Shown here one piece after another: positions 1 through 64,000 of a stretch of DNA of 64,000 bases; position 1 is the first letter of the stretch; each line of letters opens with the position of its first letter. The notes under the pieces are model-generated. The model was not told where the DNA came from, searched no databases, and saw only the letters and a program-made list of their open reading frames with translations. The translations under genes were made by a program, and so were the position numbers. This stretch comes from Deltaproteobacteria bacterium (GTDB lineage: Bacteria > Desulfobacterota > Desulfobacteria > Desulfobacterales > JAFDMD01), in contig JAFDMF010000005.1 in assembly GCA_019306065.1 (NCBI GenBank), positions 843-64,842 on the forward strand. Reading direction: 5' to 3'.

Positions 1-1
1 G

Positions 2-1009
2 CAAACCGAAGCAAGCAATAAAGCGAATCTTATAGCAAATATAACAAAAACCGTCAGATTATTCATTTATATATTTACTATGGCGGCGGGCGCTTATTTG
101 GTAGTTCATAATAAAATGAGCCCCGGAGGCATCATTGCCGCTTCAATACTTTCCGGCAAAGCTTTAGCGCCTTTTGACGCTGCAATAACCAATTGGAAAA
201 GCGTATTAACTATGCGAAGAGCTTATGAGCGGCTTAATAAAATGATGTTAAATCCAAACATCAGGGAAAAGGCTATGAAACTTCCGGCGCCGAAAGGAGA
301 TTTGAAAATAGAAAAGGTTATATACAAGCCGAAAAAAAGCGCAAAACCGATAATCAAAGGAATAAACATTAAAATTGCGCCCGGAGAATCGGTTTGTATA
401 ATCGGACCTTCCGGCGCGGGAAAAACAACTTTGGCAAAGCTTATTGCCGGAATATATAAACCGAACGCCGGAGTAGTTAGGCTTGATAATGCGGATATAT
501 ATACATGGGATAGAGAGGATATAAAAAATTATGTGGGTTATCTGCCCCAAGATGTGGAATTGTTTAACGGAAAGGTAAAAGATAATATCGCAAGAATGGA
601 TAAAGAAGCGGATCCGCAAAAAATTATAAAAGCCGCGCAAGAGGCTTTTGCTCACGAGCTTATATTACAACTGCCCAAAGGATACGAAACCGATATAGGC
701 GTCGCGGGTTCTGCATTGTCTGCCGGACAAAGACAGCGCATAGCGCTTGCAAGAGCATTTTATAACAACCCCAAACTTATAATATTAGACGAGCCGAATT
801 CAAATTTGGATAAAGAAGGGGAGATTGCTTTGGCAAAAGCGATTTTTAATGCAAAACAGAAAAAAACCACATTAATTATTATTTCTCACAGAGAAACAAT
901 ATTGCAGGTTACAGACAAAATTCTTGTAATAGATCAAGGAGAGGCAAAGCTTTTCGGGCATAAGGATAACGTATTACGTCAGCTTGCCGGAAAAGAGACA
1001 GAGATATAG
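2..1009 (+). CDS. Type I secretion system ABC exporter (permease/ATPase), C-terminal part; the 5' end lies outside the window
   Basis: The frame is open from the window edge. Walker A GPSGAGKTT, ABC signature LSAGQRQR and Walker B LIILDEP are present, and a HlyD-family adaptor gene follows. Confidence 0.9.
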   Translation, partial: QTEASNKANLIANITKTVRLFIYIFTMAAGAYLVVHNKMSPGGIIAASILSGKALAPFDAAITNWKSVLTMRRAYERLNKMMLNPNIREKAMKLPAPKGDLKIEKVIYKPKKSAKPIIKGINIKIAPGESVCIIGPSGAGKTTLAKLIAGIYKPNAGVVRLDNADIYTWDREDIKNYVGYLPQDVELFNGKVKDNIARMDKEADPQKIIKAAQEAFAHELILQLPKGYETDIGVAGSALSAGQRQRIALARAFYNNPKLIILDEPNSNLDKEGEIALAKAIFNAKQKKTTLIIISHRETILQVTDKILVIDQGEAKLFGHKDNVLRQLAGKETEI

Positions 1010-1136
1010 AGGAACAAAGTATAAGGCGTTTCGATAAGGTTGCTTTTTTTTTATGTCTTGTCAACAACCGCGGCAATGAGAAATTTTATAATTGTTAGCC
1101 TGTTTATATGATAGACTATGATTAAAAATTTGATAT

Positions 1137-1164
1137 GTAGATACGTTGCATGCAACGTCTTTAC
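1137..1164. repeat. PAL28 palindrome, imperfect copy (GTAGATACGTTGCATGCAACGTCTTTAC)
   Basis: It matches the 28-bp palindrome at 40452 and 45355 except for 2 positions. It lies in the ABC-HlyD intergenic gap. Confidence 0.8.
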
Positions 1165-1223
1165 TTTGCAACTTTGTATCTTAATTATAAAAAAAGAAAA
1201 ACAAAAAATGCGGAGTTGGAAAG

Positions 1224-2525
1224 TTGAAAAAAAATACTGAAAACAGCGCCGATAACGTTGCAAAAAAGCCGATAATGCTTGGACTATGGATAACCGCAGG
1301 GTTATTTGTCTTTTTCGGGCTATGGGCAGGATTTGCAAAAATAGAAAGCGCCGCAATAGCTCCGGGACATGTAAAGCCTAACTCCAATAAAAAAACAATT
1401 CAACATCTTGAAGGCGGTATCATAGAAAAAATATTAGTTATGGAAGGCGAAAAGGTTAAAGCGGGGCAGCCTTTAATAAAATTAGACCAAACTTCTACAA
1501 AGGCAAGCCTTGCCTTGCTTAAAAAAGAGGCGACATCTTTGCAAATAGAAAAAATAAGGCTTGAAGCGGAAAGAGACGGCTTAAAACAGCCGGCATTTGA
1601 TATAAAATTGGATTATAACCCAAGTTTTGCCGAGATAATAGAAGGGGAAAAAAATTTATTTGCAATACGAAAAAAAAGTTTGGCGGGTAAGATAGGAGCG
1701 TTAAATAAAAAAACAATTCAATTGCAACAACAGATAATAGGCTTTAAAGTTCAGGAAAAATCCGCAGCGCAGCAGATAGAACTTATTGAAGATGAAATGG
1801 GATCCGTAGAAAAACTTTTTAAAAAAAAGATGATCTCAAAATCCAGATTAATCGCCTTAAAAAAAGAGATCGCGAAATTAAAAGGAGACAGAGGCGAATA
1901 TATTGCAAATATTGCAAAAACTAAGCAGGGAATAAATGAAATAAAATTAGAGATAATAAATTTAAAAAACCAAAGAGAAAATGAAATAACGGATCAATTA
2001 CAAGATATTAGAAAAAAAATTGCGGATCTACAAGAAAAAATAACAGCCGCTTTAGACACATTAAACAGAACAACCGTAACCGCTCCGCAAGCCGGAATAG
2101 TTACGGGGCTTAATTTTCATACGCAAGGCGGAGTTATATCGCCCGGAGCGGATATAACCGATATTGTTCCCCAAGACGACGAATTAATTATAGAAGCAAA
2201 AATTGACCCTAAAGATATAGACGTAGTATATGCAGGGTTAAAAGCAAGAGTTAGGCTTTTGGCGTACAAAACAAAGAATGTTCCGATGTTAAGCGGAACC
2301 GTTCAAAACGTATCCGCAGACAGATTTACAGACAAACTAACCGGCGCCGCATATTTTGTGGTAAAGATCAAAGTAGATGAAAAGGAGCTTTTGCGGTTAA
2401 AAGAGGTAAAACTTTACCCCGGCATGCCCGGAGAGTGTTATATTGTTTTGGGATCAAGAACCTTTATCCAATACTTTTTAAGCCCGATTGCCGATACAAT
2501 GAGAAGGGCTTTAAAAGAAAACTAA
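1224..2525 (+). CDS. HlyD-family type I secretion membrane-fusion (periplasmic adaptor) protein
   Basis: 433 aa with an N-terminal TM helix (LWITAGLFVFFGLWAGF), a long coiled-coil middle and a C-terminal beta-barrel region (VTAPQAGIVTGL). It sits directly after the ABC exporter. The start is TTG, preceded by GGAG. Confidence 0.9.
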   Translation: MKKNTENSADNVAKKPIMLGLWITAGLFVFFGLWAGFAKIESAAIAPGHVKPNSNKKTIQHLEGGIIEKILVMEGEKVKAGQPLIKLDQTSTKASLALLKKEATSLQIEKIRLEAERDGLKQPAFDIKLDYNPSFAEIIEGEKNLFAIRKKSLAGKIGALNKKTIQLQQQIIGFKVQEKSAAQQIELIEDEMGSVEKLFKKKMISKSRLIALKKEIAKLKGDRGEYIANIAKTKQGINEIKLEIINLKNQRENEITDQLQDIRKKIADLQEKITAALDTLNRTTVTAPQAGIVTGLNFHTQGGVISPGADITDIVPQDDELIIEAKIDPKDIDVVYAGLKARVRLLAYKTKNVPMLSGTVQNVSADRFTDKLTGAAYFVVKIKVDEKELLRLKEVKLYPGMPGECYIVLGSRTFIQYFLSPIADTMRRALKEN

Positions 2526-2797
2526 TTTTTTGTTTGTAATATCAACGAGCGAGGCGCATAAAAAATGCTCGGCATCTTGTAACCCCGCCTGTTTTATTTC
2601 CAACTTTATATTTTAGAAATCCGCAGATAAAATTTTATAAATTCATTTGACTTTTAATAGAAAAAAAGAGATTGAATTAATAGTTGAAGTGAAAAGTTTT
2701 TAAAATTTTCGGGTTATACGTTTTATTGTTACTAATTTGAAAATTTTTATTTTCTGGAAATAAAATCCCCTGCAACTTAGAATCGGAGAAAAAATTT

Positions 2798-3439
2798 ATG
2801 GAAATTTCAGAGTATTTTAGATTGGCTATTCAACTTTATATCAAAAAATTAGGTTGGGGGTCACAAAAACGGATTGCGACTGCCATAGGAATTCAGCAGA
2901 GTTATTTAAGCGAATTTTTAAATAGAAAAAGAGCTATTTCGGAAAATGCAAGAGTTAGGTTTGCCGAGTATATTAATTTTAATTATGAAGAGCTTATAGC
3001 TTTGGGAAGAAAGCTTTCCAGACATTCAGCAGAGCAGTTAAACGAACAAAGCGAAGCTCTTGCAGGGAGATTCAAGCCAGAATTATTGCAGTTAATACGC
3101 AAAAAGAATAATGTAGCGATAAAGGATTTTGCAAGAATTCTTTATATTTCGGAAACCGAATATATTTTTAAAGAAGAGGGACTATTGCCTTTTACTTTTA
3201 TGGAATTGTCAATTTTATTTCAACATATCGGCTTAACTCAGAGTGAATTTAATAAAAGATTAGACAATGATATAAGTTTTAATATAGAATTTTTTAAAAA
3301 CAGGATTAAATCTTTACGGTCTGAAGAGAAACAGGAACTAAAAAGCAGATTACTCAAAGAACGTTCGGGATTAAAAAAAAAATTTGCTAAAACATATAGG
3401 AAATTAAATAAGGCTAAAAAGAATATCGAAATAGTTTAA
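2798..3439 (+). CDS. DNA-binding protein with two XRE-like helix-turn-helix segments
   Basis: SQKRIATAIGIQQSYLSEFLNRKRAIS and VAIKDFARILYISETEYIFKEEG both resemble HTH_3 cores. The C-terminal tail is basic. Confidence 0.55.
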   Translation: MEISEYFRLAIQLYIKKLGWGSQKRIATAIGIQQSYLSEFLNRKRAISENARVRFAEYINFNYEELIALGRKLSRHSAEQLNEQSEALAGRFKPELLQLIRKKNNVAIKDFARILYISETEYIFKEEGLLPFTFMELSILFQHIGLTQSEFNKRLDNDISFNIEFFKNRIKSLRSEEKQELKSRLLKERSGLKKKFAKTYRKLNKAKKNIEIV

Positions 3440-3461
3440 ATTGAACATTATATTATAAAAC

Positions 3462-6005
3462 ATGAAAGACAAATTTTTCGACGATAATACACAAAAAGCG
3501 GCTTATTTAAAAGAAGACGCCATCTTACGCATAAGGAACGGAAAAAGAGGTATTGTATTACTTATAGCGTTGAATCATATCTGTCATACTTTAGATTATT
3601 TTGTCTATCCGGATATGTTTCAAACCTTTTTTAAGATGCGCTGTATTTGGTCTTTTTTACTTATGTCGTTGTTTTTTTTATTATCAAAAAAAGATCTTGC
3701 GACAAAATATTATCATATAATCGGTTATATGTGGACTATGTTAATAGCTCTTCCGATATGTATTATGGTTTTTTTAAAAGACGGGTCGGTTTCTCCTTAT
3801 TATGCAGGACTTAATCTTGCTATAGTCGGAGCATGTCAAGTATTGCCTTATAATCACTTTGAAGCTATGAGATACGGTTTGACGATAGCTTTTTTTTATA
3901 CGATAGCCGTTCTTTTTCATGAAGAAACCCCTTTTAATTACAGCGTTTTTTATAATAACCTGCTTTTCATTATGCTAACGGTTATAATTAATGTTTATAT
4001 ATGTTATTTTTTTACGGAGATAAGAATTAAAGAGTTCAAACACAGATATAAACTTGAGGAAATGGATAAACTTAAAACCGAGTTTTATGCTAATATTAAT
4101 CATGAATTGCGAACTCCTTTGACAATGATTATTTCTCCTATAGAAAGAATTTTAAATAATGTGCCGGCTTTGCCGGAAACTGCCCGTAAACTTTTAATAT
4201 TAGCAAGAAATAATGGATTGCGTTTATTAAGTTTGATTAACGACCTTCTTGAAATATTACGGTTAGACGAATTAAAAAAGCAGATCGAATTGGTTCCGAT
4301 CAAAATTTCTTTATTAGTATCCGGAATAGTTAATTCCGTCAAATATATGTTTTCAGAACAGAATCAGCGGATTGATTTTATTAATAATTGCGGGGATACC
4401 GTTATACTGGGGGACATCTCGAGTTTGGAAAAAGTTTTGATAAATATATTAAGCAACGCGGCTAAATTTACGCCGACTGACGGAATGGTTGCCGTGTCTA
4501 TGCACGCGAATGAAGATAACCTTATAATAAAAATATGCGATACGGGAATAGGTATTTCGGAAGAAGAAATGCCTTTTATTTTTGAACGATTCAGGCAGGT
4601 AGATGGCTCGTCAACAAGAAATTATCGCGGAATTGGGTTAGGGCTTGCCATTACAAAAGAATTACTCGAAGAACAGAACGGAAGTATAAAAGTTGCAAGC
4701 CGTAAAGGAATGGGAACCACTTTTACTATTACCCTTCCCTTGTATAAAGGAGATTTGGAACTTTTTGTTTCGTCTTCTTCTAATTATGATATATTTGCAG
4801 ATACTTTTAGGAAGGCGGATTTGGCTAAAATACATATCTGGCATCATATAGAAAGACTGAATTTGGATAAGGAAAGTAGAAAATATAAAATTATGATTAT
4901 TGACGACGAACCGGATATGTGCCAATTTCTTATGTCATTATTTGAAGAAAAGTATATAACCGTTCAATCTCATGACGGGATTAGAGGTATAGAAAAAGCG
5001 TTGGAAGTAATTCCGGACGTAATTATTCTGGATGTAATGCTGCCGGGAATGGACGGCATTAAAATATGCAAAAGTTTGCGGAGTTATCCCGAATTGGAAT
5101 ATACTAAAATTATTCTTTTGACTGCAAGAACATATGAAGGTATAAAGATAAAAGGTTTAAAATCAGGAGCTGACGATTTCCTTACTAAACCTTTCAGCAG
5201 CACCGAAGTCATTACCAGAGTAGAAAACGTACTTAGGACATCAATTCAACAAAAGCAGATAAAAGAAGCTATGAATAAGCTAAAAGAGGTTGAATCTCAG
5301 CTTATCCAGAGCGAGAAACTTAATTCGCTTGGCGTGTTATCTGCCGGGATTATTCACGAAATAAATAATCCTTTAAATTTTATGAGCGGATATGTAGGAG
5401 GTTTAAGAAGAAAAAGAAAAGATTCCGACCCTGAAATAAAAGAGGCTGTAGATAATATTTATAAGGGGATAGAACGCATAACGCGTATTACTTCAAGCCT
5501 TAAAAAGTTTGCTTCCGGCGCAAAACGTTATGAACAACCTTTTTATATAAACGATTCTTTAAGAAGCGCTCTTACGCTTACAAGAGCAAAAATCAAAGAG
5601 ATAAAAATAACCGATCTGCTTAATAGAGAAAAATACAAGGTAATAGGTTTGCCTGATGAAATAGCGCAGGTTTTTATAAATCTGCTTATCAATGCGGCGG
5701 ACGCTTTTAAAAATATAGACAGAACGCCCGAAATAACTATAAGTTCGTTCAAAGAACAGGACAGATTATTTATAAAATTTAAGGATAATGGCTGCGGTAT
5801 AGAAAACTCAAAGCTTTCTCATATCTTTGACCCGTTCTTTACTACAAAAGAAACAGGCGAAGGCATGGGACTCGGTTTGAGTATCTGTTATAAAATTGTT
5901 AAAAATCATGGCGGAAATCTTAATGTAAATAGTAAATTGGACGAATTTACAGACTTTATTTTCGACTTGCCTATAATAGAAGATAAGGAGCAAAATAATG
6001 TATGA
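3462..6005 (+). CDS. Hybrid sensor histidine kinase (membrane sensor, HisKA/HATPase, receiver, then a second HisKA/HATPase)
   Basis: About 200 aa of multi-pass membrane N-terminus. First kinase: H-box HELRTPLT and G-boxes DTGIGI / GIGLGLAI. Receiver: IMIIDDEPD...DVMLPGMDG...LTKPF. Second kinase: H-box HEINNPLN, then DNGCGI and GMGLGLSI. Confidence 0.9.
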   Translation: MKDKFFDDNTQKAAYLKEDAILRIRNGKRGIVLLIALNHICHTLDYFVYPDMFQTFFKMRCIWSFLLMSLFFLLSKKDLATKYYHIIGYMWTMLIALPICIMVFLKDGSVSPYYAGLNLAIVGACQVLPYNHFEAMRYGLTIAFFYTIAVLFHEETPFNYSVFYNNLLFIMLTVIINVYICYFFTEIRIKEFKHRYKLEEMDKLKTEFYANINHELRTPLTMIISPIERILNNVPALPETARKLLILARNNGLRLLSLINDLLEILRLDELKKQIELVPIKISLLVSGIVNSVKYMFSEQNQRIDFINNCGDTVILGDISSLEKVLINILSNAAKFTPTDGMVAVSMHANEDNLIIKICDTGIGISEEEMPFIFERFRQVDGSSTRNYRGIGLGLAITKELLEEQNGSIKVASRKGMGTTFTITLPLYKGDLELFVSSSSNYDIFADTFRKADLAKIHIWHHIERLNLDKESRKYKIMIIDDEPDMCQFLMSLFEEKYITVQSHDGIRGIEKALEVIPDVIILDVMLPGMDGIKICKSLRSYPELEYTKIILLTARTYEGIKIKGLKSGADDFLTKPFSSTEVITRVENVLRTSIQQKQIKEAMNKLKEVESQLIQSEKLNSLGVLSAGIIHEINNPLNFMSGYVGGLRRKRKDSDPEIKEAVDNIYKGIERITRITSSLKKFASGAKRYEQPFYINDSLRSALTLTRAKIKEIKITDLLNREKYKVIGLPDEIAQVFINLLINAADAFKNIDRTPEITISSFKEQDRLFIKFKDNGCGIENSKLSHIFDPFFTTKETGEGMGLGLSICYKIVKNHGGNLNVNSKLDEFTDFIFDLPIIEDKEQNNV

Positions 6006-7155
6006 TTTTAAAAAATATTTGATACTCGTTGTAGATGACGAAGAACGAGCCCTTAATTCTTTCCGATATTCGTTCGGAGATGATTTCAATATTGTATTTG
6101 CAAAAAGCGCCACTGATGCTGAAAAAATATTAAGCGACAGATCTTCGGAAATAAGCGTTATATTAAGCGATCATAAAATGCCTAATGGAATTTCGGGTTT
6201 AGACTTTTTAAAAAAATACGCGATTACTCATCCTGATATTGTAAAAATTCTTACTACCGCTTATTCGAATCATGATCTTGCCATAGATGCCGTTAATTCC
6301 GGAGCTATTTATCAATATATAGTAAAACCATGGGAAATGGAAACCCTTTTTCAAATTCTGTTAAGAGGTTATGAACTTTTCATACTTCATAAAGAGAAAA
6401 AAATTTGGGAAATCGAAAGAATAAATATGCTCGAAAAGCTTATTTTTACGGATCGTCTTAGAAATCTTGCGACATTATCTGAAATTCTTCCTTTAAACAA
6501 CTCTATTTCCGCTTTAAAAAAATTTATAAAAATTCTCCCTCCGAATCTTTTATCAGACAAACAGGATACTATCGAATCTTTAAAAAATCTTATGAATAGC
6601 GCAAAGCAGAGAAACCGCCACTTTTTAGAGATTATAAGAGACATAAAAAAAATCATAGTAAAAGAACAGGATAATTTTATCAATTATTCGCTTGAAAATA
6701 TGCTTCAAGAGGAAAAATCTAAAATTGTAAGCGAAACAGATATTGATATTAAAATCGAAATTGATAAAAAACTTCCGGAGTTAGAAGGCGAAATAAACAT
6801 AATGCGCAGTCTTATAAGAATTCTTTTTAAACATTTGCGCGACGTTAATCAAAAGCCTTTAATAATAACCGCTGATCTGGTATTGATAAATGAAGCTATT
6901 AAAGGGGTGACTCTTTATTTTTCTTATGATTTCATTAAGAAAAAAGAAAAGCTTTGGAATTTGCTTCCGATCTTTTTTGCGATTTATCATCACAGCGGCG
7001 AAATAAATGTTACAAAAACTCAAATCGAAATATTTCTGCCCGTATCTCCTGATAGTATAGTAACGGACGAAACCGAAGATACGGAGCTTTTAAACGGTTT
7101 TTTCGATCAATTTGAAGTTATAAAGCATTATGAGGCATGGCTTTCGGTTATATAG
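5998..7155 (+). CDS. Response regulator: receiver domain fused to a degenerate kinase-like output region
   Basis: REC motifs LILVVDDEERA, LSDHKMPNGISG and VKPW. The start overlaps the kinase stop (ATGTATGA). The C-terminus lacks a phospho-accepting His box. Confidence 0.75.
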   Translation: MYDFKKYLILVVDDEERALNSFRYSFGDDFNIVFAKSATDAEKILSDRSSEISVILSDHKMPNGISGLDFLKKYAITHPDIVKILTTAYSNHDLAIDAVNSGAIYQYIVKPWEMETLFQILLRGYELFILHKEKKIWEIERINMLEKLIFTDRLRNLATLSEILPLNNSISALKKFIKILPPNLLSDKQDTIESLKNLMNSAKQRNRHFLEIIRDIKKIIVKEQDNFINYSLENMLQEEKSKIVSETDIDIKIEIDKKLPELEGEINIMRSLIRILFKHLRDVNQKPLIITADLVLINEAIKGVTLYFSYDFIKKKEKLWNLLPIFFAIYHHSGEINVTKTQIEIFLPVSPDSIVTDETEDTELLNGFFDQFEVIKHYEAWLSVI

Positions 7156-7325
7156 CTTTTTATCCGAAATATTACAATATGAGGAGGATAAAAAGATGTC
7201 TTATATTACAAGCGTAGAAAAAATCGGTATGGAAAAAGGGTATTACTTATTAGAATCTAATATAAAATTATAAAATCAATAATATTTATTTAATATCAAC
7301 TTATTTTGACGAAAGGAGGTTCCTT

Positions 7326-8474
7326 GTGGATTTTGATCTTACTAAAGAACAGGAAATGATTCGCAAAGAGGTCCGAAAGTTTGCCAAAGAGGAGATAGTC
7401 CCTGTAGCCGCCGAATTGGATGAAAAAGAGGAGTTTTCGGCGAAACTTACAAAAAAAATGGGGGAAATAGGACTGTTCGGGGTAATAGTTCCGGAAGAAT
7501 ACGGAGGACAAAACCTTGATTACCTGTCTTATATTATTGCCGTAGAAGAGGTTGCAAGAATAGACGGCTCGCAAGCCGCCACCATTGCCGCCGGTAATTC
7601 TTTGGGAATATCTCCGCTATTATATTTCGGCACCGAAGAACAAAAAAAAAAATATCTGCCGAAACTTTGCAGCGGAGAAGGTTTATGGGGATTCGGACTT
7701 ACCGAACCGGAAGCCGGATCCGATGCCGGAGGCACCCAAACCGAGGCAGTATTAGACGGAAACGAATGGGTTATTAACGGAACCAAAGTTTTTATAACAA
7801 ACGCAGCATGCGAGCTATCAATCGGAGTTACGGTTCAGGCAATTACAGGCAAAAGGGATAACGGCAAGCCGGAATATACCTGTTTTCTTGTAGAACACGG
7901 CACAAAAGGATTTGAGGCAAAGCCTATGCATGGCAAAATGGTTTGGAGAGCTTCCAACACCTCCGAACTTTTCTTTAAAGATGTCCGAGTACCCAAAGAA
8001 AATATTCTTGGAAAAAGAGGAGACGGATTTCGTCAAATGTTGAAAACATTAGACGGAGGCAGACTGTCCATAGGATCTATGGGGTTGGGAGGAGCGCAGG
8101 GAGCTTATGATCTTGCTTTAAAGTATGCCAACCAACGAAAACAATTCGGGCAGCCCATAAGCAAATTTCAAGCAATAGCCTTTAAACTTGCGGATTGCGC
8201 AATAGAATTGGAATGCGCAAGAAACATCCTATATAAAGCATGCTGGCTTGCAGACAAAAAAAGAGCTTACGGCAAAGAGGCGGCAATGGCAAAAGTTTAT
8301 TGCTCCGAGCTCATGGGAAGAGCGGCAAACCATGCAGTTCAGATACACGGCGGATACGGACTTATGAAAGAATACAACGTTGAAAGATTCTACAGAGATC
8401 AAAAACTGCTTGATATAGGCGAGGGGACATCCGAAGTTCAGCGAATTGTAATTTCAAGACATATAGGCTGTTAG
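7326..8474 (+). CDS. Acyl-CoA dehydrogenase (short/branched-chain type)
   Basis: 382 aa. GTG start after AAAGGAGG. Family motifs GLTEPEAGSDAGG, FITNA and the C-terminal QIHGGYG...ERFYRD...IGEGTSEVQR. Confidence 0.9.
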   Translation: MDFDLTKEQEMIRKEVRKFAKEEIVPVAAELDEKEEFSAKLTKKMGEIGLFGVIVPEEYGGQNLDYLSYIIAVEEVARIDGSQAATIAAGNSLGISPLLYFGTEEQKKKYLPKLCSGEGLWGFGLTEPEAGSDAGGTQTEAVLDGNEWVINGTKVFITNAACELSIGVTVQAITGKRDNGKPEYTCFLVEHGTKGFEAKPMHGKMVWRASNTSELFFKDVRVPKENILGKRGDGFRQMLKTLDGGRLSIGSMGLGGAQGAYDLALKYANQRKQFGQPISKFQAIAFKLADCAIELECARNILYKACWLADKKRAYGKEAAMAKVYCSELMGRAANHAVQIHGGYGLMKEYNVERFYRDQKLLDIGEGTSEVQRIVISRHIGC

Positions 8475-8492
8475 CAAAACGGAGGTTATAAA

Positions 8493-9275
8493 ATGAGTGA
8501 AAATATACTTATACTTGAAGAAAAAAACAAAATTGCGACAATAACCCTTAACAGACCGCAAGTTATGAATTCGTTAAATTTTGATCTTCTTTTTGCTTTA
8601 AAAGAAAAAATAGAATCAATACGTTTTGCGCCGAATATAAGAGTTGTTATAATTACGGGAGCCGGCGAAAAGGCTTTTTGCTCGGGCGCGGATCTTAAAG
8701 AGCGGGCGACTCTTCCGCCAATAAAAGTAAAAGAGTATATATATACCATCAGAGGATTATTTTCGTTAATAGAAAATTTAAATAAGCCGGTAATAGCAGG
8801 GGTCAACGGCATTGCTTTGGGAGGAGGAACAGAGCTTGCTTTGGCATCCGATATAAGAATAGTATCTTCAAATGCTTTAATGGGTTTAACGGAAACCAGA
8901 CTTGCCATAATACCGGGAGCAGGAGGAACCCAAAGACTGCCGAGACTTGTAGGAAAAGGAAAGGCAAAAGAGCTTATATTTACAGGACGCAAAGTAACCG
9001 CTGCGGAGGCTTTGGATATAGGATTGGCAAATCAAATATGCGAGCGGAAAGAACTTCTTGATAAATGCATGGAAATGGCGTCTATGATATGCAAAGCAGG
9101 TCCCATAGCTATAGAGCAGGCTAAATATGCTATCAACTACGGACTTGAAACCGATATAAATACAGGACTTGGAATCGAATCAAACGCTTATATGGTTACA
9201 ATCCCGACTCAAGACAGATTGGAAGGATTAAAAGCTTTTAAAGAAAAAAGAGAACCCATTTATAAAGGAGAATAA
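8493..9275 (+). CDS. Enoyl-CoA hydratase / crotonase family (methylglutaconyl-CoA hydratase-like)
   Basis: 260 aa. Oxyanion-hole motifs GAGEKAFCSGADL and GIALGGGTELALASD. It begins 18 nt after the dehydrogenase. Confidence 0.85.
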   Translation: MSENILILEEKNKIATITLNRPQVMNSLNFDLLFALKEKIESIRFAPNIRVVIITGAGEKAFCSGADLKERATLPPIKVKEYIYTIRGLFSLIENLNKPVIAGVNGIALGGGTELALASDIRIVSSNALMGLTETRLAIIPGAGGTQRLPRLVGKGKAKELIFTGRKVTAAEALDIGLANQICERKELLDKCMEMASMICKAGPIAIEQAKYAINYGLETDINTGLGIESNAYMVTIPTQDRLEGLKAFKEKREPIYKGE

Positions 9276-9278
9276 AAC

Positions 9279-10448
9279 ATGAGAACAGAGTATGATTTAT
9301 GGAAAATATTTCCGAGAATGCCTAAAAAAGTAACAATAGGCGATATTACCATAAGAGACGGTTTCCAGCACGAAGAAAAATTCATATCTACGCAGGCAAA
9401 AAAATTCTATCTTGAAGAATTAATCTTTGCGGGCTGCAGATACATAGAGGTTACCAATCTCGGCAATCCGTATATTATGCCCCAGTTTTCGGATGCCGAG
9501 GAGCTTCTTGCCCACCTTAGAAGCGATAAATTTAAAAAAAAATGCGAAAGAAAAAAGATAAACTATGACGATATATGTTTAACCGCTATAACCATAAGAG
9601 AATCCGCTGTTGATAGGGCAGTGGAATTAAGAAAAAAAGGAATAGGACCAGATAGGCTTCTTATGATGGTATCTACGGAAGAGGAACACCATTTTGCAAA
9701 TTCCGGAACCACGCTTCCGGATTACTGGAAAGAAGCCGAACGAGCTATAAAAAAATGCAATAATGCAGGTATGAAAATGTGCGGCACGGTAAGCACAATT
9801 TGGGGAAGCCCGATAGGAGGCTCTACCGAGTTAAAAGATGCCGTAGAGTTTTCAAAAAGATGGCTTGAAATAGGCGCTCATGATATAGAGCATGCAGATC
9901 ATGACGGCAGCGCATCGGCGGCTCATGTATATAGATATTTTTCTATGGTATTAGACGAAATGCCGAACCCGAAACTTCATATAGCTCATTTTCACGAAAC
10001 AAAAAGAGTCGCTTCAGCATCCATATTAGCGGCTTTACAGGCTGGAATTGCAAATTTCGAGGCAACACTCGGAGGGCTTGGAGGACAGCCTGCTAACTTT
10101 TTAGGAGATACCCCTGTAAAAGGAACAGGCGACTACTATTATGACGACCCGAGATATGTAGGACTCGTATGCCTTGAAGATACTCTTGTTCAGATAGATG
10201 AAATGGGTATTGAGCATGGATATGATGTTGACCGCGTTTTATGGCTCGGCAGACAAATGGAAAAGACCATAGACAGAAGACTCCGTTCCGAAGCAATAAT
10301 AAACGGCAGAACTTTAAAAGACGGACACATGCATTATGCAAGACCCGGGCTTGCGAAACGAAAAGAAAAATTCGGAGAAAAACCGAAACAGGCATTTCCG
10401 AATACATGGAGCGAAAAGGCTGTTTTACCGGAACAATACAGAAAATAG
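9279..10448 (+). CDS. HMGL-like (pyruvate carboxyltransferase fold) lyase with a C-terminal extension
   Basis: N-terminal ITIRDGFQHE is the hallmark (RDG.Q) of HMG-CoA-lyase-like TIM barrels, and metal-ligand His residues appear in AHFHET. At 389 aa it is longer than classic HMG-CoA lyases. Confidence 0.7.
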   Translation: MRTEYDLWKIFPRMPKKVTIGDITIRDGFQHEEKFISTQAKKFYLEELIFAGCRYIEVTNLGNPYIMPQFSDAEELLAHLRSDKFKKKCERKKINYDDICLTAITIRESAVDRAVELRKKGIGPDRLLMMVSTEEEHHFANSGTTLPDYWKEAERAIKKCNNAGMKMCGTVSTIWGSPIGGSTELKDAVEFSKRWLEIGAHDIEHADHDGSASAAHVYRYFSMVLDEMPNPKLHIAHFHETKRVASASILAALQAGIANFEATLGGLGGQPANFLGDTPVKGTGDYYYDDPRYVGLVCLEDTLVQIDEMGIEHGYDVDRVLWLGRQMEKTIDRRLRSEAIINGRTLKDGHMHYARPGLAKRKEKFGEKPKQAFPNTWSEKAVLPEQYRK

Positions 10449-10463
10449 AAACAAGGAGGAATA

Positions 10464-11090
10464 ATGAGCAATACGCCTCATATAAATGTTGATTATTTTG
10501 AAAGCCTCACCGGAAAAATTTCAACGCAGGCACAAGCAAACGTAGAACAGATAGGCGATAGAATAAAATCTATAAGAAACGAGAAGAAACTCCTGTTATT
10601 CGATGTTGCGAAATTAACTGGATTTGACGAAAAATTTCTTGAAGATATAGAGAATAACTCAATAAAGCCTCAGCTAGGAACAATAATAAAATTATCCAAA
10701 GCATTAGACAGCGCCTTTTCAACACTAATTTCAGGAAAAGGGGATAAGTTATATTCCATTATAAGAAGCGCCGAACAAAAAACCGTAACCCGTTCCGCTT
10801 CAAAAGGCGATAAAGAAGTTTACGTTTATAAAAGTCTTGCGCCGGAAGTTAAAGGAAGGCATATGGAAGCTTTCAAGATTCAGCTTTATAAACCTTCCGA
10901 CTTTGAAATGAAAGTTCATTCCGGCGAAGAGTTTATCTATGTTTTAGAAGGAACCGTAGAACTTAGAATAGATGATAAGATATTGGAATTAAACCCGGGA
11001 GACAGCGCATATTATCCTTCTACTATGCCGCACCTTATCGGCGCAAAAGAGGATAAAGCTTTAATAATAGCGGTTATGTATGGCGGATAA
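10464..11090 (+). CDS. XRE-family HTH transcriptional regulator with a C-terminal cupin domain
   Basis: HTH segment IGDRIKSIRNEKKLLLFDVAKLTGFDEKFLEDIENN; cupin segment HSGEEFIYVLEGTVEL...PGDSAYYPSTMPH. Confidence 0.8.
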   Translation: MSNTPHINVDYFESLTGKISTQAQANVEQIGDRIKSIRNEKKLLLFDVAKLTGFDEKFLEDIENNSIKPQLGTIIKLSKALDSAFSTLISGKGDKLYSIIRSAEQKTVTRSASKGDKEVYVYKSLAPEVKGRHMEAFKIQLYKPSDFEMKVHSGEEFIYVLEGTVELRIDDKILELNPGDSAYYPSTMPHLIGAKEDKALIIAVMYGG

Positions 11091-11110
11091 AAATTTCGGC
11101 GGATAACAAA

Positions 11111-11136
11111 TAGAGACGTTGCATGCAACGTCTCTA
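11111..11136. repeat. PAL28 palindrome copy (26-bp perfect core TAGAGACGTTGCATGCAACGTCTCTA)
   Basis: Perfect palindrome centred on GCATGC, 20 nt after the stop of the XRE-cupin gene. Confidence 0.9.
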
Positions 11137-11171
11137 CCGTTAATCGGATAAATTAAAGTTTAGACAATTAT

Positions 11172-11263
11172 GAAATTTCTCCTCGCTGCATTCGTTGACA
11201 TTACAAGCAAAAAAAATTGCTTTCTGTCTTGTTGACCGAAGGGAGCAATCCCTTTATTATTTC
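11172..11263. repeat. Family-2 inverted-repeat element (paired arms, hairpin-forming)
   Basis: Arms GAAATTTCTCCTCGCTGCATTCGTTGACA and TGTCTTGTTGACCGAAGGGAGCAATCCCTTTATTATT are mutually inverted and match the other copies listed below. Confidence 0.75.
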
Positions 11264-11268
11264 CTTAT

Positions 11269-12135
11269 TTAGTCAATAGGATTTATCATTCTTTTTAAAA
11301 GAGAATCATAAAGTAGGGTTGTAATCTTTCCCGGAACCCCCTCTCCGATCTTATTGCCATTTACAAAAACTACCGGCATTACCTCTGTAATACTTCCTGT
11401 TAAAAAAACCTCGTCTGCATTCATAAGCTTTTCGGCAGCGTAAAAATTTTCGGTTAAAGTTAGTTCTTTTTTCTTAATTATACTTATAATCTCAGAACGG
11501 GTAACCCCTCCTAAAATATTAAAAGTTTCAGGATGAGTAAAAATTGCCTCGTCTTTTACAATAAAGATATTTGCGCTTGAAGCCTCTCGAACAATACCTT
11601 CGTCTGAAATAAAAATAGCGTCGTTTACTCCTGTATCTAAAGCGGTCTGTTTTGCCAAAGAATTTGCAAGAAGCTGAACAGTTTTAATATCGCAGCGTCC
11701 CCATCTTGCGTCATTTACCGTAATGACAGATATTCCCTTTTTTCTTTTTTCTGCGGTTTCGGCATCTTTTTTCAATATATCTCTTATAGTCATTACAAAC
11801 TGAATTTTTGCCTCGTCTATATTCGGCAGACAATGATTCCGCTTATATACTCCTCTTGAAATTTGTATATAAACCGCCGCTCTTTTTAATTTTGCTTTGC
11901 TAAAAAAAAGATTCAATTCGTCATAAAGATATTTTTTCGAAACATTCGGAAATTTTAATTCTTTCAAAGAATATATCATTCTTTTTATATGCTCTTCGGC
12001 TTTAAACATCCTGCCGTTATGACTCGGTATAACCTCGTAAACTGCGTCTCCGAATTGATACCCTCTGTCTTCAATCGAAACAAAAGCATCCTCTATAGCC
12101 GAAATTTTACCGTTTAAATAAGCCAATTCTGGCAT
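11269..12135 (-). CDS. Class IV aminotransferase (D-amino-acid / branched-chain aminotransferase family)
   Basis: 288 aa. The N-terminal EDRGYQFGDAVYEV is the signature of D-alanine-aminotransferase-like fold-type IV PLP enzymes. Confidence 0.85.
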   Translation of the reverse strand: MPELAYLNGKISAIEDAFVSIEDRGYQFGDAVYEVIPSHNGRMFKAEEHIKRMIYSLKELKFPNVSKKYLYDELNLFFSKAKLKRAAVYIQISRGVYKRNHCLPNIDEAKIQFVMTIRDILKKDAETAEKRKKGISVITVNDARWGRCDIKTVQLLANSLAKQTALDTGVNDAIFISDEGIVREASSANIFIVKDEAIFTHPETFNILGGVTRSEIISIIKKKELTLTENFYAAEKLMNADEVFLTGSITEVMPVVFVNGNKIGEGVPGKITTLLYDSLLKRMINPID

Positions 12136-12428
12136 TTTATCTCCTTATAATTAGAAAAAATATTAAAAAATGAAACATCTATAACTAAAATAATAAAATC
12201 AGCCTATATAATTACCGAAATTTAAAGTCAAACAACTTATTAAAAACAAACTATTGATTTAAACCGTTAGAACCGGCGTAGGTAAAATAAAATTCTTGCA
12301 AGCATATATTAAATAATATAATCAATATAATATATCAAATATTACTTTTTAATCTATGCGGTTTTTATTAAAACTGAGACAGAGTAAACATTCAGATTAT
12401 ATTATAGACACAAAAAAGAATGATTAAA

Positions 12429-12518
12429 AATAATAAAGGGATTTCTCGCTTCGCTCGCAATAGCAGGGTGGAAGTTGTTTGTTTGTCATTTCGACGAGCG
12501 TAAGCGAGGAGAAATCTT
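12429..12518. repeat. Family-2 inverted-repeat element (paired arms)
   Basis: AATAATAAAGGGATTTCTCGCTTCGCTCG ... CGACGAGCGTAAGCGAGGAGAAATC. It lies immediately upstream of the ATPase gene at 12546. Confidence 0.8.
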
Positions 12519-12545
12519 TTAATTAAAATGTAAACAGAGGAAAAA

Positions 12546-13676
12546 ATGTTAAATTCTCTGATAATTCGTAATTTCCGTATATTTAAAGAATTAAAAATAA
12601 ACAGGGTAAACAGGGTAAATCTATTTGTAGGCAAAAACAATTCCGGTAAAAGCTGCCTGCTTGAAGCCTTGCAAATATACGCTTCCAAAGGAAATCGCGC
12701 TGATTTATATAAGATAGTTTTATCAAGAGATGAAAATTGGGAAAGTTTGCTTGCTCGCAAACGTAAAGATTCGATCCGAAAAATTTCCGCGCTGTTAGGT
12801 TATCTTTTTAACGGATATGTTTTGCCGGATATTAACGGAAAAGCTATAGAAATAGGACCAGGCAATAGCGAAGCCGATCTTCTTAAAATACGCCATAGAG
12901 CCTTTCATATAACCGAAGATGAAGAAGGAAGAAGAATTCGAACTCCGGTAGAGCAAGAATCCACAGAAGATGATTTTATAGATATTCAAACCGCATTGGA
13001 GGTTACGCAGGGAGAAAAGAGGCTTTATTATATTCCATTAGAATATAATAGATATATTTCTTCTATGAGGAGAATAGTAGAATTTAATAATACCAATTTT
13101 CAAGTGGCGCCTGCGCGGCAGATCAACGATTCAGATATCTCGGCTTTATGGGATAATATAAACTGAACCGATTTGGCACAGGAGATAGTTTCCGCTTTAA
13201 AAATTATTGATCCTAATATATCGGCGGTCGCTCTTATTGGAGATATTTCCAACGATAGATTCAGCAGTGGAAAAAACAAACGAATTCCTATTATCCGTTA
13301 TAAAGGCATAAAAGAAAGAATACCTTTAAAAACAATGGGAGACGGTTTGCTCCGTCTTTTTCATGTTATTTTGGCTCTTGTAAATGCGAAAGACGGACTT
13401 TTATTAATAGATGAATTTGAAAACGGACTCTATTGGGCGCTTCATCCGAAATTATGGGATATTATATTAAGATTATCTCATCAATTAAATGTTCAGGTTA
13501 TAGCTACCACTCATAGCCGAGACTGTATAAAAGGCTTTTATGAAGTTTGGAAAAATAAAAAAGAGGACGCCTCTTTTTACAGGTTAGAAGCAGACGCCGA
13601 AACCGGAGCAAAAGTTATTAATTACACGTATGATATGCTTTCTGATGCAATTGAAACCGATATTGAGGTTCGATAA
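12546..13676 (+). pseudogene. AAA/ABC-type ATPase (AAA_21 / COG1106-like) interrupted by one in-frame TGA
   Basis: ORFs 12546-13166 and 13173-13676 share one frame and are separated only by TGA at 13164-13166 (WDNIN*TDLAQE). Walker A is GKNNSGKS in the first part; Walker B LLLIDEFENGL and H-loop ATTHS are in the second. Confidence 0.8.
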
Positions 13677-13743
13677 TGGCTGATATTTGTAAGAAGCAAG
13701 GCAAAAAAATTTATTAAATGAATCGAAAACCTATTTTATTAAA

Positions 13744-15129
13744 ATGATACGCGAACATTGCGGAATATTTGGCATTGCGGAAAATCCGAATGCCGCAAAT
13801 AATACATATCTCGGATTATACGCTCTTCAGCACAGAGGCGAAGAAAGCGCCGGAATTGCTGTCGCGCATAATGGCGAAATAAAATTATATAAAGGATTAG
13901 GGCTTGTAGCAGACGTTTTTAACATAAAAAAAACGGATAAAATATCCGGCGCAAGCGCAATAGGACATGTTCGATATTCTACCGCAGGAAACACAACCCT
14001 TTCAAACGCCCAACCGATTATAGCTCATTACAAAAATCAAACATTTGCCATAGCCCATAACGGCAATATAGTAAATGCCCATATATTAAAAAAACAGCTT
14101 ATAAGGCAAGGAATTAAGTTTGAAACAACATCGGATAGCGAAGTTTTTTTAAAACTTCTTATAAAAAATTTAAAATACGGTTTTGAAGAGGCGGTAAAAA
14201 AAAGCGCGGAAATCATAAAAGGGGCTTTTTCGATAATAATACTTACAAACAAAGGAGAAATAGCGGCAATAAAGGATCCTAACGGCTTTAGACCTCTTTG
14301 TTTGGGAAAAATAGAAAAAAATTATATTCTTGCCTCCGAAACCTGCGCATTAGATATAAACGGCGCCGAATTTATAAAAGAACTTGATCCAGGCGAAATA
14401 GTTATTATCCGTAATGATAAAATAAAAAGCATAAAAAATAAAAAAGATAAAAGAAGCTTTTGTATATTTGAATATATATATTTTGCCAGACCGGACAGCA
14501 TAATGTTCAATAAAACCGTTTATAAAGTCCGAAAAAATTTTGGTAAAAAACTTGCTGCAGAATCTTCTGCAAAAGCCGATATGGTTATTCCTTTACCGGA
14601 TTCCGGAAATTATGCCGCATTAGGTTATTCTCAAGCAACAGGCATACCTTTTGAACTCGGCATAATTAAAAATCAATACATAGGCAGAACCTTTATACAG
14701 CCGGAGCAGATAATCCGAGAAATCGGAGTAAAAATAAAATTAAATCCCGTTAAAGAAATATTAAAAAACAAAAATATAGTAATAGTTGACGATTCTATTG
14801 TTCGAGGTTCTACTATAAAGATGATAGCAAAAATTTTAAGAAAAACCGGCATTCAAAAAATTCATTTAAAGATAGCAAGCCCCGCTCATAAATATCCATG
14901 CCCTTACGGAATAGATTTTTCGGATAAAAAGGAACTTTTTGCCGCAGATAAAACCGTTGAAGAGATGAAGGATATTTTTAAAGTCGATTCGCTTTCTTAT
15001 CTAAGTATTTCGGGGTTATTGGAAGCTACGGGTATAAGGAAGCCGGAAATTTTTTTTTGCAAGGCATGTTTTGACGGCGTATATCCGGTAGATTTCGATA
15101 TTAATGCAGATAAAAACTTTTGCGTTTAA
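13744..15129 (+). CDS. purF: Amidophosphoribosyltransferase
   Basis: 461 aa. Nucleophile context MIREHCGIFGI, RGEESAGIA, the PRPP-binding loop VIVDDSIVRGST and C-terminal Cys ligands. Confidence 0.95.
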   Translation: MIREHCGIFGIAENPNAANNTYLGLYALQHRGEESAGIAVAHNGEIKLYKGLGLVADVFNIKKTDKISGASAIGHVRYSTAGNTTLSNAQPIIAHYKNQTFAIAHNGNIVNAHILKKQLIRQGIKFETTSDSEVFLKLLIKNLKYGFEEAVKKSAEIIKGAFSIIILTNKGEIAAIKDPNGFRPLCLGKIEKNYILASETCALDINGAEFIKELDPGEIVIIRNDKIKSIKNKKDKRSFCIFEYIYFARPDSIMFNKTVYKVRKNFGKKLAAESSAKADMVIPLPDSGNYAALGYSQATGIPFELGIIKNQYIGRTFIQPEQIIREIGVKIKLNPVKEILKNKNIVIVDDSIVRGSTIKMIAKILRKTGIQKIHLKIASPAHKYPCPYGIDFSDKKELFAADKTVEEMKDIFKVDSLSYLSISGLLEATGIRKPEIFFCKACFDGVYPVDFDINADKNFCV

Positions 15130-15268
15130 ATTGCCCGAATTATGATTTGTCTGATTAAAGGAGCGTATATATATTGGAATATGTAAAAGGCGGTAGATAG
15201 GTTGCAATGCAATAATATTAGGTTTATAATCAACCAATTTTAAAAAACATTTGAAAGGATGGGGCGCA

Positions 15269-16675
15269 ATGCAAGGAAAATTGACTCGTTTTCGTATAGA
15301 AGGATTGCATAATATCCGCACTATAGATATGTCGATTACTGATAATAAATTGGTATTGGTTGGAGAAAACGGCATAGGGAAAAGCACGGTAGCCAATTTT
15401 ATTTATTTTTTCTTAACTATGCAATGGTCAAGAATGCTTGATTATAAATTTAAAAGCGTTTCGGCGGAGATAGACTCAATAAATTATAATTTAAGCAGAG
15501 ACGACGTAAATAAGCTTGCGAGAAAACAAAATTTTATTAATGAAAGATATGGACGTCGCTTGCCTATATCAATATATAACAAAGTTAAAGAATTAGTTGA
15601 AAGAAAATATAATGATAATAAGATAATGGGGCTAATTTCGGACGAATTCGGCGTTCCTCGCACCATATTAAGACGAGAGATTGAAAATATAAGATTTAGC
15701 AACTCGATTTCCAAAGAATTAAAAAAAGATATAGAATCGGTCAAAACTAAAATAGGAAATAAGGTAATATATCTTCCTACTTATAGAAGAATTGAACAGG
15801 ATTTGGAGATTATTTTGCCGAAATTAGAGATAGGAATAAGAGATTTTGAAGAATACCCAAAAAGGCGTAAAAATACGGGATATACCGAGCTGGTGGAATT
15901 CGGGATGGAAGATGTTGAAGAGACTATACATCGTAAAATGATAGAGATAAAAGAGACAATACGAAAAGATTTGAGCGCGTTAACAGGGGATTATCTTAGA
16001 GATGTTATTAAGGGGGCTTATCAATCTATAGATATTGCTAAATTTAACGAGGTTAACGAATTCTTAATTGCAGATATATTCAAAAGAATCCCGGAAGATA
16101 TTCTACCGCAAGAGGATCAGGAACTTTTAAATAAAATTATTTCCGAAATAAATGAATCAAAAACAATTAACGACAATAATAAAGTTATAGCTCACTTTCT
16201 TACGAAATTGGCAAAGCTCTATCAAAAGCAACAAAATGATGAGCGCGATATACGAGAATTCATAGAAATTTGTAATAAAGGGTATTTGTCCGACAAACGT
16301 TTTATATATGATGATCAGAATTTTAATATTGTAATTCGAGATATTCTTATAAAATCAGGCGTTTTGGAACTGCCTCTTAAAGCGTTATCTTCAGGCGAAA
16401 AGCAGATTGTATCTTTATTTTCTCATCTTTATTTATCTGGCAAATCCGGCTTTTTTCTTATTATTGACGAGCCGGAATTATCGCTTTCCGTGCCTTGGCA
16501 GAAACAATTTTTACCGGATATTCTAAAAAGATGTAACGGATTAATAGCGGTTACTCACTCGCCGTTTATTTATGATAATGAATTGCGACCTTATGCGCAT
16601 TCGTTGGAAGAGTTTATTAAACCTTACGAATATGACCCTGATTTAGAAGAATGGGATGAAACTGCTATAATTTAG
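15269..16675 (+). CDS. ABC/SMC-like P-loop ATPase with a long helical insert (COG3950-like, defence-type)
   Basis: Walker A VGENGIGKST, C-terminal signature LSSGEKQ, Walker B FFLIIDEPELSLS and H-loop AVTHSP. I prefer ATG 15269 (AAAGGA 9 nt upstream) over TTG 15251. Confidence 0.8.
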   Translation: MQGKLTRFRIEGLHNIRTIDMSITDNKLVLVGENGIGKSTVANFIYFFLTMQWSRMLDYKFKSVSAEIDSINYNLSRDDVNKLARKQNFINERYGRRLPISIYNKVKELVERKYNDNKIMGLISDEFGVPRTILRREIENIRFSNSISKELKKDIESVKTKIGNKVIYLPTYRRIEQDLEIILPKLEIGIRDFEEYPKRRKNTGYTELVEFGMEDVEETIHRKMIEIKETIRKDLSALTGDYLRDVIKGAYQSIDIAKFNEVNEFLIADIFKRIPEDILPQEDQELLNKIISEINESKTINDNNKVIAHFLTKLAKLYQKQQNDERDIREFIEICNKGYLSDKRFIYDDQNFNIVIRDILIKSGVLELPLKALSSGEKQIVSLFSHLYLSGKSGFFLIIDEPELSLSVPWQKQFLPDILKRCNGLIAVTHSPFIYDNELRPYAHSLEEFIKPYEYDPDLEEWDETAII

Positions 16676-16686
16676 GAGGCGTTTTT

Positions 16687-17235
16687 ATGTCATATATAAA
16701 TACTCTAAACAGAGCGGCTAAAAGTCCCACAACCGATTTTCATCTTTTAATAACTCAACATCCGTTCCAACGGAATAAATATTATGATTTTTTTACAGAT
16801 GAGGCTGTTTCGGATATTCTTTTAAAAATGGAGCGGCTTGACGATCAGAATTCAAACCTTGAAAAAAAATATACGAATAATTGGGAAAAATCTGTTAGCA
16901 TACTCCCCGAAGAAGAGATGGATCATAAACAATGGAGTGAAAATAATTATTTATGGTCAAAATATCATGAAGATTATTATAAAAAGTTAGAGAAAGTTAA
17001 GCTTACCCTTGTAGATAATGTGGGAATATCGGGAACAAAAAAGTTGGCAATGGAACAAGAGCCTATTGAACAAGAGTTTGTTAAGGAAAATTCGGCTGAT
17101 AAACCTTCTGAAAAAAACGGAATAAATTTTCTTATGTCAATAGCGGGAATGTTTGATTCCGGCGATAAAAATGGCTCGAAAAATATTAAATCCGTCGTAT
17201 CTGAATCCATCTTAAAAAAGTATGGAAAAAAATAA
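16687..17235 (+). CDS. Hypothetical 182-aa protein; possible adaptor or antitoxin for the downstream PIN
   Basis: AGGAGG precedes the ATG. The stop lies 2 nt before the PIN start. I recognise no domain motif, and the C-terminal tail is acidic then basic. Confidence 0.5.
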   Translation: MSYINTLNRAAKSPTTDFHLLITQHPFQRNKYYDFFTDEAVSDILLKMERLDDQNSNLEKKYTNNWEKSVSILPEEEMDHKQWSENNYLWSKYHEDYYKKLEKVKLTLVDNVGISGTKKLAMEQEPIEQEFVKENSADKPSEKNGINFLMSIAGMFDSGDKNGSKNIKSVVSESILKKYGKK

Positions 17236-17237
17236 AA

Positions 17238-17657
17238 ATGGCTTTTATAATTGATACCGGATTCCTATATGCCGCGCTTGATAAAAAAGATAAAAATCAT
17301 AAAAATGTTATCAAATTATTACCGATTTTGCCGAAAAGCGATTTAATACTGCCTACTCTTGTATTGGTAGAAATTACGTATCTTTTACAAAAAAGATTAG
17401 GGCATAAAAAAATGCGACAATTTATATCTACGCTTGACAACTCCCCTATCAAATTTGAAAATATTACTCAAGACGATATTCATAGAATATATGAACTGTT
17501 AAATCAATATTCGAATATAAAATTGGATTTTGTAGATGCATCTATTACGGCTATAGCGGAACGTTTGAATATCAAACAAATTTTAACGGTAGATAAAAGG
17601 GATTTCAATATAATTTGTCCTATCCACTGCAAGCATTTTGAAATACTTCCGCAATAA
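17238..17657 (+). CDS. vapC: PIN-domain ribonuclease (VapC-like toxin)
   Basis: 139 aa. N-terminal FIIDTGFLYA (first acidic residue), EITYLL and LDFVDASITAIAE are typical of PIN. Confidence 0.85.
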   Translation: MAFIIDTGFLYAALDKKDKNHKNVIKLLPILPKSDLILPTLVLVEITYLLQKRLGHKKMRQFISTLDNSPIKFENITQDDIHRIYELLNQYSNIKLDFVDASITAIAERLNIKQILTVDKRDFNIICPIHCKHFEILPQ

Positions 17658-17734
17658 AAAATTTCTATTAAGCAAATTATTTTTGAATATCTTCAAAAAT
17701 CCATTCTCTTACTTCATTATAACCGGAGAAAAAA

Positions 17735-18730
17735 ATGAAAAAAACAGTATCATTTTCAAAAAAGGCTTCTAATATATTTTTTCATATATTAACAGACTGC
17801 AATCTTAAATGCGCTCATTGTTATATAAATAAAAAGGAACACGGTCAAGGAAAATTACCCGTAGAAACAATAAAATTATGGCTTAGTGTTTTTGCAAAAA
17901 GAAATCCAAAAAAAAAGAATCTTATATTTTTGGGAGGAGAACCCACCTTACATCCCGACCTTTCCGAAGCAGTAAAAGAGGCAAAAAGATTAAATTACGA
18001 ATCCATAACCGTAGATACAAACGGTTATCTTTTTTTTGATATACTTTCAAAAGTAACGCCGGAACAGGTAGATTATTTCAGTTTCAGCATAGACGGCTCA
18101 AATACGAAATTAAACGATAAAATAAGAGGCAAAGGCTCTTATGAAAAGGTTATCGAAGGCATAAAAAAAGCAAAGGCAAAAGGTTTTAAAACAAGTATGA
18201 TATATACGGTATCTTCTTATAATATAGAAGATATTAAAAATATGCCTGATATTTTAAAAGATATAATGCCGGATAAATTTTTTATTCAAATCATAGGAAT
18301 AAGAGGCAAACCCGCGGCAAGCGCGAATAACTTTCAGGTAAATAACAGTCAATGGTTTTGCGCTATTCCGAATACCGCAAAAAAGATAGCAGAACTCGGA
18401 ATAAGCGTAATATATCCGAAAGTATATCTTAAAAAAGAGGAGCCTTTTGAATGCGCCGGATTATTGGCGGATAATTATTTTATATTTCCTAACGGAAGGG
18501 TTTACAAATGCCCTTTATGCGAAGACTTTGCTATAAACGGACTTTATTTTAATAAAAACAACAAGCTGGTAAAAAACGGTAAAATAAACGAAGACGACCT
18601 TTTTAATCTGTCAATACCGGAAGGCTGCGTAATCAATAAGATCGTTCAGTCGGATAATATAGAGTATAATAAAGACGGCAAGCCATTATATAAAATTGCG
18701 TGTTGTATGCTAAAGGAAGAAATATCATAG
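17735..18730 (+). CDS. Radical SAM protein with a Cys-rich (SPASM-like) C-terminus
   Basis: CNLKCAHCY is the CxxxCxxC cluster motif. GGEPTL is present. C-terminal Cys residues occur in YKCPLCED and IACCM. Confidence 0.85.
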   Translation: MKKTVSFSKKASNIFFHILTDCNLKCAHCYINKKEHGQGKLPVETIKLWLSVFAKRNPKKKNLIFLGGEPTLHPDLSEAVKEAKRLNYESITVDTNGYLFFDILSKVTPEQVDYFSFSIDGSNTKLNDKIRGKGSYEKVIEGIKKAKAKGFKTSMIYTVSSYNIEDIKNMPDILKDIMPDKFFIQIIGIRGKPAASANNFQVNNSQWFCAIPNTAKKIAELGISVIYPKVYLKKEEPFECAGLLADNYFIFPNGRVYKCPLCEDFAINGLYFNKNNKLVKNGKINEDDLFNLSIPEGCVINKIVQSDNIEYNKDGKPLYKIACCMLKEEIS

Positions 18731-18905
18731 TTCCCGTAGAAATGAGCCTTTTTTTACTTGATTTCGGCGGTAGATAAATATAAAAAATTTTAAATATCAT
18801 CGAAGGATTTCTTCCGGCTAAAGTTAGGGGGCTTGTGGAAGGATGGGCTTACAATATTTGTAATACCCGCTTTAATGGGGTTGTTTGTGAAAAAAGGAGA
18901 AATAA

Positions 18906-19973
18906 ATGTTTCGTAATTTTAAAGTTGTTCCGCAAATAATATTCGGAAAAGGCTCTTTTGCTCAATTAGACGATATATTAAGCAATAGGCGTAAGCATCA
19001 AAAATCGTTTATGGTATTTTTAATAGATCATGCTTTTGAAAATACAAATTTTAAATCCCGCGTTCCTTTAAAAAAAGATGATATGTTAATATGGATAAAT
19101 ACCGATACCGAACCTAAAACCTATTATATAGACCGGCTTGTAGAAGAAATAAAAAAACATAAAAATATTCTTCCCGATGGAATAATAGGAATAGGGGGCG
19201 GGGCTACAATGGATATTTCAAAAGCCGTATCTTTAATGCTTACAAATCCTGGAAGTTCAGCGGATTATCAGGGCTGGGATCTTATAAAAAATTCCGCGGT
19301 ATATCATGTAGGAATACCAACCCTTTCCGGAACCGGAGCGGAAGCCTCAAGAACCGCAATATTAACCGGACCCGAAAAAAAATTGGGGATAAACTCCGAT
19401 TATACCGTATTTGATCAAATAGTATTAGATCCGGAACTTACCGAAGGCGCGCCTGCAGATCAGCGTTTTTATACGGGAATGGATTGTTACATCCATTGCG
19501 TAGAAGCATTAACAGGAACATATTTAAACACATTTTCCAAAGCCTACGGCGAAAAAGCAATGGAGCTTTGCCAAAACGTATTTTTAAACAATGCAAAAAA
19601 TGCCGCAGACGAACTTATGATAGCCTCATATTTCGGAGGAATGAGCATAGCATATTCGCAAGTAGGGGTATGCCATGCTTTATCTTACGGACTTTCTTTC
19701 GGGCTTGGAATAAGACACGGCATAGGAAACTGCATAGCCTTTGATTATCTTGAAGAGTTTTATCCCGAAGGTGTTGCGGAATTTAGAAAAATGCAAGAAA
19801 TTGCAAAAATAGAACTTCCTCGCGGCATTACAAAAAATATAGATAATAATATACTTGCAAAAATGATAACCGTTGCTTTAGGGTTAGAGCCGTTATGGGA
19901 AAATGCTTTGGGAAAAGATTGGAAAAAGATAATGCCGAAAGAAAGAATAAAAGAATTATATCTTAAGATGTAA
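18906..19973 (+). CDS. Iron-containing (group III) alcohol dehydrogenase family protein
   Basis: 355 aa. The GIGGGATMDISKA nucleotide loop and His-rich metal site (YIHCVEAL, VCHALSYGL) are present. Confidence 0.85.
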   Translation: MFRNFKVVPQIIFGKGSFAQLDDILSNRRKHQKSFMVFLIDHAFENTNFKSRVPLKKDDMLIWINTDTEPKTYYIDRLVEEIKKHKNILPDGIIGIGGGATMDISKAVSLMLTNPGSSADYQGWDLIKNSAVYHVGIPTLSGTGAEASRTAILTGPEKKLGINSDYTVFDQIVLDPELTEGAPADQRFYTGMDCYIHCVEALTGTYLNTFSKAYGEKAMELCQNVFLNNAKNAADELMIASYFGGMSIAYSQVGVCHALSYGLSFGLGIRHGIGNCIAFDYLEEFYPEGVAEFRKMQEIAKIELPRGITKNIDNNILAKMITVALGLEPLWENALGKDWKKIMPKERIKELYLKM

Positions 19974-20110
19974 TATTTTGCCGTAGAAAAAGCGTTTTTT
20001 TATAAAATCGGAAATTGCAAAACCTGTTTTTCTTGACGTTACAATACTTCCATTGATAGTTATTTATAAATACAATAAGTTTTTATTATGGTTATTTAGA
20101 GATAAAAAAA

Positions 20111-20755
20111 ATGCATGAAGAATATACCCGAATTCAATTAGTAAAAGAATTAAAAAAAGCTTTTTATTTTTTTCCTTTTATATCTAGAATAAAAAGCCTT
20201 GGCAGACCTATCGTAAGTCCAATGCATAAATTAATTGCCGCTATTCCGGAAAAAAAAAGGATTTTGGATATAGGCTGTGGTACAGGGGCATTATTACATT
20301 TAGCTTTAAAATATAGAAAAGCAAGATATGCTTATGGATATGATATTTCCGAAAAAGTCGTTGATTATTCATTAAATAAATTATGGACAAAAAAGCGATG
20401 TTTAATCGAATATAATAAAGAACTACCCGAATTAAAAGGATTTGATGTCGTAACAATGACTGACGTAATACATCATATTCCTATAAGCCATCAGAATATT
20501 TTTCTTAAATCGGTTGCAGACAAATTAGACTATAATGGACTTTTTATTATTATGGATATTGATCCTTCCAATCTTATAGGATGCTATGCAAATTATCTGC
20601 ATGATTTAATAATCTCAAATCAATGGGTTCATCATAGAAAGCCGGCAGATATTATAGCTTTATTAACAGATTACGGTTTAAAAGTTCTTAATGTGAACAT
20701 AACTAGGTCGTTATGGTATTATCATTATTTAATTGTCGCTAAAAAATCTTTATAA
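20111..20755 (+). CDS. Class I SAM-dependent methyltransferase
   Basis: Motif I ILDIGCGTGALL and post-I acidic YGYDIS. Confidence 0.8.
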   Translation: MHEEYTRIQLVKELKKAFYFFPFISRIKSLGRPIVSPMHKLIAAIPEKKRILDIGCGTGALLHLALKYRKARYAYGYDISEKVVDYSLNKLWTKKRCLIEYNKELPELKGFDVVTMTDVIHHIPISHQNIFLKSVADKLDYNGLFIIMDIDPSNLIGCYANYLHDLIISNQWVHHRKPADIIALLTDYGLKVLNVNITRSLWYYHYLIVAKKSL

Positions 20756-20869
20756 ATTTAATGTTCCTATACTCGACATCGCCGAAAAAAGATATAAAAA
20801 TGTTTGATTGTTCAAAAACAGGTAGAGAAAAAATTTTAATTTTTCCTATTATACAAAGAGGTTAAAAGT

Positions 20870-22324
20870 ATGGTTTCCGATAAAGAATATAAAATGTATA
20901 TTAATGGCAAATGGGTTAATAACGGCAATACATTTGAAGATTATAACCCCGCAACAGGCGCTGTATGGGCAAATATTCCGGACGGGGATAAAAAAGTCGC
21001 TATAAATGCCATTGATGCTGCGGTATCAGCTCAGGCTAAATGGGCTACAATGCCTCATACGGAAAGAGCGGGTATATTGCTAAAGGTTGCAGATATTTTG
21101 GAAAAACGTAATGCGGATTTTGTAAGTGTATTAGTAGATGAAAGCGGATCATGGATTGGAAAGGCAATGTTTGAGGCGGGTTATGTCCCGAATATTTTTA
21201 GAGCGGCAGCCGCCTCGGTTTATCAGATGACAGGAGAAATTTTGCCTTCCAATCATGGTAAAGTCAATATGCTTGTTCGCAAACCTCTTGGGGTTGTATC
21301 TGTGATCTCACCGTGGAACTTTCCGTTACTGCTCTCTGCACGCGGACTATCATTTGCTCTTGCCGTGGGAAATACGGTAGTTTTAAAGCCGTCGGAAGAA
21401 ACGCCTGTGAGCGGCGGTTTGCTTATAGCCGAACTTTTTGAGGAAGCGGGAGCGCCGGATGGAGTTTTTAATGTGGTAACCTGTTCTCTTAAAAACGTAG
21501 AAAAGGTAGGCAGCGAATTAATCTCGAATCCGCATATAAAAGGTATTAGTTTTACAGGCTCAAGCGAGATAGGGCGTCAAGTTGCATCCAAAGCCGGATA
21601 TTTACTAAAAAAAGCTACTCTGGAATTGGGCGGTAAAAATTCGCTTATTATTCTAAAAGATGCGGATATGGAACTTGCGCTCAATGCCGTCAATTTCGGC
21701 GTTTTTCTGCATCAGGGACAGATTTGTATGTCCGTTGAAAAAATTATTATTGACGAGGCTATTGCAGATGAGTTTACCAAACGTTTTATCGAAAAAATTA
21801 AGACTTTTAAGGTAGGCGAGCCCAGCGGGAAGAGCAATGTAATAGGGCCTATTATCAATAAAAAGCAATTAAATAAGATTAACGAGCTGATTACGGAAGC
21901 TGTTCAAAAAGGGGCGAAACTGCTTATAGGCGGTAAATATGAAAGCGCTTTTTATAACCCTACGATATTAACAGATATTAAACCGAATATGCGGATTTAT
22001 TATGAAGAAACCTTTGGTCCGGTTGCCTCTATTTTTATGGTTAAAAATATAGATGAAGCAGTTGCCATAGCAAACGATTCCAAATATGGACTGTCTGCAG
22101 GTATTATCACTGGTGATGAAAAAAAAGGAATGGAGATAGCCGAGCGTCTTCAAACAGGTATGGTCCATATAAACGATTCCTCTGTATATGACGAACCGCA
22201 TATTCCTTTCGGCGGCATTAAAAACAGCGGCAGAGCGTCTGTAGAGGCTTTTACAGAATTGCAATGGCTGACTTTGGAACGTGGCGGTCAGCATTATCCG
22301 CCTCCATTCATCATTGCGCATTAA
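20870..22324 (+). CDS. NAD(P)+ aldehyde dehydrogenase
   Basis: 484 aa. VISPWNFP, FTGSSEIG, the catalytic-Glu box ELGGKN and the catalytic Cys in GQICMS. Confidence 0.9.
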   Translation: MVSDKEYKMYINGKWVNNGNTFEDYNPATGAVWANIPDGDKKVAINAIDAAVSAQAKWATMPHTERAGILLKVADILEKRNADFVSVLVDESGSWIGKAMFEAGYVPNIFRAAAASVYQMTGEILPSNHGKVNMLVRKPLGVVSVISPWNFPLLLSARGLSFALAVGNTVVLKPSEETPVSGGLLIAELFEEAGAPDGVFNVVTCSLKNVEKVGSELISNPHIKGISFTGSSEIGRQVASKAGYLLKKATLELGGKNSLIILKDADMELALNAVNFGVFLHQGQICMSVEKIIIDEAIADEFTKRFIEKIKTFKVGEPSGKSNVIGPIINKKQLNKINELITEAVQKGAKLLIGGKYESAFYNPTILTDIKPNMRIYYEETFGPVASIFMVKNIDEAVAIANDSKYGLSAGIITGDEKKGMEIAERLQTGMVHINDSSVYDEPHIPFGGIKNSGRASVEAFTELQWLTLERGGQHYPPPFIIAH

Positions 22325-22420
22325 TTTTTAAAAATGCTGGCGTTCTCCGATAAATATAAAAAAACAAATTATATTATGTATTTTTGCATCAGTATATAAA
22401 ACCAAAAAAGCGAGAAAAAA

Positions 22421-25400
22421 ATGTGCGGAATAGCCGGAATAATACCGTTTAAAAAAATAAAAAATAAAAAATTAAATATAAATAAATTAAACGATTATAT
22501 TGATAGAATTAAAGAGACGGTTGAAGATTTGTCCGTAACCCGGCCGAATATAACAAATTATTTGGGAGGCAAAAAACTACTTAATTCCTTTTTAATAAAA
22601 ACCGGAGAATTGAAACTTCAAAACCAATTTTACGCTCTTTATACAGACGGCGCAGAGATAAAAAAAATAGAAAAAATCGCAGAACAACTTGATAACATAA
22701 TAACATCTCAAACAAATTTTTTTTTAAAAAAAGATTTCGGCTTTGCAAAAAAAGATGCGGAAAAAATATATTCGGCTCTTTTTAAATTAAAAGATATTAG
22801 ATGGGCTTTAACATCGGAACTTATAGATAATATAAATAAAGTAAAAAAGCTTATAACCTATAATAATAATCCGACTTCAATACAGGTTGCCGCATTTAAA
22901 AATATCAACACGGTTTTAAACTCAATAGACAGGCTTGAAGTCCGAGGCAGAGATTCTGCCGGAATATCCGTTATATTTACATACAATAAAAAAAAGTTTA
23001 AAAAATTTCAACTTCTTTTAACCTCGGAAGAAAAAAAACAATTAAATAAACGAACCGAAACAAAACAGCTTTTAAACGGCTCAATAAACGCAAATACCTC
23101 TTCCGATAATAAGACCTCCATAACATTTACCTACAAAATAGCCGCGGAAGTAGGAAAACTCGGAGACAACGTAAAATTTTTGCGCAAAGAGATAATCAAA
23201 GATAATATATTACAAAAAGCTGGCGCGGTTCAATATCTGTACAACAGTATAATATCCCATACAAGATGGGCGTCTGTAGGCGGCATAAACGAATTCAACT
23301 GCCATCCTATAGACTTATACCTTACCGATACAAAAAATAAAAATCAAAATATTAACGTATGCTTAAACGGCGATATAGACAACTATATCCGATTAAAAAC
23401 CGAGTTTGAAAACAACGGCGAAAAAATAGACTCCGATACAAAAATAATACCCCTTTTAATAAAAAAATATCTTAAAAAAACATCCGATATAAAAGAGGCT
23501 TTTCGGCTTGCGGTAAATAATTTTAAAGGCTCTCATGCAATAGCAATGCACACCGATCTTGCCCCCGGAAAAATATTTTTGGCTCAAAAAGGCAGCGGAC
23601 AGGCTCTTTTTATAGGCATAGCGGACGAGCATTACATACCTGCATCCGAAGTTTACGGCTTTGTGGAGGATACCCGGTATTTTATAAAAATAAACTGCGA
23701 ACAGAGTCAAAAAATAAAAAACAAAGAGATAGAAGGGCAGATATTTATACTTGATTCTGACAAAGGAGGAAAATTAAACGGTATAACGGCATCATATTAT
23801 GACGGAGAAAAAATAAAGCTTAATGAAAAATTTATAAAACAGACCGAAATAACCTCAAGAGATATAGACAGAAGAGATTATGCCCATTACTTTTTAAAAG
23901 AAATATCCGAATCTCCGGCATCCGTAGAAAAAACCCTGTTAAACCGATTAAAAACGGATAAACAACAAAAACGAGTAACTTTGGATAAAAAAGCCTTTCC
24001 GCAGACTTTGAAAAAAGCCTTTTTAAAAAATAAAATAAAAAAAATATATTTTGTAGGGCAGGGAACGGCAGGAGTGGCAGCAGTATGCGGAGCAAACATA
24101 CTTCGATATTATCTAAGCAAAGCCTCAATACAAATAAGGGCGGTAAAAGCTTCGGAACTCTCTGGCTTTATACTGTTTGAAAACGACGATAAAGAAAGCT
24201 TAAAAGACACATTAGTAGTTGCGGTAACCCAGTCCGGCACAACAACAGATACAAACAAAACCGTTGATATGGCAAAAGAAAGAGGCGGGTGGACAATTGC
24301 CATAGTAAATAGAAGAGATTCCGATATTACCTTTAAAACAGACGGGGTTTTATATACAAGCAGCGGCAGAGATATAGAAATGTCCGTAGCATCTACAAAA
24401 GCTTTTTATTCGCAGGTTGCCGCCGCCGCTTTACTAGGGCTTTGCATAACATCTGCAGTTGGCATAAGAGAAGAAAAGTTTATCCGAAAAGAGATAAAAA
24501 GACTTATAGAAATACCAAATTCTATGCGTAAAATACTGGCGACAAAAGATAAAATAAAAAAATCCGCAGAAAAATTCGCGCTTTTTAAAACCTACTGGGC
24601 TGTTGTGGGAAGCGGTGCAAACAAGCCGGCGGCAGACGAAATAAGAATAAAACTTTCGGAATTATGCTATAAAACAATATCTTCCGATTACATAGAGGAT
24701 AAAAAACATATAGACCTTTCCGCCGAACCGCTAATAATAGTATGCGCTGCAAGTGCGAGAGAAAACGTAATACAAGATATAGTAAAAGATACCGCAATAT
24801 TTAAAGCTCATAAAGCCACTCCTATAGTAATAACGGATGAAAAAGAACATAGATTCGACGCATATGCGGAAGATGTTTTTTACATACCTACGGTAAGCCA
24901 GCACTTTGCGCCCATATTAAATACCCTTGCCGGGCATTTGTGGGGTTATTTTGCCGCCCTTGCAATAAACGGCGTATCCGAATATCTGTATCAATTTAAA
25001 GAGGATATAAAAAATACAGTAGATAATTTTGTAAAACAAGGGTTAGACATATACGAAATTGTGCAAAAAGAGGAATTCAAAGAAAAAATCACGCTTTTTT
25101 CAATAGATTTCAAACAAAAAAAAGCGGACAAACAATTCCCTTCCATAATAGGATTTAAAACAGCATCCGATCTTACCCTCCTTTTAAAATATCTGTCCGG
25201 CAAGTTAGACGTATCAGATTTTACCTTTGATTTCGATATAGAATACAGCGCGTTAAATATGCTTCAACTTCTACTTAAAAGATTAAACGGCGCTATAAAC
25301 AGATTATCCAGACCAATAGATGCGATAAGACATCAGGCTAAAACCGTCACCGTGGGCACAAGCAGAATCAGTGATAAAATAGAAGGCGTAATATTTGAAG

Positions 25401-25972
25401 AAATAGAAAAACTCGGTATAAAACTATATGGAATTACAGCTAAAAACATACTTGTATTAAAAAACCTGCAAAAAATCATATCCGGCATAAGAGGCTACAT
25501 ACTTTATAAAATAGACGGGTTAAACATAAACGGCAAACCTTGCGACGCTTCTACCATAACCGTTTTGGAAAAAGGCGGAGCGCTTTTTATGCTGCCTTCC
25601 CGCGTAGAAAAAGACAGCAGATTACGAGGAACCAAAAAAACCATAGTGGAGCGGGAAAACGTTTATATAGCAAAAGCAAGATTAGACGGCAGAAACATAA
25701 TAATAATACCGATAATATCTACAAATCCTCAAATTCCGAATAAAATAGAATATCTGCTTTTATTCAACATTACATTTAAAGAAGAGGTTCCGTTAGAGGT
25801 AAAAATAAAAGCATTAGGTCCGAAATTTCAGTTTATAAAAAACATAGTTCAAGAAAGCGTAAATGATTGGAAAGACGAATATATCAATATGGTTCCTATG
25901 TATGACCTATTCGGAAAAACAGCCGAAAAAACAGGGGAGCTTATTATATCAATCATTTCTATGATGAAATAG
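22421..25972 (+). CDS. Giant GlmS-like protein: class II glutamine amidotransferase plus two SIS domains, with large insertions and a C-terminal extension
   Basis: 1183 aa. N-terminal nucleophile MCGIAGI. GATase-II blocks RLEVRGRDSAGI, HTRWASVGG..NCHP and CLNGDIDNY. SIS blocks VGQGTAG / VTQSGTTTDT and VGSGANKPAADEIRIKLSE. Confidence 0.8.
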   Translation: MCGIAGIIPFKKIKNKKLNINKLNDYIDRIKETVEDLSVTRPNITNYLGGKKLLNSFLIKTGELKLQNQFYALYTDGAEIKKIEKIAEQLDNIITSQTNFFLKKDFGFAKKDAEKIYSALFKLKDIRWALTSELIDNINKVKKLITYNNNPTSIQVAAFKNINTVLNSIDRLEVRGRDSAGISVIFTYNKKKFKKFQLLLTSEEKKQLNKRTETKQLLNGSINANTSSDNKTSITFTYKIAAEVGKLGDNVKFLRKEIIKDNILQKAGAVQYLYNSIISHTRWASVGGINEFNCHPIDLYLTDTKNKNQNINVCLNGDIDNYIRLKTEFENNGEKIDSDTKIIPLLIKKYLKKTSDIKEAFRLAVNNFKGSHAIAMHTDLAPGKIFLAQKGSGQALFIGIADEHYIPASEVYGFVEDTRYFIKINCEQSQKIKNKEIEGQIFILDSDKGGKLNGITASYYDGEKIKLNEKFIKQTEITSRDIDRRDYAHYFLKEISESPASVEKTLLNRLKTDKQQKRVTLDKKAFPQTLKKAFLKNKIKKIYFVGQGTAGVAAVCGANILRYYLSKASIQIRAVKASELSGFILFENDDKESLKDTLVVAVTQSGTTTDTNKTVDMAKERGGWTIAIVNRRDSDITFKTDGVLYTSSGRDIEMSVASTKAFYSQVAAAALLGLCITSAVGIREEKFIRKEIKRLIEIPNSMRKILATKDKIKKSAEKFALFKTYWAVVGSGANKPAADEIRIKLSELCYKTISSDYIEDKKHIDLSAEPLIIVCAASARENVIQDIVKDTAIFKAHKATPIVITDEKEHRFDAYAEDVFYIPTVSQHFAPILNTLAGHLWGYFAALAINGVSEYLYQFKEDIKNTVDNFVKQGLDIYEIVQKEEFKEKITLFSIDFKQKKADKQFPSIIGFKTASDLTLLLKYLSGKLDVSDFTFDFDIEYSALNMLQLLLKRLNGAINRLSRPIDAIRHQAKTVTVGTSRISDKIEGVIFEEIEKLGIKLYGITAKNILVLKNLQKIISGIRGYILYKIDGLNINGKPCDASTITVLEKGGALFMLPSRVEKDSRLRGTKKTIVERENVYIAKARLDGRNIIIIPIISTNPQIPNKIEYLLLFNITFKEEVPLEVKIKALGPKFQFIKNIVQESVNDWKDEYINMVPMYDLFGKTAEKTGELIISIISMMK

Positions 25973-26076
25973 TTTTCGTAGAAACAAGCCCTCTTTTACT
26001 TGATTTCGGCGTTGAAAAACACTTTGTTATAAAACAGGATTTTATTGAAATATAAACAGAGGAAATAACATATATA

Positions 26077-26293
26077 ATGTTAATAATAAAACTACTCTTC
26101 AACAATGTTGAATTACGCCCCTCGCAAATACACAAATTACGCGGATACATAGACAGACTCTTTATAGATTACGACCTTATACACAACCATGATCTTAAAA
26201 CCGGAAAACCGATCTACAGAGATACCCCTTAATACAATTCAAGCTATCCGAAAATACCCCGATGGTTCTTGCCGTAACCCAAAAAGCGGTCTG
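26077..26293 (+). pseudogene. Remnant of a Cas6-family (Cas6b-type N-terminal domain) gene, frameshifted and truncated
   Basis: MLIIKLLFNNVELRPSQIHKLRGYIDRLFIDYDLIHNHDLKTGKPIYR is followed, in another frame, by RYPLIQFKLSENTPMVLAVTQKAV*. The FHNH...YRYPLIQYK pattern is one I remember from Cas6 proteins. Only about 75 codons remain. Confidence 0.4.
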
Positions 26294-26466
26294 ATAAAAC
26301 GGTTTTTATTACGGGAGACAGAGATTTTTATAATTTGGCAGCTTATTTGCAAATACAAAACAAAATAAAGAACGTTATTCATCGTTATTAAGAAAATTTG
26401 AAAGGTTTTATATATCGGATTTGAGAAAAAAATATGTGATTTTTTTTTTTAGGTTTAACAATCGGT

Positions 26467-27540
26467 TTAGCAAGCCTTCAAGTCTCTCTTTGTTATTTTG
26501 TTACTCTTATCTTCAATATCCATAACTCTTTGAGAAATCCCCAAAAGTAGCCTTCCTAAAATATCGGCTCCCGTAATAATCTTTTTTTTATCTCCCCAAA
26601 GAAGAATAATATCTTTATCTATTACGTCATCATCTTTATCGTCAGAATCTATTTTTAATCTTTTTATAACCTCTCCGAGTTTTATAGAAGAATCTGTTAC
26701 TATTATAGGATGATGAGAAAATTTTGCAGGATCAACATATTCTTTGTCAAAAATAGTGCTTCTTAAAAAGCCGTTTGAATTAAGAGCCATTTTAGGAATA
26801 TTATTTTGGTCTGTAATTATCACCCATTTTTTTCTGGATTTATCCAATTTTTTTAAAAAAGGATCTTCGGGGCTTTTTTTGTATTTCGAAAAAATAGGTT
26901 TTTCATTATCAAACGGCAGAGAGATTATACTGTTTTTATCTATTATTTCTCCTTCCTGATCTAGAAAAAGATCATCTATGGAAAGAAAATTAATAGCGCC
27001 TGTTCCTTCTACATGATCTATATCATGCGTATGTTCTATATGTTTTTTTATAAGACACTTCAAACTTTTTTCTTTAAAATACTCCACATTCTCTTTTCCG
27101 AGCAGCTTATCTAACATCATTGCGGAAGGCTTTGCCACAGGATATAGTATTATCTGATACAATTTTAATATTGGTAAAAAGAATGCTGTGGTTTTAATAG
27201 CGTTTCTGGAAAAATATGCCTGAGGAACTATTTCGCCTATGTATGTGATTAAAAACGTAGAGAAAATAAAGGCAATTATTCCGGACATTATCGAATTTGA
27301 AAGAAGAGCTAATAAAACGTTAATGCCAACGTTGCCGAAAAGAATAGTTGTTAATAAAAAGTTGGAATCTTTTCTTGCTTCCAGAATTTTTTTTGCAGTT
27401 TGGTTATGAGAGGCTTCAACCTCAAGTTTAAGTCTGTTAATGCTGAAAAAGGCGAGATTAAGACCGGACAACATAGCGGATTGAGATATACACAAAATAA
27501 TTCCGATCCAAATAAAAAAAATCGTATCAAAAGGTAGCAT
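26467..27540 (-). CDS. CNNM/DUF21-domain membrane protein (HlyC/CorC-like family)
   Basis: The N-terminal 4-TM DUF21 pattern is present (SAMLSGLNLAFFSINRLKLEV, GNVGINVLLA, GEIVPQAY). The C-terminal half is divergent. Confidence 0.75.
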   Translation of the reverse strand: MLPFDTIFFIWIGIILCISQSAMLSGLNLAFFSINRLKLEVEASHNQTAKKILEARKDSNFLLTTILFGNVGINVLLALLSNSIMSGIIAFIFSTFLITYIGEIVPQAYFSRNAIKTTAFFLPILKLYQIILYPVAKPSAMMLDKLLGKENVEYFKEKSLKCLIKKHIEHTHDIDHVEGTGAINFLSIDDLFLDQEGEIIDKNSIISLPFDNEKPIFSKYKKSPEDPFLKKLDKSRKKWVIITDQNNIPKMALNSNGFLRSTIFDKEYVDPAKFSHHPIIVTDSSIKLGEVIKRLKIDSDDKDDDVIDKDIILLWGDKKKIITGADILGRLLLGISQRVMDIEDKSNKITKRDLKAC

Positions 27541-27666
27541 TTTTTATAAGTTAATTCTTTTTTTAATAGTTATATTACAAACTGGGTTGCTCAATTTATA
27601 ACAATGCCCGAGTAAATACTTATAATACGGCTATTTTTACTCAGGCATTGTTGATTTGATTATTTG

Positions 27667-27966
27667 TTAATATCTTCTCTGATTATAAGATGATCTGCCG
27701 CCGCCGCCGCCGCCTTGTCTGCCCGCATTGGGTTTGGATTCGTTAACTCTTATATTGCGTCCTTTTAGATTACTTCCGTTTAAAGCGTTAATTGCCGCTT
27801 CGCCTTCGGATTCGTCTGACATCTCTACAAAACCGAAACCTTTTGATTTGCCGGAAAACCTGTCGCTTATTATTTTACTGCTTTCAACAGCTCCGAATTC
27901 TCCAAACAGTTCTTTTAATTCATCTTCTTTAATATCGTAAGACAGGTTGCCTACATAAATATTCAT
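27667..27966 (-). CDS. RRM-type RNA-binding protein with a Gly-rich tail
   Basis: RNP2 IYVGNL and RNP1 KGFGFVEM, plus a GGGGGG tail encoded by a GCC repeat. I prefer ATG 27966 (AAAGGA 7 nt upstream) over the longer TTG ORF. Confidence 0.9.
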   Translation of the reverse strand: MNIYVGNLSYDIKEDELKELFGEFGAVESSKIISDRFSGKSKGFGFVEMSDESEGEAAINALNGSNLKGRNIRVNESKPNAGRQGGGGGGRSSYNQRRY

Positions 27967-28168
27967 AAAAAATCCTTTCAATTATACTATACGCGCCGTT
28001 ATTTTAAAACTCCGAATACTCAATTAACTGCGCGTAAAAATATTGAGAAACCGGCATATCGTAATTTTTTAAGTTACGATATAAAACTAATACAGCTATA
28101 GTTAATCTTTATTTTAATAAATTGCAAATACTATTTTTATAAAAGTTAATTTTTTTGTATCAACATCT

Positions 28169-28237
28169 CATCCTGTCCTGTCGAGCGAAGCGAAAAATTC
28201 CTTTATTATTTTTTTTTAAAAGCTGTCTCCGTATTAT
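28169..28237. repeat. Family-2 repeat, single arm
   Basis: CATCCTGTCCTGTCGAGCGAAGCGAAAAATTCCTTTATTATT plus the tail CTGTCTCCGTATTATAAT. It abuts the stop of the DUF47 gene. Confidence 0.75.
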
Positions 28238-28239
28238 AA

Positions 28240-28908
28240 TTATTTTGCAAGCATAGCCCTTATCATATCTCCGGCATTTTCGGCATGATCTGCTATTGAG
28301 CCTATAATTTCAGCAAGTCGGACAACATGGAATGATGAGGTTGAATCTATATCCATGTTAAAAAGTTCTCTTTTCAAATTATCCTCTTCTTTATCTGCAT
28401 TGCTCTCTTTTGCACGAATATCTCTTATTATATTCTTTACAATATCTCTTTGTCCGTCCGAAAAGTTTTTAAAATATTTTTTTGTTTCCAAAACCATTAT
28501 CGGCAGTTTTTCTATAGTTTCGATTACGGCTTCCACTAATATAACAACTTGTTTTTTAATATCTTCCGGAATATTGTTTGTGTTTCTGTAAGATATCCAT
28601 TCCAAAGATTCGTCTATTGCGTCTATTGTATTATCCTGCTCTTTTAAAAATAAAAAAAGCTGAAATTTATCTATAGGCATAATAGTCCCTTTAGGAAGAT
28701 GCTCTCTTATTCCTCTTTTAATTTTATCTGCCTCTTTTTCCAGAGTATCAATCTCTTCTTTTAAAATTTCAAACTGTTCGCATTCAAGCGAAATGTAGCA
28801 TTCTATTGCTTTTTTAAATACCAATGTGCATTCTTTAACCTTTTCGGAATGTTGTATCAGTCCTTCAAAAGGGGATGTTAAAAATACGGATAATAATGCG
28901 CTTTTCAT
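28240..28908 (-). CDS. DUF47 / PhoU-like phosphate-transport regulator (TIGR00153-type)
   Basis: 222-aa helical protein immediately downstream of a PiT transporter, which is the classical pairing. Confidence 0.75.
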   Translation of the reverse strand: MKSALLSVFLTSPFEGLIQHSEKVKECTLVFKKAIECYISLECEQFEILKEEIDTLEKEADKIKRGIREHLPKGTIMPIDKFQLFLFLKEQDNTIDAIDESLEWISYRNTNNIPEDIKKQVVILVEAVIETIEKLPIMVLETKKYFKNFSDGQRDIVKNIIRDIRAKESNADKEEDNLKRELFNMDIDSTSSFHVVRLAEIIGSIADHAENAGDMIRAMLAK

Positions 28909-28921
28909 TTTTTTTACTCCT

Positions 28922-30223
28922 TTATATAAAAATTTTTAGTATCTTAAATATCATTATGCAGGTAATGGCTGATGCTGGGACGGTTAACACCCAATATAAT
29001 ATAATCTTTAAAATCAAATAGAAATTTACGGCTCCTATTCCTCTTGCAAGCCCTACGCCCAAAACTCCGCCTACCGTAGCGTGAGTGGTAGATACGGGAA
29101 GCCCCAGTTTCGAGGCTATTAAAACCGTAGTTGCCGCTGCAAAGTCAACCGAAAACCCGCGGGAGTTATTTAATGTGGTAATTTTGGTTGACAAAGTTTC
29201 CATTACTCTTCTTCCGGCCATAGCAATCCCCGCGGCTATTCCGACGCCTCCGAATAAAAGAAGAAATACCGGAACCGGAATTGTTGAGTCTACGCTGCCG
29301 GTTTTAACAATAAAATATATAACCGCAAGAGGTCCTATAGCGTTTGCCACGTCATTTGCCCCATGAGCCAAAGATACATAACAGGATGTTCCTATCTGAA
29401 TTTTTCTAAAAACAGATTCCGGTCCGTCTTCCCCTTTTTTAACAAAGCGTTTTATAACCTTTCCCAATATAATTCCTAATAATAAAGATAAACAAAAAGC
29501 AATTAACGAAGCCTGAACTATGTTTAAATGAAGGTTTTTACCCAAAGGGGTTTTATATATAAAAGACATAACAACTATAAATATTGTAGCGCCTATAAAA
29601 AACGGAGACAGTTTAATTGCAAGACTAAATCTGTTCTTTTTGCTTAGAATCACGGCAACAATAACTTTAAATATAGTAAAGGATATTATCATTGCAAATA
29701 CCGGCGATATTATCCAGCTTGCCACAACCGCGATCAGTTTACTCCATTGAATTACCGAAAATCCGCCAGCTGCTATACCGAAGCCTATCATTGCTCCTAC
29801 AATCGAATGGGTTGTCGATACGGGCAAAGATTTTATAGTTGCAAAACTTACCCATAAGGCTGCAGCCAAAAGAGCCGATAAGGCGCCTAACATAGCCGTA
29901 TGCGGATCGCTTAAAACATCGGTAGATATAATTCCCTTTCTTATTGTATTAGTTACATGAGTTCCTAAAAATATGGCGCCTACTATATTTAATATGCCTG
30001 CTATAAAAACGGCCTGACAAAGCGTAATAGCTTTTGCGCCTACGGCGGAAGCCATAGAATTTGCCACGTCGTTTGCGCCGATATTCCAAGCCATATAAAA
30101 GCCGAATATATACCCTAATATAAGAACAATGTATTGAGTTTCCACTATCTTATTCCTTGTTTTTAAATTAAAAAGTTTGTTTGTTTGCATAAACTGCCAG
30201 ACAAACTCGCCTGCGTTATACAA
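28922..30223 (-). CDS. Inorganic phosphate transporter, PiT (PHO4) family
   Basis: Duplicated GANDVANSMA / GANDVANAIGP motifs and many TM helices. The true start may be the internal GTG at 30145, which is preceded by AAGGA. Confidence 0.9.
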   Translation of the reverse strand: MYNAGEFVWQFMQTNKLFNLKTRNKIVETQYIVLILGYIFGFYMAWNIGANDVANSMASAVGAKAITLCQAVFIAGILNIVGAIFLGTHVTNTIRKGIISTDVLSDPHTAMLGALSALLAAALWVSFATIKSLPVSTTHSIVGAMIGFGIAAGGFSVIQWSKLIAVVASWIISPVFAMIISFTIFKVIVAVILSKKNRFSLAIKLSPFFIGATIFIVVMSFIYKTPLGKNLHLNIVQASLIAFCLSLLLGIILGKVIKRFVKKGEDGPESVFRKIQIGTSCYVSLAHGANDVANAIGPLAVIYFIVKTGSVDSTIPVPVFLLLFGGVGIAAGIAMAGRRVMETLSTKITTLNNSRGFSVDFAAATTVLIASKLGLPVSTTHATVGGVLGVGLARGIGAVNFYLILKIILYWVLTVPASAITCIMIFKILKIFI

Positions 30224-30383
30224 AACTGAGTTTGAGAGTCAAGGCATTAATCGGATACGCTGACGGATAAAAATTATTCAAATAAAATATTATAAAAATA
30301 TTTGCTTTTATTTAATTTTAAATTGAGATATTAAGAGAGTTTTTTACGGAAATTTCAACAGGGGAAAGAAGAGAGAATATATA

Positions 30384-31517
30384 ATGTCAAAAATAGACCA
30401 ACTTATAAAAAAAGGGGTAAAAATAGCAGCGCCTTGCTCCATAGAAATAGGAGACGAGGTAAATATTGATGACATATCAGGCGAAGGGGTAACCTTATAT
30501 GCGGGAGTAAAAATTTTCGGAGAGTCTACCGTTATTTTAAAAAACTGCTCCATAGGCTACGAAGCTCCCGTTACCATAGATAACTGCCAGATCGGAGTTA
30601 ATGTAAAACTTGCAGGAGGCTATTTTAACAATGCGGTTTTTTTAAAAAAAGCAAGCGCTGGATCCTGCGCTCATGTAAGAGAGGCAACAATATTGGAAGA
30701 GGAAGCAAGCATAGCCCATACAGTAGGGCTTAAACATACCATACTTTTTCCTTATGTAGCCCTCGGAAGCCTTATAAATTTTTGCGACTGTCTTATGACT
30801 GGCGGCGCAAGCATAAAAAATCATAGCGAAGTTGGGAGTTCATTTATACATTTTAATTATACTCCAGCTCAGGATAAAGCTACCCCTTCGATATTCGGAG
30901 ATGTTTTTAATGGAGTGATGCTTAATAAAAATCCTATATTTCTCGGGGGGCAAGGCGGAGTTGTAGGACCCTGCCGATTGGCTTTCGGAACCGTTACTCC
31001 CGCCGGAACAATATGCAGAAAAGACGAATATGTAGAAAACAGACTCGTTATAAATGTAGGAGCCGAAAAAACGGTTTCAATACCATACAAGAAAAAAATA
31101 TTCGGAGACGTTAAAAGAATTATTACAAATAATGTTAATTATTTGGCAAATTTAACTGCTCTTTACGTCTGGTATAAAAACATCAGGGCAAACTTTATAT
31201 CTCAAGAATTTACAAAGCAAATATTATCTGGGCTGCTTCAAAAAACGGACATGGCAATATCCGAGCGAATCAAAAGATTTAAAGAATTTTTGAATAATGC
31301 AAATTTTTTTTATGATATTGCAGAATTAGAAGATATAATATCAGAAAAAAAAAAGACTGCGGCAGATATAAAATATTACGAGCCTTTTTTGAAAACAATA
31401 GAACAAAACATTACAGCTTACGGAAAAGATTATATAAAGGTAATAAAAAATTTAAACGAAGAGCAGCGTCAAGCCGGAATCTTATGGCTTAATAGAGTAA
31501 TTCGGGATATATTGTAG
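30384..31517 (+). CDS. Left-handed beta-helix (hexapeptide-repeat, GlmU C-terminal-like) protein with a helical C-terminal domain
   Basis: The N-terminal 230 aa show an imperfect hexapeptide periodicity (VTLYAGVKIFGESTVI, VTIDNCQIGVNVKL and others). Function is unknown. Confidence 0.55.
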   Translation: MSKIDQLIKKGVKIAAPCSIEIGDEVNIDDISGEGVTLYAGVKIFGESTVILKNCSIGYEAPVTIDNCQIGVNVKLAGGYFNNAVFLKKASAGSCAHVREATILEEEASIAHTVGLKHTILFPYVALGSLINFCDCLMTGGASIKNHSEVGSSFIHFNYTPAQDKATPSIFGDVFNGVMLNKNPIFLGGQGGVVGPCRLAFGTVTPAGTICRKDEYVENRLVINVGAEKTVSIPYKKKIFGDVKRIITNNVNYLANLTALYVWYKNIRANFISQEFTKQILSGLLQKTDMAISERIKRFKEFLNNANFFYDIAELEDIISEKKKTAADIKYYEPFLKTIEQNITAYGKDYIKVIKNLNEEQRQAGILWLNRVIRDIL

Positions 31518-31541
31518 AGACGCCGTATTCAGCATCTCTAC
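31514..31541. terminator. Hairpin GTAGAGACGC-N8-GCATCTCTAC sharing the outer arms of PAL28, between convergent genes
   Basis: 10-bp stem with 1 mismatch. It overlaps the TAG stop of the beta-helix gene and lies 23 nt from the stop of the convergent BI-1 gene. Confidence 0.4.
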
Positions 31542-31563
31542 TGGAACTAACTAATATGAATAA

Positions 31564-32274
31564 TTAATCTCGGCTTACGCCGAAAATTCTAAGAAACATA
31601 ATAAAAAGATTAATAAAATCCAAATATAATTTTAACGCGCCCAAAATAGCCCCTTTTCGTATAACATCCGCTTCAAGACCCGCTGGCTGGGCAAGCGCCA
31701 TCTTTTTTAGTTCCTGAGTATCGTAAGCCGTAAGTCCTACAAAAACCAACACTCCGATATAGCTTATTATCATACTCATACCGGAACTTTGTAAAAAAAT
31801 ATTTACTACGGAAGCAATTAAAATTCCGAACAAGCCCATCATTGCAAAACCGCCTAACGAGGTAAGATCGCGTTTTGTAACCATACCGTAAATACTGCAT
31901 CCCGCAAAAGTTCCCGAACATATAAAAAATACCGAAGCTATGGAAGAATGCGTATAAGCAAGAAAAATCCAAGAAATCGTTATTCCGTTTAAAACCGCGT
32001 AAAGCATAAAATAAGAGGTTGCTTTTAAAGCGGAAATTTTATCAATCTTTCTTGAAATAGATACTACCAAAAGCAGCTCGCAAATAATAATTCCGAAAAA
32101 AACAAGCATGTTGCCATATATAAGCTGCATTATAGCCTCATTATTAGACACATAATATGCTATAAGCCCCGTAAGCCCAAGTCCTATAGCCATCCAGTTA
32201 TAAACCGATTTAATAAATTCATTAATTCGGACTTTATCTTGCACCGCAGCGGCTGTAATAAAGTTATTTGTCAT
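31564..32274 (-). CDS. Bax-inhibitor-1 / YccA family membrane protein
   Basis: 7-TM protein with an N-terminal FIKSVYNWMAIGL and a C-terminal LGALKLYLDFINLF pattern. I prefer ATG 32274 (AAAGGAGA upstream). Confidence 0.85.
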   Translation of the reverse strand: MTNNFITAAAVQDKVRINEFIKSVYNWMAIGLGLTGLIAYYVSNNEAIMQLIYGNMLVFFGIIICELLLVVSISRKIDKISALKATSYFMLYAVLNGITISWIFLAYTHSSIASVFFICSGTFAGCSIYGMVTKRDLTSLGGFAMMGLFGILIASVVNIFLQSSGMSMIISYIGVLVFVGLTAYDTQELKKMALAQPAGLEADVIRKGAILGALKLYLDFINLFIMFLRIFGVSRD

Positions 32275-32497
32275 CTTATTTATCTCCTTTAAATTATTTA
32301 TATTGGCTATGAGATGTCCAAGACACAAAAAATTTCGGACATCTTTTTTCTAATAATTCCTTCTTGTATCTATAACATAATCGTAGTCTATCACATAAAT
32401 TATAGTTAAGCACAGTTTGGACAAAAGGCTTTATCAAAATTAATTAATAAATCTGCGGTCAATTATAATGATAATATATAAAATTTCAACTTAAAAA

Positions 32498-32595
32498 TTG
32501 CTTCCTGTCCTGTCGAGCAAAGCGAGAAATCTCTTTATTATTTCCTTTTAACCTGTCTCCGTTTTATAATCATCCCTTTTTGCGTCTATAATATT
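32498..32595. repeat. Family-2 repeat, single long arm
   Basis: TTGCTTCCTGTCCTGTCGAGCAAAGCGAGAAATCTCTTTATTATTTCC...CTGTCTCCGTTTTATAATCATCCCTTTTTGCGTCTATAATA. Confidence 0.75.
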
Positions 32596-32958
32596 TCCTC
32601 TGTTTTCTGTTTGATATCCAAGTTGTTTTGCTCCGCTTCTTACTTATTGCTTCGGATTTTCGGCTGCATTTTGCTAAAAATATAAAAACTCAAGCTACGC
32701 TCTTAAACAGTTCATATTTGCCTATAATTCTATTGAATCCCGTTGTCCAACAAAATACGAAGTTCTGCGAGGGTATTTATAAAGTTTTATTACTTGTAAT
32801 ATCATATATTTTTTTATAGAGATATAACATTTATTTATTTGAGTTTGCGGCGGATAAAAAATTTTATCCAACCCTTAAAACCCGATAAAATAAGGCGTTT
32901 TTATACAGAAATCAAATAAGGATAAAATTATTTTTACATTTTTTTATAAAGGAGCGCT

Positions 32959-34956
32959 ATGCAAGATATACTTTTCGAACCCATCGTAATTAACAAACTT
33001 GAAATAAAAAACAGAATTTACATGCCCGCTATGCATCTTAATATGGCGGAAAATTTTCATGTTACAGACAGATTAATCAATTTTTATAAAAAAAGAGCCG
33101 AAGGAGAAACCGGAGCTATAAGCGTAGGGTTTGCTACGGTTAATGATTTGGCCGGTTTTTATAAAAACATAGGAGCCCATAAAGACGAATTTATACCGGG
33201 GTTAAAACGTTTGGCGGACGCAATAAAAAACGGAGGCGCAAAATCGGTTGTTCAACTTAATCATTCCGGACGCTACAATTTTTCTCTTTTAATGGGCGGG
33301 AAAAAGCCTGTCGCCCCTTCCGCTATAGCGTCAAATCTTACAAAAGAGATTCCGAAAGAGCTTGCCATTGACGAAATTAAAAAAACAATAAAAGATTTCG
33401 GAGACGCCGCTTTAAGAGTGAAAAAGGCTGGTTTTGATGCTGTGGAAATTTTAAGCGGCACAGGATATTTAATAAGCGAATTTATGTCCGCTTTAACCAA
33501 TAAAAGAGAGGATGAATATGGCGGAAATTTTGAAAACAGAATCCGTTTCGGATTGGAAGTTATACAACAGATAAGAGAAAAAGTAGGAGAAAATTTTCCT
33601 ATAATCGTCAGAATGAACGGAAACGATTTTATGCCGAAAGGACAAGGAAGAGAGGAATTATTAAAATATGCTCAAAAAATATCCGTCAAAGGATATGCGG
33701 ACGCTCTTTGCATCAACGTAGGATGGCACGAAGCAAGAGTTCCTCAAATAATAGCCTCTGTTCCTGCGGGAGTATTCTCCTATTTATCCGCCGGAGTTAA
33801 AATGGCTACGGATATTCCCATAATAGCAAGCCACAGAATAAATACCCCCCAAACCGCTCGCAGACTTTTAAACGACGGCGAAGCCGATATGGTAGCAATA
33901 GGCAGGGGATTAATTGCAGATCCGTATTTTACTATTAAAGCTAAAACAGGCAGAGAAAAAGAGATAACCCATTGCATAGGCTGCTCTCAGGGATGTTTTG
34001 ATCATATATTTAAACTCGCGGCGGTAGGATGTTTATGCAATCCTTTGGCGGGATACGAAGAAACCAAACCGATAATTAAAGCGGAAAATAAAAAAAACAT
34101 ACTGATAATAGGCGGAGGAGTCGCCGGAATGACAGCCGCTCTTACTGCGCATAAAAGAGGACATAAAGTTGTTTTATACGAAAAAAATCGTTTGGGAGGG
34201 CAAATTTTTATTGCATCTGCTCCCTACGGCAGACAAGAGTTTGCAAGACTTGCCGAGGATTTAATTTTTAAAATAAATTCAAGCGATATTAAAGTTATTT
34301 TTAATAATGTGGATGAAAAAATTATCGAACAGGGTAATTTTGACGAAATAATAATAGCTACGGGCGCGGCTCCGGCAATCCCGAATATTGAGGGTATAAA
34401 CCTTAAAAACGTCGTTTCGGCATGGGATATTTTACAAAACAGAGCATACGCCGGCAAAAAAGTAGTAATAATCGGAGGCGGAGCCGTAGGAGTTGAGACG
34501 GCTTTATTTTTATCCGAAAAAGGGTGTTTAACCGGCGAAGCTTTGAAATTTTTATTTGTAAACAGAGCCGAATCTTATGATGATTTATATCAGTTGGCTA
34601 CGCGCGGAACCAAAGAGATTGCCATAGTAGAAATGATAAACAAAGTAGGAAAAGATATAGGCAAATCTACAAGATGGGCTATGATGCAAGACCTTGCTAT
34701 AAAAGGGATAAAAGTTTTTACCCAAAGAAAAGCCCTTAAAATAACAGAGAGTTATCTGCTTACCGAATATAACGGCAAACAGGAGAAACTTTTTTGCGAT
34801 ACCGTAGTTATAGCCGCTGGTTCTGTTCCTTATAATCCGTTAGAAGCCTTTATTAAAGAAAAAAGAATACATTATTATGTAATCGGAGATGCCGAAAAGG
34901 TAGGTTTGGCTTATAACGCGGTTCATAAAGGATTTGAAATAGGAAGAAAAATTTAA
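32959..34956 (+). CDS. 2,4-dienoyl-CoA reductase-like flavoenzyme (OYE-type FMN domain plus FAD/NAD(P) domain)
   Basis: 665 aa. The OYE-like N-terminus (NRIYMPAMH, QLNHSGR), an Fe-S Cys cluster (CIGCSQGCFD...CLCNP) and two GxGxxG folds (IIGGGVAGM, IIGGGAVGVE) are present. Confidence 0.9.
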   Translation: MQDILFEPIVINKLEIKNRIYMPAMHLNMAENFHVTDRLINFYKKRAEGETGAISVGFATVNDLAGFYKNIGAHKDEFIPGLKRLADAIKNGGAKSVVQLNHSGRYNFSLLMGGKKPVAPSAIASNLTKEIPKELAIDEIKKTIKDFGDAALRVKKAGFDAVEILSGTGYLISEFMSALTNKREDEYGGNFENRIRFGLEVIQQIREKVGENFPIIVRMNGNDFMPKGQGREELLKYAQKISVKGYADALCINVGWHEARVPQIIASVPAGVFSYLSAGVKMATDIPIIASHRINTPQTARRLLNDGEADMVAIGRGLIADPYFTIKAKTGREKEITHCIGCSQGCFDHIFKLAAVGCLCNPLAGYEETKPIIKAENKKNILIIGGGVAGMTAALTAHKRGHKVVLYEKNRLGGQIFIASAPYGRQEFARLAEDLIFKINSSDIKVIFNNVDEKIIEQGNFDEIIIATGAAPAIPNIEGINLKNVVSAWDILQNRAYAGKKVVIIGGGAVGVETALFLSEKGCLTGEALKFLFVNRAESYDDLYQLATRGTKEIAIVEMINKVGKDIGKSTRWAMMQDLAIKGIKVFTQRKALKITESYLLTEYNGKQEKLFCDTVVIAAGSVPYNPLEAFIKEKRIHYYVIGDAEKVGLAYNAVHKGFEIGRKI

Positions 34957-34993
34957 TCTTAAACTTCTCTTGACTGCGATTTAACAATAGAAT

Positions 34994-35018
34994 AAAAGGT
35001 ATCATAATGATACCTTTT
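34994..35018 (+). terminator. Perfect 11-bp hairpin AAAAGGTATCA-TAA-TGATACCTTTT downstream of the reductase gene
   Basis: Inverted repeat seen directly in the sequence, with a T-run at its 3' side. It also contains the displaced ATG of the mqsR-like gene. Confidence 0.5.
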
Positions 35019-35023
35019 ATTGA

Positions 35024-35335
35024 GAATATATTATAGAACAAAAGAGTTATCTTTTAACAAATACTTCGAGGCAAACTGCTCATAATATAGGATTTAGTCA
35101 AACTGAAATTATCGATACAATTAGTGGATTAGAGGCAAAAGATTTTTATAAATCAACAACGGAATTTTATAAACAAAATATTTGGCAAGATGTTTATAAA
35201 CCTACGGCAAAGGGATATTTCCTGTATGTTAAATTTAAAATTACAAAGGATAAAATACGCCTAATTATAACCTCTTTTAAAAGAGCGGAGGAAGATTTTT
35301 ATTTACATAAGGAGAAACGCTATGAATGTATATAA
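35024..35335 (+). pseudogene. mqsR: MqsR-family toxin gene lacking an in-frame start codon
   Basis: The open frame ...GLEAKDFYKSTTEFYKQNIWQDVYKP...IITSFK matches MqsR (DFYKSMT...IWQDVY). No ATG, GTG or TTG occurs after the TGA at 35021. The only ATG (35007) is in another frame. The 3' end overlaps the mqsA start. Confidence 0.65.
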
Positions 35336-35777
35336 TAAAATGTTATGCTCTGTATGCGAATCAGGACAAATTGAATCTTGCATACAGGATTTGCCGTTTG
35401 AATATAAAGGGAAAAAAACCGTTTTGCCCGATCAAATTATATTTAAATGCCCCGAGTGCGCCGAAACATTTATCTCTCCGGAAAATGAACGCAATATTGA
35501 TAAATATTTAATAGACGAACGCCGAAAAATCGATGGATTATTAACTTCGGACGAAATTAAGGCAATTAGAAAACAATACGGTATGACGCAAACGGCATTT
35601 GCAAAAATGCTTAGAGTCGCCGCAAAAACCTTTGCTCGTTATGAAAACGGGCAGGTAGCGCAAAGCTATGCAATGGATAATCTGCTTCGTATCCTGAGGA
35701 AATTTCCAGATGCTATTTCCGCCATTTCTAATATTGAAACAAAAATAAAAAACGCCGCGACCGCGTTATCCGCATAG
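35322..35777 (+). CDS. mqsA: MqsA-family antitoxin (zinc-ribbon plus HTH)
   Basis: CSVCESG...CPECAE zinc ribbon, followed by the HTH segment IRKQYGMTQTAFAKMLRVAAKTFARYENG. Confidence 0.85.
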   Translation: MNVYNKMLCSVCESGQIESCIQDLPFEYKGKKTVLPDQIIFKCPECAETFISPENERNIDKYLIDERRKIDGLLTSDEIKAIRKQYGMTQTAFAKMLRVAAKTFARYENGQVAQSYAMDNLLRILRKFPDAISAISNIETKIKNAATALSA

Positions 35778-35812
35778 AGATAAACCTGCCTGTAAGCATG
35801 CGGGTTTAAAAA

Positions 35813-35900
35813 AGGTTTCTCGCTTTGCTCGAAATGACAGGCTTCTTATTTTTGCCGGCGTTTTTGCCATATAATGTCAACGAGCGCAGCAAGGAGAAAT
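35813..35900. repeat. Family-2 inverted-repeat element (paired arms)
   Basis: GGTTTCTCGCTTTGCTCGAAATGACAGGC ... GTCAACGAGCGCAGCAAGGAGAAAT. Confidence 0.75.
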
Positions 35901-35943
35901 TATATAATTATAACCATATAAAATAGATAAATAAAACACTATT

Positions 35944-37230
35944 ATGAAATACAATAGAAAAATCTCGGTAATAGGACTCGGATATGTAGGACTGCCTGTA
36001 GCTGTAGCTTTTGGGAAACTCGGTTTAACAATAGGATATGATATAAATTCAAAAAGAATCGAAGCCTTAAAAAAAGGATTTGACGCTACCGGCGAAATAA
36101 CGCCGGAACAGCTTAAAAATTCCGACATACTATTTACCGATAACATATACAATTTAAAATCCGCCGATTTTCATATAATAGCCGTGCCTACGCCTATAGA
36201 CCAAGCAAAAAAGCCGGATCTAACCCCCCTGTTTAAAGCGTCCGAGAGCATAGGAAAAATATTAAAAAAAGGGGATATTGTAGTATATGAGTCTACCGTT
36301 TATCCCGGAGCCACCCAAGAAGACTGCGTTCCGATATTGGAAAAACATTCAAACCTTAAAAACGGCGCAGACTTTACCGTAGGCTACAGCCCCGAACGCA
36401 TAAACCCCGGAGATAAAGAGCATACATTCGATAAAATAAAAAAAATAGTATCCGGTCAAGATAGTAAAACCCTTGAAATAATAGCCAAAGTATATCAAAG
36501 CGTAGTAACTGCAGGGATATATTGCGCGCCTTCTATTAAAATAGCCGAAGCCGCAAAAATAATAGAAAACACCCAGCGGGATATAAACATAGCTTTAATG
36601 AATGAACTTGCTTTAATATTTGATAAAATAGGTATAAATACCAATCAAGTATTAGAAGCTTCAAAAACAAAGTGGAACTTTTTACCCTTTAAACCGGGGC
36701 TTGTAGGCGGACACTGCATAGGAGTAGATCCTTATTATCTAACACATAAAGCGGAAAAACTCGGCTATACTCCACAAGTAATACTTGCCGGCAGAAGATT
36801 AAACGACGACATGGGCAAATTTATAGCAAAACAGGCAATAAAAAAGATAATTGCCGCCGGGCACAACATATTAAAAAGTTCCGTTACCGTTCTTGGCGTA
36901 ACATTTAAAGAAAACTGCCCCGACATACGAAACTCCAAAGTAATAGATATAATACAAGAGTTAGAGGAATTCGGCATAAAGGTAACGCCCCATGACCCTT
37001 ATGCTGATTACGAAGAATGTAAAAAAGAATACGGCATCGGTTTATCCGATTTCAACGAATTAACTCCGGCATCCTGCGTTATTATAGCCGTAGAACACGA
37101 TCAATATAAAAAACTGCCCACAAAAACCTTATTTGCTCTTTTAAAAAAAAACGGCGTTATAATAGACGTAAAAGGAATATTTAATTCCGATAAAATCATA
37201 AAAGCCGGTTATACTTATTGGAGTTTATAA
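35944..37230 (+). CDS. Nucleotide-sugar dehydrogenase (UDP-GlcNAc/ManNAc dehydrogenase type; TviB/WbpO/Cap5O-like)
   Basis: 428 aa. N-terminal ISVIGLGYVGLPVAVAFG Rossmann fold and the catalytic Cys context GGHCIGVDPYY. Confidence 0.9.
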   Translation: MKYNRKISVIGLGYVGLPVAVAFGKLGLTIGYDINSKRIEALKKGFDATGEITPEQLKNSDILFTDNIYNLKSADFHIIAVPTPIDQAKKPDLTPLFKASESIGKILKKGDIVVYESTVYPGATQEDCVPILEKHSNLKNGADFTVGYSPERINPGDKEHTFDKIKKIVSGQDSKTLEIIAKVYQSVVTAGIYCAPSIKIAEAAKIIENTQRDINIALMNELALIFDKIGINTNQVLEASKTKWNFLPFKPGLVGGHCIGVDPYYLTHKAEKLGYTPQVILAGRRLNDDMGKFIAKQAIKKIIAAGHNILKSSVTVLGVTFKENCPDIRNSKVIDIIQELEEFGIKVTPHDPYADYEECKKEYGIGLSDFNELTPASCVIIAVEHDQYKKLPTKTLFALLKKNGVIIDVKGIFNSDKIIKAGYTYWSL

Positions 37231-37384
37231 TTAAAACTCAAAACCGTTATATAATAAAGGATAATTATAAAGTAATAAAGATACAGAGTAATATCAGACA
37301 AAAAAAATGATAAAAGTCGGCAGGATAACAAAGTGCAAATTACAAAGTTAGACGGTAAACTTTAAACAAAGAAAGTTAAACCAA

Positions 37385-38473
37385 ATGCAATTTATAGATT
37401 TAAAAACCCAATATAAACAGCTTCAAGAAAAAATAGATAAAAACATAAAAAAAGTATTAGATCACAGCCAATTTATAATGGGGGCCGAGGTAAAAATACT
37501 CGAAGAAAAACTTGCCGAATACATAGAAGTAAAACACTGCATTACAGTGTCCAGCGGAACAGACGCTTTGCTTGCCGCGCTTATGGCGCTTAACATTAAA
37601 AAAGGCGACCAAGTAATTACAACCCCGTTCAGCTTCATCGCAACTGCAGAAAGCATAATTCTAACAGGAGCGGAACCTGTTTTTACAGATATAAATCCGC
37701 TTACCTACAACATAGAGCCAAATCTGATAGAAAAAGCAATAACTTCCGAAACAAAAGCGCTAATGCCCGTATCGTTATACGGACAATGCGCGGATATGGA
37801 CGCCATCAACAACATAGCGGCAAAGTACAACATCCCCATAATAGAAGATGCCGCCCAAAGCTTCGGAGCGGAATATAAAAATAAAAAATCATGCGGATTA
37901 ACTCTTATCGGCTGCACAAGCTTCTTCCCTTCAAAACCGCTTGGATGCTACGGAGACGGAGGAGCATGCTTTACAAATGACGATACAATTGCCAAGAAAC
38001 TAAAAGAAATAAGAGATCACGGGCAAAACGGACGTTATAATCACATACGAATAGGAATAAACGGAAGATTAGACACATTACAAGCGGCAATACTTCTTGC
38101 AAAATTGGAAACATTTGATACGGAAGTAAAAGCAAGAGAACAAATCGGCGCAAGATATACCAGACTTTTAAACAATATAAAAGCAATTACCGCCCCGCAT
38201 ATCCAACCCCACAATAAAAGCGTATATGCTCAATATACAATACAGATTGATAACAGAGACAGTTTTGCGGAAAAACTCAAACAAAAAAATATTCCTACTG
38301 CGGTTCATTATCCCATCCCCCTTAACATGCAGCCCGCAATAGATCAGACAAATAAAAAATTTCCTATTGCAGAAACCGTAGCAAAACGAGTAATAAGTTT
38401 GCCAATGCATCCGTTTTTAAGCAAAAAGGAACAGGATATAATAGTAAATGCGATTATAGAGGCTATCAGTTAA
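37385..38473 (+). CDS. DegT/DnrJ/EryC1/StrS-family sugar aminotransferase
   Basis: 362 aa. The SSGTDALL motif, DAAQSFGA and the PLP-Lys region FFPSKPLGCYGDGGA are present. Confidence 0.9.
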   Translation: MQFIDLKTQYKQLQEKIDKNIKKVLDHSQFIMGAEVKILEEKLAEYIEVKHCITVSSGTDALLAALMALNIKKGDQVITTPFSFIATAESIILTGAEPVFTDINPLTYNIEPNLIEKAITSETKALMPVSLYGQCADMDAINNIAAKYNIPIIEDAAQSFGAEYKNKKSCGLTLIGCTSFFPSKPLGCYGDGGACFTNDDTIAKKLKEIRDHGQNGRYNHIRIGINGRLDTLQAAILLAKLETFDTEVKAREQIGARYTRLLNNIKAITAPHIQPHNKSVYAQYTIQIDNRDSFAEKLKQKNIPTAVHYPIPLNMQPAIDQTNKKFPIAETVAKRVISLPMHPFLSKKEQDIIVNAIIEAIS

Positions 38474-38513
38474 AAAATAGAGAAATAAAAAAGTATTATA
38501 AAAGAGGTTAAAA

Positions 38514-38669
38514 ATGTCAAAACATTATCCCATCATAATCGAACAAGACACAGACGGTTTTTTTATAGTTACCTGTCCTTTTTTTAAAGGATGCCGAAGT
38601 TACGGCAAAACAATTGACGAGGCGATGGATAATATAAAAGAGGCTGTTGAGTTATGCGCCGAAGAGTAG
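38514..38669 (+). CDS. hicB: HicB-family antitoxin, shortened by an in-frame TAG (the frame continues to 38735)
   Basis: MSKHYPIIIEQDTDGFFIVTCPFFKGCRSYGKTIDEAMDNIKEAVELCAEE*. After the TAG the same frame reads DVDFYIQPSFIGIRDIEIAAV and ends in an ATGA overlap with hicA. Confidence 0.75.
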   Translation: MSKHYPIIIEQDTDGFFIVTCPFFKGCRSYGKTIDEAMDNIKEAVELCAEE

Positions 38670-38731
38670 GATGTCGATTTTTATATACAGCCGTCTTTTA
38701 TAGGTATCAGAGATATTGAGATAGCTGCCGT

Positions 38732-38962
38732 ATGACGCGATATCCGATTATATCTTTCAACAACTTGATTGCCGTAGCAAAAAAACTTGGTTTTCAACAA
38801 ACACGGCAAAAAGGTTCTCATATTCGTTTTATTCATCAAGACGGAAGAAAAATTACCATTCCTGATCATAGTAATAAAGATGTGCCTAAAGGTTTACTCT
38901 TTAAAATCATTAAATATGATCTTGAGTTAACTGCCGATGATTTTTTCAAACTTATCCGATAA
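38732..38962 (+). CDS. hicA: HicA-family mRNA interferase toxin
   Basis: The core LGFQQTRQKGSHIRFIHQDGRKITIPDH is the HicA (YcfA-like) signature. Confidence 0.85.
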   Translation: MTRYPIISFNNLIAVAKKLGFQQTRQKGSHIRFIHQDGRKITIPDHSNKDVPKGLLFKIIKYDLELTADDFFKLIR

Positions 38963-39006
38963 CATTTAAAAAATTAATATCAGACAATTATAACTAACTT
39001 AAAAAA

Positions 39007-39572
39007 ATGAAAAACAAAGCAAGACAATATAAATCCTCTACAATTAAAAGACTTCATACGTTATCTGGCAATCAATGCGCGGCGCCGGATTGCGAATGAA
39101 AAAGGACCCAGATTTAATCCGAATATGATAGATGAAGAAAGAAGACATTTTAATAACCTCATCCTGCTCTGCGACGAATGTCATGAAATTATAGATAATA
39201 AAGCAAATGAAAAAAATATCCTGTAGAGCTTTTAAGAGAGTGGAAAAAAAATCATGAAGGTAAACACAGTTAAATCGTTTAAATTCAAACCCTTCATTAT
39301 TGAAACTTACTATAAAGGCGATAATAGACGCTGATCTTGAAAATAACGAATATAAAAACGAGGAAACTTATGCGCCTTTTAAGAAAGAAAGCCTGCTAAG
39401 ATACATAAAAATATTATATAATAAATCAAAAGGGAAATATATTGAAAATTATGATAATCGAATCGAAGCAATCAAAACTAACGCCGATAATATAATAGAG
39501 GATATTGAAAACAACCTTCTTGAATCAATTAAAAAAAATAGTAAAATATATAAGCTTTCGCAATACCCATAA
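39007..39572 (+). pseudogene. HNH-nuclease effector of an ABC-three-component-like system, broken by frameshifts and an internal deletion
   Basis: Pieces lie in three frames: CAAPDCE*, then GPRFNPNM..NLILLCDECHEIIDN, then YPVELLREWKKNHE, then the 90-aa tail ORF 39300-39572. Confidence 0.55.
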
Positions 39573-39624
39573 TAATGGTTGACGCTTTTATGAGATGTAA
39601 AATATTAGAGGAGCCCATAAAAAA

Positions 39625-39855
39625 ATGATAATAGCAAAAGATATACATCCCGAAAAAAAAATATATTATCTCGGAGTTTCGGTTTTAAAAGAATTGAAAA
39701 ATTCCGATGAAAAAAAACTTGATTTTTTAAATATATACCGCGAACTAAATAAAAACAAAAAAATACCCATGCAGCTATTTATATTAACTTTGGATTGGTT
39801 ATTTCTTTTAGGAGCAATAGAGAGCGAAAAAGGTTACATAAAAAAATGTTTTTAA
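39625..39855 (+). CDS. Small 76-aa protein resembling an ABC-3C middle component
   Basis: Its size, its position between effector and ATPase, the 4-nt-scale overlap with the next ATG, and the C-terminal LTLDWLFLLGAIE..GYI pattern all fit. Confidence 0.5.
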   Translation: MIIAKDIHPEKKIYYLGVSVLKELKNSDEKKLDFLNIYRELNKNKKIPMQLFILTLDWLFLLGAIESEKGYIKKCF

Positions 39856-40100
39856 AAAGCCTTATAATAGAAAACAACAAAACAATAATAAGAGAAATCC
39901 TTTTTAATAAAGGAATAAATCTTATCGTAGATGAAACCCCTACAAAAGACAGAACAAAATCCGGAAATAATGTCGGTAAAACCACAGTATTAAGGCTTAT
40001 AGATTACTGTTTGGGAGGCGCCGGGAAAAATATATATCAATATCCCGAATTTAAAAACAGCTCCAACACCCGAATAGAAAAACTTTTTAAAATAGAATAA
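39846..40100 (+). pseudogene. N-terminal 85-codon stub of a DUF2326-type ABC/SMC-like ATPase (ABC-3C ATPase), truncated
   Basis: MFLKSLIIENNKTI..FNKGINLIVDE...GNNVGKTTVLRLIDYCLGG is a Walker A region. The ORF stops at 40100, far short of a full ATPase. Confidence 0.6.
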
Positions 40101-40122
40101 CAAATAAAAAAACAAAATTAAA

Positions 40123-40422
40123 ATGAATAACCAACTTAAAACAAACATAAAAAAAATCATAACAAACCAACTCGGAAACAAAGTTAAAATATTTCTTTTC
40201 GGTTCGAGAGCAGATAATACGCATACAAAACAATCCGATTATGATATAGGAATAATATCCAATACGCCGATTCCTTTTGATACAATGCAGCGCATCAAAG
40301 AAAATATAGACAAACTTCCTATATTACAGCAAATTGATATAATAGATTTCAAAAGAGTAAACGCCGATTTTTACAATAAAGTTTTATCAAGTGAAAACTC
40401 CGTTATTAAAGAATTGGTTTAA
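40123..40422 (+). CDS. Minimal nucleotidyltransferase (MNT-type antitoxin)
   Basis: FLFGSRADNTHTKQSDYDIGI is the GSx10-DxD nucleotidyltransferase motif. Confidence 0.8.
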   Translation: MNNQLKTNIKKIITNQLGNKVKIFLFGSRADNTHTKQSDYDIGIISNTPIPFDTMQRIKENIDKLPILQQIDIIDFKRVNADFYNKVLSSENSVIKELV

Positions 40423-40451
40423 ATTTTTTTTATTGGACAATATAAAAAGCG

Positions 40452-40479
40452 GTAGAGACGTTGCATGCAACGTCTCTAC
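40452..40479. repeat. PAL28 palindrome, perfect 28-bp copy GTAGAGACGTTGCATGCAACGTCTCTAC
   Basis: Perfect palindrome read directly from the sequence. It sits between the MNT and HEPN genes. Confidence 0.95.
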
Positions 40480-40587
40480 ATAATGCCAAATTTTTAGCCA
40501 ACTATGATTAAATTTTTTTTTCAACGCAGAAAACGGGTAAAATACAAAGTTAGACAGCGGAATTTAAATAGGGAAACAATATTATAA

Positions 40588-40983
40588 ATGGATATAGAGC
40601 AAAAACTTCAATACCTTTTAAACAGTTTCGATAAAGCTTGCAGGCAACTTGAAAAAGCTTTGGCTTTGCCCAAAGATGAATTCATTCGAGATTCCGCAAT
40701 ACAACGTTTTGAATTTACATTTGAATTATTTTGGAAAACCCTTAAAACATATTGCAACATACTCGGATTCAAAGCGGATTCTCCGAGAGCAAGCATAAAA
40801 CAATCCTTTAAAGCAGGAATAATCAAAGACAACCCAATCTATCTTGCTATGCTGCAAGTCAGAAACTTAACCGCCCATACTTACGAAGAAAAGCTTGCCG
40901 AAGAAATATATACAAAACTGCCTTCTTATTCAAAGGCAATGCAGGAGGCAATTGCAAACATTCGTAAAGATTTTTATGATTAA
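40588..40983 (+). CDS. HI0074-family nucleotidyltransferase substrate-binding protein (HEPN toxin partner)
   Basis: RDSAIQRFEFTFELFWKTLK and RNLTAHTY (the HEPN Rx4-6H motif). Confidence 0.85.
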   Translation: MDIEQKLQYLLNSFDKACRQLEKALALPKDEFIRDSAIQRFEFTFELFWKTLKTYCNILGFKADSPRASIKQSFKAGIIKDNPIYLAMLQVRNLTAHTYEEKLAEEIYTKLPSYSKAMQEAIANIRKDFYD

Positions 40984-41014
40984 GCAGTCATTCAAAAAAT
41001 AAAAAAGGTTAAAA

Positions 41015-41179
41015 ATGACAAAACATTATCCCATTATAATCGAACAAGACACAAACGGCTTTTTTATAGTTACCTGTCCTTTTTTTAAAGAATGCCGAAG
41101 TTATGGCAAAGCCATTGACGAGGCGACGGATAATATAAAAGAGGCTATTGAATTATGCGCGGCGGAATTCTCGAATTAA
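41015..41179 (+). CDS. hicB: Second HicB copy, with its 3' end fused to the last ~40 nt of a deleted hicA
   Basis: MTKHYPIIIEQDTNGFFIVTCPFFKECRSYGKAIDEATDNIKEAIELCAAEFSN*. By my hand count there are about 15 mismatches to copy 1 over 153 nt. The downstream CTCGAATTAACTGCCGATAATTTTTTTAAACTTATC matches the hicA tail at 38921-38958. Confidence 0.7.
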   Translation: MTKHYPIIIEQDTNGFFIVTCPFFKECRSYGKAIDEATDNIKEAIELCAAEFSN

Positions 41180-41244
41180 CTGCCGATAATTTTTTTAAAC
41201 TTATCTAACTAATCATAATGAGATTACGGGAGACACAAACTGCA

Positions 41245-42231
41245 ATGTTTGACGACAAAACAATATTAATAACCGGAGGCACAGGCTCCTTCGGAAGAAA
41301 ATGCACCCAAACAATCCTAAAACGCTACAAACCGAAAAAACTAATCATATTCAGCCGAGACGAACTAAAACAATTTGAAATGGCTCAAACATTTTCCGCC
41401 GATAAATATTCCTGCATAAGATACTTCATAGGAGACGTTCGAGACAAAGAACGCCTTTACCGAGCATTCTATAACGTAGACTACGTAATCCACGCGGCGG
41501 CATTAAAACAAGTTCCGGCAGCGGAATACAACCCCTTTGAAGCCGTAAAAACAAACATAATAGGCGCTCAAAACATAATAAACGTAGCAATAGATCAAAA
41601 AGTAAAAAAAGTTATAGCCCTAAGCACAGACAAAGCGGTTAATCCGATAAATCTATACGGGGCTACAAAATTATGCTCCGACAAACTATTTGTAAGCGCA
41701 AACGTTTATGTAGGAAAAGAACATACGATATTTTCGGTAGTCCGATACGGAAACGTAGTAGGAAGCAGAGGCAGCGTCATACCTTTTTTTATAAAGAAAA
41801 AAAATACTGGAACACTTCCCATTACAGATCCTCGTATGACACGCTTTTGGATTACGTTAAAACAAGGAGTGAATTTTGTTATCGAACGCTTCGAGCGAAT
41901 GGTAGGCGGCGAAATATTCGTTCCGAAAATACCCAGTATGAACATAATGGATCTGGCAAAAGCAATATCTCCGGAAGCAAAAACCGAAATAACAGGCATA
42001 AGACCCGGAGAAAAACTTGATGAAGTAATGATTTCAAAAGACGATTCCAGACACACCGTAGAATTTGACGACTACTACATAATAATGCCCGTTTTTCATT
42101 TTTTTGAAAAAAGATTCAACAACAAAAACAACAACTGCAAACCTGTTGAAGAAGGCTTCGAATACAACTCCGGCACAAACAAACAATGGCTTACGGTAGA
42201 ACAACTACAAGAAATGATAAAACAAATATGA
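41245..42231 (+). CDS. pseB: UDP-N-acetylglucosamine 4,6-dehydratase (inverting), PseB/FlaA1-type
   Basis: MFDDKTILITGGTGSFGRK..., the YGATKLCSDKL catalytic YxxxK, and polysaccharide-biosynthesis (CapD-like) short-chain dehydratase features. The ORF track starts 27 nt earlier, at 41218. Confidence 0.9.
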   Translation: MFDDKTILITGGTGSFGRKCTQTILKRYKPKKLIIFSRDELKQFEMAQTFSADKYSCIRYFIGDVRDKERLYRAFYNVDYVIHAAALKQVPAAEYNPFEAVKTNIIGAQNIINVAIDQKVKKVIALSTDKAVNPINLYGATKLCSDKLFVSANVYVGKEHTIFSVVRYGNVVGSRGSVIPFFIKKKNTGTLPITDPRMTRFWITLKQGVNFVIERFERMVGGEIFVPKIPSMNIMDLAKAISPEAKTEITGIRPGEKLDEVMISKDDSRHTVEFDDYYIIMPVFHFFEKRFNNKNNNCKPVEEGFEYNSGTNKQWLTVEQLQEMIKQI

Positions 42232-43385
42232 TCCCTTACGGAAAACAAAACATCTGCAAACAGGATATAGAAAAAGTTATCCAAATCCTCAATTCTAACA
42301 ACCTTACCCAAGGTCCTACCGTGTTAAAATTCGAACAGGCTTTGGCAAAACATTGCAAAGCAAAATATGCGGTTGCGGTTTCAAGCGGAACCGCCGCCTT
42401 ACATCTTGCTTATCTTGCCGCCGGCATCGGCAAAAACGATGCAATATGGACAACTCCCAATACATTTGCGGCAACGGCAAACGCCGCGCTTTACTGCGGG
42501 GCAAAACCCAATTTTATAGATATAAATCCCAACACCTACAACATATCCGTTGAAAAATTAGAAGAAAAACTTATACAAGCGGCAAAAAATAACAGCCTGC
42601 CACAAGCGGTTATCCCCGTTCATTTTGCAGGGCAGGCATGCGAAATGAAAAAAATAGCTCGGCTATCCCGCAAATACGGCTTTACAATAATAGAAGACGC
42701 CTCGCATGCCATAGGAACAAAATATAACGACGGCAAATATATAGGAGACTGCAAATATTCGAATATTACTACATTTTCTTTCCATCCCGTAAAAACAATA
42801 ACCACCGGAGAAGGCGGAGCCGCGCTTACAAACAATAAAAAAATATATAAAAAACTTCTAACGCTGCGCTCTCATGGAATTGTAAAAAACAGCAAAATGG
42901 CGGAAAAATACGGGCTATGGTATTATCAAATGCAACATCTCGGTTTCAATTACAGAATAACCGACATACAAGCAGCATTAGGGATTTCCCAGTTAAACAA
43001 ATTAAACAATTTTGTAGAAAAAAGAAAAAAAATCGTCCGGCAATACAACAACGCCTTCAAAAACATACCACACCTTACAATCCCCTACGAAAAAGAAAAA
43101 AAAAACACATCTTTTCATCTATATGTATTACAAATAGATTTTAAAAAAATAAAAAAAAGCCGAAAAACAGTAATGGAAAAACTATCTGCCCGAAACATAG
43201 CAACCCAAGTTCATTACATCCCCGTTTATAGGCATCCTTATTATAAAAAAAAGTTCGGATACAACTATAAAAACTATCCCGCAACCGAAAACTATTATAA
43301 AAAAGCGTTAAGCATACCCTTATATCCGGCAATGACAAACTCGCAAGTAGAGTATGTAATAGAAAAAATAACCGCTTTGTTTTAA
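42228..43385 (+). CDS. pseC: UDP-4-amino-4,6-dideoxy-N-acetyl-beta-L-altrosamine transaminase-like (DegT family), PseC-type
   Basis: MIPYGKQNICKQDIEKVIQIL is the typical PseC N-terminus. SSGTAALHLA, DASHAIG and SFHPVKTITTGEGG are present. The ATGA overlaps the pseB stop. Confidence 0.85.
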   Translation: MIPYGKQNICKQDIEKVIQILNSNNLTQGPTVLKFEQALAKHCKAKYAVAVSSGTAALHLAYLAAGIGKNDAIWTTPNTFAATANAALYCGAKPNFIDINPNTYNISVEKLEEKLIQAAKNNSLPQAVIPVHFAGQACEMKKIARLSRKYGFTIIEDASHAIGTKYNDGKYIGDCKYSNITTFSFHPVKTITTGEGGAALTNNKKIYKKLLTLRSHGIVKNSKMAEKYGLWYYQMQHLGFNYRITDIQAALGISQLNKLNNFVEKRKKIVRQYNNAFKNIPHLTIPYEKEKKNTSFHLYVLQIDFKKIKKSRKTVMEKLSARNIATQVHYIPVYRHPYYKKKFGYNYKNYPATENYYKKALSIPLYPAMTNSQVEYVIEKITALF

Positions 43386-43542
43386 ATAGTTGCTATCTTA
43401 ATCTATACATTAACGAATTTTTAATCCGCTTTATATATTTGGCGCAGATTTTGAATTTTTCATTGCTCTTTTATTTCTGTTTTTGTAATAGTTATACTAT
43501 TACAACGGCTTATAACAGAGCAAAAAAAAGGAGCAAAACAGA

Positions 43543-43836
43543 ATGAAATCCGTTGAAGAAATTAAAAATATTATTAGCTCGCAAAAACCGCTGTTAATTA
43601 AAAAGCATAAAATAAAAGAAATCGGAATATTCGGCTCGTATGTAAAGGGAGAGCAAAATAATAACAGCGATATAGATATTCTTGTAAGCTTTGAAGAATT
43701 TCCCGGACTTATTCAATTTATAAGCCTACAAGATGAATTAAGCCAATATCTGGACGCGAAAGTGGATTTGGTAACAAAAAGCGGTCTTAAACCGGAAATA
43801 GGCAAACATATTATAAATGAGGCGGTTTATCTGTGA
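43543..43836 (+). CDS. Nucleotidyltransferase-domain antitoxin (MntA-like)
   Basis: IGIFGSYVKGEQNNNSDIDILV is the GSx10-DxD motif. It shares a GTGA overlap with the next gene. Confidence 0.85.
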   Translation: MKSVEEIKNIISSQKPLLIKKHKIKEIGIFGSYVKGEQNNNSDIDILVSFEEFPGLIQFISLQDELSQYLDAKVDLVTKSGLKPEIGKHIINEAVYL

Positions 43837-44216
43837 TACGAGAATGTATTGATTTTATAAAAGATATAATTAAGTCTATTGAAGATGTTCAAATCTTTGT
43901 AACTGGCTTTAACTTTAATCGTTTCGGTCAAGACATAAAAACGGTTTATGCGGTAATCAGAGCTATCGAAATAATGGGCGAGGCTGTTAAACACATTCCT
44001 AATACAATCAAAAAAGAGCATTCTGATATTCCTTGGAAGCAGATCGCCGGAATGCGCGATAAATTAATTCACGAATATTTCGGCATAGATATGATGATTG
44101 TGTGGAAAACCGCAACTAAAGAGATTCCGAAACTTAAACCTCTGTTTTTACAGATACAGGATATGGAAATAACAAAAAAAAATCGGTTAAAAAAAATAAA
44201 CATACTTCAAGAATAA
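43833..44216 (+). CDS. DUF86 / HepT-like HEPN toxin
   Basis: The Rx4H context MRDKLIHEYFGID and the AIEIMGEAVKHIP helix are typical of DUF86. Confidence 0.85.
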   Translation: MIRECIDFIKDIIKSIEDVQIFVTGFNFNRFGQDIKTVYAVIRAIEIMGEAVKHIPNTIKKEHSDIPWKQIAGMRDKLIHEYFGIDMMIVWKTATKEIPKLKPLFLQIQDMEITKKNRLKKINILQE

Positions 44217-44685
44217 GGAGGCAATTATGCAAAGAGAATTTAAAACAAGATAAAAACCTTGTATTTGTTTTTAATGCCTTTTAAAGATTCCAATATGAAA
44301 AAATTGCATAATAAAGAAACGGAGTTGGAAACCGTTAAAAGAAAATTAGAAGATTATAATAAAAATCATAAGAAAGCCGAGGCGGATTATAACAAAGCAA
44401 CGGAAATAAATCCGAATCTATTTAAATAACGAAAGATTAAGGGCTAAATTAAATAAAAAAACCGCTGCGCAGATTGAAAACAATCGATAAATTTCAATAA
44501 CCTTTAATTACAAAACTGCGCCTATAGGTTTTAAAACCGTCAACCGCTTCAAACCCAAAACAAACCGTCTCAAACCTGCGAAGAACCATTTTAAGCTTGC
44601 AATAAGCAATCTCCCGCTTGCAACGATTTATTTCAATCTTGCGGCGTTACATTTAAGGTAAAATTATAATTGAAAGGAGAAAACA

Positions 44686-45303
44686 ATGAGTAAAAAAGTG
44701 CCTAGAAAAGAGGCGGAGCTTGTAGCTTTGGTAGAGGTTATGATAGGCGGATTAAAGGTAGACCCAAAAATATTTACAGACCCGCCTTTAACCTTCGAGC
44801 AGCTAACCAATGCCATAAACAAAATAAACCTTTCCGTAGACAAAGTGGCTCAAAAAAAATCGGATTATCATAAAGCGATTAAAGAGAAAAACGCAAACCT
44901 TAACGCCTTATACAATAATGCCCGCGAAATTGCGGAATATTGTTATAGAATCTCTAAAAATAATCAAGTTATTCTTGCAAAAGTCGGTTTAACCCCGCGA
45001 GCCGTAAAACAATCCGTAGAGTCGCCAGGACAATGCCGCAGTTTTACCGTAGTAAAACAGGAAATTGACAGCGCAACATTTAAATGGAAAGAGCCTATAG
45101 CAGGCGGGAAAATAAGAGCATACATAATACAGCGCAAAGAATCCGAAGCCCAGTCAGACACATGGATAAATCTATGGACGGAAATCGGCAAAGAAGCGGA
45201 AATAAAAGAACAGTCTACAGACAAAACCTTCGATTATAGAGTGCGCGCTCTTAATAGATCCGGAATAGGGGAGCAGAGCAATACGGTTACTTTAAAATTT
45301 TAA
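44686..45303 (+). CDS. Hypothetical protein with an N-terminal helical region and a C-terminal fibronectin type III domain
   Basis: The C-terminal ~90 aa (FTVVKQEIDSATFKWKEP..GGKIRAYIIQRK...FDYRVRALNRSGIGEQSNTV) follow the FN3 strand pattern. AAAGGAGA precedes the ATG. Confidence 0.6.
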   Translation: MSKKVPRKEAELVALVEVMIGGLKVDPKIFTDPPLTFEQLTNAINKINLSVDKVAQKKSDYHKAIKEKNANLNALYNNAREIAEYCYRISKNNQVILAKVGLTPRAVKQSVESPGQCRSFTVVKQEIDSATFKWKEPIAGGKIRAYIIQRKESEAQSDTWINLWTEIGKEAEIKEQSTDKTFDYRVRALNRSGIGEQSNTVTLKF

Positions 45304-45354
45304 AATAAAAAAATACCGTAAAAAGCAACATTATAAATTTGAAACAACAATATT

Positions 45355-45382
45355 GTAGAGACGTTGCATGCAACGTCTCTAC
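45355..45382. repeat. PAL28 palindrome, perfect 28-bp copy
   Basis: GTAGAGACGTTGCATGCAACGTCTCTAC, 51 nt after the stop of the FN3 gene. Confidence 0.95.
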
Positions 45383-45497
45383 CGCAATTAATAACTTGCA
45401 ATCTTCCCCTTTCTTCCTTTCCTCTCCATTTTCCCCTTGTAAACTCATCATAATTTTATTATTATCGTAGAAAAATAACCCATTTTACAGGTAAAAA

Positions 45498-48400
45498 ATG
45501 AAAAAGCAAAAGAGTAAAAAAACAGCGACAAATATCATCTTAATAATTATAATCTTCTTATTTTGCGGTTTTTATTTAAAAAAAGCATGCGAGGCATCGG
45601 ATGCAATAAATCCGGAAAAAACAAAAGGCTTTGTTTATTACAAACAAAATGTCGCTCCCATATTAGCAAAAACATGTTCTTCAAAGGATGAAAACGGGGT
45701 TTATGTATGTCATGGAAAAAGCGGAGCGGAAGCGGAAAAAGAGGAATACGCAAAGTTTCATAATGCTCCTTATCAAAATTCTCAGTATTGCCAAACCTGT
45801 CATACTCAAAAAAAGGGGAAATTTTCTTTTATACTTGATTCCCAAGGTAAAATATCAACTTCGGCTCAATACATACTATCTTATATAGAAGCGAAAAAAA
45901 AGGCGGTTCATAATAAAATACCGTTTGCAAAGATATTAAGAATGCCTCTTGTGGGGCAAGCCGGCGGATTCGGACTTTATCATAAGGGCGGAGAAATATT
46001 TAACGGCACATCGGACCCGCAATACAAAAAACTTGCGGAATGGGTAAGATTGGAAAACGAAGATATAAAAAAGGTTCTTGCTCAAAACAAAACCGAACAA
46101 TTTTTTGCAAAAAAAGTTTTGCCTGCATATGCAAGAAACTCATGCTTTAATCCGTCCTGTCATATATTTAATCACAGCTCCTTTTTGCCGGATGCGGGAA
46201 TGGAAACCGAAGATTTAAATACCAAAATAGAAAACAGATTTTCTTTAGAGCAAATCCGGTTCAACCGAATGACTTCAAAAGGTTTGATACAGCATAATGT
46301 TTATTTGACCGGAGATGTCGAACAAAGCAGAATTTTAAAAAAAAACATACCTATTAATCAAGGCGGAGTTCTTCACAGAGGCGGAAACGATCAGTTTTTT
46401 ACCGGACCGGACGATCCCGATTATAAAATATTAAAAGAATGGCTTATGATGGAGCGCGAAGATGCCGTATCAAAACTTAAAACAAACGGCAAAAAAATCA
46501 AGCCTTCTATGGTAGGCAAGCTTCAAGGGATAGTATTTGTCCGAACAAAAACAAAAAATTACAGAAAATATCTTGACGTAGGAAAATATATGCCAGGCGC
46601 GGATTTATATCTGTTAAAATTAAAAGAAGGGGAGACGCTACAAAATACTACAAGCAAGCCTATAAACCTTACCGCCCGTTTTCGTAAAGGCAAAGAGGCG
46701 GATATAAGAGAGCCGGATATAAGATACGACGGACAAGCAATTTTATTTGTAATGAGAATAGGCGAAGCCGATAATCTCAATATATATGAACTTACGGCAG
46801 ATTCAAACCTTGATTTTTCAAAAGGAACATTAAGAAAGCTTACTTACGGACACAAATATATAAACGGAATAAAGATTCATTATACGGATCCTACTTATGT
46901 TCCCGATCCTGCGGACAAAAATGCGGCGGCAGGGGGATATAACCTTGATAAAGCGGATATAGTATTTGCTTCCAATATAAGCGGATATATGGTTCAAAGC
47001 GAAGAACGCGGCATAGTAGGGGAGGCGGATGCGGGAGATACAACAACCATAATAGATTTTGACAGACCCGAAACGGATAATACATTTGTAGGAAAAAGAA
47101 TCTATATAGTTGACGGAACAAACAAAGGAGAACGGAGAACAATAATAGATTTTAAAAATCGGCTTTTTACTCAAGAAAAACGCTCTTACATAACCGTAGA
47201 TCGCCCCTTTGCAAAACCTATCGATAATTCTACTATATATGTAATAGAGCGGGATAAAAACAGCCAACCCGGATTTCTGCCTTCATATTCGGTATATGGC
47301 ATAAAATATCCCGAGCCATTACAAGAAAAAGAGAATTATAATCAAACCCTGTCCCGAATCACCTACGGAATAGCCCAAGAACTCGATATTAGCGTCCGAA
47401 CCACCGGCGAAGTTTTTTTTACGGGGCAGCGCTCATTTACGGATAAATACGACAGACCTATCTTTCATCTTACAAGCTGCAGAAGACATCTTGATACAAG
47501 ATTTAGTTTTCCCACACATCAGGGAAACAGATCGGAAGTTATAATATATGCGGATAACTACGAAATGCCAAGCGGAATAGATATACACGTAGGTATGGAA
47601 CCTCGCAATTTATGGGAAGGAGGCAATTTAAACGTATCGGATCATCAGATGGGTCCAGGGCTTGAAGCAAGAAACCCTAATGATTTTTCCACCGGATATT
47701 TTGACGAAAACAAAATGCCCGTAACCGAAAATGTCAAAATATCCAATACAAGATACAATTTCAAAAATAAAAAACAGCCCTCTCATACAAGATTCATATT
47801 TAAAAAAATATCCCTTTTCCCTTTAAGAGGACCCAATGCGGTATCTCGAACAGGATATTCTCCAGGCGGAGTATTTAAAGATTCTACGCCGCTTCCAAAC
47901 GGAGACATTCTGGTTTCACATTCCGATAAACCAATAAATAATCTCAATCCGAAAGCAAACCCGGATTTTGATCTATACATTATAAAGCCGGATCCAAGCT
48001 TTCATTCCGAAGGCGGAAAAACAAACCCGAAAGTTAAAAAAGTAAAAATAGCCGCGGCATCAAAAGCCGGAACAAGCGAAGTTCAGGCATATCCGCTTTA
48101 TATAAGACTAAAACCGAAAATAAATGCGGCAAAAAGACCAAAGAAAGAACATCTTATAGGACCCGCTGGAAAACCGGAAGACAGCCGTCCGGCAGTATAT
48201 CTTGAAAGAAACTACCTTTTAATAGATGCAATAATGGATAATCCGTCTCCGGTAGGCAAAAATACCGCATATCCTGCAAATCCGATGACGGGCGCAAAAA
48301 TCGCTCCCATAGATGAAGTTAAATATGTAAGAATGATAGAAGTTATGCCAACAAAGCCCGATCTTGCCAAAAAAGTGGATACAAATAAAATAAAAAACAA

Positions 48401-49153
48401 AGATCCGCAAAGCACGCAGTTTGCGAAGCCCCCCTTGAAAGCGACGGCTCAATATACATAAAAGTTCCTTCTAAAATATCTATGGTAATACAAAGCCTTA
48501 ATGCGGATAAAATGGCTTTGCGGCAGTCTGCCAGACTTTATTTCTTTGCTCCTAACGAACTATTTACAATATCTCCGTCAAAAAGCGAAACCTTCCAAAC
48601 CTGCGGAGCATGTATGGGAGCTATGTCCGGAGACCCAAAAAAACTATTCGGACCCATAAACAAATTTACAGGGCAGACAAAAGTAAAGGCAATAGCAAAT
48701 GCAAACGGAAACCCAAAAGAATACGGAATAAAACCGGAACAAAGAATTGCAATGGATTTTGTAAAAGATATTCAGCCCATATTAAATAAAAACTGCGTTG
48801 CCTGCCACAACGGAAACAACGCCCCTACAGGCTTATCCTTTGGCGACAAAAAAACCTATTATTACAACGAGGCTTATGAAAACCTAATGCAACTTCAAAA
48901 TCCGCAAAGCGGATGGTATTCTCATAAAAAATATATAGAAGAAAGAGGCGCCCTTGCAATAAAAAGTTATTTAATAGAAAAGGTTTACGGCAAAGAACTT
49001 AAAGCGCCGCGTAAACTTTCCGGAGATACTCCGCATCCGAGTATGGAGCTTATAAAAAAATACAACTTAAACATAACTCCGCTTAACCAAAAAGAAAAAC
49101 TTACTCTGGTAAGATGGGTAGATATGGGCGCGGCGTTTATGGGCGGAGAGTAA
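45498..49153 (+). pseudogene. Very large exported protein with repeated Cys/His (cytochrome-c-like, PSCyt-type) modules and a TolB-like beta-propeller region; two ORFs joined by an apparent 1-nt frameshift in a C6 run
   Basis: ORFs 45498-48461 and 48482-49153. The second frame is open back to 48389 and reads ...APLESDGSIYIKVPSKISMVIQSLN across the junction. The N-terminal anchor is hydrophobic. Motifs: YCQTCH, CVACHNG, CFNPSCH and FVKDIQPILNKNC. Confidence 0.6.
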
Positions 49154-49214
49154 AGGAAGCGAGATACAAAAGACGAAATATTAAAATCTAATTATAAACA
49201 ACGGAATTATAACG

Positions 49215-52200
49215 ATGATAAAAAAAATAAAACCTCAAAAAACAATTTACATAACAATGATAATAGCTGCCGTATTAATTTTAAGCTGTATTCCGCAAAA
49301 TAAATCCGGCGGCAAAGATAACGAAAAGTTTTTAAAAAATTCCGAATCCGTATCATATCCTTCGATATACGGAATTTTAACAAGCGATAGATGGGCTTAT
49401 TCGGCTCAATACAAAAAAGCCGATTTAACCCCCGTAAAAAATAATAATCCGTATCCGGAACCTCAGCCTCATCGCGATCATCCTCAAAGTCTGGCGCTAT
49501 CTGCAGACGGAGTAAAACTATACATAACCCTTACGGGAAACGAAGCCGAACCCGGAAACCAAATTGCGGTTTTTGATATTACATTAAAAAAAGTAATAAA
49601 AAAAATAAAAGTAGGTTTAAGTCCATATTATCTTGCTCTTCATCCTAACGGAAAGTTTTTGGTAGTTATAAACCGATTTTCCAATTACGCCTCTGTTATC
49701 AATACAAAAACCGATACGGTAACAAACGAAATACCTCTTGATTTTTACTGCCAAGAAATCCTGTTTAATAAAAAAGGAACAAAAGCTTACGTTAGTAACA
49801 GATACTTAAATCAAATATTTGTGTTAAACATAAAAGCCAAAAAAAATCTACTTAAAGCAAAAATACAATTGCTCGGCGGATTTGACGAAACAAGCTTCAA
49901 ACAAAAAATCTATCCGATTTTAAACAAAACCTGCGGAGTTTCAAACTGTCACGCGGCAAATACGGGAGGTTTTTATGCAGGCAAAAATTATCTTGAAACC
50001 TTCTTTTCCGCAATCGAAAACTCGACTGCCGGAGACGCGAATAACAGCATCTTATTAAAAGCGATTATATCAACCGAAGAGGGTGGATTTGCAGATGATT
50101 TAAGCGGAAACAACTTTCACGCTGCAGGAACGGTAGTATTTAAAAAGGATAATGCCGAATATAAAAGGATAGAAAACTGGATAAATACCGCAAAACAGGG
50201 ACCCGGTATTCCCGTAGGAAATTTCGGTTCCAAACCTGCAAGCCTCTATCTAAGTAAAAATGAAAAATATCTGTATGCGGGCAACATGGGAACCCAAGAT
50301 ATATCCGTAATAGATGCCGATAAAAACGAAGAGGTTACGGGAATATACATGCAAAACATAATATTAGATATTTGCGGATATTACGATAAAAAAATCGAAA
50401 AAGAATTCTTAATAGCAGGCTCAATGGGAATAGGGTTTGGCGCGGCAAAAGAAAGAGACTTCTTTGGAGGAGAAACCGAAAGCCCAAACAATCCCGCAGC
50501 TCAATATTCGGTTTTACGAGATATAGAAACTACCGAACCCCTGCCTATAAATCAGCAAAAAATACTCGGAAAATTCGACGCCATAGACGGAACTGCAGCA
50601 TATAAAATGACAGACATTCAAAACGATATAACCTTAATTGACGCCAAAACCCTCAACATACCCAAAACCGTAAAAAACCGAAACTATTTACAATATGCTC
50701 TTCTCGCCAATCGTTACGAAGCCCATAAAAACTGGGTAAGATATACCTCCGATTCCGCGGAAATCCTTCCTCATGAGATAAGCGGAGACATACCTCCGGA
50801 ACTTCAAAGAGTTATAGGCGCATATCCGGTTTGCGTAAAAACAAATCAAAACAGGTTATATACATTAATGATGGGAACATACCAGCTTGTAGAATGGAAA
50901 ATAAACCCGAATGCAGAAGAATCTTCCGAATATCTTATACCCATAAAAATGTATAAAACCGGAATAATGCCAAAAGACATAGCAATAGGCAAAAAAGGAA
51001 CAATTGCCGAAAATCTGCTTTTTGTAAGCAATTTTTTAGGGGAAACCATAAGCGTTATAAATAAAAAAACAGGCATTTCAAAAGAATATATAGTAGGCGA
51101 TCTAACCCGTCCTTTTCCGGATACAAACGCGGAACGCGGAGAAGTATTTGTAAATACGGCAGTATTTTCGGTTGATAAAGATACGTCTTGCACATCCTGC
51201 CACATAAATCATACAAACGACGCGAGAGGCTGGGGAGCAGGGCAGGCAATAGCTCAAATGAAAGACGGAAAATTTGTAAACGGCGGACTTTTGGGAATTC
51301 CGCAAATAAAAAACCTATTTGCAACTCAGCCTTTTTATTTTGAAGGAACCCATACATGCTTTGACGCTCAATTTGACGACGCAAGAGAACATGTAGCGCT
51401 TCAAGGATTTTTGGAAAAAAGTCCAAATGGTGATTTTACAAATATTAATCATCCAATTCCCGCAAACCAAAGAAAAAAAGAGCATGAAGAGATACAAGAT
51501 AAAATGTCAACAGATTCATTCGGAGAAATCTATGCGGATTTAAACGAACGCCGAGATGAAATGATAAGACAACTTAGTATGAAATATTTCGGCAAAGCTT
51601 ATAATTTTCGAGATTTTCAGAGATTTATAGGCGAATTTCAGGCTGCGGAAACAAGACTTAATCCAAACCCTTACGATCAAAAGAATCCATCGGTTATAAG
51701 AGGAAAAAAACTGTTTAACAGATTAGATACAAGCTGCATTGTTTGCCATTCCGCACCGGAATTTACAAATAAAAGCGAAAAACTTTTTAACAACAACGAG
51801 AGAACCCTTCCTGCTGTAGTAAGTTTTACAAAAAGAGAAAAAGCATTTACATTGGTAGGACCGCATTGGATGGATAAGGCAAACAATTATAAAAGAGATC
51901 TGGAATACTGGGAAGAAGGACGAGTAGAAAGAAAACAAGGAAACGTTACCGTATTTCAATTAAGAGGACTTTTCGACAGACCCTTTGCATTTTTACACAA
52001 TGGAAGAGCCGTATCCGTAAGAGAAGCAATAGCGGCTCCGGATCATTACTCTTTAAGAAAATTTAAATACCCCGTATTAAGAGGCGGAGAAAACGTCCGA
52101 AAAAACCGCGCGGAACGCGGATTTAATGAATTAAGCTTTATAGAGGAAAAAACTTACATGATGGATACTCATGGCGGAACTTCCCATCTTAATACCATTC

Positions 52201-52241
52201 AAATCGGAGATTTGGAAAATTTTTTGCTTTCGATAGAGTAA
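49215..52241 (+). CDS. Lipoprotein-like exported protein: YVTN-type beta-propeller repeats plus a C-terminal di-haem cytochrome-c-peroxidase/MauG-like domain
   Basis: The signal peptide has a lipobox-like LILSC. Propeller repeats include LYITLTGN...IAVFDI...YYLALHPNGKFLVVINRFSNYASVINTKT. Haem motifs are SCTSCH and SCIVCH, and the CCP-like tail is LRGLFDRPFAFLHNGRAVSVREAI. Confidence 0.65.
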   Translation: MIKKIKPQKTIYITMIIAAVLILSCIPQNKSGGKDNEKFLKNSESVSYPSIYGILTSDRWAYSAQYKKADLTPVKNNNPYPEPQPHRDHPQSLALSADGVKLYITLTGNEAEPGNQIAVFDITLKKVIKKIKVGLSPYYLALHPNGKFLVVINRFSNYASVINTKTDTVTNEIPLDFYCQEILFNKKGTKAYVSNRYLNQIFVLNIKAKKNLLKAKIQLLGGFDETSFKQKIYPILNKTCGVSNCHAANTGGFYAGKNYLETFFSAIENSTAGDANNSILLKAIISTEEGGFADDLSGNNFHAAGTVVFKKDNAEYKRIENWINTAKQGPGIPVGNFGSKPASLYLSKNEKYLYAGNMGTQDISVIDADKNEEVTGIYMQNIILDICGYYDKKIEKEFLIAGSMGIGFGAAKERDFFGGETESPNNPAAQYSVLRDIETTEPLPINQQKILGKFDAIDGTAAYKMTDIQNDITLIDAKTLNIPKTVKNRNYLQYALLANRYEAHKNWVRYTSDSAEILPHEISGDIPPELQRVIGAYPVCVKTNQNRLYTLMMGTYQLVEWKINPNAEESSEYLIPIKMYKTGIMPKDIAIGKKGTIAENLLFVSNFLGETISVINKKTGISKEYIVGDLTRPFPDTNAERGEVFVNTAVFSVDKDTSCTSCHINHTNDARGWGAGQAIAQMKDGKFVNGGLLGIPQIKNLFATQPFYFEGTHTCFDAQFDDAREHVALQGFLEKSPNGDFTNINHPIPANQRKKEHEEIQDKMSTDSFGEIYADLNERRDEMIRQLSMKYFGKAYNFRDFQRFIGEFQAAETRLNPNPYDQKNPSVIRGKKLFNRLDTSCIVCHSAPEFTNKSEKLFNNNERTLPAVVSFTKREKAFTLVGPHWMDKANNYKRDLEYWEEGRVERKQGNVTVFQLRGLFDRPFAFLHNGRAVSVREAIAAPDHYSLRKFKYPVLRGGENVRKNRAERGFNELSFIEEKTYMMDTHGGTSHLNTIQIGDLENFLLSIE

Positions 52242-52592
52242 AATTAAAAAATTTAGAAGTTTAAAAAATTAAAAAAGGTAAAGATATGAAATGTCCTCAT
52301 TGTAATATAGGAATAAGAGAAGTATGGCAGAAAGATACCGATTTCGTAAAACTTGTAGAAACAGATTCGGTTTATCTCCATAATGTGAATAATACTTTAA
52401 AGTTTACATAAGACCTCTTATCAGACCTTGTATAAATAATTATTTTAATACAAACTTGTAAGGCTTTTAAATATTTGTAAATTGTTAATCGGCTTAATAG
52501 AAATTTTCGCTCTGTTGACTTTAAAATAATAAAATGCTAATCGACAAACCAATACTTTCATAACCTACGCAACCTACAAAATTAAAAATAAA

Positions 52593-53948
52593 ATGCAAAT
52601 TTTAAAACAACTTATCAACAGCGCCTCGAATAAGCTTTATACGGTATCTGAACTTAATACAGGCATAAAAAAACTTCTTGAAGAAAAATTTCCTCTAATT
52701 TGGATATGCGGAGAAATATCCAATTTTAAAACCCCTTCTTCAAATCATTATTACTTTACATTAAAAGATAATAAATCTCAAATGTCGGCGGTAATCTTTG
52801 CAAATCAGAATATGTATCTTAAATTTATGCCGGAAAACGGCATGAAAATAAAAGGTATAGGCAGAATAAGCCTATATGAACCAAGAGGCGCGTATCAGAT
52901 TATATTTGAACATATAGAGCCTTACGGATTAGGAGAATTGCAGGCGGCGTTTGAGCATTTAAAAGTAAAGCTTGAAAAAGAAGGATTATTTGACCAATCC
53001 TTTAAAAAACCGATATCCTTTTTGCCCAAAAAAATAAGCGTTGTATCTTCGCCTACAGGAGCGGTTATTCACGATATACAAACTGTTATAAAAAGACGCT
53101 ACCCTAACATCCATATTGAAATAGTTCCCGTAAAGGTGCAGGGAGAAAACGCCGAACAAGAGATAACCGAAAGCATAAATTTGCTAAACAGGCTTAATAA
53201 TACAGATATTATAATACTGGCAAGAGGCGGTGGATCGTTAGAAGATCTTGCCGCTTTTAATACCGAAATTGTTGCAAGAGCAATATTTGCCTGTAAAATT
53301 CCTATTATATCTGCGATAGGGCATCAAACCGATTTTACCATAGCAGATTTTACGGCAGATTTAAGAGCCCCTACCCCATCTGCAGCGGCAGAGCTTGCCG
53401 TTCCGGTAAAAGCGGAACTTGAGCATAAAATTTTTCTACTTTATAACAGAGCCTATTCCCTGCTTTTAAATAGTTTGGAAAAAGAGAAAAAGCAGATAGA
53501 TCATCTTACGGTAAGAATAGTTAATCCGAGAAAAAAAATAGACGATTTACGCTTAAAAATAGATGACTTATGCTTAAAAATGTCAAGAGTGATTCGAAAT
53601 AAGCTGCAAATTTATAATGAAAGGCTTAAATGGAAAAAAAGCGGACTTAATATAAAAGAATTGGAAAAAAGAATATACGAACTTAAATCAAAACTTTATA
53701 CTTTAAATAACAACATATTGATAAATTTAAATATTGACTATAGAAAACAACAGCTTGAAAGAGCCTTTTTACGAATAAAAATTTTAAAGCCGGAACATAT
53801 ATTAAAACTCGGATACGGCATAATACGAAAAACAGAGGATAATAAACTGATTAAAAGTATAAAAGATATTAAAACAGGCGATAATCTTGAAATAAAAATA
53901 TCCGACGGTTATATAGAATGCAATATAAAACGCTTGAAGGGAATTTAA
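52593..53948 (+). CDS. xseA: Exodeoxyribonuclease VII large subunit
   Basis: 451 aa. The N-terminal OB fold (WICGEISNFK..SNHYYFTLKD), IILARGGGSLEDL and a C-terminal coiled coil are present, and xseB follows. Confidence 0.9.
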   Translation: MQILKQLINSASNKLYTVSELNTGIKKLLEEKFPLIWICGEISNFKTPSSNHYYFTLKDNKSQMSAVIFANQNMYLKFMPENGMKIKGIGRISLYEPRGAYQIIFEHIEPYGLGELQAAFEHLKVKLEKEGLFDQSFKKPISFLPKKISVVSSPTGAVIHDIQTVIKRRYPNIHIEIVPVKVQGENAEQEITESINLLNRLNNTDIIILARGGGSLEDLAAFNTEIVARAIFACKIPIISAIGHQTDFTIADFTADLRAPTPSAAAELAVPVKAELEHKIFLLYNRAYSLLLNSLEKEKKQIDHLTVRIVNPRKKIDDLRLKIDDLCLKMSRVIRNKLQIYNERLKWKKSGLNIKELEKRIYELKSKLYTLNNNILINLNIDYRKQQLERAFLRIKILKPEHILKLGYGIIRKTEDNKLIKSIKDIKTGDNLEIKISDGYIECNIKRLKGI

Positions 53949-53951
53949 AAA

Positions 53952-54182
53952 ATGAATAAAAAAGAGCAGGATTTTGAAACCGCTATAAAAAAGCTTGAAG
54001 ATATAGTTTTGAAAATGGAAACAGGCGAATTATCTTTAGATGAATCTTTAAAAAAATTTGAAGAAGGAATAAAATTATCAAAATTTTGTTCGGACAAACT
54101 TAATGAAGCCGAAGAAAAAATCAGCATGCTGGCAAAAGAGCATAAATTAAATTTGAAAGGAAAAGATGGAATTTTCTCTTAA
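53952..54182 (+). CDS. xseB: Exodeoxyribonuclease VII small subunit
   Basis: 76 aa. FETAIKKLEDIVLKMETGELSLDESLKKFEEGIKL is the classic XseB pattern. Confidence 0.9.
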   Translation: MNKKEQDFETAIKKLEDIVLKMETGELSLDESLKKFEEGIKLSKFCSDKLNEAEEKISMLAKEHKLNLKGKDGIFS

Positions 54183-55071
54183 AGATTATCTACGTAAAAA
54201 AGAAAAAATTATAAACGACAAACTTAATTCCATAATGACGCGGCTTTCGAATAACAGCTTAATGCGCGAAACTATGACTTATTCTCTTATGGCTGGCGGA
54301 AAACGTCTCCGCCCTATTCTATGTTTGGCTGGCGCAGAAATAGTAAAATCGGATTATAAAAAGGCGGTTACTACGGCATGCGCTATTGAAATGATTCATA
54401 CATATTCTTTAATACACGATGATCTTCCGGCTATGGACAACGATGAACTAAGGCGAGGCATGCCTACGCTGCATATTAAATACAAAAAATATAGAGGGGA
54501 AGCCATAGCAATTCTTGCAGGAGACGGACTTTTGACTTTGGCTTTTGAGATAATGCTTTCAGACGCCGCAAAAGCTAAAAATCCGCTTCCTTTAATAAAA
54601 GCTGCAAATCTTATAGCAGATGCCGCAGGTTATAATAACATAATTGCAGGTCAAACCGAAGATATATTATCCGAAGGCAAAAAACGGACTCTATCAAAGA
54701 TTGAAAAAATAGATTCTTTAAAAACAGGCGCATTAATCAACGCTTCCGTATTATCAGGAGCAATTATAGGAGGCGCAGATTTGAAGCGGCAAAAATCGCT
54801 TGAAATTTACGCAAAAAATATCGGATTTGCTTTTCAGATTACAGACGACATACTAAACGTAGTCGGAGATCAGAAAACTATGGGAAAAGCTGTTGGAACA
54901 GATAAAACAAATCTTAAAAACACATTCCCTGATATTATGGGGCTTGACAAATCGAAAAAATATGCCGAAAACCTTATAAAAAATGCGTTAAAAGCGCTTG
55001 ATAAGTTTGACGATAAACTTGCGGAACCGTTAAAGGCGGTAGCCCTCTATGTTATAGAGCGCAATAAGTAG
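54166..55071 (+). CDS. ispA: Polyprenyl (farnesyl/geranyl) diphosphate synthase
   Basis: First Asp-rich motif LIHDDLPAMDNDELRRG and second motif FQITDDILN. It lies in the conserved xseB-ispA-dxs arrangement. Confidence 0.85.
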   Translation: MEFSLKDYLRKKEKIINDKLNSIMTRLSNNSLMRETMTYSLMAGGKRLRPILCLAGAEIVKSDYKKAVTTACAIEMIHTYSLIHDDLPAMDNDELRRGMPTLHIKYKKYRGEAIAILAGDGLLTLAFEIMLSDAAKAKNPLPLIKAANLIADAAGYNNIIAGQTEDILSEGKKRTLSKIEKIDSLKTGALINASVLSGAIIGGADLKRQKSLEIYAKNIGFAFQITDDILNVVGDQKTMGKAVGTDKTNLKNTFPDIMGLDKSKKYAENLIKNALKALDKFDDKLAEPLKAVALYVIERNK

Positions 55072-55149
55072 AAATAGCGTTGTATAACTTCTTATTTTAC
55101 CCGTTTTCTGCGTTGAAAATTTTTTCTCCTTATAGCTATTGTTTTTTTT

Positions 55150-55186
55150 GCTTGTCATTTCGACGAGCGCGGCGAGGAAAAATCTC
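55150..55186. repeat. Family-2 repeat, single arm
   Basis: GCTTGTCATTTCGACGAGCGCGGCGAGGAAAAATCTC, in the ispA-dxs gap, next to a copy of the 26-nt family-3 motif (55094-55119). Confidence 0.7.
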
Positions 55187-55253
55187 ATAATTGATTTTAG
55201 ACAAGAGAGGATTATAAGGGATATAAATATAAACTTATGAAAGATATAAACAG

Positions 55254-57125
55254 ATGAAGATATTAGACAGGATAAATTATCCTAATGATTTAAAGAAACT
55301 TACAAAATCGGAACTTGAAATACTTGCAAAAGAGATACGGGAATATATAGTAAAAGTAATATCAAAAAACGGAGGACATCTTGCTTCAAGTCTTGGAGTT
55401 GTAGAACTTACCATAGCCCTTCATTATGTTTTTGATACTCCTTCGGATAAAATTATATGGGACGTAGGGCATCAGTCTTATGCTCATAAAATTCTTACGG
55501 GCAGGAAAAAAGAATTTCAAAATATACGCAAATTCGGAGGGATATCAGGTTTTACCCGCATAAGCGAAAGCATTTACGATTCTTTTACAACCGGGCATAG
55601 CAGCACCTCAATATCTGCAGGGCTCGGAATTATATCTGCAAAACGGCTCAAACATGATAATTCCAAAGTTATATCGGTTATAGGAGACGGCTCTATGACA
55701 GCAGGAGTCGCTTTTGAAGGAATGAATCAAACGGGCGATCTGCACAAAGACCTTATAGTAATATTAAACGATAATGAAATGTCAATTTCGCCTAATGTAG
55801 GCGCCCTATCCTCTTTACTCAGCCGCACGTTTTCTATCAAATCTATTCAGAATTTAAAAAGAAATTTCGGCGATTTTTTAAAATCTCTGCCTAAAATAGG
55901 AGACAACGCATATCAGTTTGTAAAAAAAGTAGAAGATTCCTTTAAAACCTTTATAACCCCCGGCATGCTTTTTGAAGCTTTTAATTTCGATTATTTTGGA
56001 CCTATAGACGGGCATAATCTTAACAGGCTTATAACAATTTTAAATAATATAAAGATAAATCGGGAACCTGTTCTTCTTCACGTAATAACAAAAAAAGGTA
56101 AGGGATACGCGCCGGCAGAAAAAAATCCGGTATATTTTCACGGCGTAGGAAGCTTTGAACTTGAAACGGGAAAAACCTTTAAAAAAGAGAATGCTCCGCC
56201 CTCATATACCCAAGTTTTCGGCTCTACGATGATTAAGCTTGCGGAAAAAAATGATAAAATTATAGCTATTACAGCGGCGATGCCGGAAGGCACAGGTTTA
56301 ACTGAATTTGCAAAACTTTTTCCAAAACGCTTTTTTGACGTAGGAATTGCAGAACAGCACGGAGCCCTTTTTGCCGCGGCAATTGCCGCCGAAGGATTTA
56401 AACCGGTAGTGGCAATTTATTCAACCTTTTTACAAAGAGCTTACGACCAAATTTTACACGACGTATGTATAGAATCGCTTCCGGTAATATTTGCCATAGA
56501 CAGAAGCGGAATAGTAGGAGAAGACGGACCTACTCATCACGGACTTTTTGATCTTTCTTATTTAAGAAGCCTGCCTAATATGGTTCTGATGTCTCCTAAA
56601 AATGAAAATGAACTTGCAAATATGCTTGAAGCAGCAACATTATATAAATGTCCTATAGCCGTTCGATACCCAAGAGGAGCCGGAACAGGCGCTCCCGTTA
56701 AAAAAGAGGATATACCGATAGGAAAAGCGGAGATATTATCATCAGGAGAAGATATAACCTTATTGGCGGTAGGGCAGCCCGTATCCGAAGCGGTTATTGC
56801 GGCGGAAGAATTGAAAAAATTCAATATTTCGGCATCCGTAATAAACGCCAGATTTATAAAGCCGTTAGATACCGAATTAATTATATCCACAGTTAAAAAA
56901 AATCCGAATATAATAACCGTAGAAGACAACATCCTTGCAGGAGGCTTTGGAAGCGCGGTAATAGAGGCTCTTTCGGATCAAAACATTAATTTTAAAATCA
57001 AAAGATTGGGCATAAAAGATCAATTCGTAGAACACGGCTCCCAAAAAGAATTAAGGGCAAAGTATGGAATAGATTCTGCCGCAATAGTAGAAGCTGCAAA
57101 AAAATTATTAAAGCCGGTTTTATAA
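55254..57125 (+). CDS. dxs: 1-deoxy-D-xylulose-5-phosphate synthase
   Basis: 623 aa. GGHLASSLGVVELT, WDVGHQSYAHKILTGR, the GDGSMTAG ThDP motif and IAEQHG. Confidence 0.95.
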   Translation: MKILDRINYPNDLKKLTKSELEILAKEIREYIVKVISKNGGHLASSLGVVELTIALHYVFDTPSDKIIWDVGHQSYAHKILTGRKKEFQNIRKFGGISGFTRISESIYDSFTTGHSSTSISAGLGIISAKRLKHDNSKVISVIGDGSMTAGVAFEGMNQTGDLHKDLIVILNDNEMSISPNVGALSSLLSRTFSIKSIQNLKRNFGDFLKSLPKIGDNAYQFVKKVEDSFKTFITPGMLFEAFNFDYFGPIDGHNLNRLITILNNIKINREPVLLHVITKKGKGYAPAEKNPVYFHGVGSFELETGKTFKKENAPPSYTQVFGSTMIKLAEKNDKIIAITAAMPEGTGLTEFAKLFPKRFFDVGIAEQHGALFAAAIAAEGFKPVVAIYSTFLQRAYDQILHDVCIESLPVIFAIDRSGIVGEDGPTHHGLFDLSYLRSLPNMVLMSPKNENELANMLEAATLYKCPIAVRYPRGAGTGAPVKKEDIPIGKAEILSSGEDITLLAVGQPVSEAVIAAEELKKFNISASVINARFIKPLDTELIISTVKKNPNIITVEDNILAGGFGSAVIEALSDQNINFKIKRLGIKDQFVEHGSQKELRAKYGIDSAAIVEAAKKLLKPVL

Positions 57126-57145
57126 CTTTATTCCGTTAGTGAGAA

Positions 57146-57823
57146 ATGGAGAAGTTTATGCTCGGTAATTTGTTTAGAAAACACAAAAAGTATTTTCTCT
57201 ATGCGTTAAAAAAAACATGGAGATTTTTTTTTAACGAACACCAAAAAAAAATAATTATTGGTATATGTATATATGCTTTGGGGTCTATTATATACTATCT
57301 TATTAAAAAAGAAAAAGATCCCATTTTTGAAGAAATACTCATACAATTTTGTTATTACGTTGCTCCAGTGACGGTATTATTCTCAGTTGTATTAATTTGG
57401 AATTGGATAAAAGCAGATTTAAATCTGAAACTAGAGAATACAAATACAAAAATAGCAAATAATATAGATAGTAATAATAAATATTATGAATATGTTGGCA
57501 GTTTATGGGATTTGTTACAACAATATGATTATACAACAAAATCATACTATTATGTTGTAGATTTGCTGGGTCCGTCGTATGATTATTATAGTAGCTCTTA
57601 TAAAGAATTAAATAGTTTTGCTACGAGTTTATTTGCCCAACCATCTTATCAAAAGTTGATTAGAGATTTTTTATCAAATTTTATTTATCTTAATATTGCT
57701 CCTTTTATTCTCGAAATCTATCGTGTAAAACCAAAGTTCAAAACAAAAAAAGAGTTTGATAAAAAGAAAAAAAATATTTTTAATACCATAAACGAAATTA
57801 ACAATATTTTTAATTCTCTATAA
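57146..57823 (+). CDS. Hypothetical membrane protein (two predicted TM helices), very AT-rich
   Basis: This ORF begins 20 nt after dxs. It has hydrophobic segments IIIGICIYALGSIIYYLI and VAPVTVLFSVVLIWNWI. I recognise no family motif. Confidence 0.4.
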   Translation: MEKFMLGNLFRKHKKYFLYALKKTWRFFFNEHQKKIIIGICIYALGSIIYYLIKKEKDPIFEEILIQFCYYVAPVTVLFSVVLIWNWIKADLNLKLENTNTKIANNIDSNNKYYEYVGSLWDLLQQYDYTTKSYYYVVDLLGPSYDYYSSSYKELNSFATSLFAQPSYQKLIRDFLSNFIYLNIAPFILEIYRVKPKFKTKKEFDKKKKNIFNTINEINNIFNSL

Positions 57824-57891
57824 TATAAAAAATAAATAATAAAAAGATTAGATAAATAAAACTTTTTATAGATAAGGAATTTTATAAAATT

Positions 57892-59031
57892 ATGAAAAAG
57901 AAAATAATAGTATTAGGCGCTGGGATGGTAGGCAGCGCAATAGCCGTTGATTTGAGTGAAAAATACTCGGTAACATCGGCGGACATTAATGAAAATAATC
58001 TTCAAAAAATAAAAGGAGATAATATAAATACAATTTGCGCGAATTTAACGGACGCAAAAACAATTACTAAAATAATCTCCGATTTTGATCTGATTATAGG
58101 AGCGCTGCCCGGAACCATCGGTTTTAAAACTATGGAAACCGTCATTAAAGCAAAAAAAGATATAGTAGATATATCATTTTTTAACGAAGATCCTTTTTTA
58201 CTCGACACTCTTGCAAAACAAAACAATGTTACCGCTATAACAGACTGCGGAGTAGCCCCGGGAATGCCGAATATTTTTCTCGGCCATCATAATCTTTTAA
58301 TGAAGGTTGAAAATTTTAAATTTTATGTAGGCGGACTTCCTATTGCCCGAAAAATGCCGTATCAGTATAAGGCGCCCTTTTCTCCTATAGATGTTATATC
58401 CGAATATACCAGAGAAGTAAAAATGGTAGAACAAGGCAGAATAGTAAAAAAAGAGGCGCTTTCCGAAATAGAAACTATGGAATTTGACCAAGTAGGAACT
58501 TTGGAGGCGTTTAATACGGACGGATTAAGAAGCTTAATAAAAACAATGCCGAATATTCCCGAAATGTCCGAAAAAACTTTGCGTTATCCGGGGCATGCGG
58601 CTCTTATGAAAATATTGCGCGATACCGGTTTTTTTAATGAAGAGCCTGTATATATTAACGAAACCCCAATAAAACCTATAGATTTAACCTCAAAGCTTAT
58701 ATTTCCTATATGGAAACTAAAAGAAGACGAAGAAGAATTTACTATAATGCGGATTATAATTAAAGGAACCGAAAACGGCGCTTTTAAAAAATACGCTTAT
58801 GATCTTTTTGATAAATTCGATAAAAAAACCGGGACATCTTCTATGGCACGCTCTACCGGTTATACATGCGCGGCTGCTGCAAATCTGGTATTAGACGGCT
58901 TATACAATAGAAAAGGAATTTCGCCGCCGGAATATATTGGAGCGGAAAGCAAAGCTTTTGAAGCTGTTATAAATTATTTGAAAAAAAGAAATATTAAATA
59001 TAAACAAAGCGTTTCGGTTACAAAAAAATGA
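57892..59031 (+). CDS. Saccharopine dehydrogenase-like NAD(P)-binding oxidoreductase
   Basis: 379 aa. The N-terminal IIVLGAGMVGSAIAVDL Rossmann fold and the overall Sacchrp_dh N-terminal/C-terminal layout (GVAPGMPN, LRYPGH) are present. Confidence 0.75.
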   Translation: MKKKIIVLGAGMVGSAIAVDLSEKYSVTSADINENNLQKIKGDNINTICANLTDAKTITKIISDFDLIIGALPGTIGFKTMETVIKAKKDIVDISFFNEDPFLLDTLAKQNNVTAITDCGVAPGMPNIFLGHHNLLMKVENFKFYVGGLPIARKMPYQYKAPFSPIDVISEYTREVKMVEQGRIVKKEALSEIETMEFDQVGTLEAFNTDGLRSLIKTMPNIPEMSEKTLRYPGHAALMKILRDTGFFNEEPVYINETPIKPIDLTSKLIFPIWKLKEDEEEFTIMRIIIKGTENGAFKKYAYDLFDKFDKKTGTSSMARSTGYTCAAAANLVLDGLYNRKGISPPEYIGAESKAFEAVINYLKKRNIKYKQSVSVTKK

Positions 59032-59057
59032 AACTTATATTATAGATAATATAAAAT

Positions 59058-59085
59058 GGGGCTTATATTATATAAACCCCGTTTT
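59058..59085. terminator. Bidirectional terminator-like hairpin between convergent genes
   Basis: GGGGCTTATA-TTA-TATAAACCCC (1 mismatch) followed by GTTTT, between the stop at 59031 (+) and the stop at 59098 (-). Confidence 0.5.
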
Positions 59086-59097
59086 GTAATAAATATT

Positions 59098-60954
59098 TTA
59101 TGCTACCCAAAGCAGATTTAACTCTTCTAATTTTTTCAGCGTAGGAATACCATCTGTTTTATTCCATCCCATAGCTTCATAATAACTATCCAAAGCCACT
59201 TCAAGATTCACTACTTCCCCCTTCCCTACTCCGTCCGGCGCGGGTTCAGTAAGCAGACGCTTTGGCAGTTTATCATCTTTGCGGTCAAAACCGAATTTTT
59301 TATTAATAATGCGTTCCAAATTTATTACTCTTTCGCCGGCTTTTAGCAAATCCTTTACAGTCCGTTTTTCGCCTGTAACCGCGTTAAGCATATCCGACCA
59401 TGTAATAGGTTTTACAGCCAAACAGATTGATGCAAATAAACAGGCTCCCATAATATTGGTTGTCATAGAAAGCTCCTGCAAAGGTTTGATCCATTTTTTA
59501 TTATCATCTTCTACCGGATTCTTCTTTTCGTTAATTCCGAGTTCTTCTTCAATATAACCGAAAGCATCTATAACCGAAGCATAAGGACGCAGATGATCCG
59601 CTCCTCTTGGAGATACTGCATGCGCTACAGCTTCGCCTTTGCTTGCGCGGACTCCGCATGAAGCCATTTCAAGACCTTTTACTTGAAAGGCATAATCTAT
59701 AGCATCGCCTCCCAGCTTTTCCGCAGCCTTTTTTGAGCCTTCTGCCAATAAATCTCCGAAGCCGTCTCTATAAGCTATCTTTTCGATAAGTTTTAAAACC
59801 GCATTCGCATTCCCCCATTCCAATTTCAGCCCGTCCGCTTTTTTATCGTCTATAATGCCCCGCTCATACCATTCCATAGCCGTAGCTATAACCTGCCCTG
59901 CGCTTATAGTATCAAGCCCGAGTTCATTACAAAGATACCCTGCTTTTGCCACAGTATTTAAATCGTTAATAAGGCATTTGCTTCCGAACGCTCCTAAAGT
60001 TTCATATTCGGGACCTCCTCCGCTTTCTCCTGCATAATGACCGCTTTTAATCGTAGTTTTTCGACCGCAGGAGATAGCGCACTGAGCGCATGCATAAGGT
60101 TTGACATCCAAAGTATTATGATATGCTTCATGCCCTAATACTTCATGAGACTCCGGATAAGTTGTTCTTTGCCAGTTTTTATTAGGAAGAGTTCCTGTTC
60201 CGCTTATAGAGGTATAAAAACCGGGAGTGCCGAACGGAGATAAAAGACCGGAAGTAAAAGGTTCTGCTTTAAGTTGCTTGATTACCTTTTTAGAAGTCTC
60301 TTTTAGTTTATTCGGATCTGCTACAGATATGGAAATACTGCCAGCTGCAGCTATGGCTTTTAAATTTTTAGAACCGATTACGGCGCCTCCTCCGCCTCTG
60401 CCTGCGGCGCGGTGCGAATCTGTCATAATAGATGAAAATAAAATCAAATTTTCTCCCGCAGGACCAATCGAAAGAATTTCGGCATTTTTATCTTTCATCC
60501 GCTCTTTAATATAGTTTTCTGTAAAATCTATTTTTTCTCCCCAAATATTCGATGCATCTTCTATTGTAATCTTTTTATCAGTTATTTTTAACCAAACCTT
60601 TTTATCTGCCTTGCCTTTTATCAATAAAAGATCATACCCGGCTTTTTTTAAGGCTGGCGCAAAATGACCGCCGACATTTGTAAGTCCTATACCTCCTGTA
60701 GCAGGCGAACGAAATATAACAGACAAACGCCCTCCCATAGGGGCTTTTGTTCCATTTAAAGGACCTGTGGCAAAAATTATCGGAGATTCGGCATCAAGCG
60801 GATCTAACAAAGGATTAATATAATCGTAAAATAGCCTAACCCCTATTCCTTCGCCGCCTATAAAATCGCGTTTCCATTCTTCAGGCAGTTTTTGAATTTC
60901 GGTCTGTTTTGTATTAAGATCTACTATTAAAATTTTACCGGTATAACCCTTCAT
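59098..60954 (-). CDS. aor: Aldehyde:ferredoxin oxidoreductase (tungstopterin AOR family)
   Basis: 618 aa. N-terminal MKGYTGKILIVDLNTKQ..., GGEGIGVRL, the Fe-S Cys context CAQCAISC, and family-typical length. Confidence 0.9.
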   Translation of the reverse strand: MKGYTGKILIVDLNTKQTEIQKLPEEWKRDFIGGEGIGVRLFYDYINPLLDPLDAESPIIFATGPLNGTKAPMGGRLSVIFRSPATGGIGLTNVGGHFAPALKKAGYDLLLIKGKADKKVWLKITDKKITIEDASNIWGEKIDFTENYIKERMKDKNAEILSIGPAGENLILFSSIMTDSHRAAGRGGGGAVIGSKNLKAIAAAGSISISVADPNKLKETSKKVIKQLKAEPFTSGLLSPFGTPGFYTSISGTGTLPNKNWQRTTYPESHEVLGHEAYHNTLDVKPYACAQCAISCGRKTTIKSGHYAGESGGGPEYETLGAFGSKCLINDLNTVAKAGYLCNELGLDTISAGQVIATAMEWYERGIIDDKKADGLKLEWGNANAVLKLIEKIAYRDGFGDLLAEGSKKAAEKLGGDAIDYAFQVKGLEMASCGVRASKGEAVAHAVSPRGADHLRPYASVIDAFGYIEEELGINEKKNPVEDDNKKWIKPLQELSMTTNIMGACLFASICLAVKPITWSDMLNAVTGEKRTVKDLLKAGERVINLERIINKKFGFDRKDDKLPKRLLTEPAPDGVGKGEVVNLEVALDSYYEAMGWNKTDGIPTLKKLEELNLLWVA

Positions 60955-60995
60955 ACTTCCTCCTTTTTTTTAATATTTACAATGTTAATTATAAA

Positions 60996-61040
60996 AATAA
61001 TAAAGGAATTTTTCGCTTTGCTTGACAGAACAGGAAGCAA
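60996..61040. repeat. Family-2 repeat, single arm
   Basis: AATAATAAAGGAATTTTTCGCTTTGCTTGACAGAACAGGAAGC, between aor and the USP gene. Confidence 0.7.
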
Positions 61041-61051
61041 TTTTTTGCTTG

Positions 61052-61504
61052 TTAATCGTCTCGACGCACGCTTAACAACGGAACAGGACATTTTCTAAAC
61101 ATCTTTTCGGCAGTCGTTCCCAAAATAGCGCCTACAATATTGCTTCTGCCTTTTGTTCCCATAACCGCTAAGTCGGCTTTTTCCTCTTTTATTGCGTTTA
61201 TCAATTCAACAAAAGGAACGCCTACTTTAATAATTTTTCTATATTTATTAGTTTTATCTTTAAGCAGCTTATCCATTATTTCAATTCTATCTTTTTCCTG
61301 CCCTTTAATATAATCCTCTATGGTCATATCATTCATATACTGTTTTGTTAACTTGTAGACAATATCTACGTCTCTTTGATTCAAAACATTTACAATTACA
61401 AGTTCCGCTTTTAAATCATCCGATAGTTTGCAAGCATACTCAAGCGCTTTTTCCGAGTAATCGGACATATCAAATGCCGAAACAATTTTTTTAATTTTGG
61501 ACAT
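61052..61504 (-). CDS. Universal stress protein (UspA family)
   Basis: 150 aa. The C-terminal ATP-binding pattern LAVMGTKGRSNIVGAILGTTAEKMFRKCPVPLLSV is present. Confidence 0.9.
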   Translation of the reverse strand: MSKIKKIVSAFDMSDYSEKALEYACKLSDDLKAELVIVNVLNQRDVDIVYKLTKQYMNDMTIEDYIKGQEKDRIEIMDKLLKDKTNKYRKIIKVGVPFVELINAIKEEKADLAVMGTKGRSNIVGAILGTTAEKMFRKCPVPLLSVRRDD

Positions 61505-61543
61505 AATATATTCTCCTTATAATTAAATAAACAAAAAATTTTT

Positions 61544-61675
61544 AATAAAGGGATTTCTCCTCGCTTCGTTTTTCGAAATGATAGGCAAAAATAAGAAGCC
61601 TGTACTGTTAAGGTAATGTCCTGTTGAGCGAAGCGAGAAATCCCTTTATTATTTTCATAATCATCCTTTTTTGTG
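61544..61675. repeat. Family-2 inverted-repeat element (paired arms plus tail)
   Basis: AATAAAGGGATTTCTCCTCGCTTCG ... GTCCTGTTGAGCGAAGCGAGAAATCCCTTTATTATTTTCATAATCATCCTTTTTTGTG. Confidence 0.8.
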
Positions 61676-61776
61676 ATTAACTATTTTTAATAATGGGCGT
61701 TTCCGTAAATTCTTTTTTATAAAAGCAAATTTTATTACGGACTCTATTATAAAACAAGGAGAATTTTATTTTGATA

Positions 61777-62505
61777 TTATAAATCTTTTAAAGCAGCAAT
61801 TCCGCCTAATTTTCTTATCTGTTTTTTAATCCATACTCTTCTTTTATTCATATAAGCGGTAGGTTTTTGAACGTTGAATTTTTTGGGATTCGGAAGAGCG
61901 GCTGCGAGAAGAGCCGCATTGTTTTCGGTAAGCTTATTTGCGGATTTGCCCAAAAGTATATTAGACGCCGCGGATACCCCGTATATATTATTTCCGAATT
62001 CGGCTATATTAAGATATACTTCAAGTATCCTTTTTTTGCTCCATAAAAGTTCCAAAAGAGTTGTAAAGTATGCTTCAAAAGCTTTTCTCATGTAGCTTTT
62101 TTTCTTCCATAAAAAAAGGTTTTTTGCAACCTGTTGGGTAATAGAGCTTGCTCCTTTTAATCGGCTTTTATTATTATTATTATCTTCAATAGCCTTTAAG
62201 ATTGCCTGAACGTCAAAGCCGTAATGATAAAAAAATTTCTGATCTTCCGCCGCTATAACCGCAAGAGGCATATAAGGAGCGATGTCTTCCCAATCCGCCC
62301 ATTTAAAGCGGACAGGATGTTCTTTATCTTTATTAATAATATGCTGGGTAATCATAACCGAGCTTGTGATAGGGTTTATCCATTTTAAAGATAAGATTAT
62401 AATTATGGAAAAGATTATAAAGCAAAGAAGAAGGCGAGCTATTGTTTTTATAATCTTCTGGATTATACGCAGGTTTTGCTTTTCTTTTTTTTTATTGAAA
62501 GTCAT
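61777..62505 (-). CDS. mtgA: Monofunctional biosynthetic peptidoglycan transglycosylase
   Basis: 242 aa. An N-terminal TM helix and the GT51 motifs AAEDQKFFYHYGFD, GASSITQQVAKN and RILEVYLNIAEFG are present. Confidence 0.9.
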   Translation of the reverse strand: MTFNKKKEKQNLRIIQKIIKTIARLLLCFIIFSIIIILSLKWINPITSSVMITQHIINKDKEHPVRFKWADWEDIAPYMPLAVIAAEDQKFFYHYGFDVQAILKAIEDNNNNKSRLKGASSITQQVAKNLFLWKKKSYMRKAFEAYFTTLLELLWSKKRILEVYLNIAEFGNNIYGVSAASNILLGKSANKLTENNAALLAAALPNPKKFNVQKPTAYMNKRRVWIKKQIRKLGGIAALKDL

Positions 62506-62516
62506 AAAACGGATAG

Positions 62517-63104
62517 TTAAATCGAAAGAATAAAATCGGAAATGCCGGACATTAACATTTGAACCGAAATTACTACAAGAAGCATTCCCATTAGGCGTTT
62601 TGTGGCAAGAAGCGCTTTTTTACCGAAAAACTTTGCCAAAAAACCGGACATTAAAATAATTAACCCGGAAAAAAACCATGCGATCAGCAAAGCGATAAGC
62701 CAGTCCGCCCATCTTGCAGGCTCTTTATTCATAATAAAAAGTATGGAAGCCATTGCCGAAGGACCCGCCATATAAGGAACTGCAAGAGGAAATATAAAAG
62801 GCTCGCCTGTTAAATCTTCGGCAACCCTTTTATTAGACGGAAATATCATTTTAACCGCAATTAAAAAAAGAAGAATTCCTCCGGAAACCGTTAAAGCAGG
62901 CTCGGAAATATGTAATGCTTTTAAGATATGCTCGCCGGAAAATAAAAAAAGCAGCAATACCGCAAGAGCTATAAGAAGTTCTCTTACAATAATAAAGTTA
63001 TGTCTTGATTTGTCTACAGCGCTTAATGCGGTAATAAAAAACGGGATATTACCGAAAGGGTCTATTACAAGAAATAACAAAAGAGCCGCTGAAAAAATCG
63101 TCAT
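62517..63104 (-). CDS. MarC-family (UPF0056) integral membrane protein
   Basis: 195 aa, 6 TM helices. N-terminal LFLVIDPFGNIPFF and the central PLAVPYMAGPSA motif are present. Confidence 0.85.
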   Translation of the reverse strand: MTIFSAALLLFLVIDPFGNIPFFITALSAVDKSRHNFIIVRELLIALAVLLLFLFSGEHILKALHISEPALTVSGGILLFLIAVKMIFPSNKRVAEDLTGEPFIFPLAVPYMAGPSAMASILFIMNKEPARWADWLIALLIAWFFSGLIILMSGFLAKFFGKKALLATKRLMGMLLVVISVQMLMSGISDFILSI

Positions 63105-63111
63105 TCAACCG

Positions 63112-63838
63112 TTACTCCGTTAAAAATTTTAGCTTTTCATAAGAATTTAAACAATAAATAATATTTTCCCATTCTACAAGCTTTAATTTTTCGTCTATAT
63201 TTGTAAATACCCAATCCGGAGATAACGCGGATAATACGGAACCTAGCGCCGCTTTTTGCGGAAATCTTTTTTTATTTAAATAAGATACCTCTTTTATACT
63301 ACTAATATAATTTTCCGCCTCCGTTACTATTTTATTATCCTCTCCGCCTCTTTTTGCTAAACAATCCAATAAAAAGGTTTCCAATGCTCCTTGGCTATCG
63401 GAAGGCAAAGCTAATCCGAAAAGATTTATTGAAAATTTATTTGCATTAGAACCTGCAAGAGTGATAAAAGCTTTAAACCAATTATCAAGTGTCGCTTTAT
63501 CTTCTTCATATTCACAATTAGCGGCTTTCAGCCATTTACAAAATAATTCTTTGCAGTCCGCCTTTTCTCTTGTGTCCGCATCAAAATATGTCGCTATTTT
63601 TTTAAATCTTAATTTTTCTCTTTTTTCTTTCCGATTTCTTTCCGATATTTCACATTGCGATAGCCGGTTTGGAGTCTTTTTTTGTCGAATACCAGTTAAT
63701 AATCTGATTTTTGTCTTTTACGGGCAGTTTTACAGGCGGATCGTTTTGAGTAAATCGGACGCCGTATTTTTTATTTAAAAAATAGCTTATTAATATGGCG
63801 TCTGTTCTCCCCTCGCAAATAATGATTGATAACGCCAT
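63112..63838 (-). pseudogene. TOPRIM-like (DUF3226/DUF4276-type) partner of an AAA ATPase, frameshifted in a homopolymer
   Basis: The N-terminal piece MALSIIICEGRTDAILISYF... stops at 63650. The remainder (...LPSDSQGALETFLLDCL...) is open in another frame from about 63655 to 63112. Removing one base of the T7 run at 63677-63683 restores a single ORF. Confidence 0.55.
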
Positions 63839-64000
63839 TTATCTAAAATCCAGACCGAATTTCGAACGCATTTCAAAAGCCTCTTTTCCGGTATGTTTCC
63901 AAACTTCAAGTTTGTCGTTTTTGTCTTTTGCCAAAGTAAAAATTCTAATCGGATCCTCGCCCTCTTTTATTAATTCGTTATTTTTATCTTTATATAAAGA
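63839..64000 (-). CDS. C-terminal end of an AAA/ABC-type ATPase (partial; the rest lies outside the window)
   Basis: The frame is open to the window edge and ends ...IRIFTLAKDKNDKLEVWKHTGKEAFEMRSKFGLDFR*. The same style of tail appears in the ATPase at 12546-13676 (...YRLEADAETGAKVINYTYDMLSDAIETDIEVR). Its stop abuts the start of the TOPRIM-like gene. Confidence 0.5.
   Translation of the reverse strand, partial: SLYKDKNNELIKEGEDPIRIFTLAKDKNDKLEVWKHTGKEAFEMRSKFGLDFR

Follow-up and report, generated by a model that had tools for sequence, protein, structure and literature searches.

Organization of the locus

Between positions 44686 and 52241, on the forward strand of the window (the whole 64,000-nucleotide stretch of DNA analysed here), is a small ORF followed by two large genes for proteins with haem-c motifs. 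These ORF limits and the strand were given in an earlier, sequence-only reading of the same DNA and are borne out. At the upstream end are two features.

44686–45303, + strand: FN3 ORF, 205 aa, lacking a signal peptide; marginal FN3 domain at the C-terminus
45355–45382, no strand: perfect palindrome with a 12-bp stem and a 4-nt loop, located by a terminator-like scan between the FN3 ORF and the first large gene

The product of the FN3 ORF had been described as a surface-type protein and counted with the large genes as one module. The first description is not supported, as the protein lacks a signal peptide and its match to Pfam fn3 (E = 7.6e-6) is marginal, at 26.5 bits for a cut-off of 25. 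No homologue was found by tblastn in 85 related loci, so that co-occurrence with the pair stands at 0/85, and searches with PADLOC and PHROGs gave no match. With an unrelated gene at its position in the syntenic locus L005 and a strong palindrome separating it from the large genes, the FN3 ORF lies outside the haem-protein module. The palindrome is likely to be a transcription boundary or an operator.

The HzsA-like gene

Downstream of the palindrome is a distant homologue of the gene for hydrazine synthase (HZS) alpha, HzsA, broken as assembled into two ORFs.

45498–48461, + strand: HzsA-like gene, N-terminal part, 987 aa, closing at a frameshift-induced TAA
aa 1–33 of this part: signal or anchor, a hydrophobic N-terminus
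45675–45713, + strand: CX10CH cytochrome-like module, CSSKDENGVYVCH
45789–45803, + strand: CXXCH cytochrome-like module, CQTCH
46143–46163, + strand: CX4CH cytochrome-like module, CFNPSCH
about 46500–48200, + strand: TolB/HzsA-type beta-propeller
from about 48315, + strand: beginning of the HZS_alpha middle domain, which continues past the break
48417/48418, + strand: junction of a 34-nt deletion, placed by DNA alignment with L005 and L006 and by protein mapping
48419–49153, + strand: C-terminal part of the gene in the other frame, called as ORF 48482–49153, 223 aa
48602–48616, + strand: CGACM at the candidate alpha-I position, in the second ORF
48794–48808, + strand: CVACH of alpha-II type, in the C-terminal c-type haem domain, in the second ORF

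When the profile of the alpha-like family is compared with the PDB, HzsA (5c2v_A) is the sole significant match (E = 3e-27, four colinear pieces). For an intact homologue, the AF2 model (pTM 0.80, with low confidence over the N-terminal 300 aa) retrieves the same chain by Foldseek with an E-value of 6.9e-24 over 982 columns, the runner-up being TolB (8e-6). The C-terminal fragment matches positions 659–790 of 804 of NCBIfam hydrazine_alpha (E = 1.5e-11), and PF18582 matches its frame-2 translation (E = 2.2e-7) as well as the intact orthologues. The hydrophobic N-terminus and the repeated F..V.PIL..C..CH haem-c modules noted earlier are present, and across 29–30 homologues the Cys/His motifs of these modules are almost unchanged; what does not stand is the single large ORF assumed there, which is closed by the TAA at 48461 and leaves CGACM and CVACH to the second ORF.

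CGACM is the sole Cys motif in the stretch that separates the middle domain from the alpha-II domain. At this site 35 sequences have CxxCM, and 21 from a sister subclade have CxxCH; in HZS, the CxxCH of the haem alpha-I site is accompanied by Tyr591, the iron ligand, and by a Zn site. As this stretch is not aligned to HzsA at residue level by HMMER, CGACM is matched to haem alpha-I by position only.

Relative to L005 and L006, two close relatives in which the alpha-like gene is a single intact gene of 1229 aa, the 34-nt deletion shifts the frame within the HZS_alpha middle domain, and its junction falls inside an inverted repeat, CGCAAA..TTTGCG (48404–48427; hairpin scan). Homology begins upstream of the ATG of ORF 48482–49153, which has no signal peptide, and in the gene as assembled the haem domains of the C-terminal part would stay unexported. 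Against L005, dN/dS is 0.10 for the post-break fragment and 0.13 for the remainder; this equality makes the break either a very recent event or an assembly error. An independent frameshift, at another site, is found in an unrelated assembly (L086).

The fused HzsB/HzsC-like gene

Co-oriented with the alpha-like gene and downstream of it is an intact gene encoding a distant, fused beta-gamma homologue of HZS.

49215–52241, + strand: fused HzsB/HzsC-like gene, 1008 aa
aa 21–25: lipobox LILSC of a signal peptide, predicted by pattern match
aa about 57–630: YVTN beta-propeller (TIGR02276, E = 3e-15)
aa about 222–330: helical cytochrome insert interrupting the propeller and carrying CX4CH
49932–49952, + strand: CGVSNCH (CX4CH)
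aa about 635–1008: C-terminal di-haem domain of HzsC/CCP/MauG type
51189–51203, + strand: CTSCH
51339–51341, + strand: Phe709, at the gamma-His144 / CCP-Trp position
51735–51749, + strand: CIVCH

The profile of the beta-gamma-like family retrieves HzsB (5c2v_B, E = 3.6e-22) and HzsC (5c2v_C, E = 7e-8) from the PDB, with the C-terminal domain alone reaching HzsC at 3.8e-10, and in a Foldseek comparison with the PDB the AF2 model (pLDDT 81, pTM 0.86) matches 5c2v_B best (E = 1.1e-15, TM 0.71). Part of the HzsB signal is that of a generic YVTN propeller. The lipobox and the YVTN repeats had been recognized before and are confirmed; the lipobox (pattern [LIVMFWSTAG]2-[LIVMFYSTAGCQ]-[AGS]-C after an n- and h-region) closes at aa 25 and occurs in just 8 of 41 homologues, and is thus lineage-specific.

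All 41 homologues compared, the most distant at 42% identity, keep the haem motifs C240/C245/H246, C659/C662/H663 and C841/C844/H845 unchanged; with the near-invariance in the alpha-like family, the motifs are not a matter of chance. The sequence-only reading had named conservation of CxxCH in homologues beforehand as a test of its extracytoplasmic redox module. That module is supported by the conserved haem-c motifs, by signal-like N-termini throughout both families and by the propeller and di-haem architecture, and we infer that the pair forms a periplasmic multi-haem redox enzyme.

The same reading had proposed peroxide handling, and a di-haem cytochrome c peroxidase (CCP) detoxifying peroxide would suit the extracytoplasmic location, the weak matches to CCP_MauG, MbnH and MauG-like proteins and the CCP-like motifs IPQ.RNL..QPFYFEG and LRGLFDRP..FLHNG. 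The two CxxCH motifs of the presumed MauG-like domain are indeed there, but the Pfam CCP_MauG profile (PF03150) scores 17.8 bits, under its gathering score of 25.6, and peroxidases of the PDB match the C-terminal domain at E-values of 0.016–0.2, weaker than HzsC, the best match. The Trp that is conserved between the two haems of CCP and MauG, and essential there, is Phe in the window protein. Neither HzsA-like nor FGE-type partners, nor a 1000-aa propeller fusion, are features known from CCP systems. A peroxidase role is very unlikely.

Divergence from hydrazine synthase

As both genes are distant homologues of HZS subunits, the earlier statement that the pair could not be assigned to a characterized system no longer applies. 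HzsA-like genes in ten phyla have been interpreted as anammox potential (PMC11828985). In favour of a genuine HZS, and of such potential in this Desulfobacterales-like organism, are the best solved-structure matches, HzsA, HzsB and HzsC, and the alpha gene adjoining a fused beta-gamma gene (compare Scalindua-type fusions). However, single-sequence similarity to HZS is low (38–43 bits), and the scores with the NCBIfam equivalog models are far under their cut-offs (hydrazine_alpha, 42.9 against 800 bits; beta, 44.3 against 560; gamma, 17.3 against 625; BC, 38.2 against 1250).

In an alignment to the HzsC sequence, 23 of the 24 family members, with F709 of the window among them, have Phe in the gamma-His144 column; gamma-Cys165, which makes the third covalent haem bond, is a gap in all 24, and no extra conserved Cys was found. 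The candidate alpha-I site is CxxCM. The gene order is the opposite of that in anammox bacteria, in which the beta-gamma genes are upstream of alpha (PMC12758564), the family is present in aerobic Opitutaceae, Myxococcota and Gammaproteobacteria, and no HAO/HDH-like multihaem ORF, hdh or hao was found among the annotated ORFs of the window. An HZS proper is thus extremely unlikely: from the low scores, the Phe, the missing Cys and the CxxCM, we judge that the pair is not a hydrazine synthase and that its product would not be hydrazine. The two large genes probably encode the alpha-like and fused beta-gamma-like subunits of an HZS-like exported multi-haem enzyme whose clade extends over many non-anammox phyla.

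Gene neighbourhoods of related loci

The two large genes do co-occur elsewhere, the alpha-like gene being directly upstream of the beta-gamma-like gene in 35 of 82 related loci; in 38 of the 82, its place is taken by a cytochrome c gene and a compact HzsBC-like gene (hydrazine_BC, E = 1.9e-61). Compact paralogues at other loci have Trp at the inter-haem column (14/14). The beta-gamma-like gene nearly always has two FGE/EgtB-type genes beside it, with FGE genes downstream in 71 of the 82 loci, and chorismatase-like (FkbO/RidA) and DAHP-synthase genes are frequent. Dedicated ResB/CcsA genes are confined to CxxCM-type clusters, those of CxxCM/CX10CH-type alpha-like genes, and RnfD-51K/ApbE to CxxCH-type clusters.

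None of the FGE, chorismatase-like, ResB/CcsA or Rnf-like genes is within the 64-kb window, in which, as claimed earlier, no cytochrome-c maturation genes were found. With the accessory genes absent and the alpha gene broken, the module may be inactive here. A decaying relic, with the alpha-like gene a pseudogene and the partners lost, is possible, if on the doubtful side. It would explain the frameshifting deletion, the C-terminal fragment without signal peptide and the lack of partners, a lack of FGE genes being shared, among other loci that extend more than 1 kb downstream, by L011 alone. Against it, dN/dS is as low after the break as before, the beta-gamma-like gene is intact, and an FGE/chorismatase-like/FGE cluster is on another contig that, by its adjacent accession range, apparently belongs to the same MAG; such indels are also possible in MAG assemblies, as the frameshift in L086 illustrates.

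The neighbours also bear on a MauG/MbnH-like role in maturation, in which the di-haem domain would oxidize residues of a partner (FGE-type or alpha-like) or build a cofactor from a chorismate-derived precursor, with no free inorganic substrate. The MauG family has precedents for protein-directed chemistry, and the near-obligate linkage to two FGE/EgtB/PvdO-family genes and the frequent chorismatase-like and DAHP-synthase genes point in this direction. We nevertheless consider it unlikely: the domain lacks the MauG Trp, no peptide or protein was identified as a candidate precursor, and the NADH-linked RnfD-51K module of CxxCH-type clusters suggests steady electron flow.

A putative two-site redox enzyme

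For the HZS-like enzyme preferred here, both proteins would be exported by Sec, the beta-gamma-like one being lipid-anchored in the window's lineage, and c-type haems would be joined in the periplasm, their attachment being putative at CX4CH, CX10CH and especially CxxCM. The catalytic haem is likely to be that of CTSCH, the first of the C-terminal di-haem domain, and its substrate could, as a guess, be a small oxidized N- or O-species. Electrons would be relayed through the CIVCH haem, the propeller-inserted CX4CH haem and the haems of the alpha-like subunit. As in HZS, an intermediate may move on to another site, at CGACM in the middle domain of the alpha-like subunit; the tunnel and the hetero-oligomer are assumed by analogy with HZS. 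In relatives, the enzyme would have two FGE/EgtB-type proteins as working partners, in the further company of either chorismatase-like, DAHP-synthase and dedicated ResB/CcsA proteins or an RnfD-NuoF-type NADH module.

More tentatively, and rather doubtfully, the window's clade may be an uncharacterized periplasmic system built on the HZS scaffold, comprising the alpha-like and beta-gamma-like subunits, two FGE/EgtB-type proteins and often chorismatase-like, DAHP-synthase and dedicated ResB/CcsA proteins, with a new CxxCM at alpha-I and a two-site, tunnel-coupled, non-hydrazine reaction. The CxxCM would then be either a Met-ligated covalent haem matured by a dedicated CcsBA or a Cys/Met metal site. 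If true, this would bear directly on HZS evolution and on the dispute over HzsA-like genes outside Brocadiia as anammox indicators.

Comparison with known systems

Common to the alpha-like protein and the HZS of 'Ca. Kuenenia stuttgartiensis' (PDB 5C2V) are the propeller, the HZS_alpha middle domain and the C-terminal c-haem domain with its DF.RDIQPIL..C..CH signature. The second gene resembles HZS in that a YVTN propeller precedes a di-haem domain, in which both CxxCH motifs and a C-terminal HGGTSHL..DL..FL signature are present. Compared with its HZS counterpart, the alpha-like protein has about 400 aa more and three additional N-terminal cytochrome-like modules; the beta-gamma-like protein exceeds its own by about 300 aa and has a CX4CH cytochrome insert within the propeller. 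Phe at gamma-His144, absence of gamma-Cys165 and CxxCM at the candidate alpha-I position set the pair further apart, as do the upstream position of the alpha gene and the non-anammox hosts.

With the di-haem CCP/MauG/MbnH superfamily, the C-terminal domain shares its two CxxCH motifs and duplicated '..P.LRN....P(Y/F)(F/Y).(D/E)G' motifs, but matches are marginal, Phe stands in for the inter-haem Trp, and a propeller of about 600 aa is part of the same polypeptide. Some non-standard motifs have System II cytochrome c synthases of their own, for example Wolinella CcsA1 for the CX15CH of MccA and NrfI for CxxCK. Similarly, ResB/CcsA genes are embedded with non-standard-motif alpha-like genes in relatives, where such specificity is putative, whereas the window has none.

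Gene pairs of this kind were already described in 2023–2025 (PMC10732223, PMC12758564). Clades I–III are described as having Trp in place of gamma-His144, the canonical CxxCH at alpha-I, and FG-GAP/CRTAC1 and ABC-transporter neighbours (PMC12758564); the window's clade has Phe, CxxCM and, in relatives, two FGE-type neighbours, and no FG-GAP/CRTAC1 or ABC substrate-binding gene was found beside the window pair. FGE genes are not mentioned in the text of that study or in the searchable part of its supplementary text. A close likeness is to clades I–IV of Hagglund et al. 2025 (PMC12758564) and the hzs-like genes of Phycisphaerae UBA1845 (PMC10732223), non-anammox pairs that, like the window pair, have alpha upstream of a fused beta-gamma gene and encode periplasmic haem proteins in which key HZS residues are not conserved.

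A gene pair related to hydrazine synthase, with a split alpha-like gene

Filling positions 44686-52241 are four open reading frames (ORFs), all on the + strand of the window, the last three of which make up a gene pair homologous to the subunits HzsA, HzsB and HzsC of the hydrazine synthase (HZS) of anammox bacteria.

44686-45303, +, FN3 ORF, 205 aa
45498-48461, +, N-terminal ORF of the alpha-like gene (HzsA homologue), 987 aa
48482-49153, +, C-terminal ORF of the alpha-like gene, 223 aa, in a frame different from that of the 987-aa ORF
49215-52241, +, beta-gamma-like gene (fused HzsB/HzsC homologue), 1008 aa

Every motif cited in the sequence-only reading is present where it was reported. The sequence described there as a first large gene is real, but as assembled it is not a single gene, comprising instead the second and third ORFs. 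The observation is thus real and, because the first gene is broken, partly mis-described; its interpretation is right in part. The FN3 ORF, which had been counted as part of the module, is rejected as a member: no related locus contains a homologue of it, the gene at its position in L005 (a locus from another Desulfobacterales MAG) is unrelated, and a perfect inverted repeat (45355-45382, GTAGAGACGTTG-CATG-CAACGTCTCTAC, 12-bp stem) occupies part of the 194 nt that separate it from the alpha-like gene. Its fn3 match is marginal, and no signal peptide was found in it. The palindrome could be a terminator or an operator.

Upstream of the FN3 ORF are pseB/pseC and MntA/HepT-type toxin-antitoxin pairs, and downstream of the gene pair are xseA, ispA and dxs. 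Scattered within the pseudaminic-acid (pseB/pseC) glycan locus are two pairs of a nucleotidyltransferase with a HepT-like or NTase-substrate-binding protein (43543-44216 and 40123-40983; PADLOC PDC-S09 matches). The glycan region also encodes an unusually long 1183-aa protein with GATase and SIS domains (22421-25972; GlmS-like, about twice the usual length). Elsewhere in the window, an AAA_15/AAA_21 ATPase with PADLOC AriA/PtuA-type matches (15251-16675; E 4e-22) precedes a 182-aa ORF without a match (16687-17235); together they are a possible PARIS/Septu-like defence pair.

The alpha-like protein

Pfam detects the middle domain of HZS alpha (PF18582) in orthologues whose gene is intact as well as in the window's frame-2 fragment, and the C-terminal 137 aa match the end of the NCBIfam hydrazine synthase alpha model (E 1.5e-11). 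Searched against the PDB, a profile of 30 family members has one convincing match, HzsA (5c2v_A, E 3e-27), in four colinear pieces running from the propeller through the C-terminal haem domain. An intact homologue, P0132, was modelled with AlphaFold (pLDDT 74, pTM 0.80), and the model matches the same chain with an E-value of 6.9e-24 across 982 columns. TolB is the next fold match, at 8e-6, which accounts for the earlier impression of a TolB-like propeller. The alpha-like protein differs from HzsA in having about 330 additional N-terminal residues with three cytochrome-like modules.

Aligned with the single 1229-aa protein of L005 and of L006, another related locus, the 987-aa ORF covers residues 1-972 (87% identity to L005) and ends at a TAA (48459-48461); the next frame, open from 48389, covers residues 983-1229, beginning upstream of the ATG at 48482. 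In the DNA alignment, 34 nt found in both L005 and L006 are missing from the window between 48417 and 48418, inside the HZS_alpha middle domain. Values of dN/dS against L005 are similar on both sides of the break (0.13 before, 0.10 after, 0.13 for the next gene), which points to a break that is either very recent or an assembly error. Enclosing the deletion junction is an inverted repeat, CGCAAA...TTTGCG (48404-48427), a position that fits hairpin-mediated slippage or an amplification or assembly artefact. A programmed -1 frameshift at the in-phase A_AAA_AAC heptamer just 5' of the frame change (48392-48398) was rejected, because frame-0 homology to L005 runs beyond the heptamer (KIKNKDPQS) and the deletion lies further on. 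L086, a locus of another metagenome assembly, has a split alpha-like gene too (5043-8781; 930 and 328 aa), broken by an independent frameshift about 85 codons earlier; such breaks therefore recur, but their site is not conserved.

The beta-gamma-like protein

The N-terminal part of the beta-gamma-like protein matches YVTN repeats and hydrazine synthase beta, and the C-terminal part weakly matches hydrazine synthase gamma, MauG-like and MbnH models. HzsB (E 3.6e-22) and HzsC (E 7e-8) are both matched by a profile built from 41 homologues. With the C-terminal domain alone, HzsC is matched at 3.8e-10 and di-haem peroxidases no better than 0.016-0.2, leaving the peroxide handling once proposed for this module without specific support. 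The AlphaFold model (pLDDT 81, pTM 0.86) has a propeller broken by a helical insert (aa 225-325) bearing an invariant CX4CH, followed by a di-haem domain; its top PDB fold match is HzsB (E 1.1e-15, TM 0.71). All 41 sequences, the most distant at 42% identity, keep the three haem motifs unchanged.

Distribution and gene neighbourhood

Members of the beta-gamma-like family occur in Desulfobacterales, Elusimicrobiota, Myxococcota, Planctomycetota, Opitutaceae, Gammaproteobacteria, Cloacimonadota and others. A search of 50%-identity representatives with the beta-gamma profile gave about seven near-full-length family representatives and 754 proteins at E <= 1e-30, the remainder of the best 150 being mostly fragments and long repeat-rich propeller proteins.

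Neighbourhoods were counted in 82 non-duplicate loci, the window included. Directly upstream of the beta-gamma-like gene is the alpha-like gene in 35 loci; in 38 others, none of which also has the alpha-like gene, its place is taken by genes for a roughly 260-aa cytochrome c and a compact, roughly 580-aa protein. In these loci (L001, 7348-9917, and 37 others) the compact protein resembles HzsBC far more closely (hydrazine_BC, E 1.9e-61; 208 bits; Trp at the gamma-His144 position) than does the 1000-aa protein beside it, so two paralogous beta-gamma-like proteins stand in tandem.

Genes of the FGE/EgtB/PvdO family, mostly two, lie downstream in 71 of the 82 loci; the window and L011 are the only loci lacking them where the downstream sequence exceeds 1 kb. 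Clusters named CxxCM-type by the motif at the candidate haem alpha-I position, as in the window (CGACM), also carry chorismatase-like (FkbO/RidA), DAHP-synthase and ResB/CcsA genes; CxxCH-type clusters also carry an RnfD-Complex1_51K fusion, ApbE and ferredoxin, and never ResB/CcsA. ResB and CcsA (System II cytochrome c synthase) are directly upstream of CxxCM-type alpha-like genes in L012 (3511-5870) and L086 (2868-5056). In L030, from a Thiotrichaceae MAG, the gene directly upstream of the beta-gamma-like one (8311-9264) encodes an EgtD-like histidine methyltransferase (Methyltransf_33, E 6e-112) and has ApbE and an FGE-type gene as neighbours; it is a singleton among the loci, and a link to ergothioneine was considered and set aside.

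By tblastn, the whole 64-kb window has no FGE, chorismatase-like, RnfD-51K, ferredoxin, ResB, CcsA or DAHP-synthase gene. An FGE orthologue (MBW1649436, compared with MBW1649581/583 for the pair) is on a 95-kb contig of apparently the same MAG, and an identical protein elsewhere belongs to an FGE / chorismatase-like / FGE cluster; in the lineage of the window, the system seems to be divided between two loci. In L088 (1773-7445), a sub-cluster of this composition is interrupted by an AAA_15/DUF4435 pair (OLD/abortive-infection-like), and its first protein (276 aa) is a longer-start version of the FGE gene on that other contig.

Proposed function

A mechanism can be drawn from homology, architecture, conserved motifs and gene linkage: with HZS and the CCP/MauG superfamily as models, the pair would form an exported complex in which the CTSCH haem may be catalytic, the remaining haems may relay electrons and the alpha-like middle domain may supply a second site. 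A MauG-like maturation role for the pair is a serious rival. A dedicated ResB/CcsA is linked to the CxxCM / CX10CH subclade, which suggests that haem attachment is specialised there; the RnfD-NuoF module of the sister subclade suggests NADH as electron source. These contrasting modules, the pair of FGE-type genes and the upstream partners that exclude each other offer handles on the role of an ancestral HZS-like scaffold, and cultured carriers are available (Pelagicoccus, Actomonas aquatica, Opitutaceae). We found no paper tying HZS-like genes to FGE-type genes. The value is lower for the genome of the window, given its broken alpha gene and the location of the partners elsewhere.

Comparison with hydrazine synthase

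Judged by its sequence, the pair does not encode a hydrazine synthase. The NCBIfam equivalog cut-offs exceed its scores 10- to 30-fold. Most of the HzsC sequence was recovered from alignment with the closer paralogue and then aligned with the beta-gamma-like family: the gamma-His144 position is Phe in 23 of 24 family members and Trp in the compact paralogue, as in CCP and MauG, and gamma-Cys165 has no counterpart in the family. The only Cys motif at the position expected for haem alpha-I is CxxCM in the subclade of the window (35 sequences) and CxxCH in the sister subclade (21); as HMMER profiles of both subclades skip the CGACM stretch, giving no residue-level alignment to HzsA haem alpha-I, the equivalence is positional.

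The findings are in line with Hagglund et al. 2025 (PMC12758564), who describe distant HZS homologues with alpha upstream of a fused beta-gamma and key residues not conserved. HzsA-like genes outside anammox bacteria have been read as a sign of anammox in ten phyla (PMC11828985); the opposite view is that they are functionally different, distant homologues (PMC12758564). Our results argue against the broad anammox reading: the clade, which is well delimited, departs from HZS at the residues compared yet retains the two-subunit architecture, and therefore supports the distant-homologue view. The locus is a warning against naming such genes hzs, and its pair adds a new variant to the HZS-like gene pairs that have lately been recognised.
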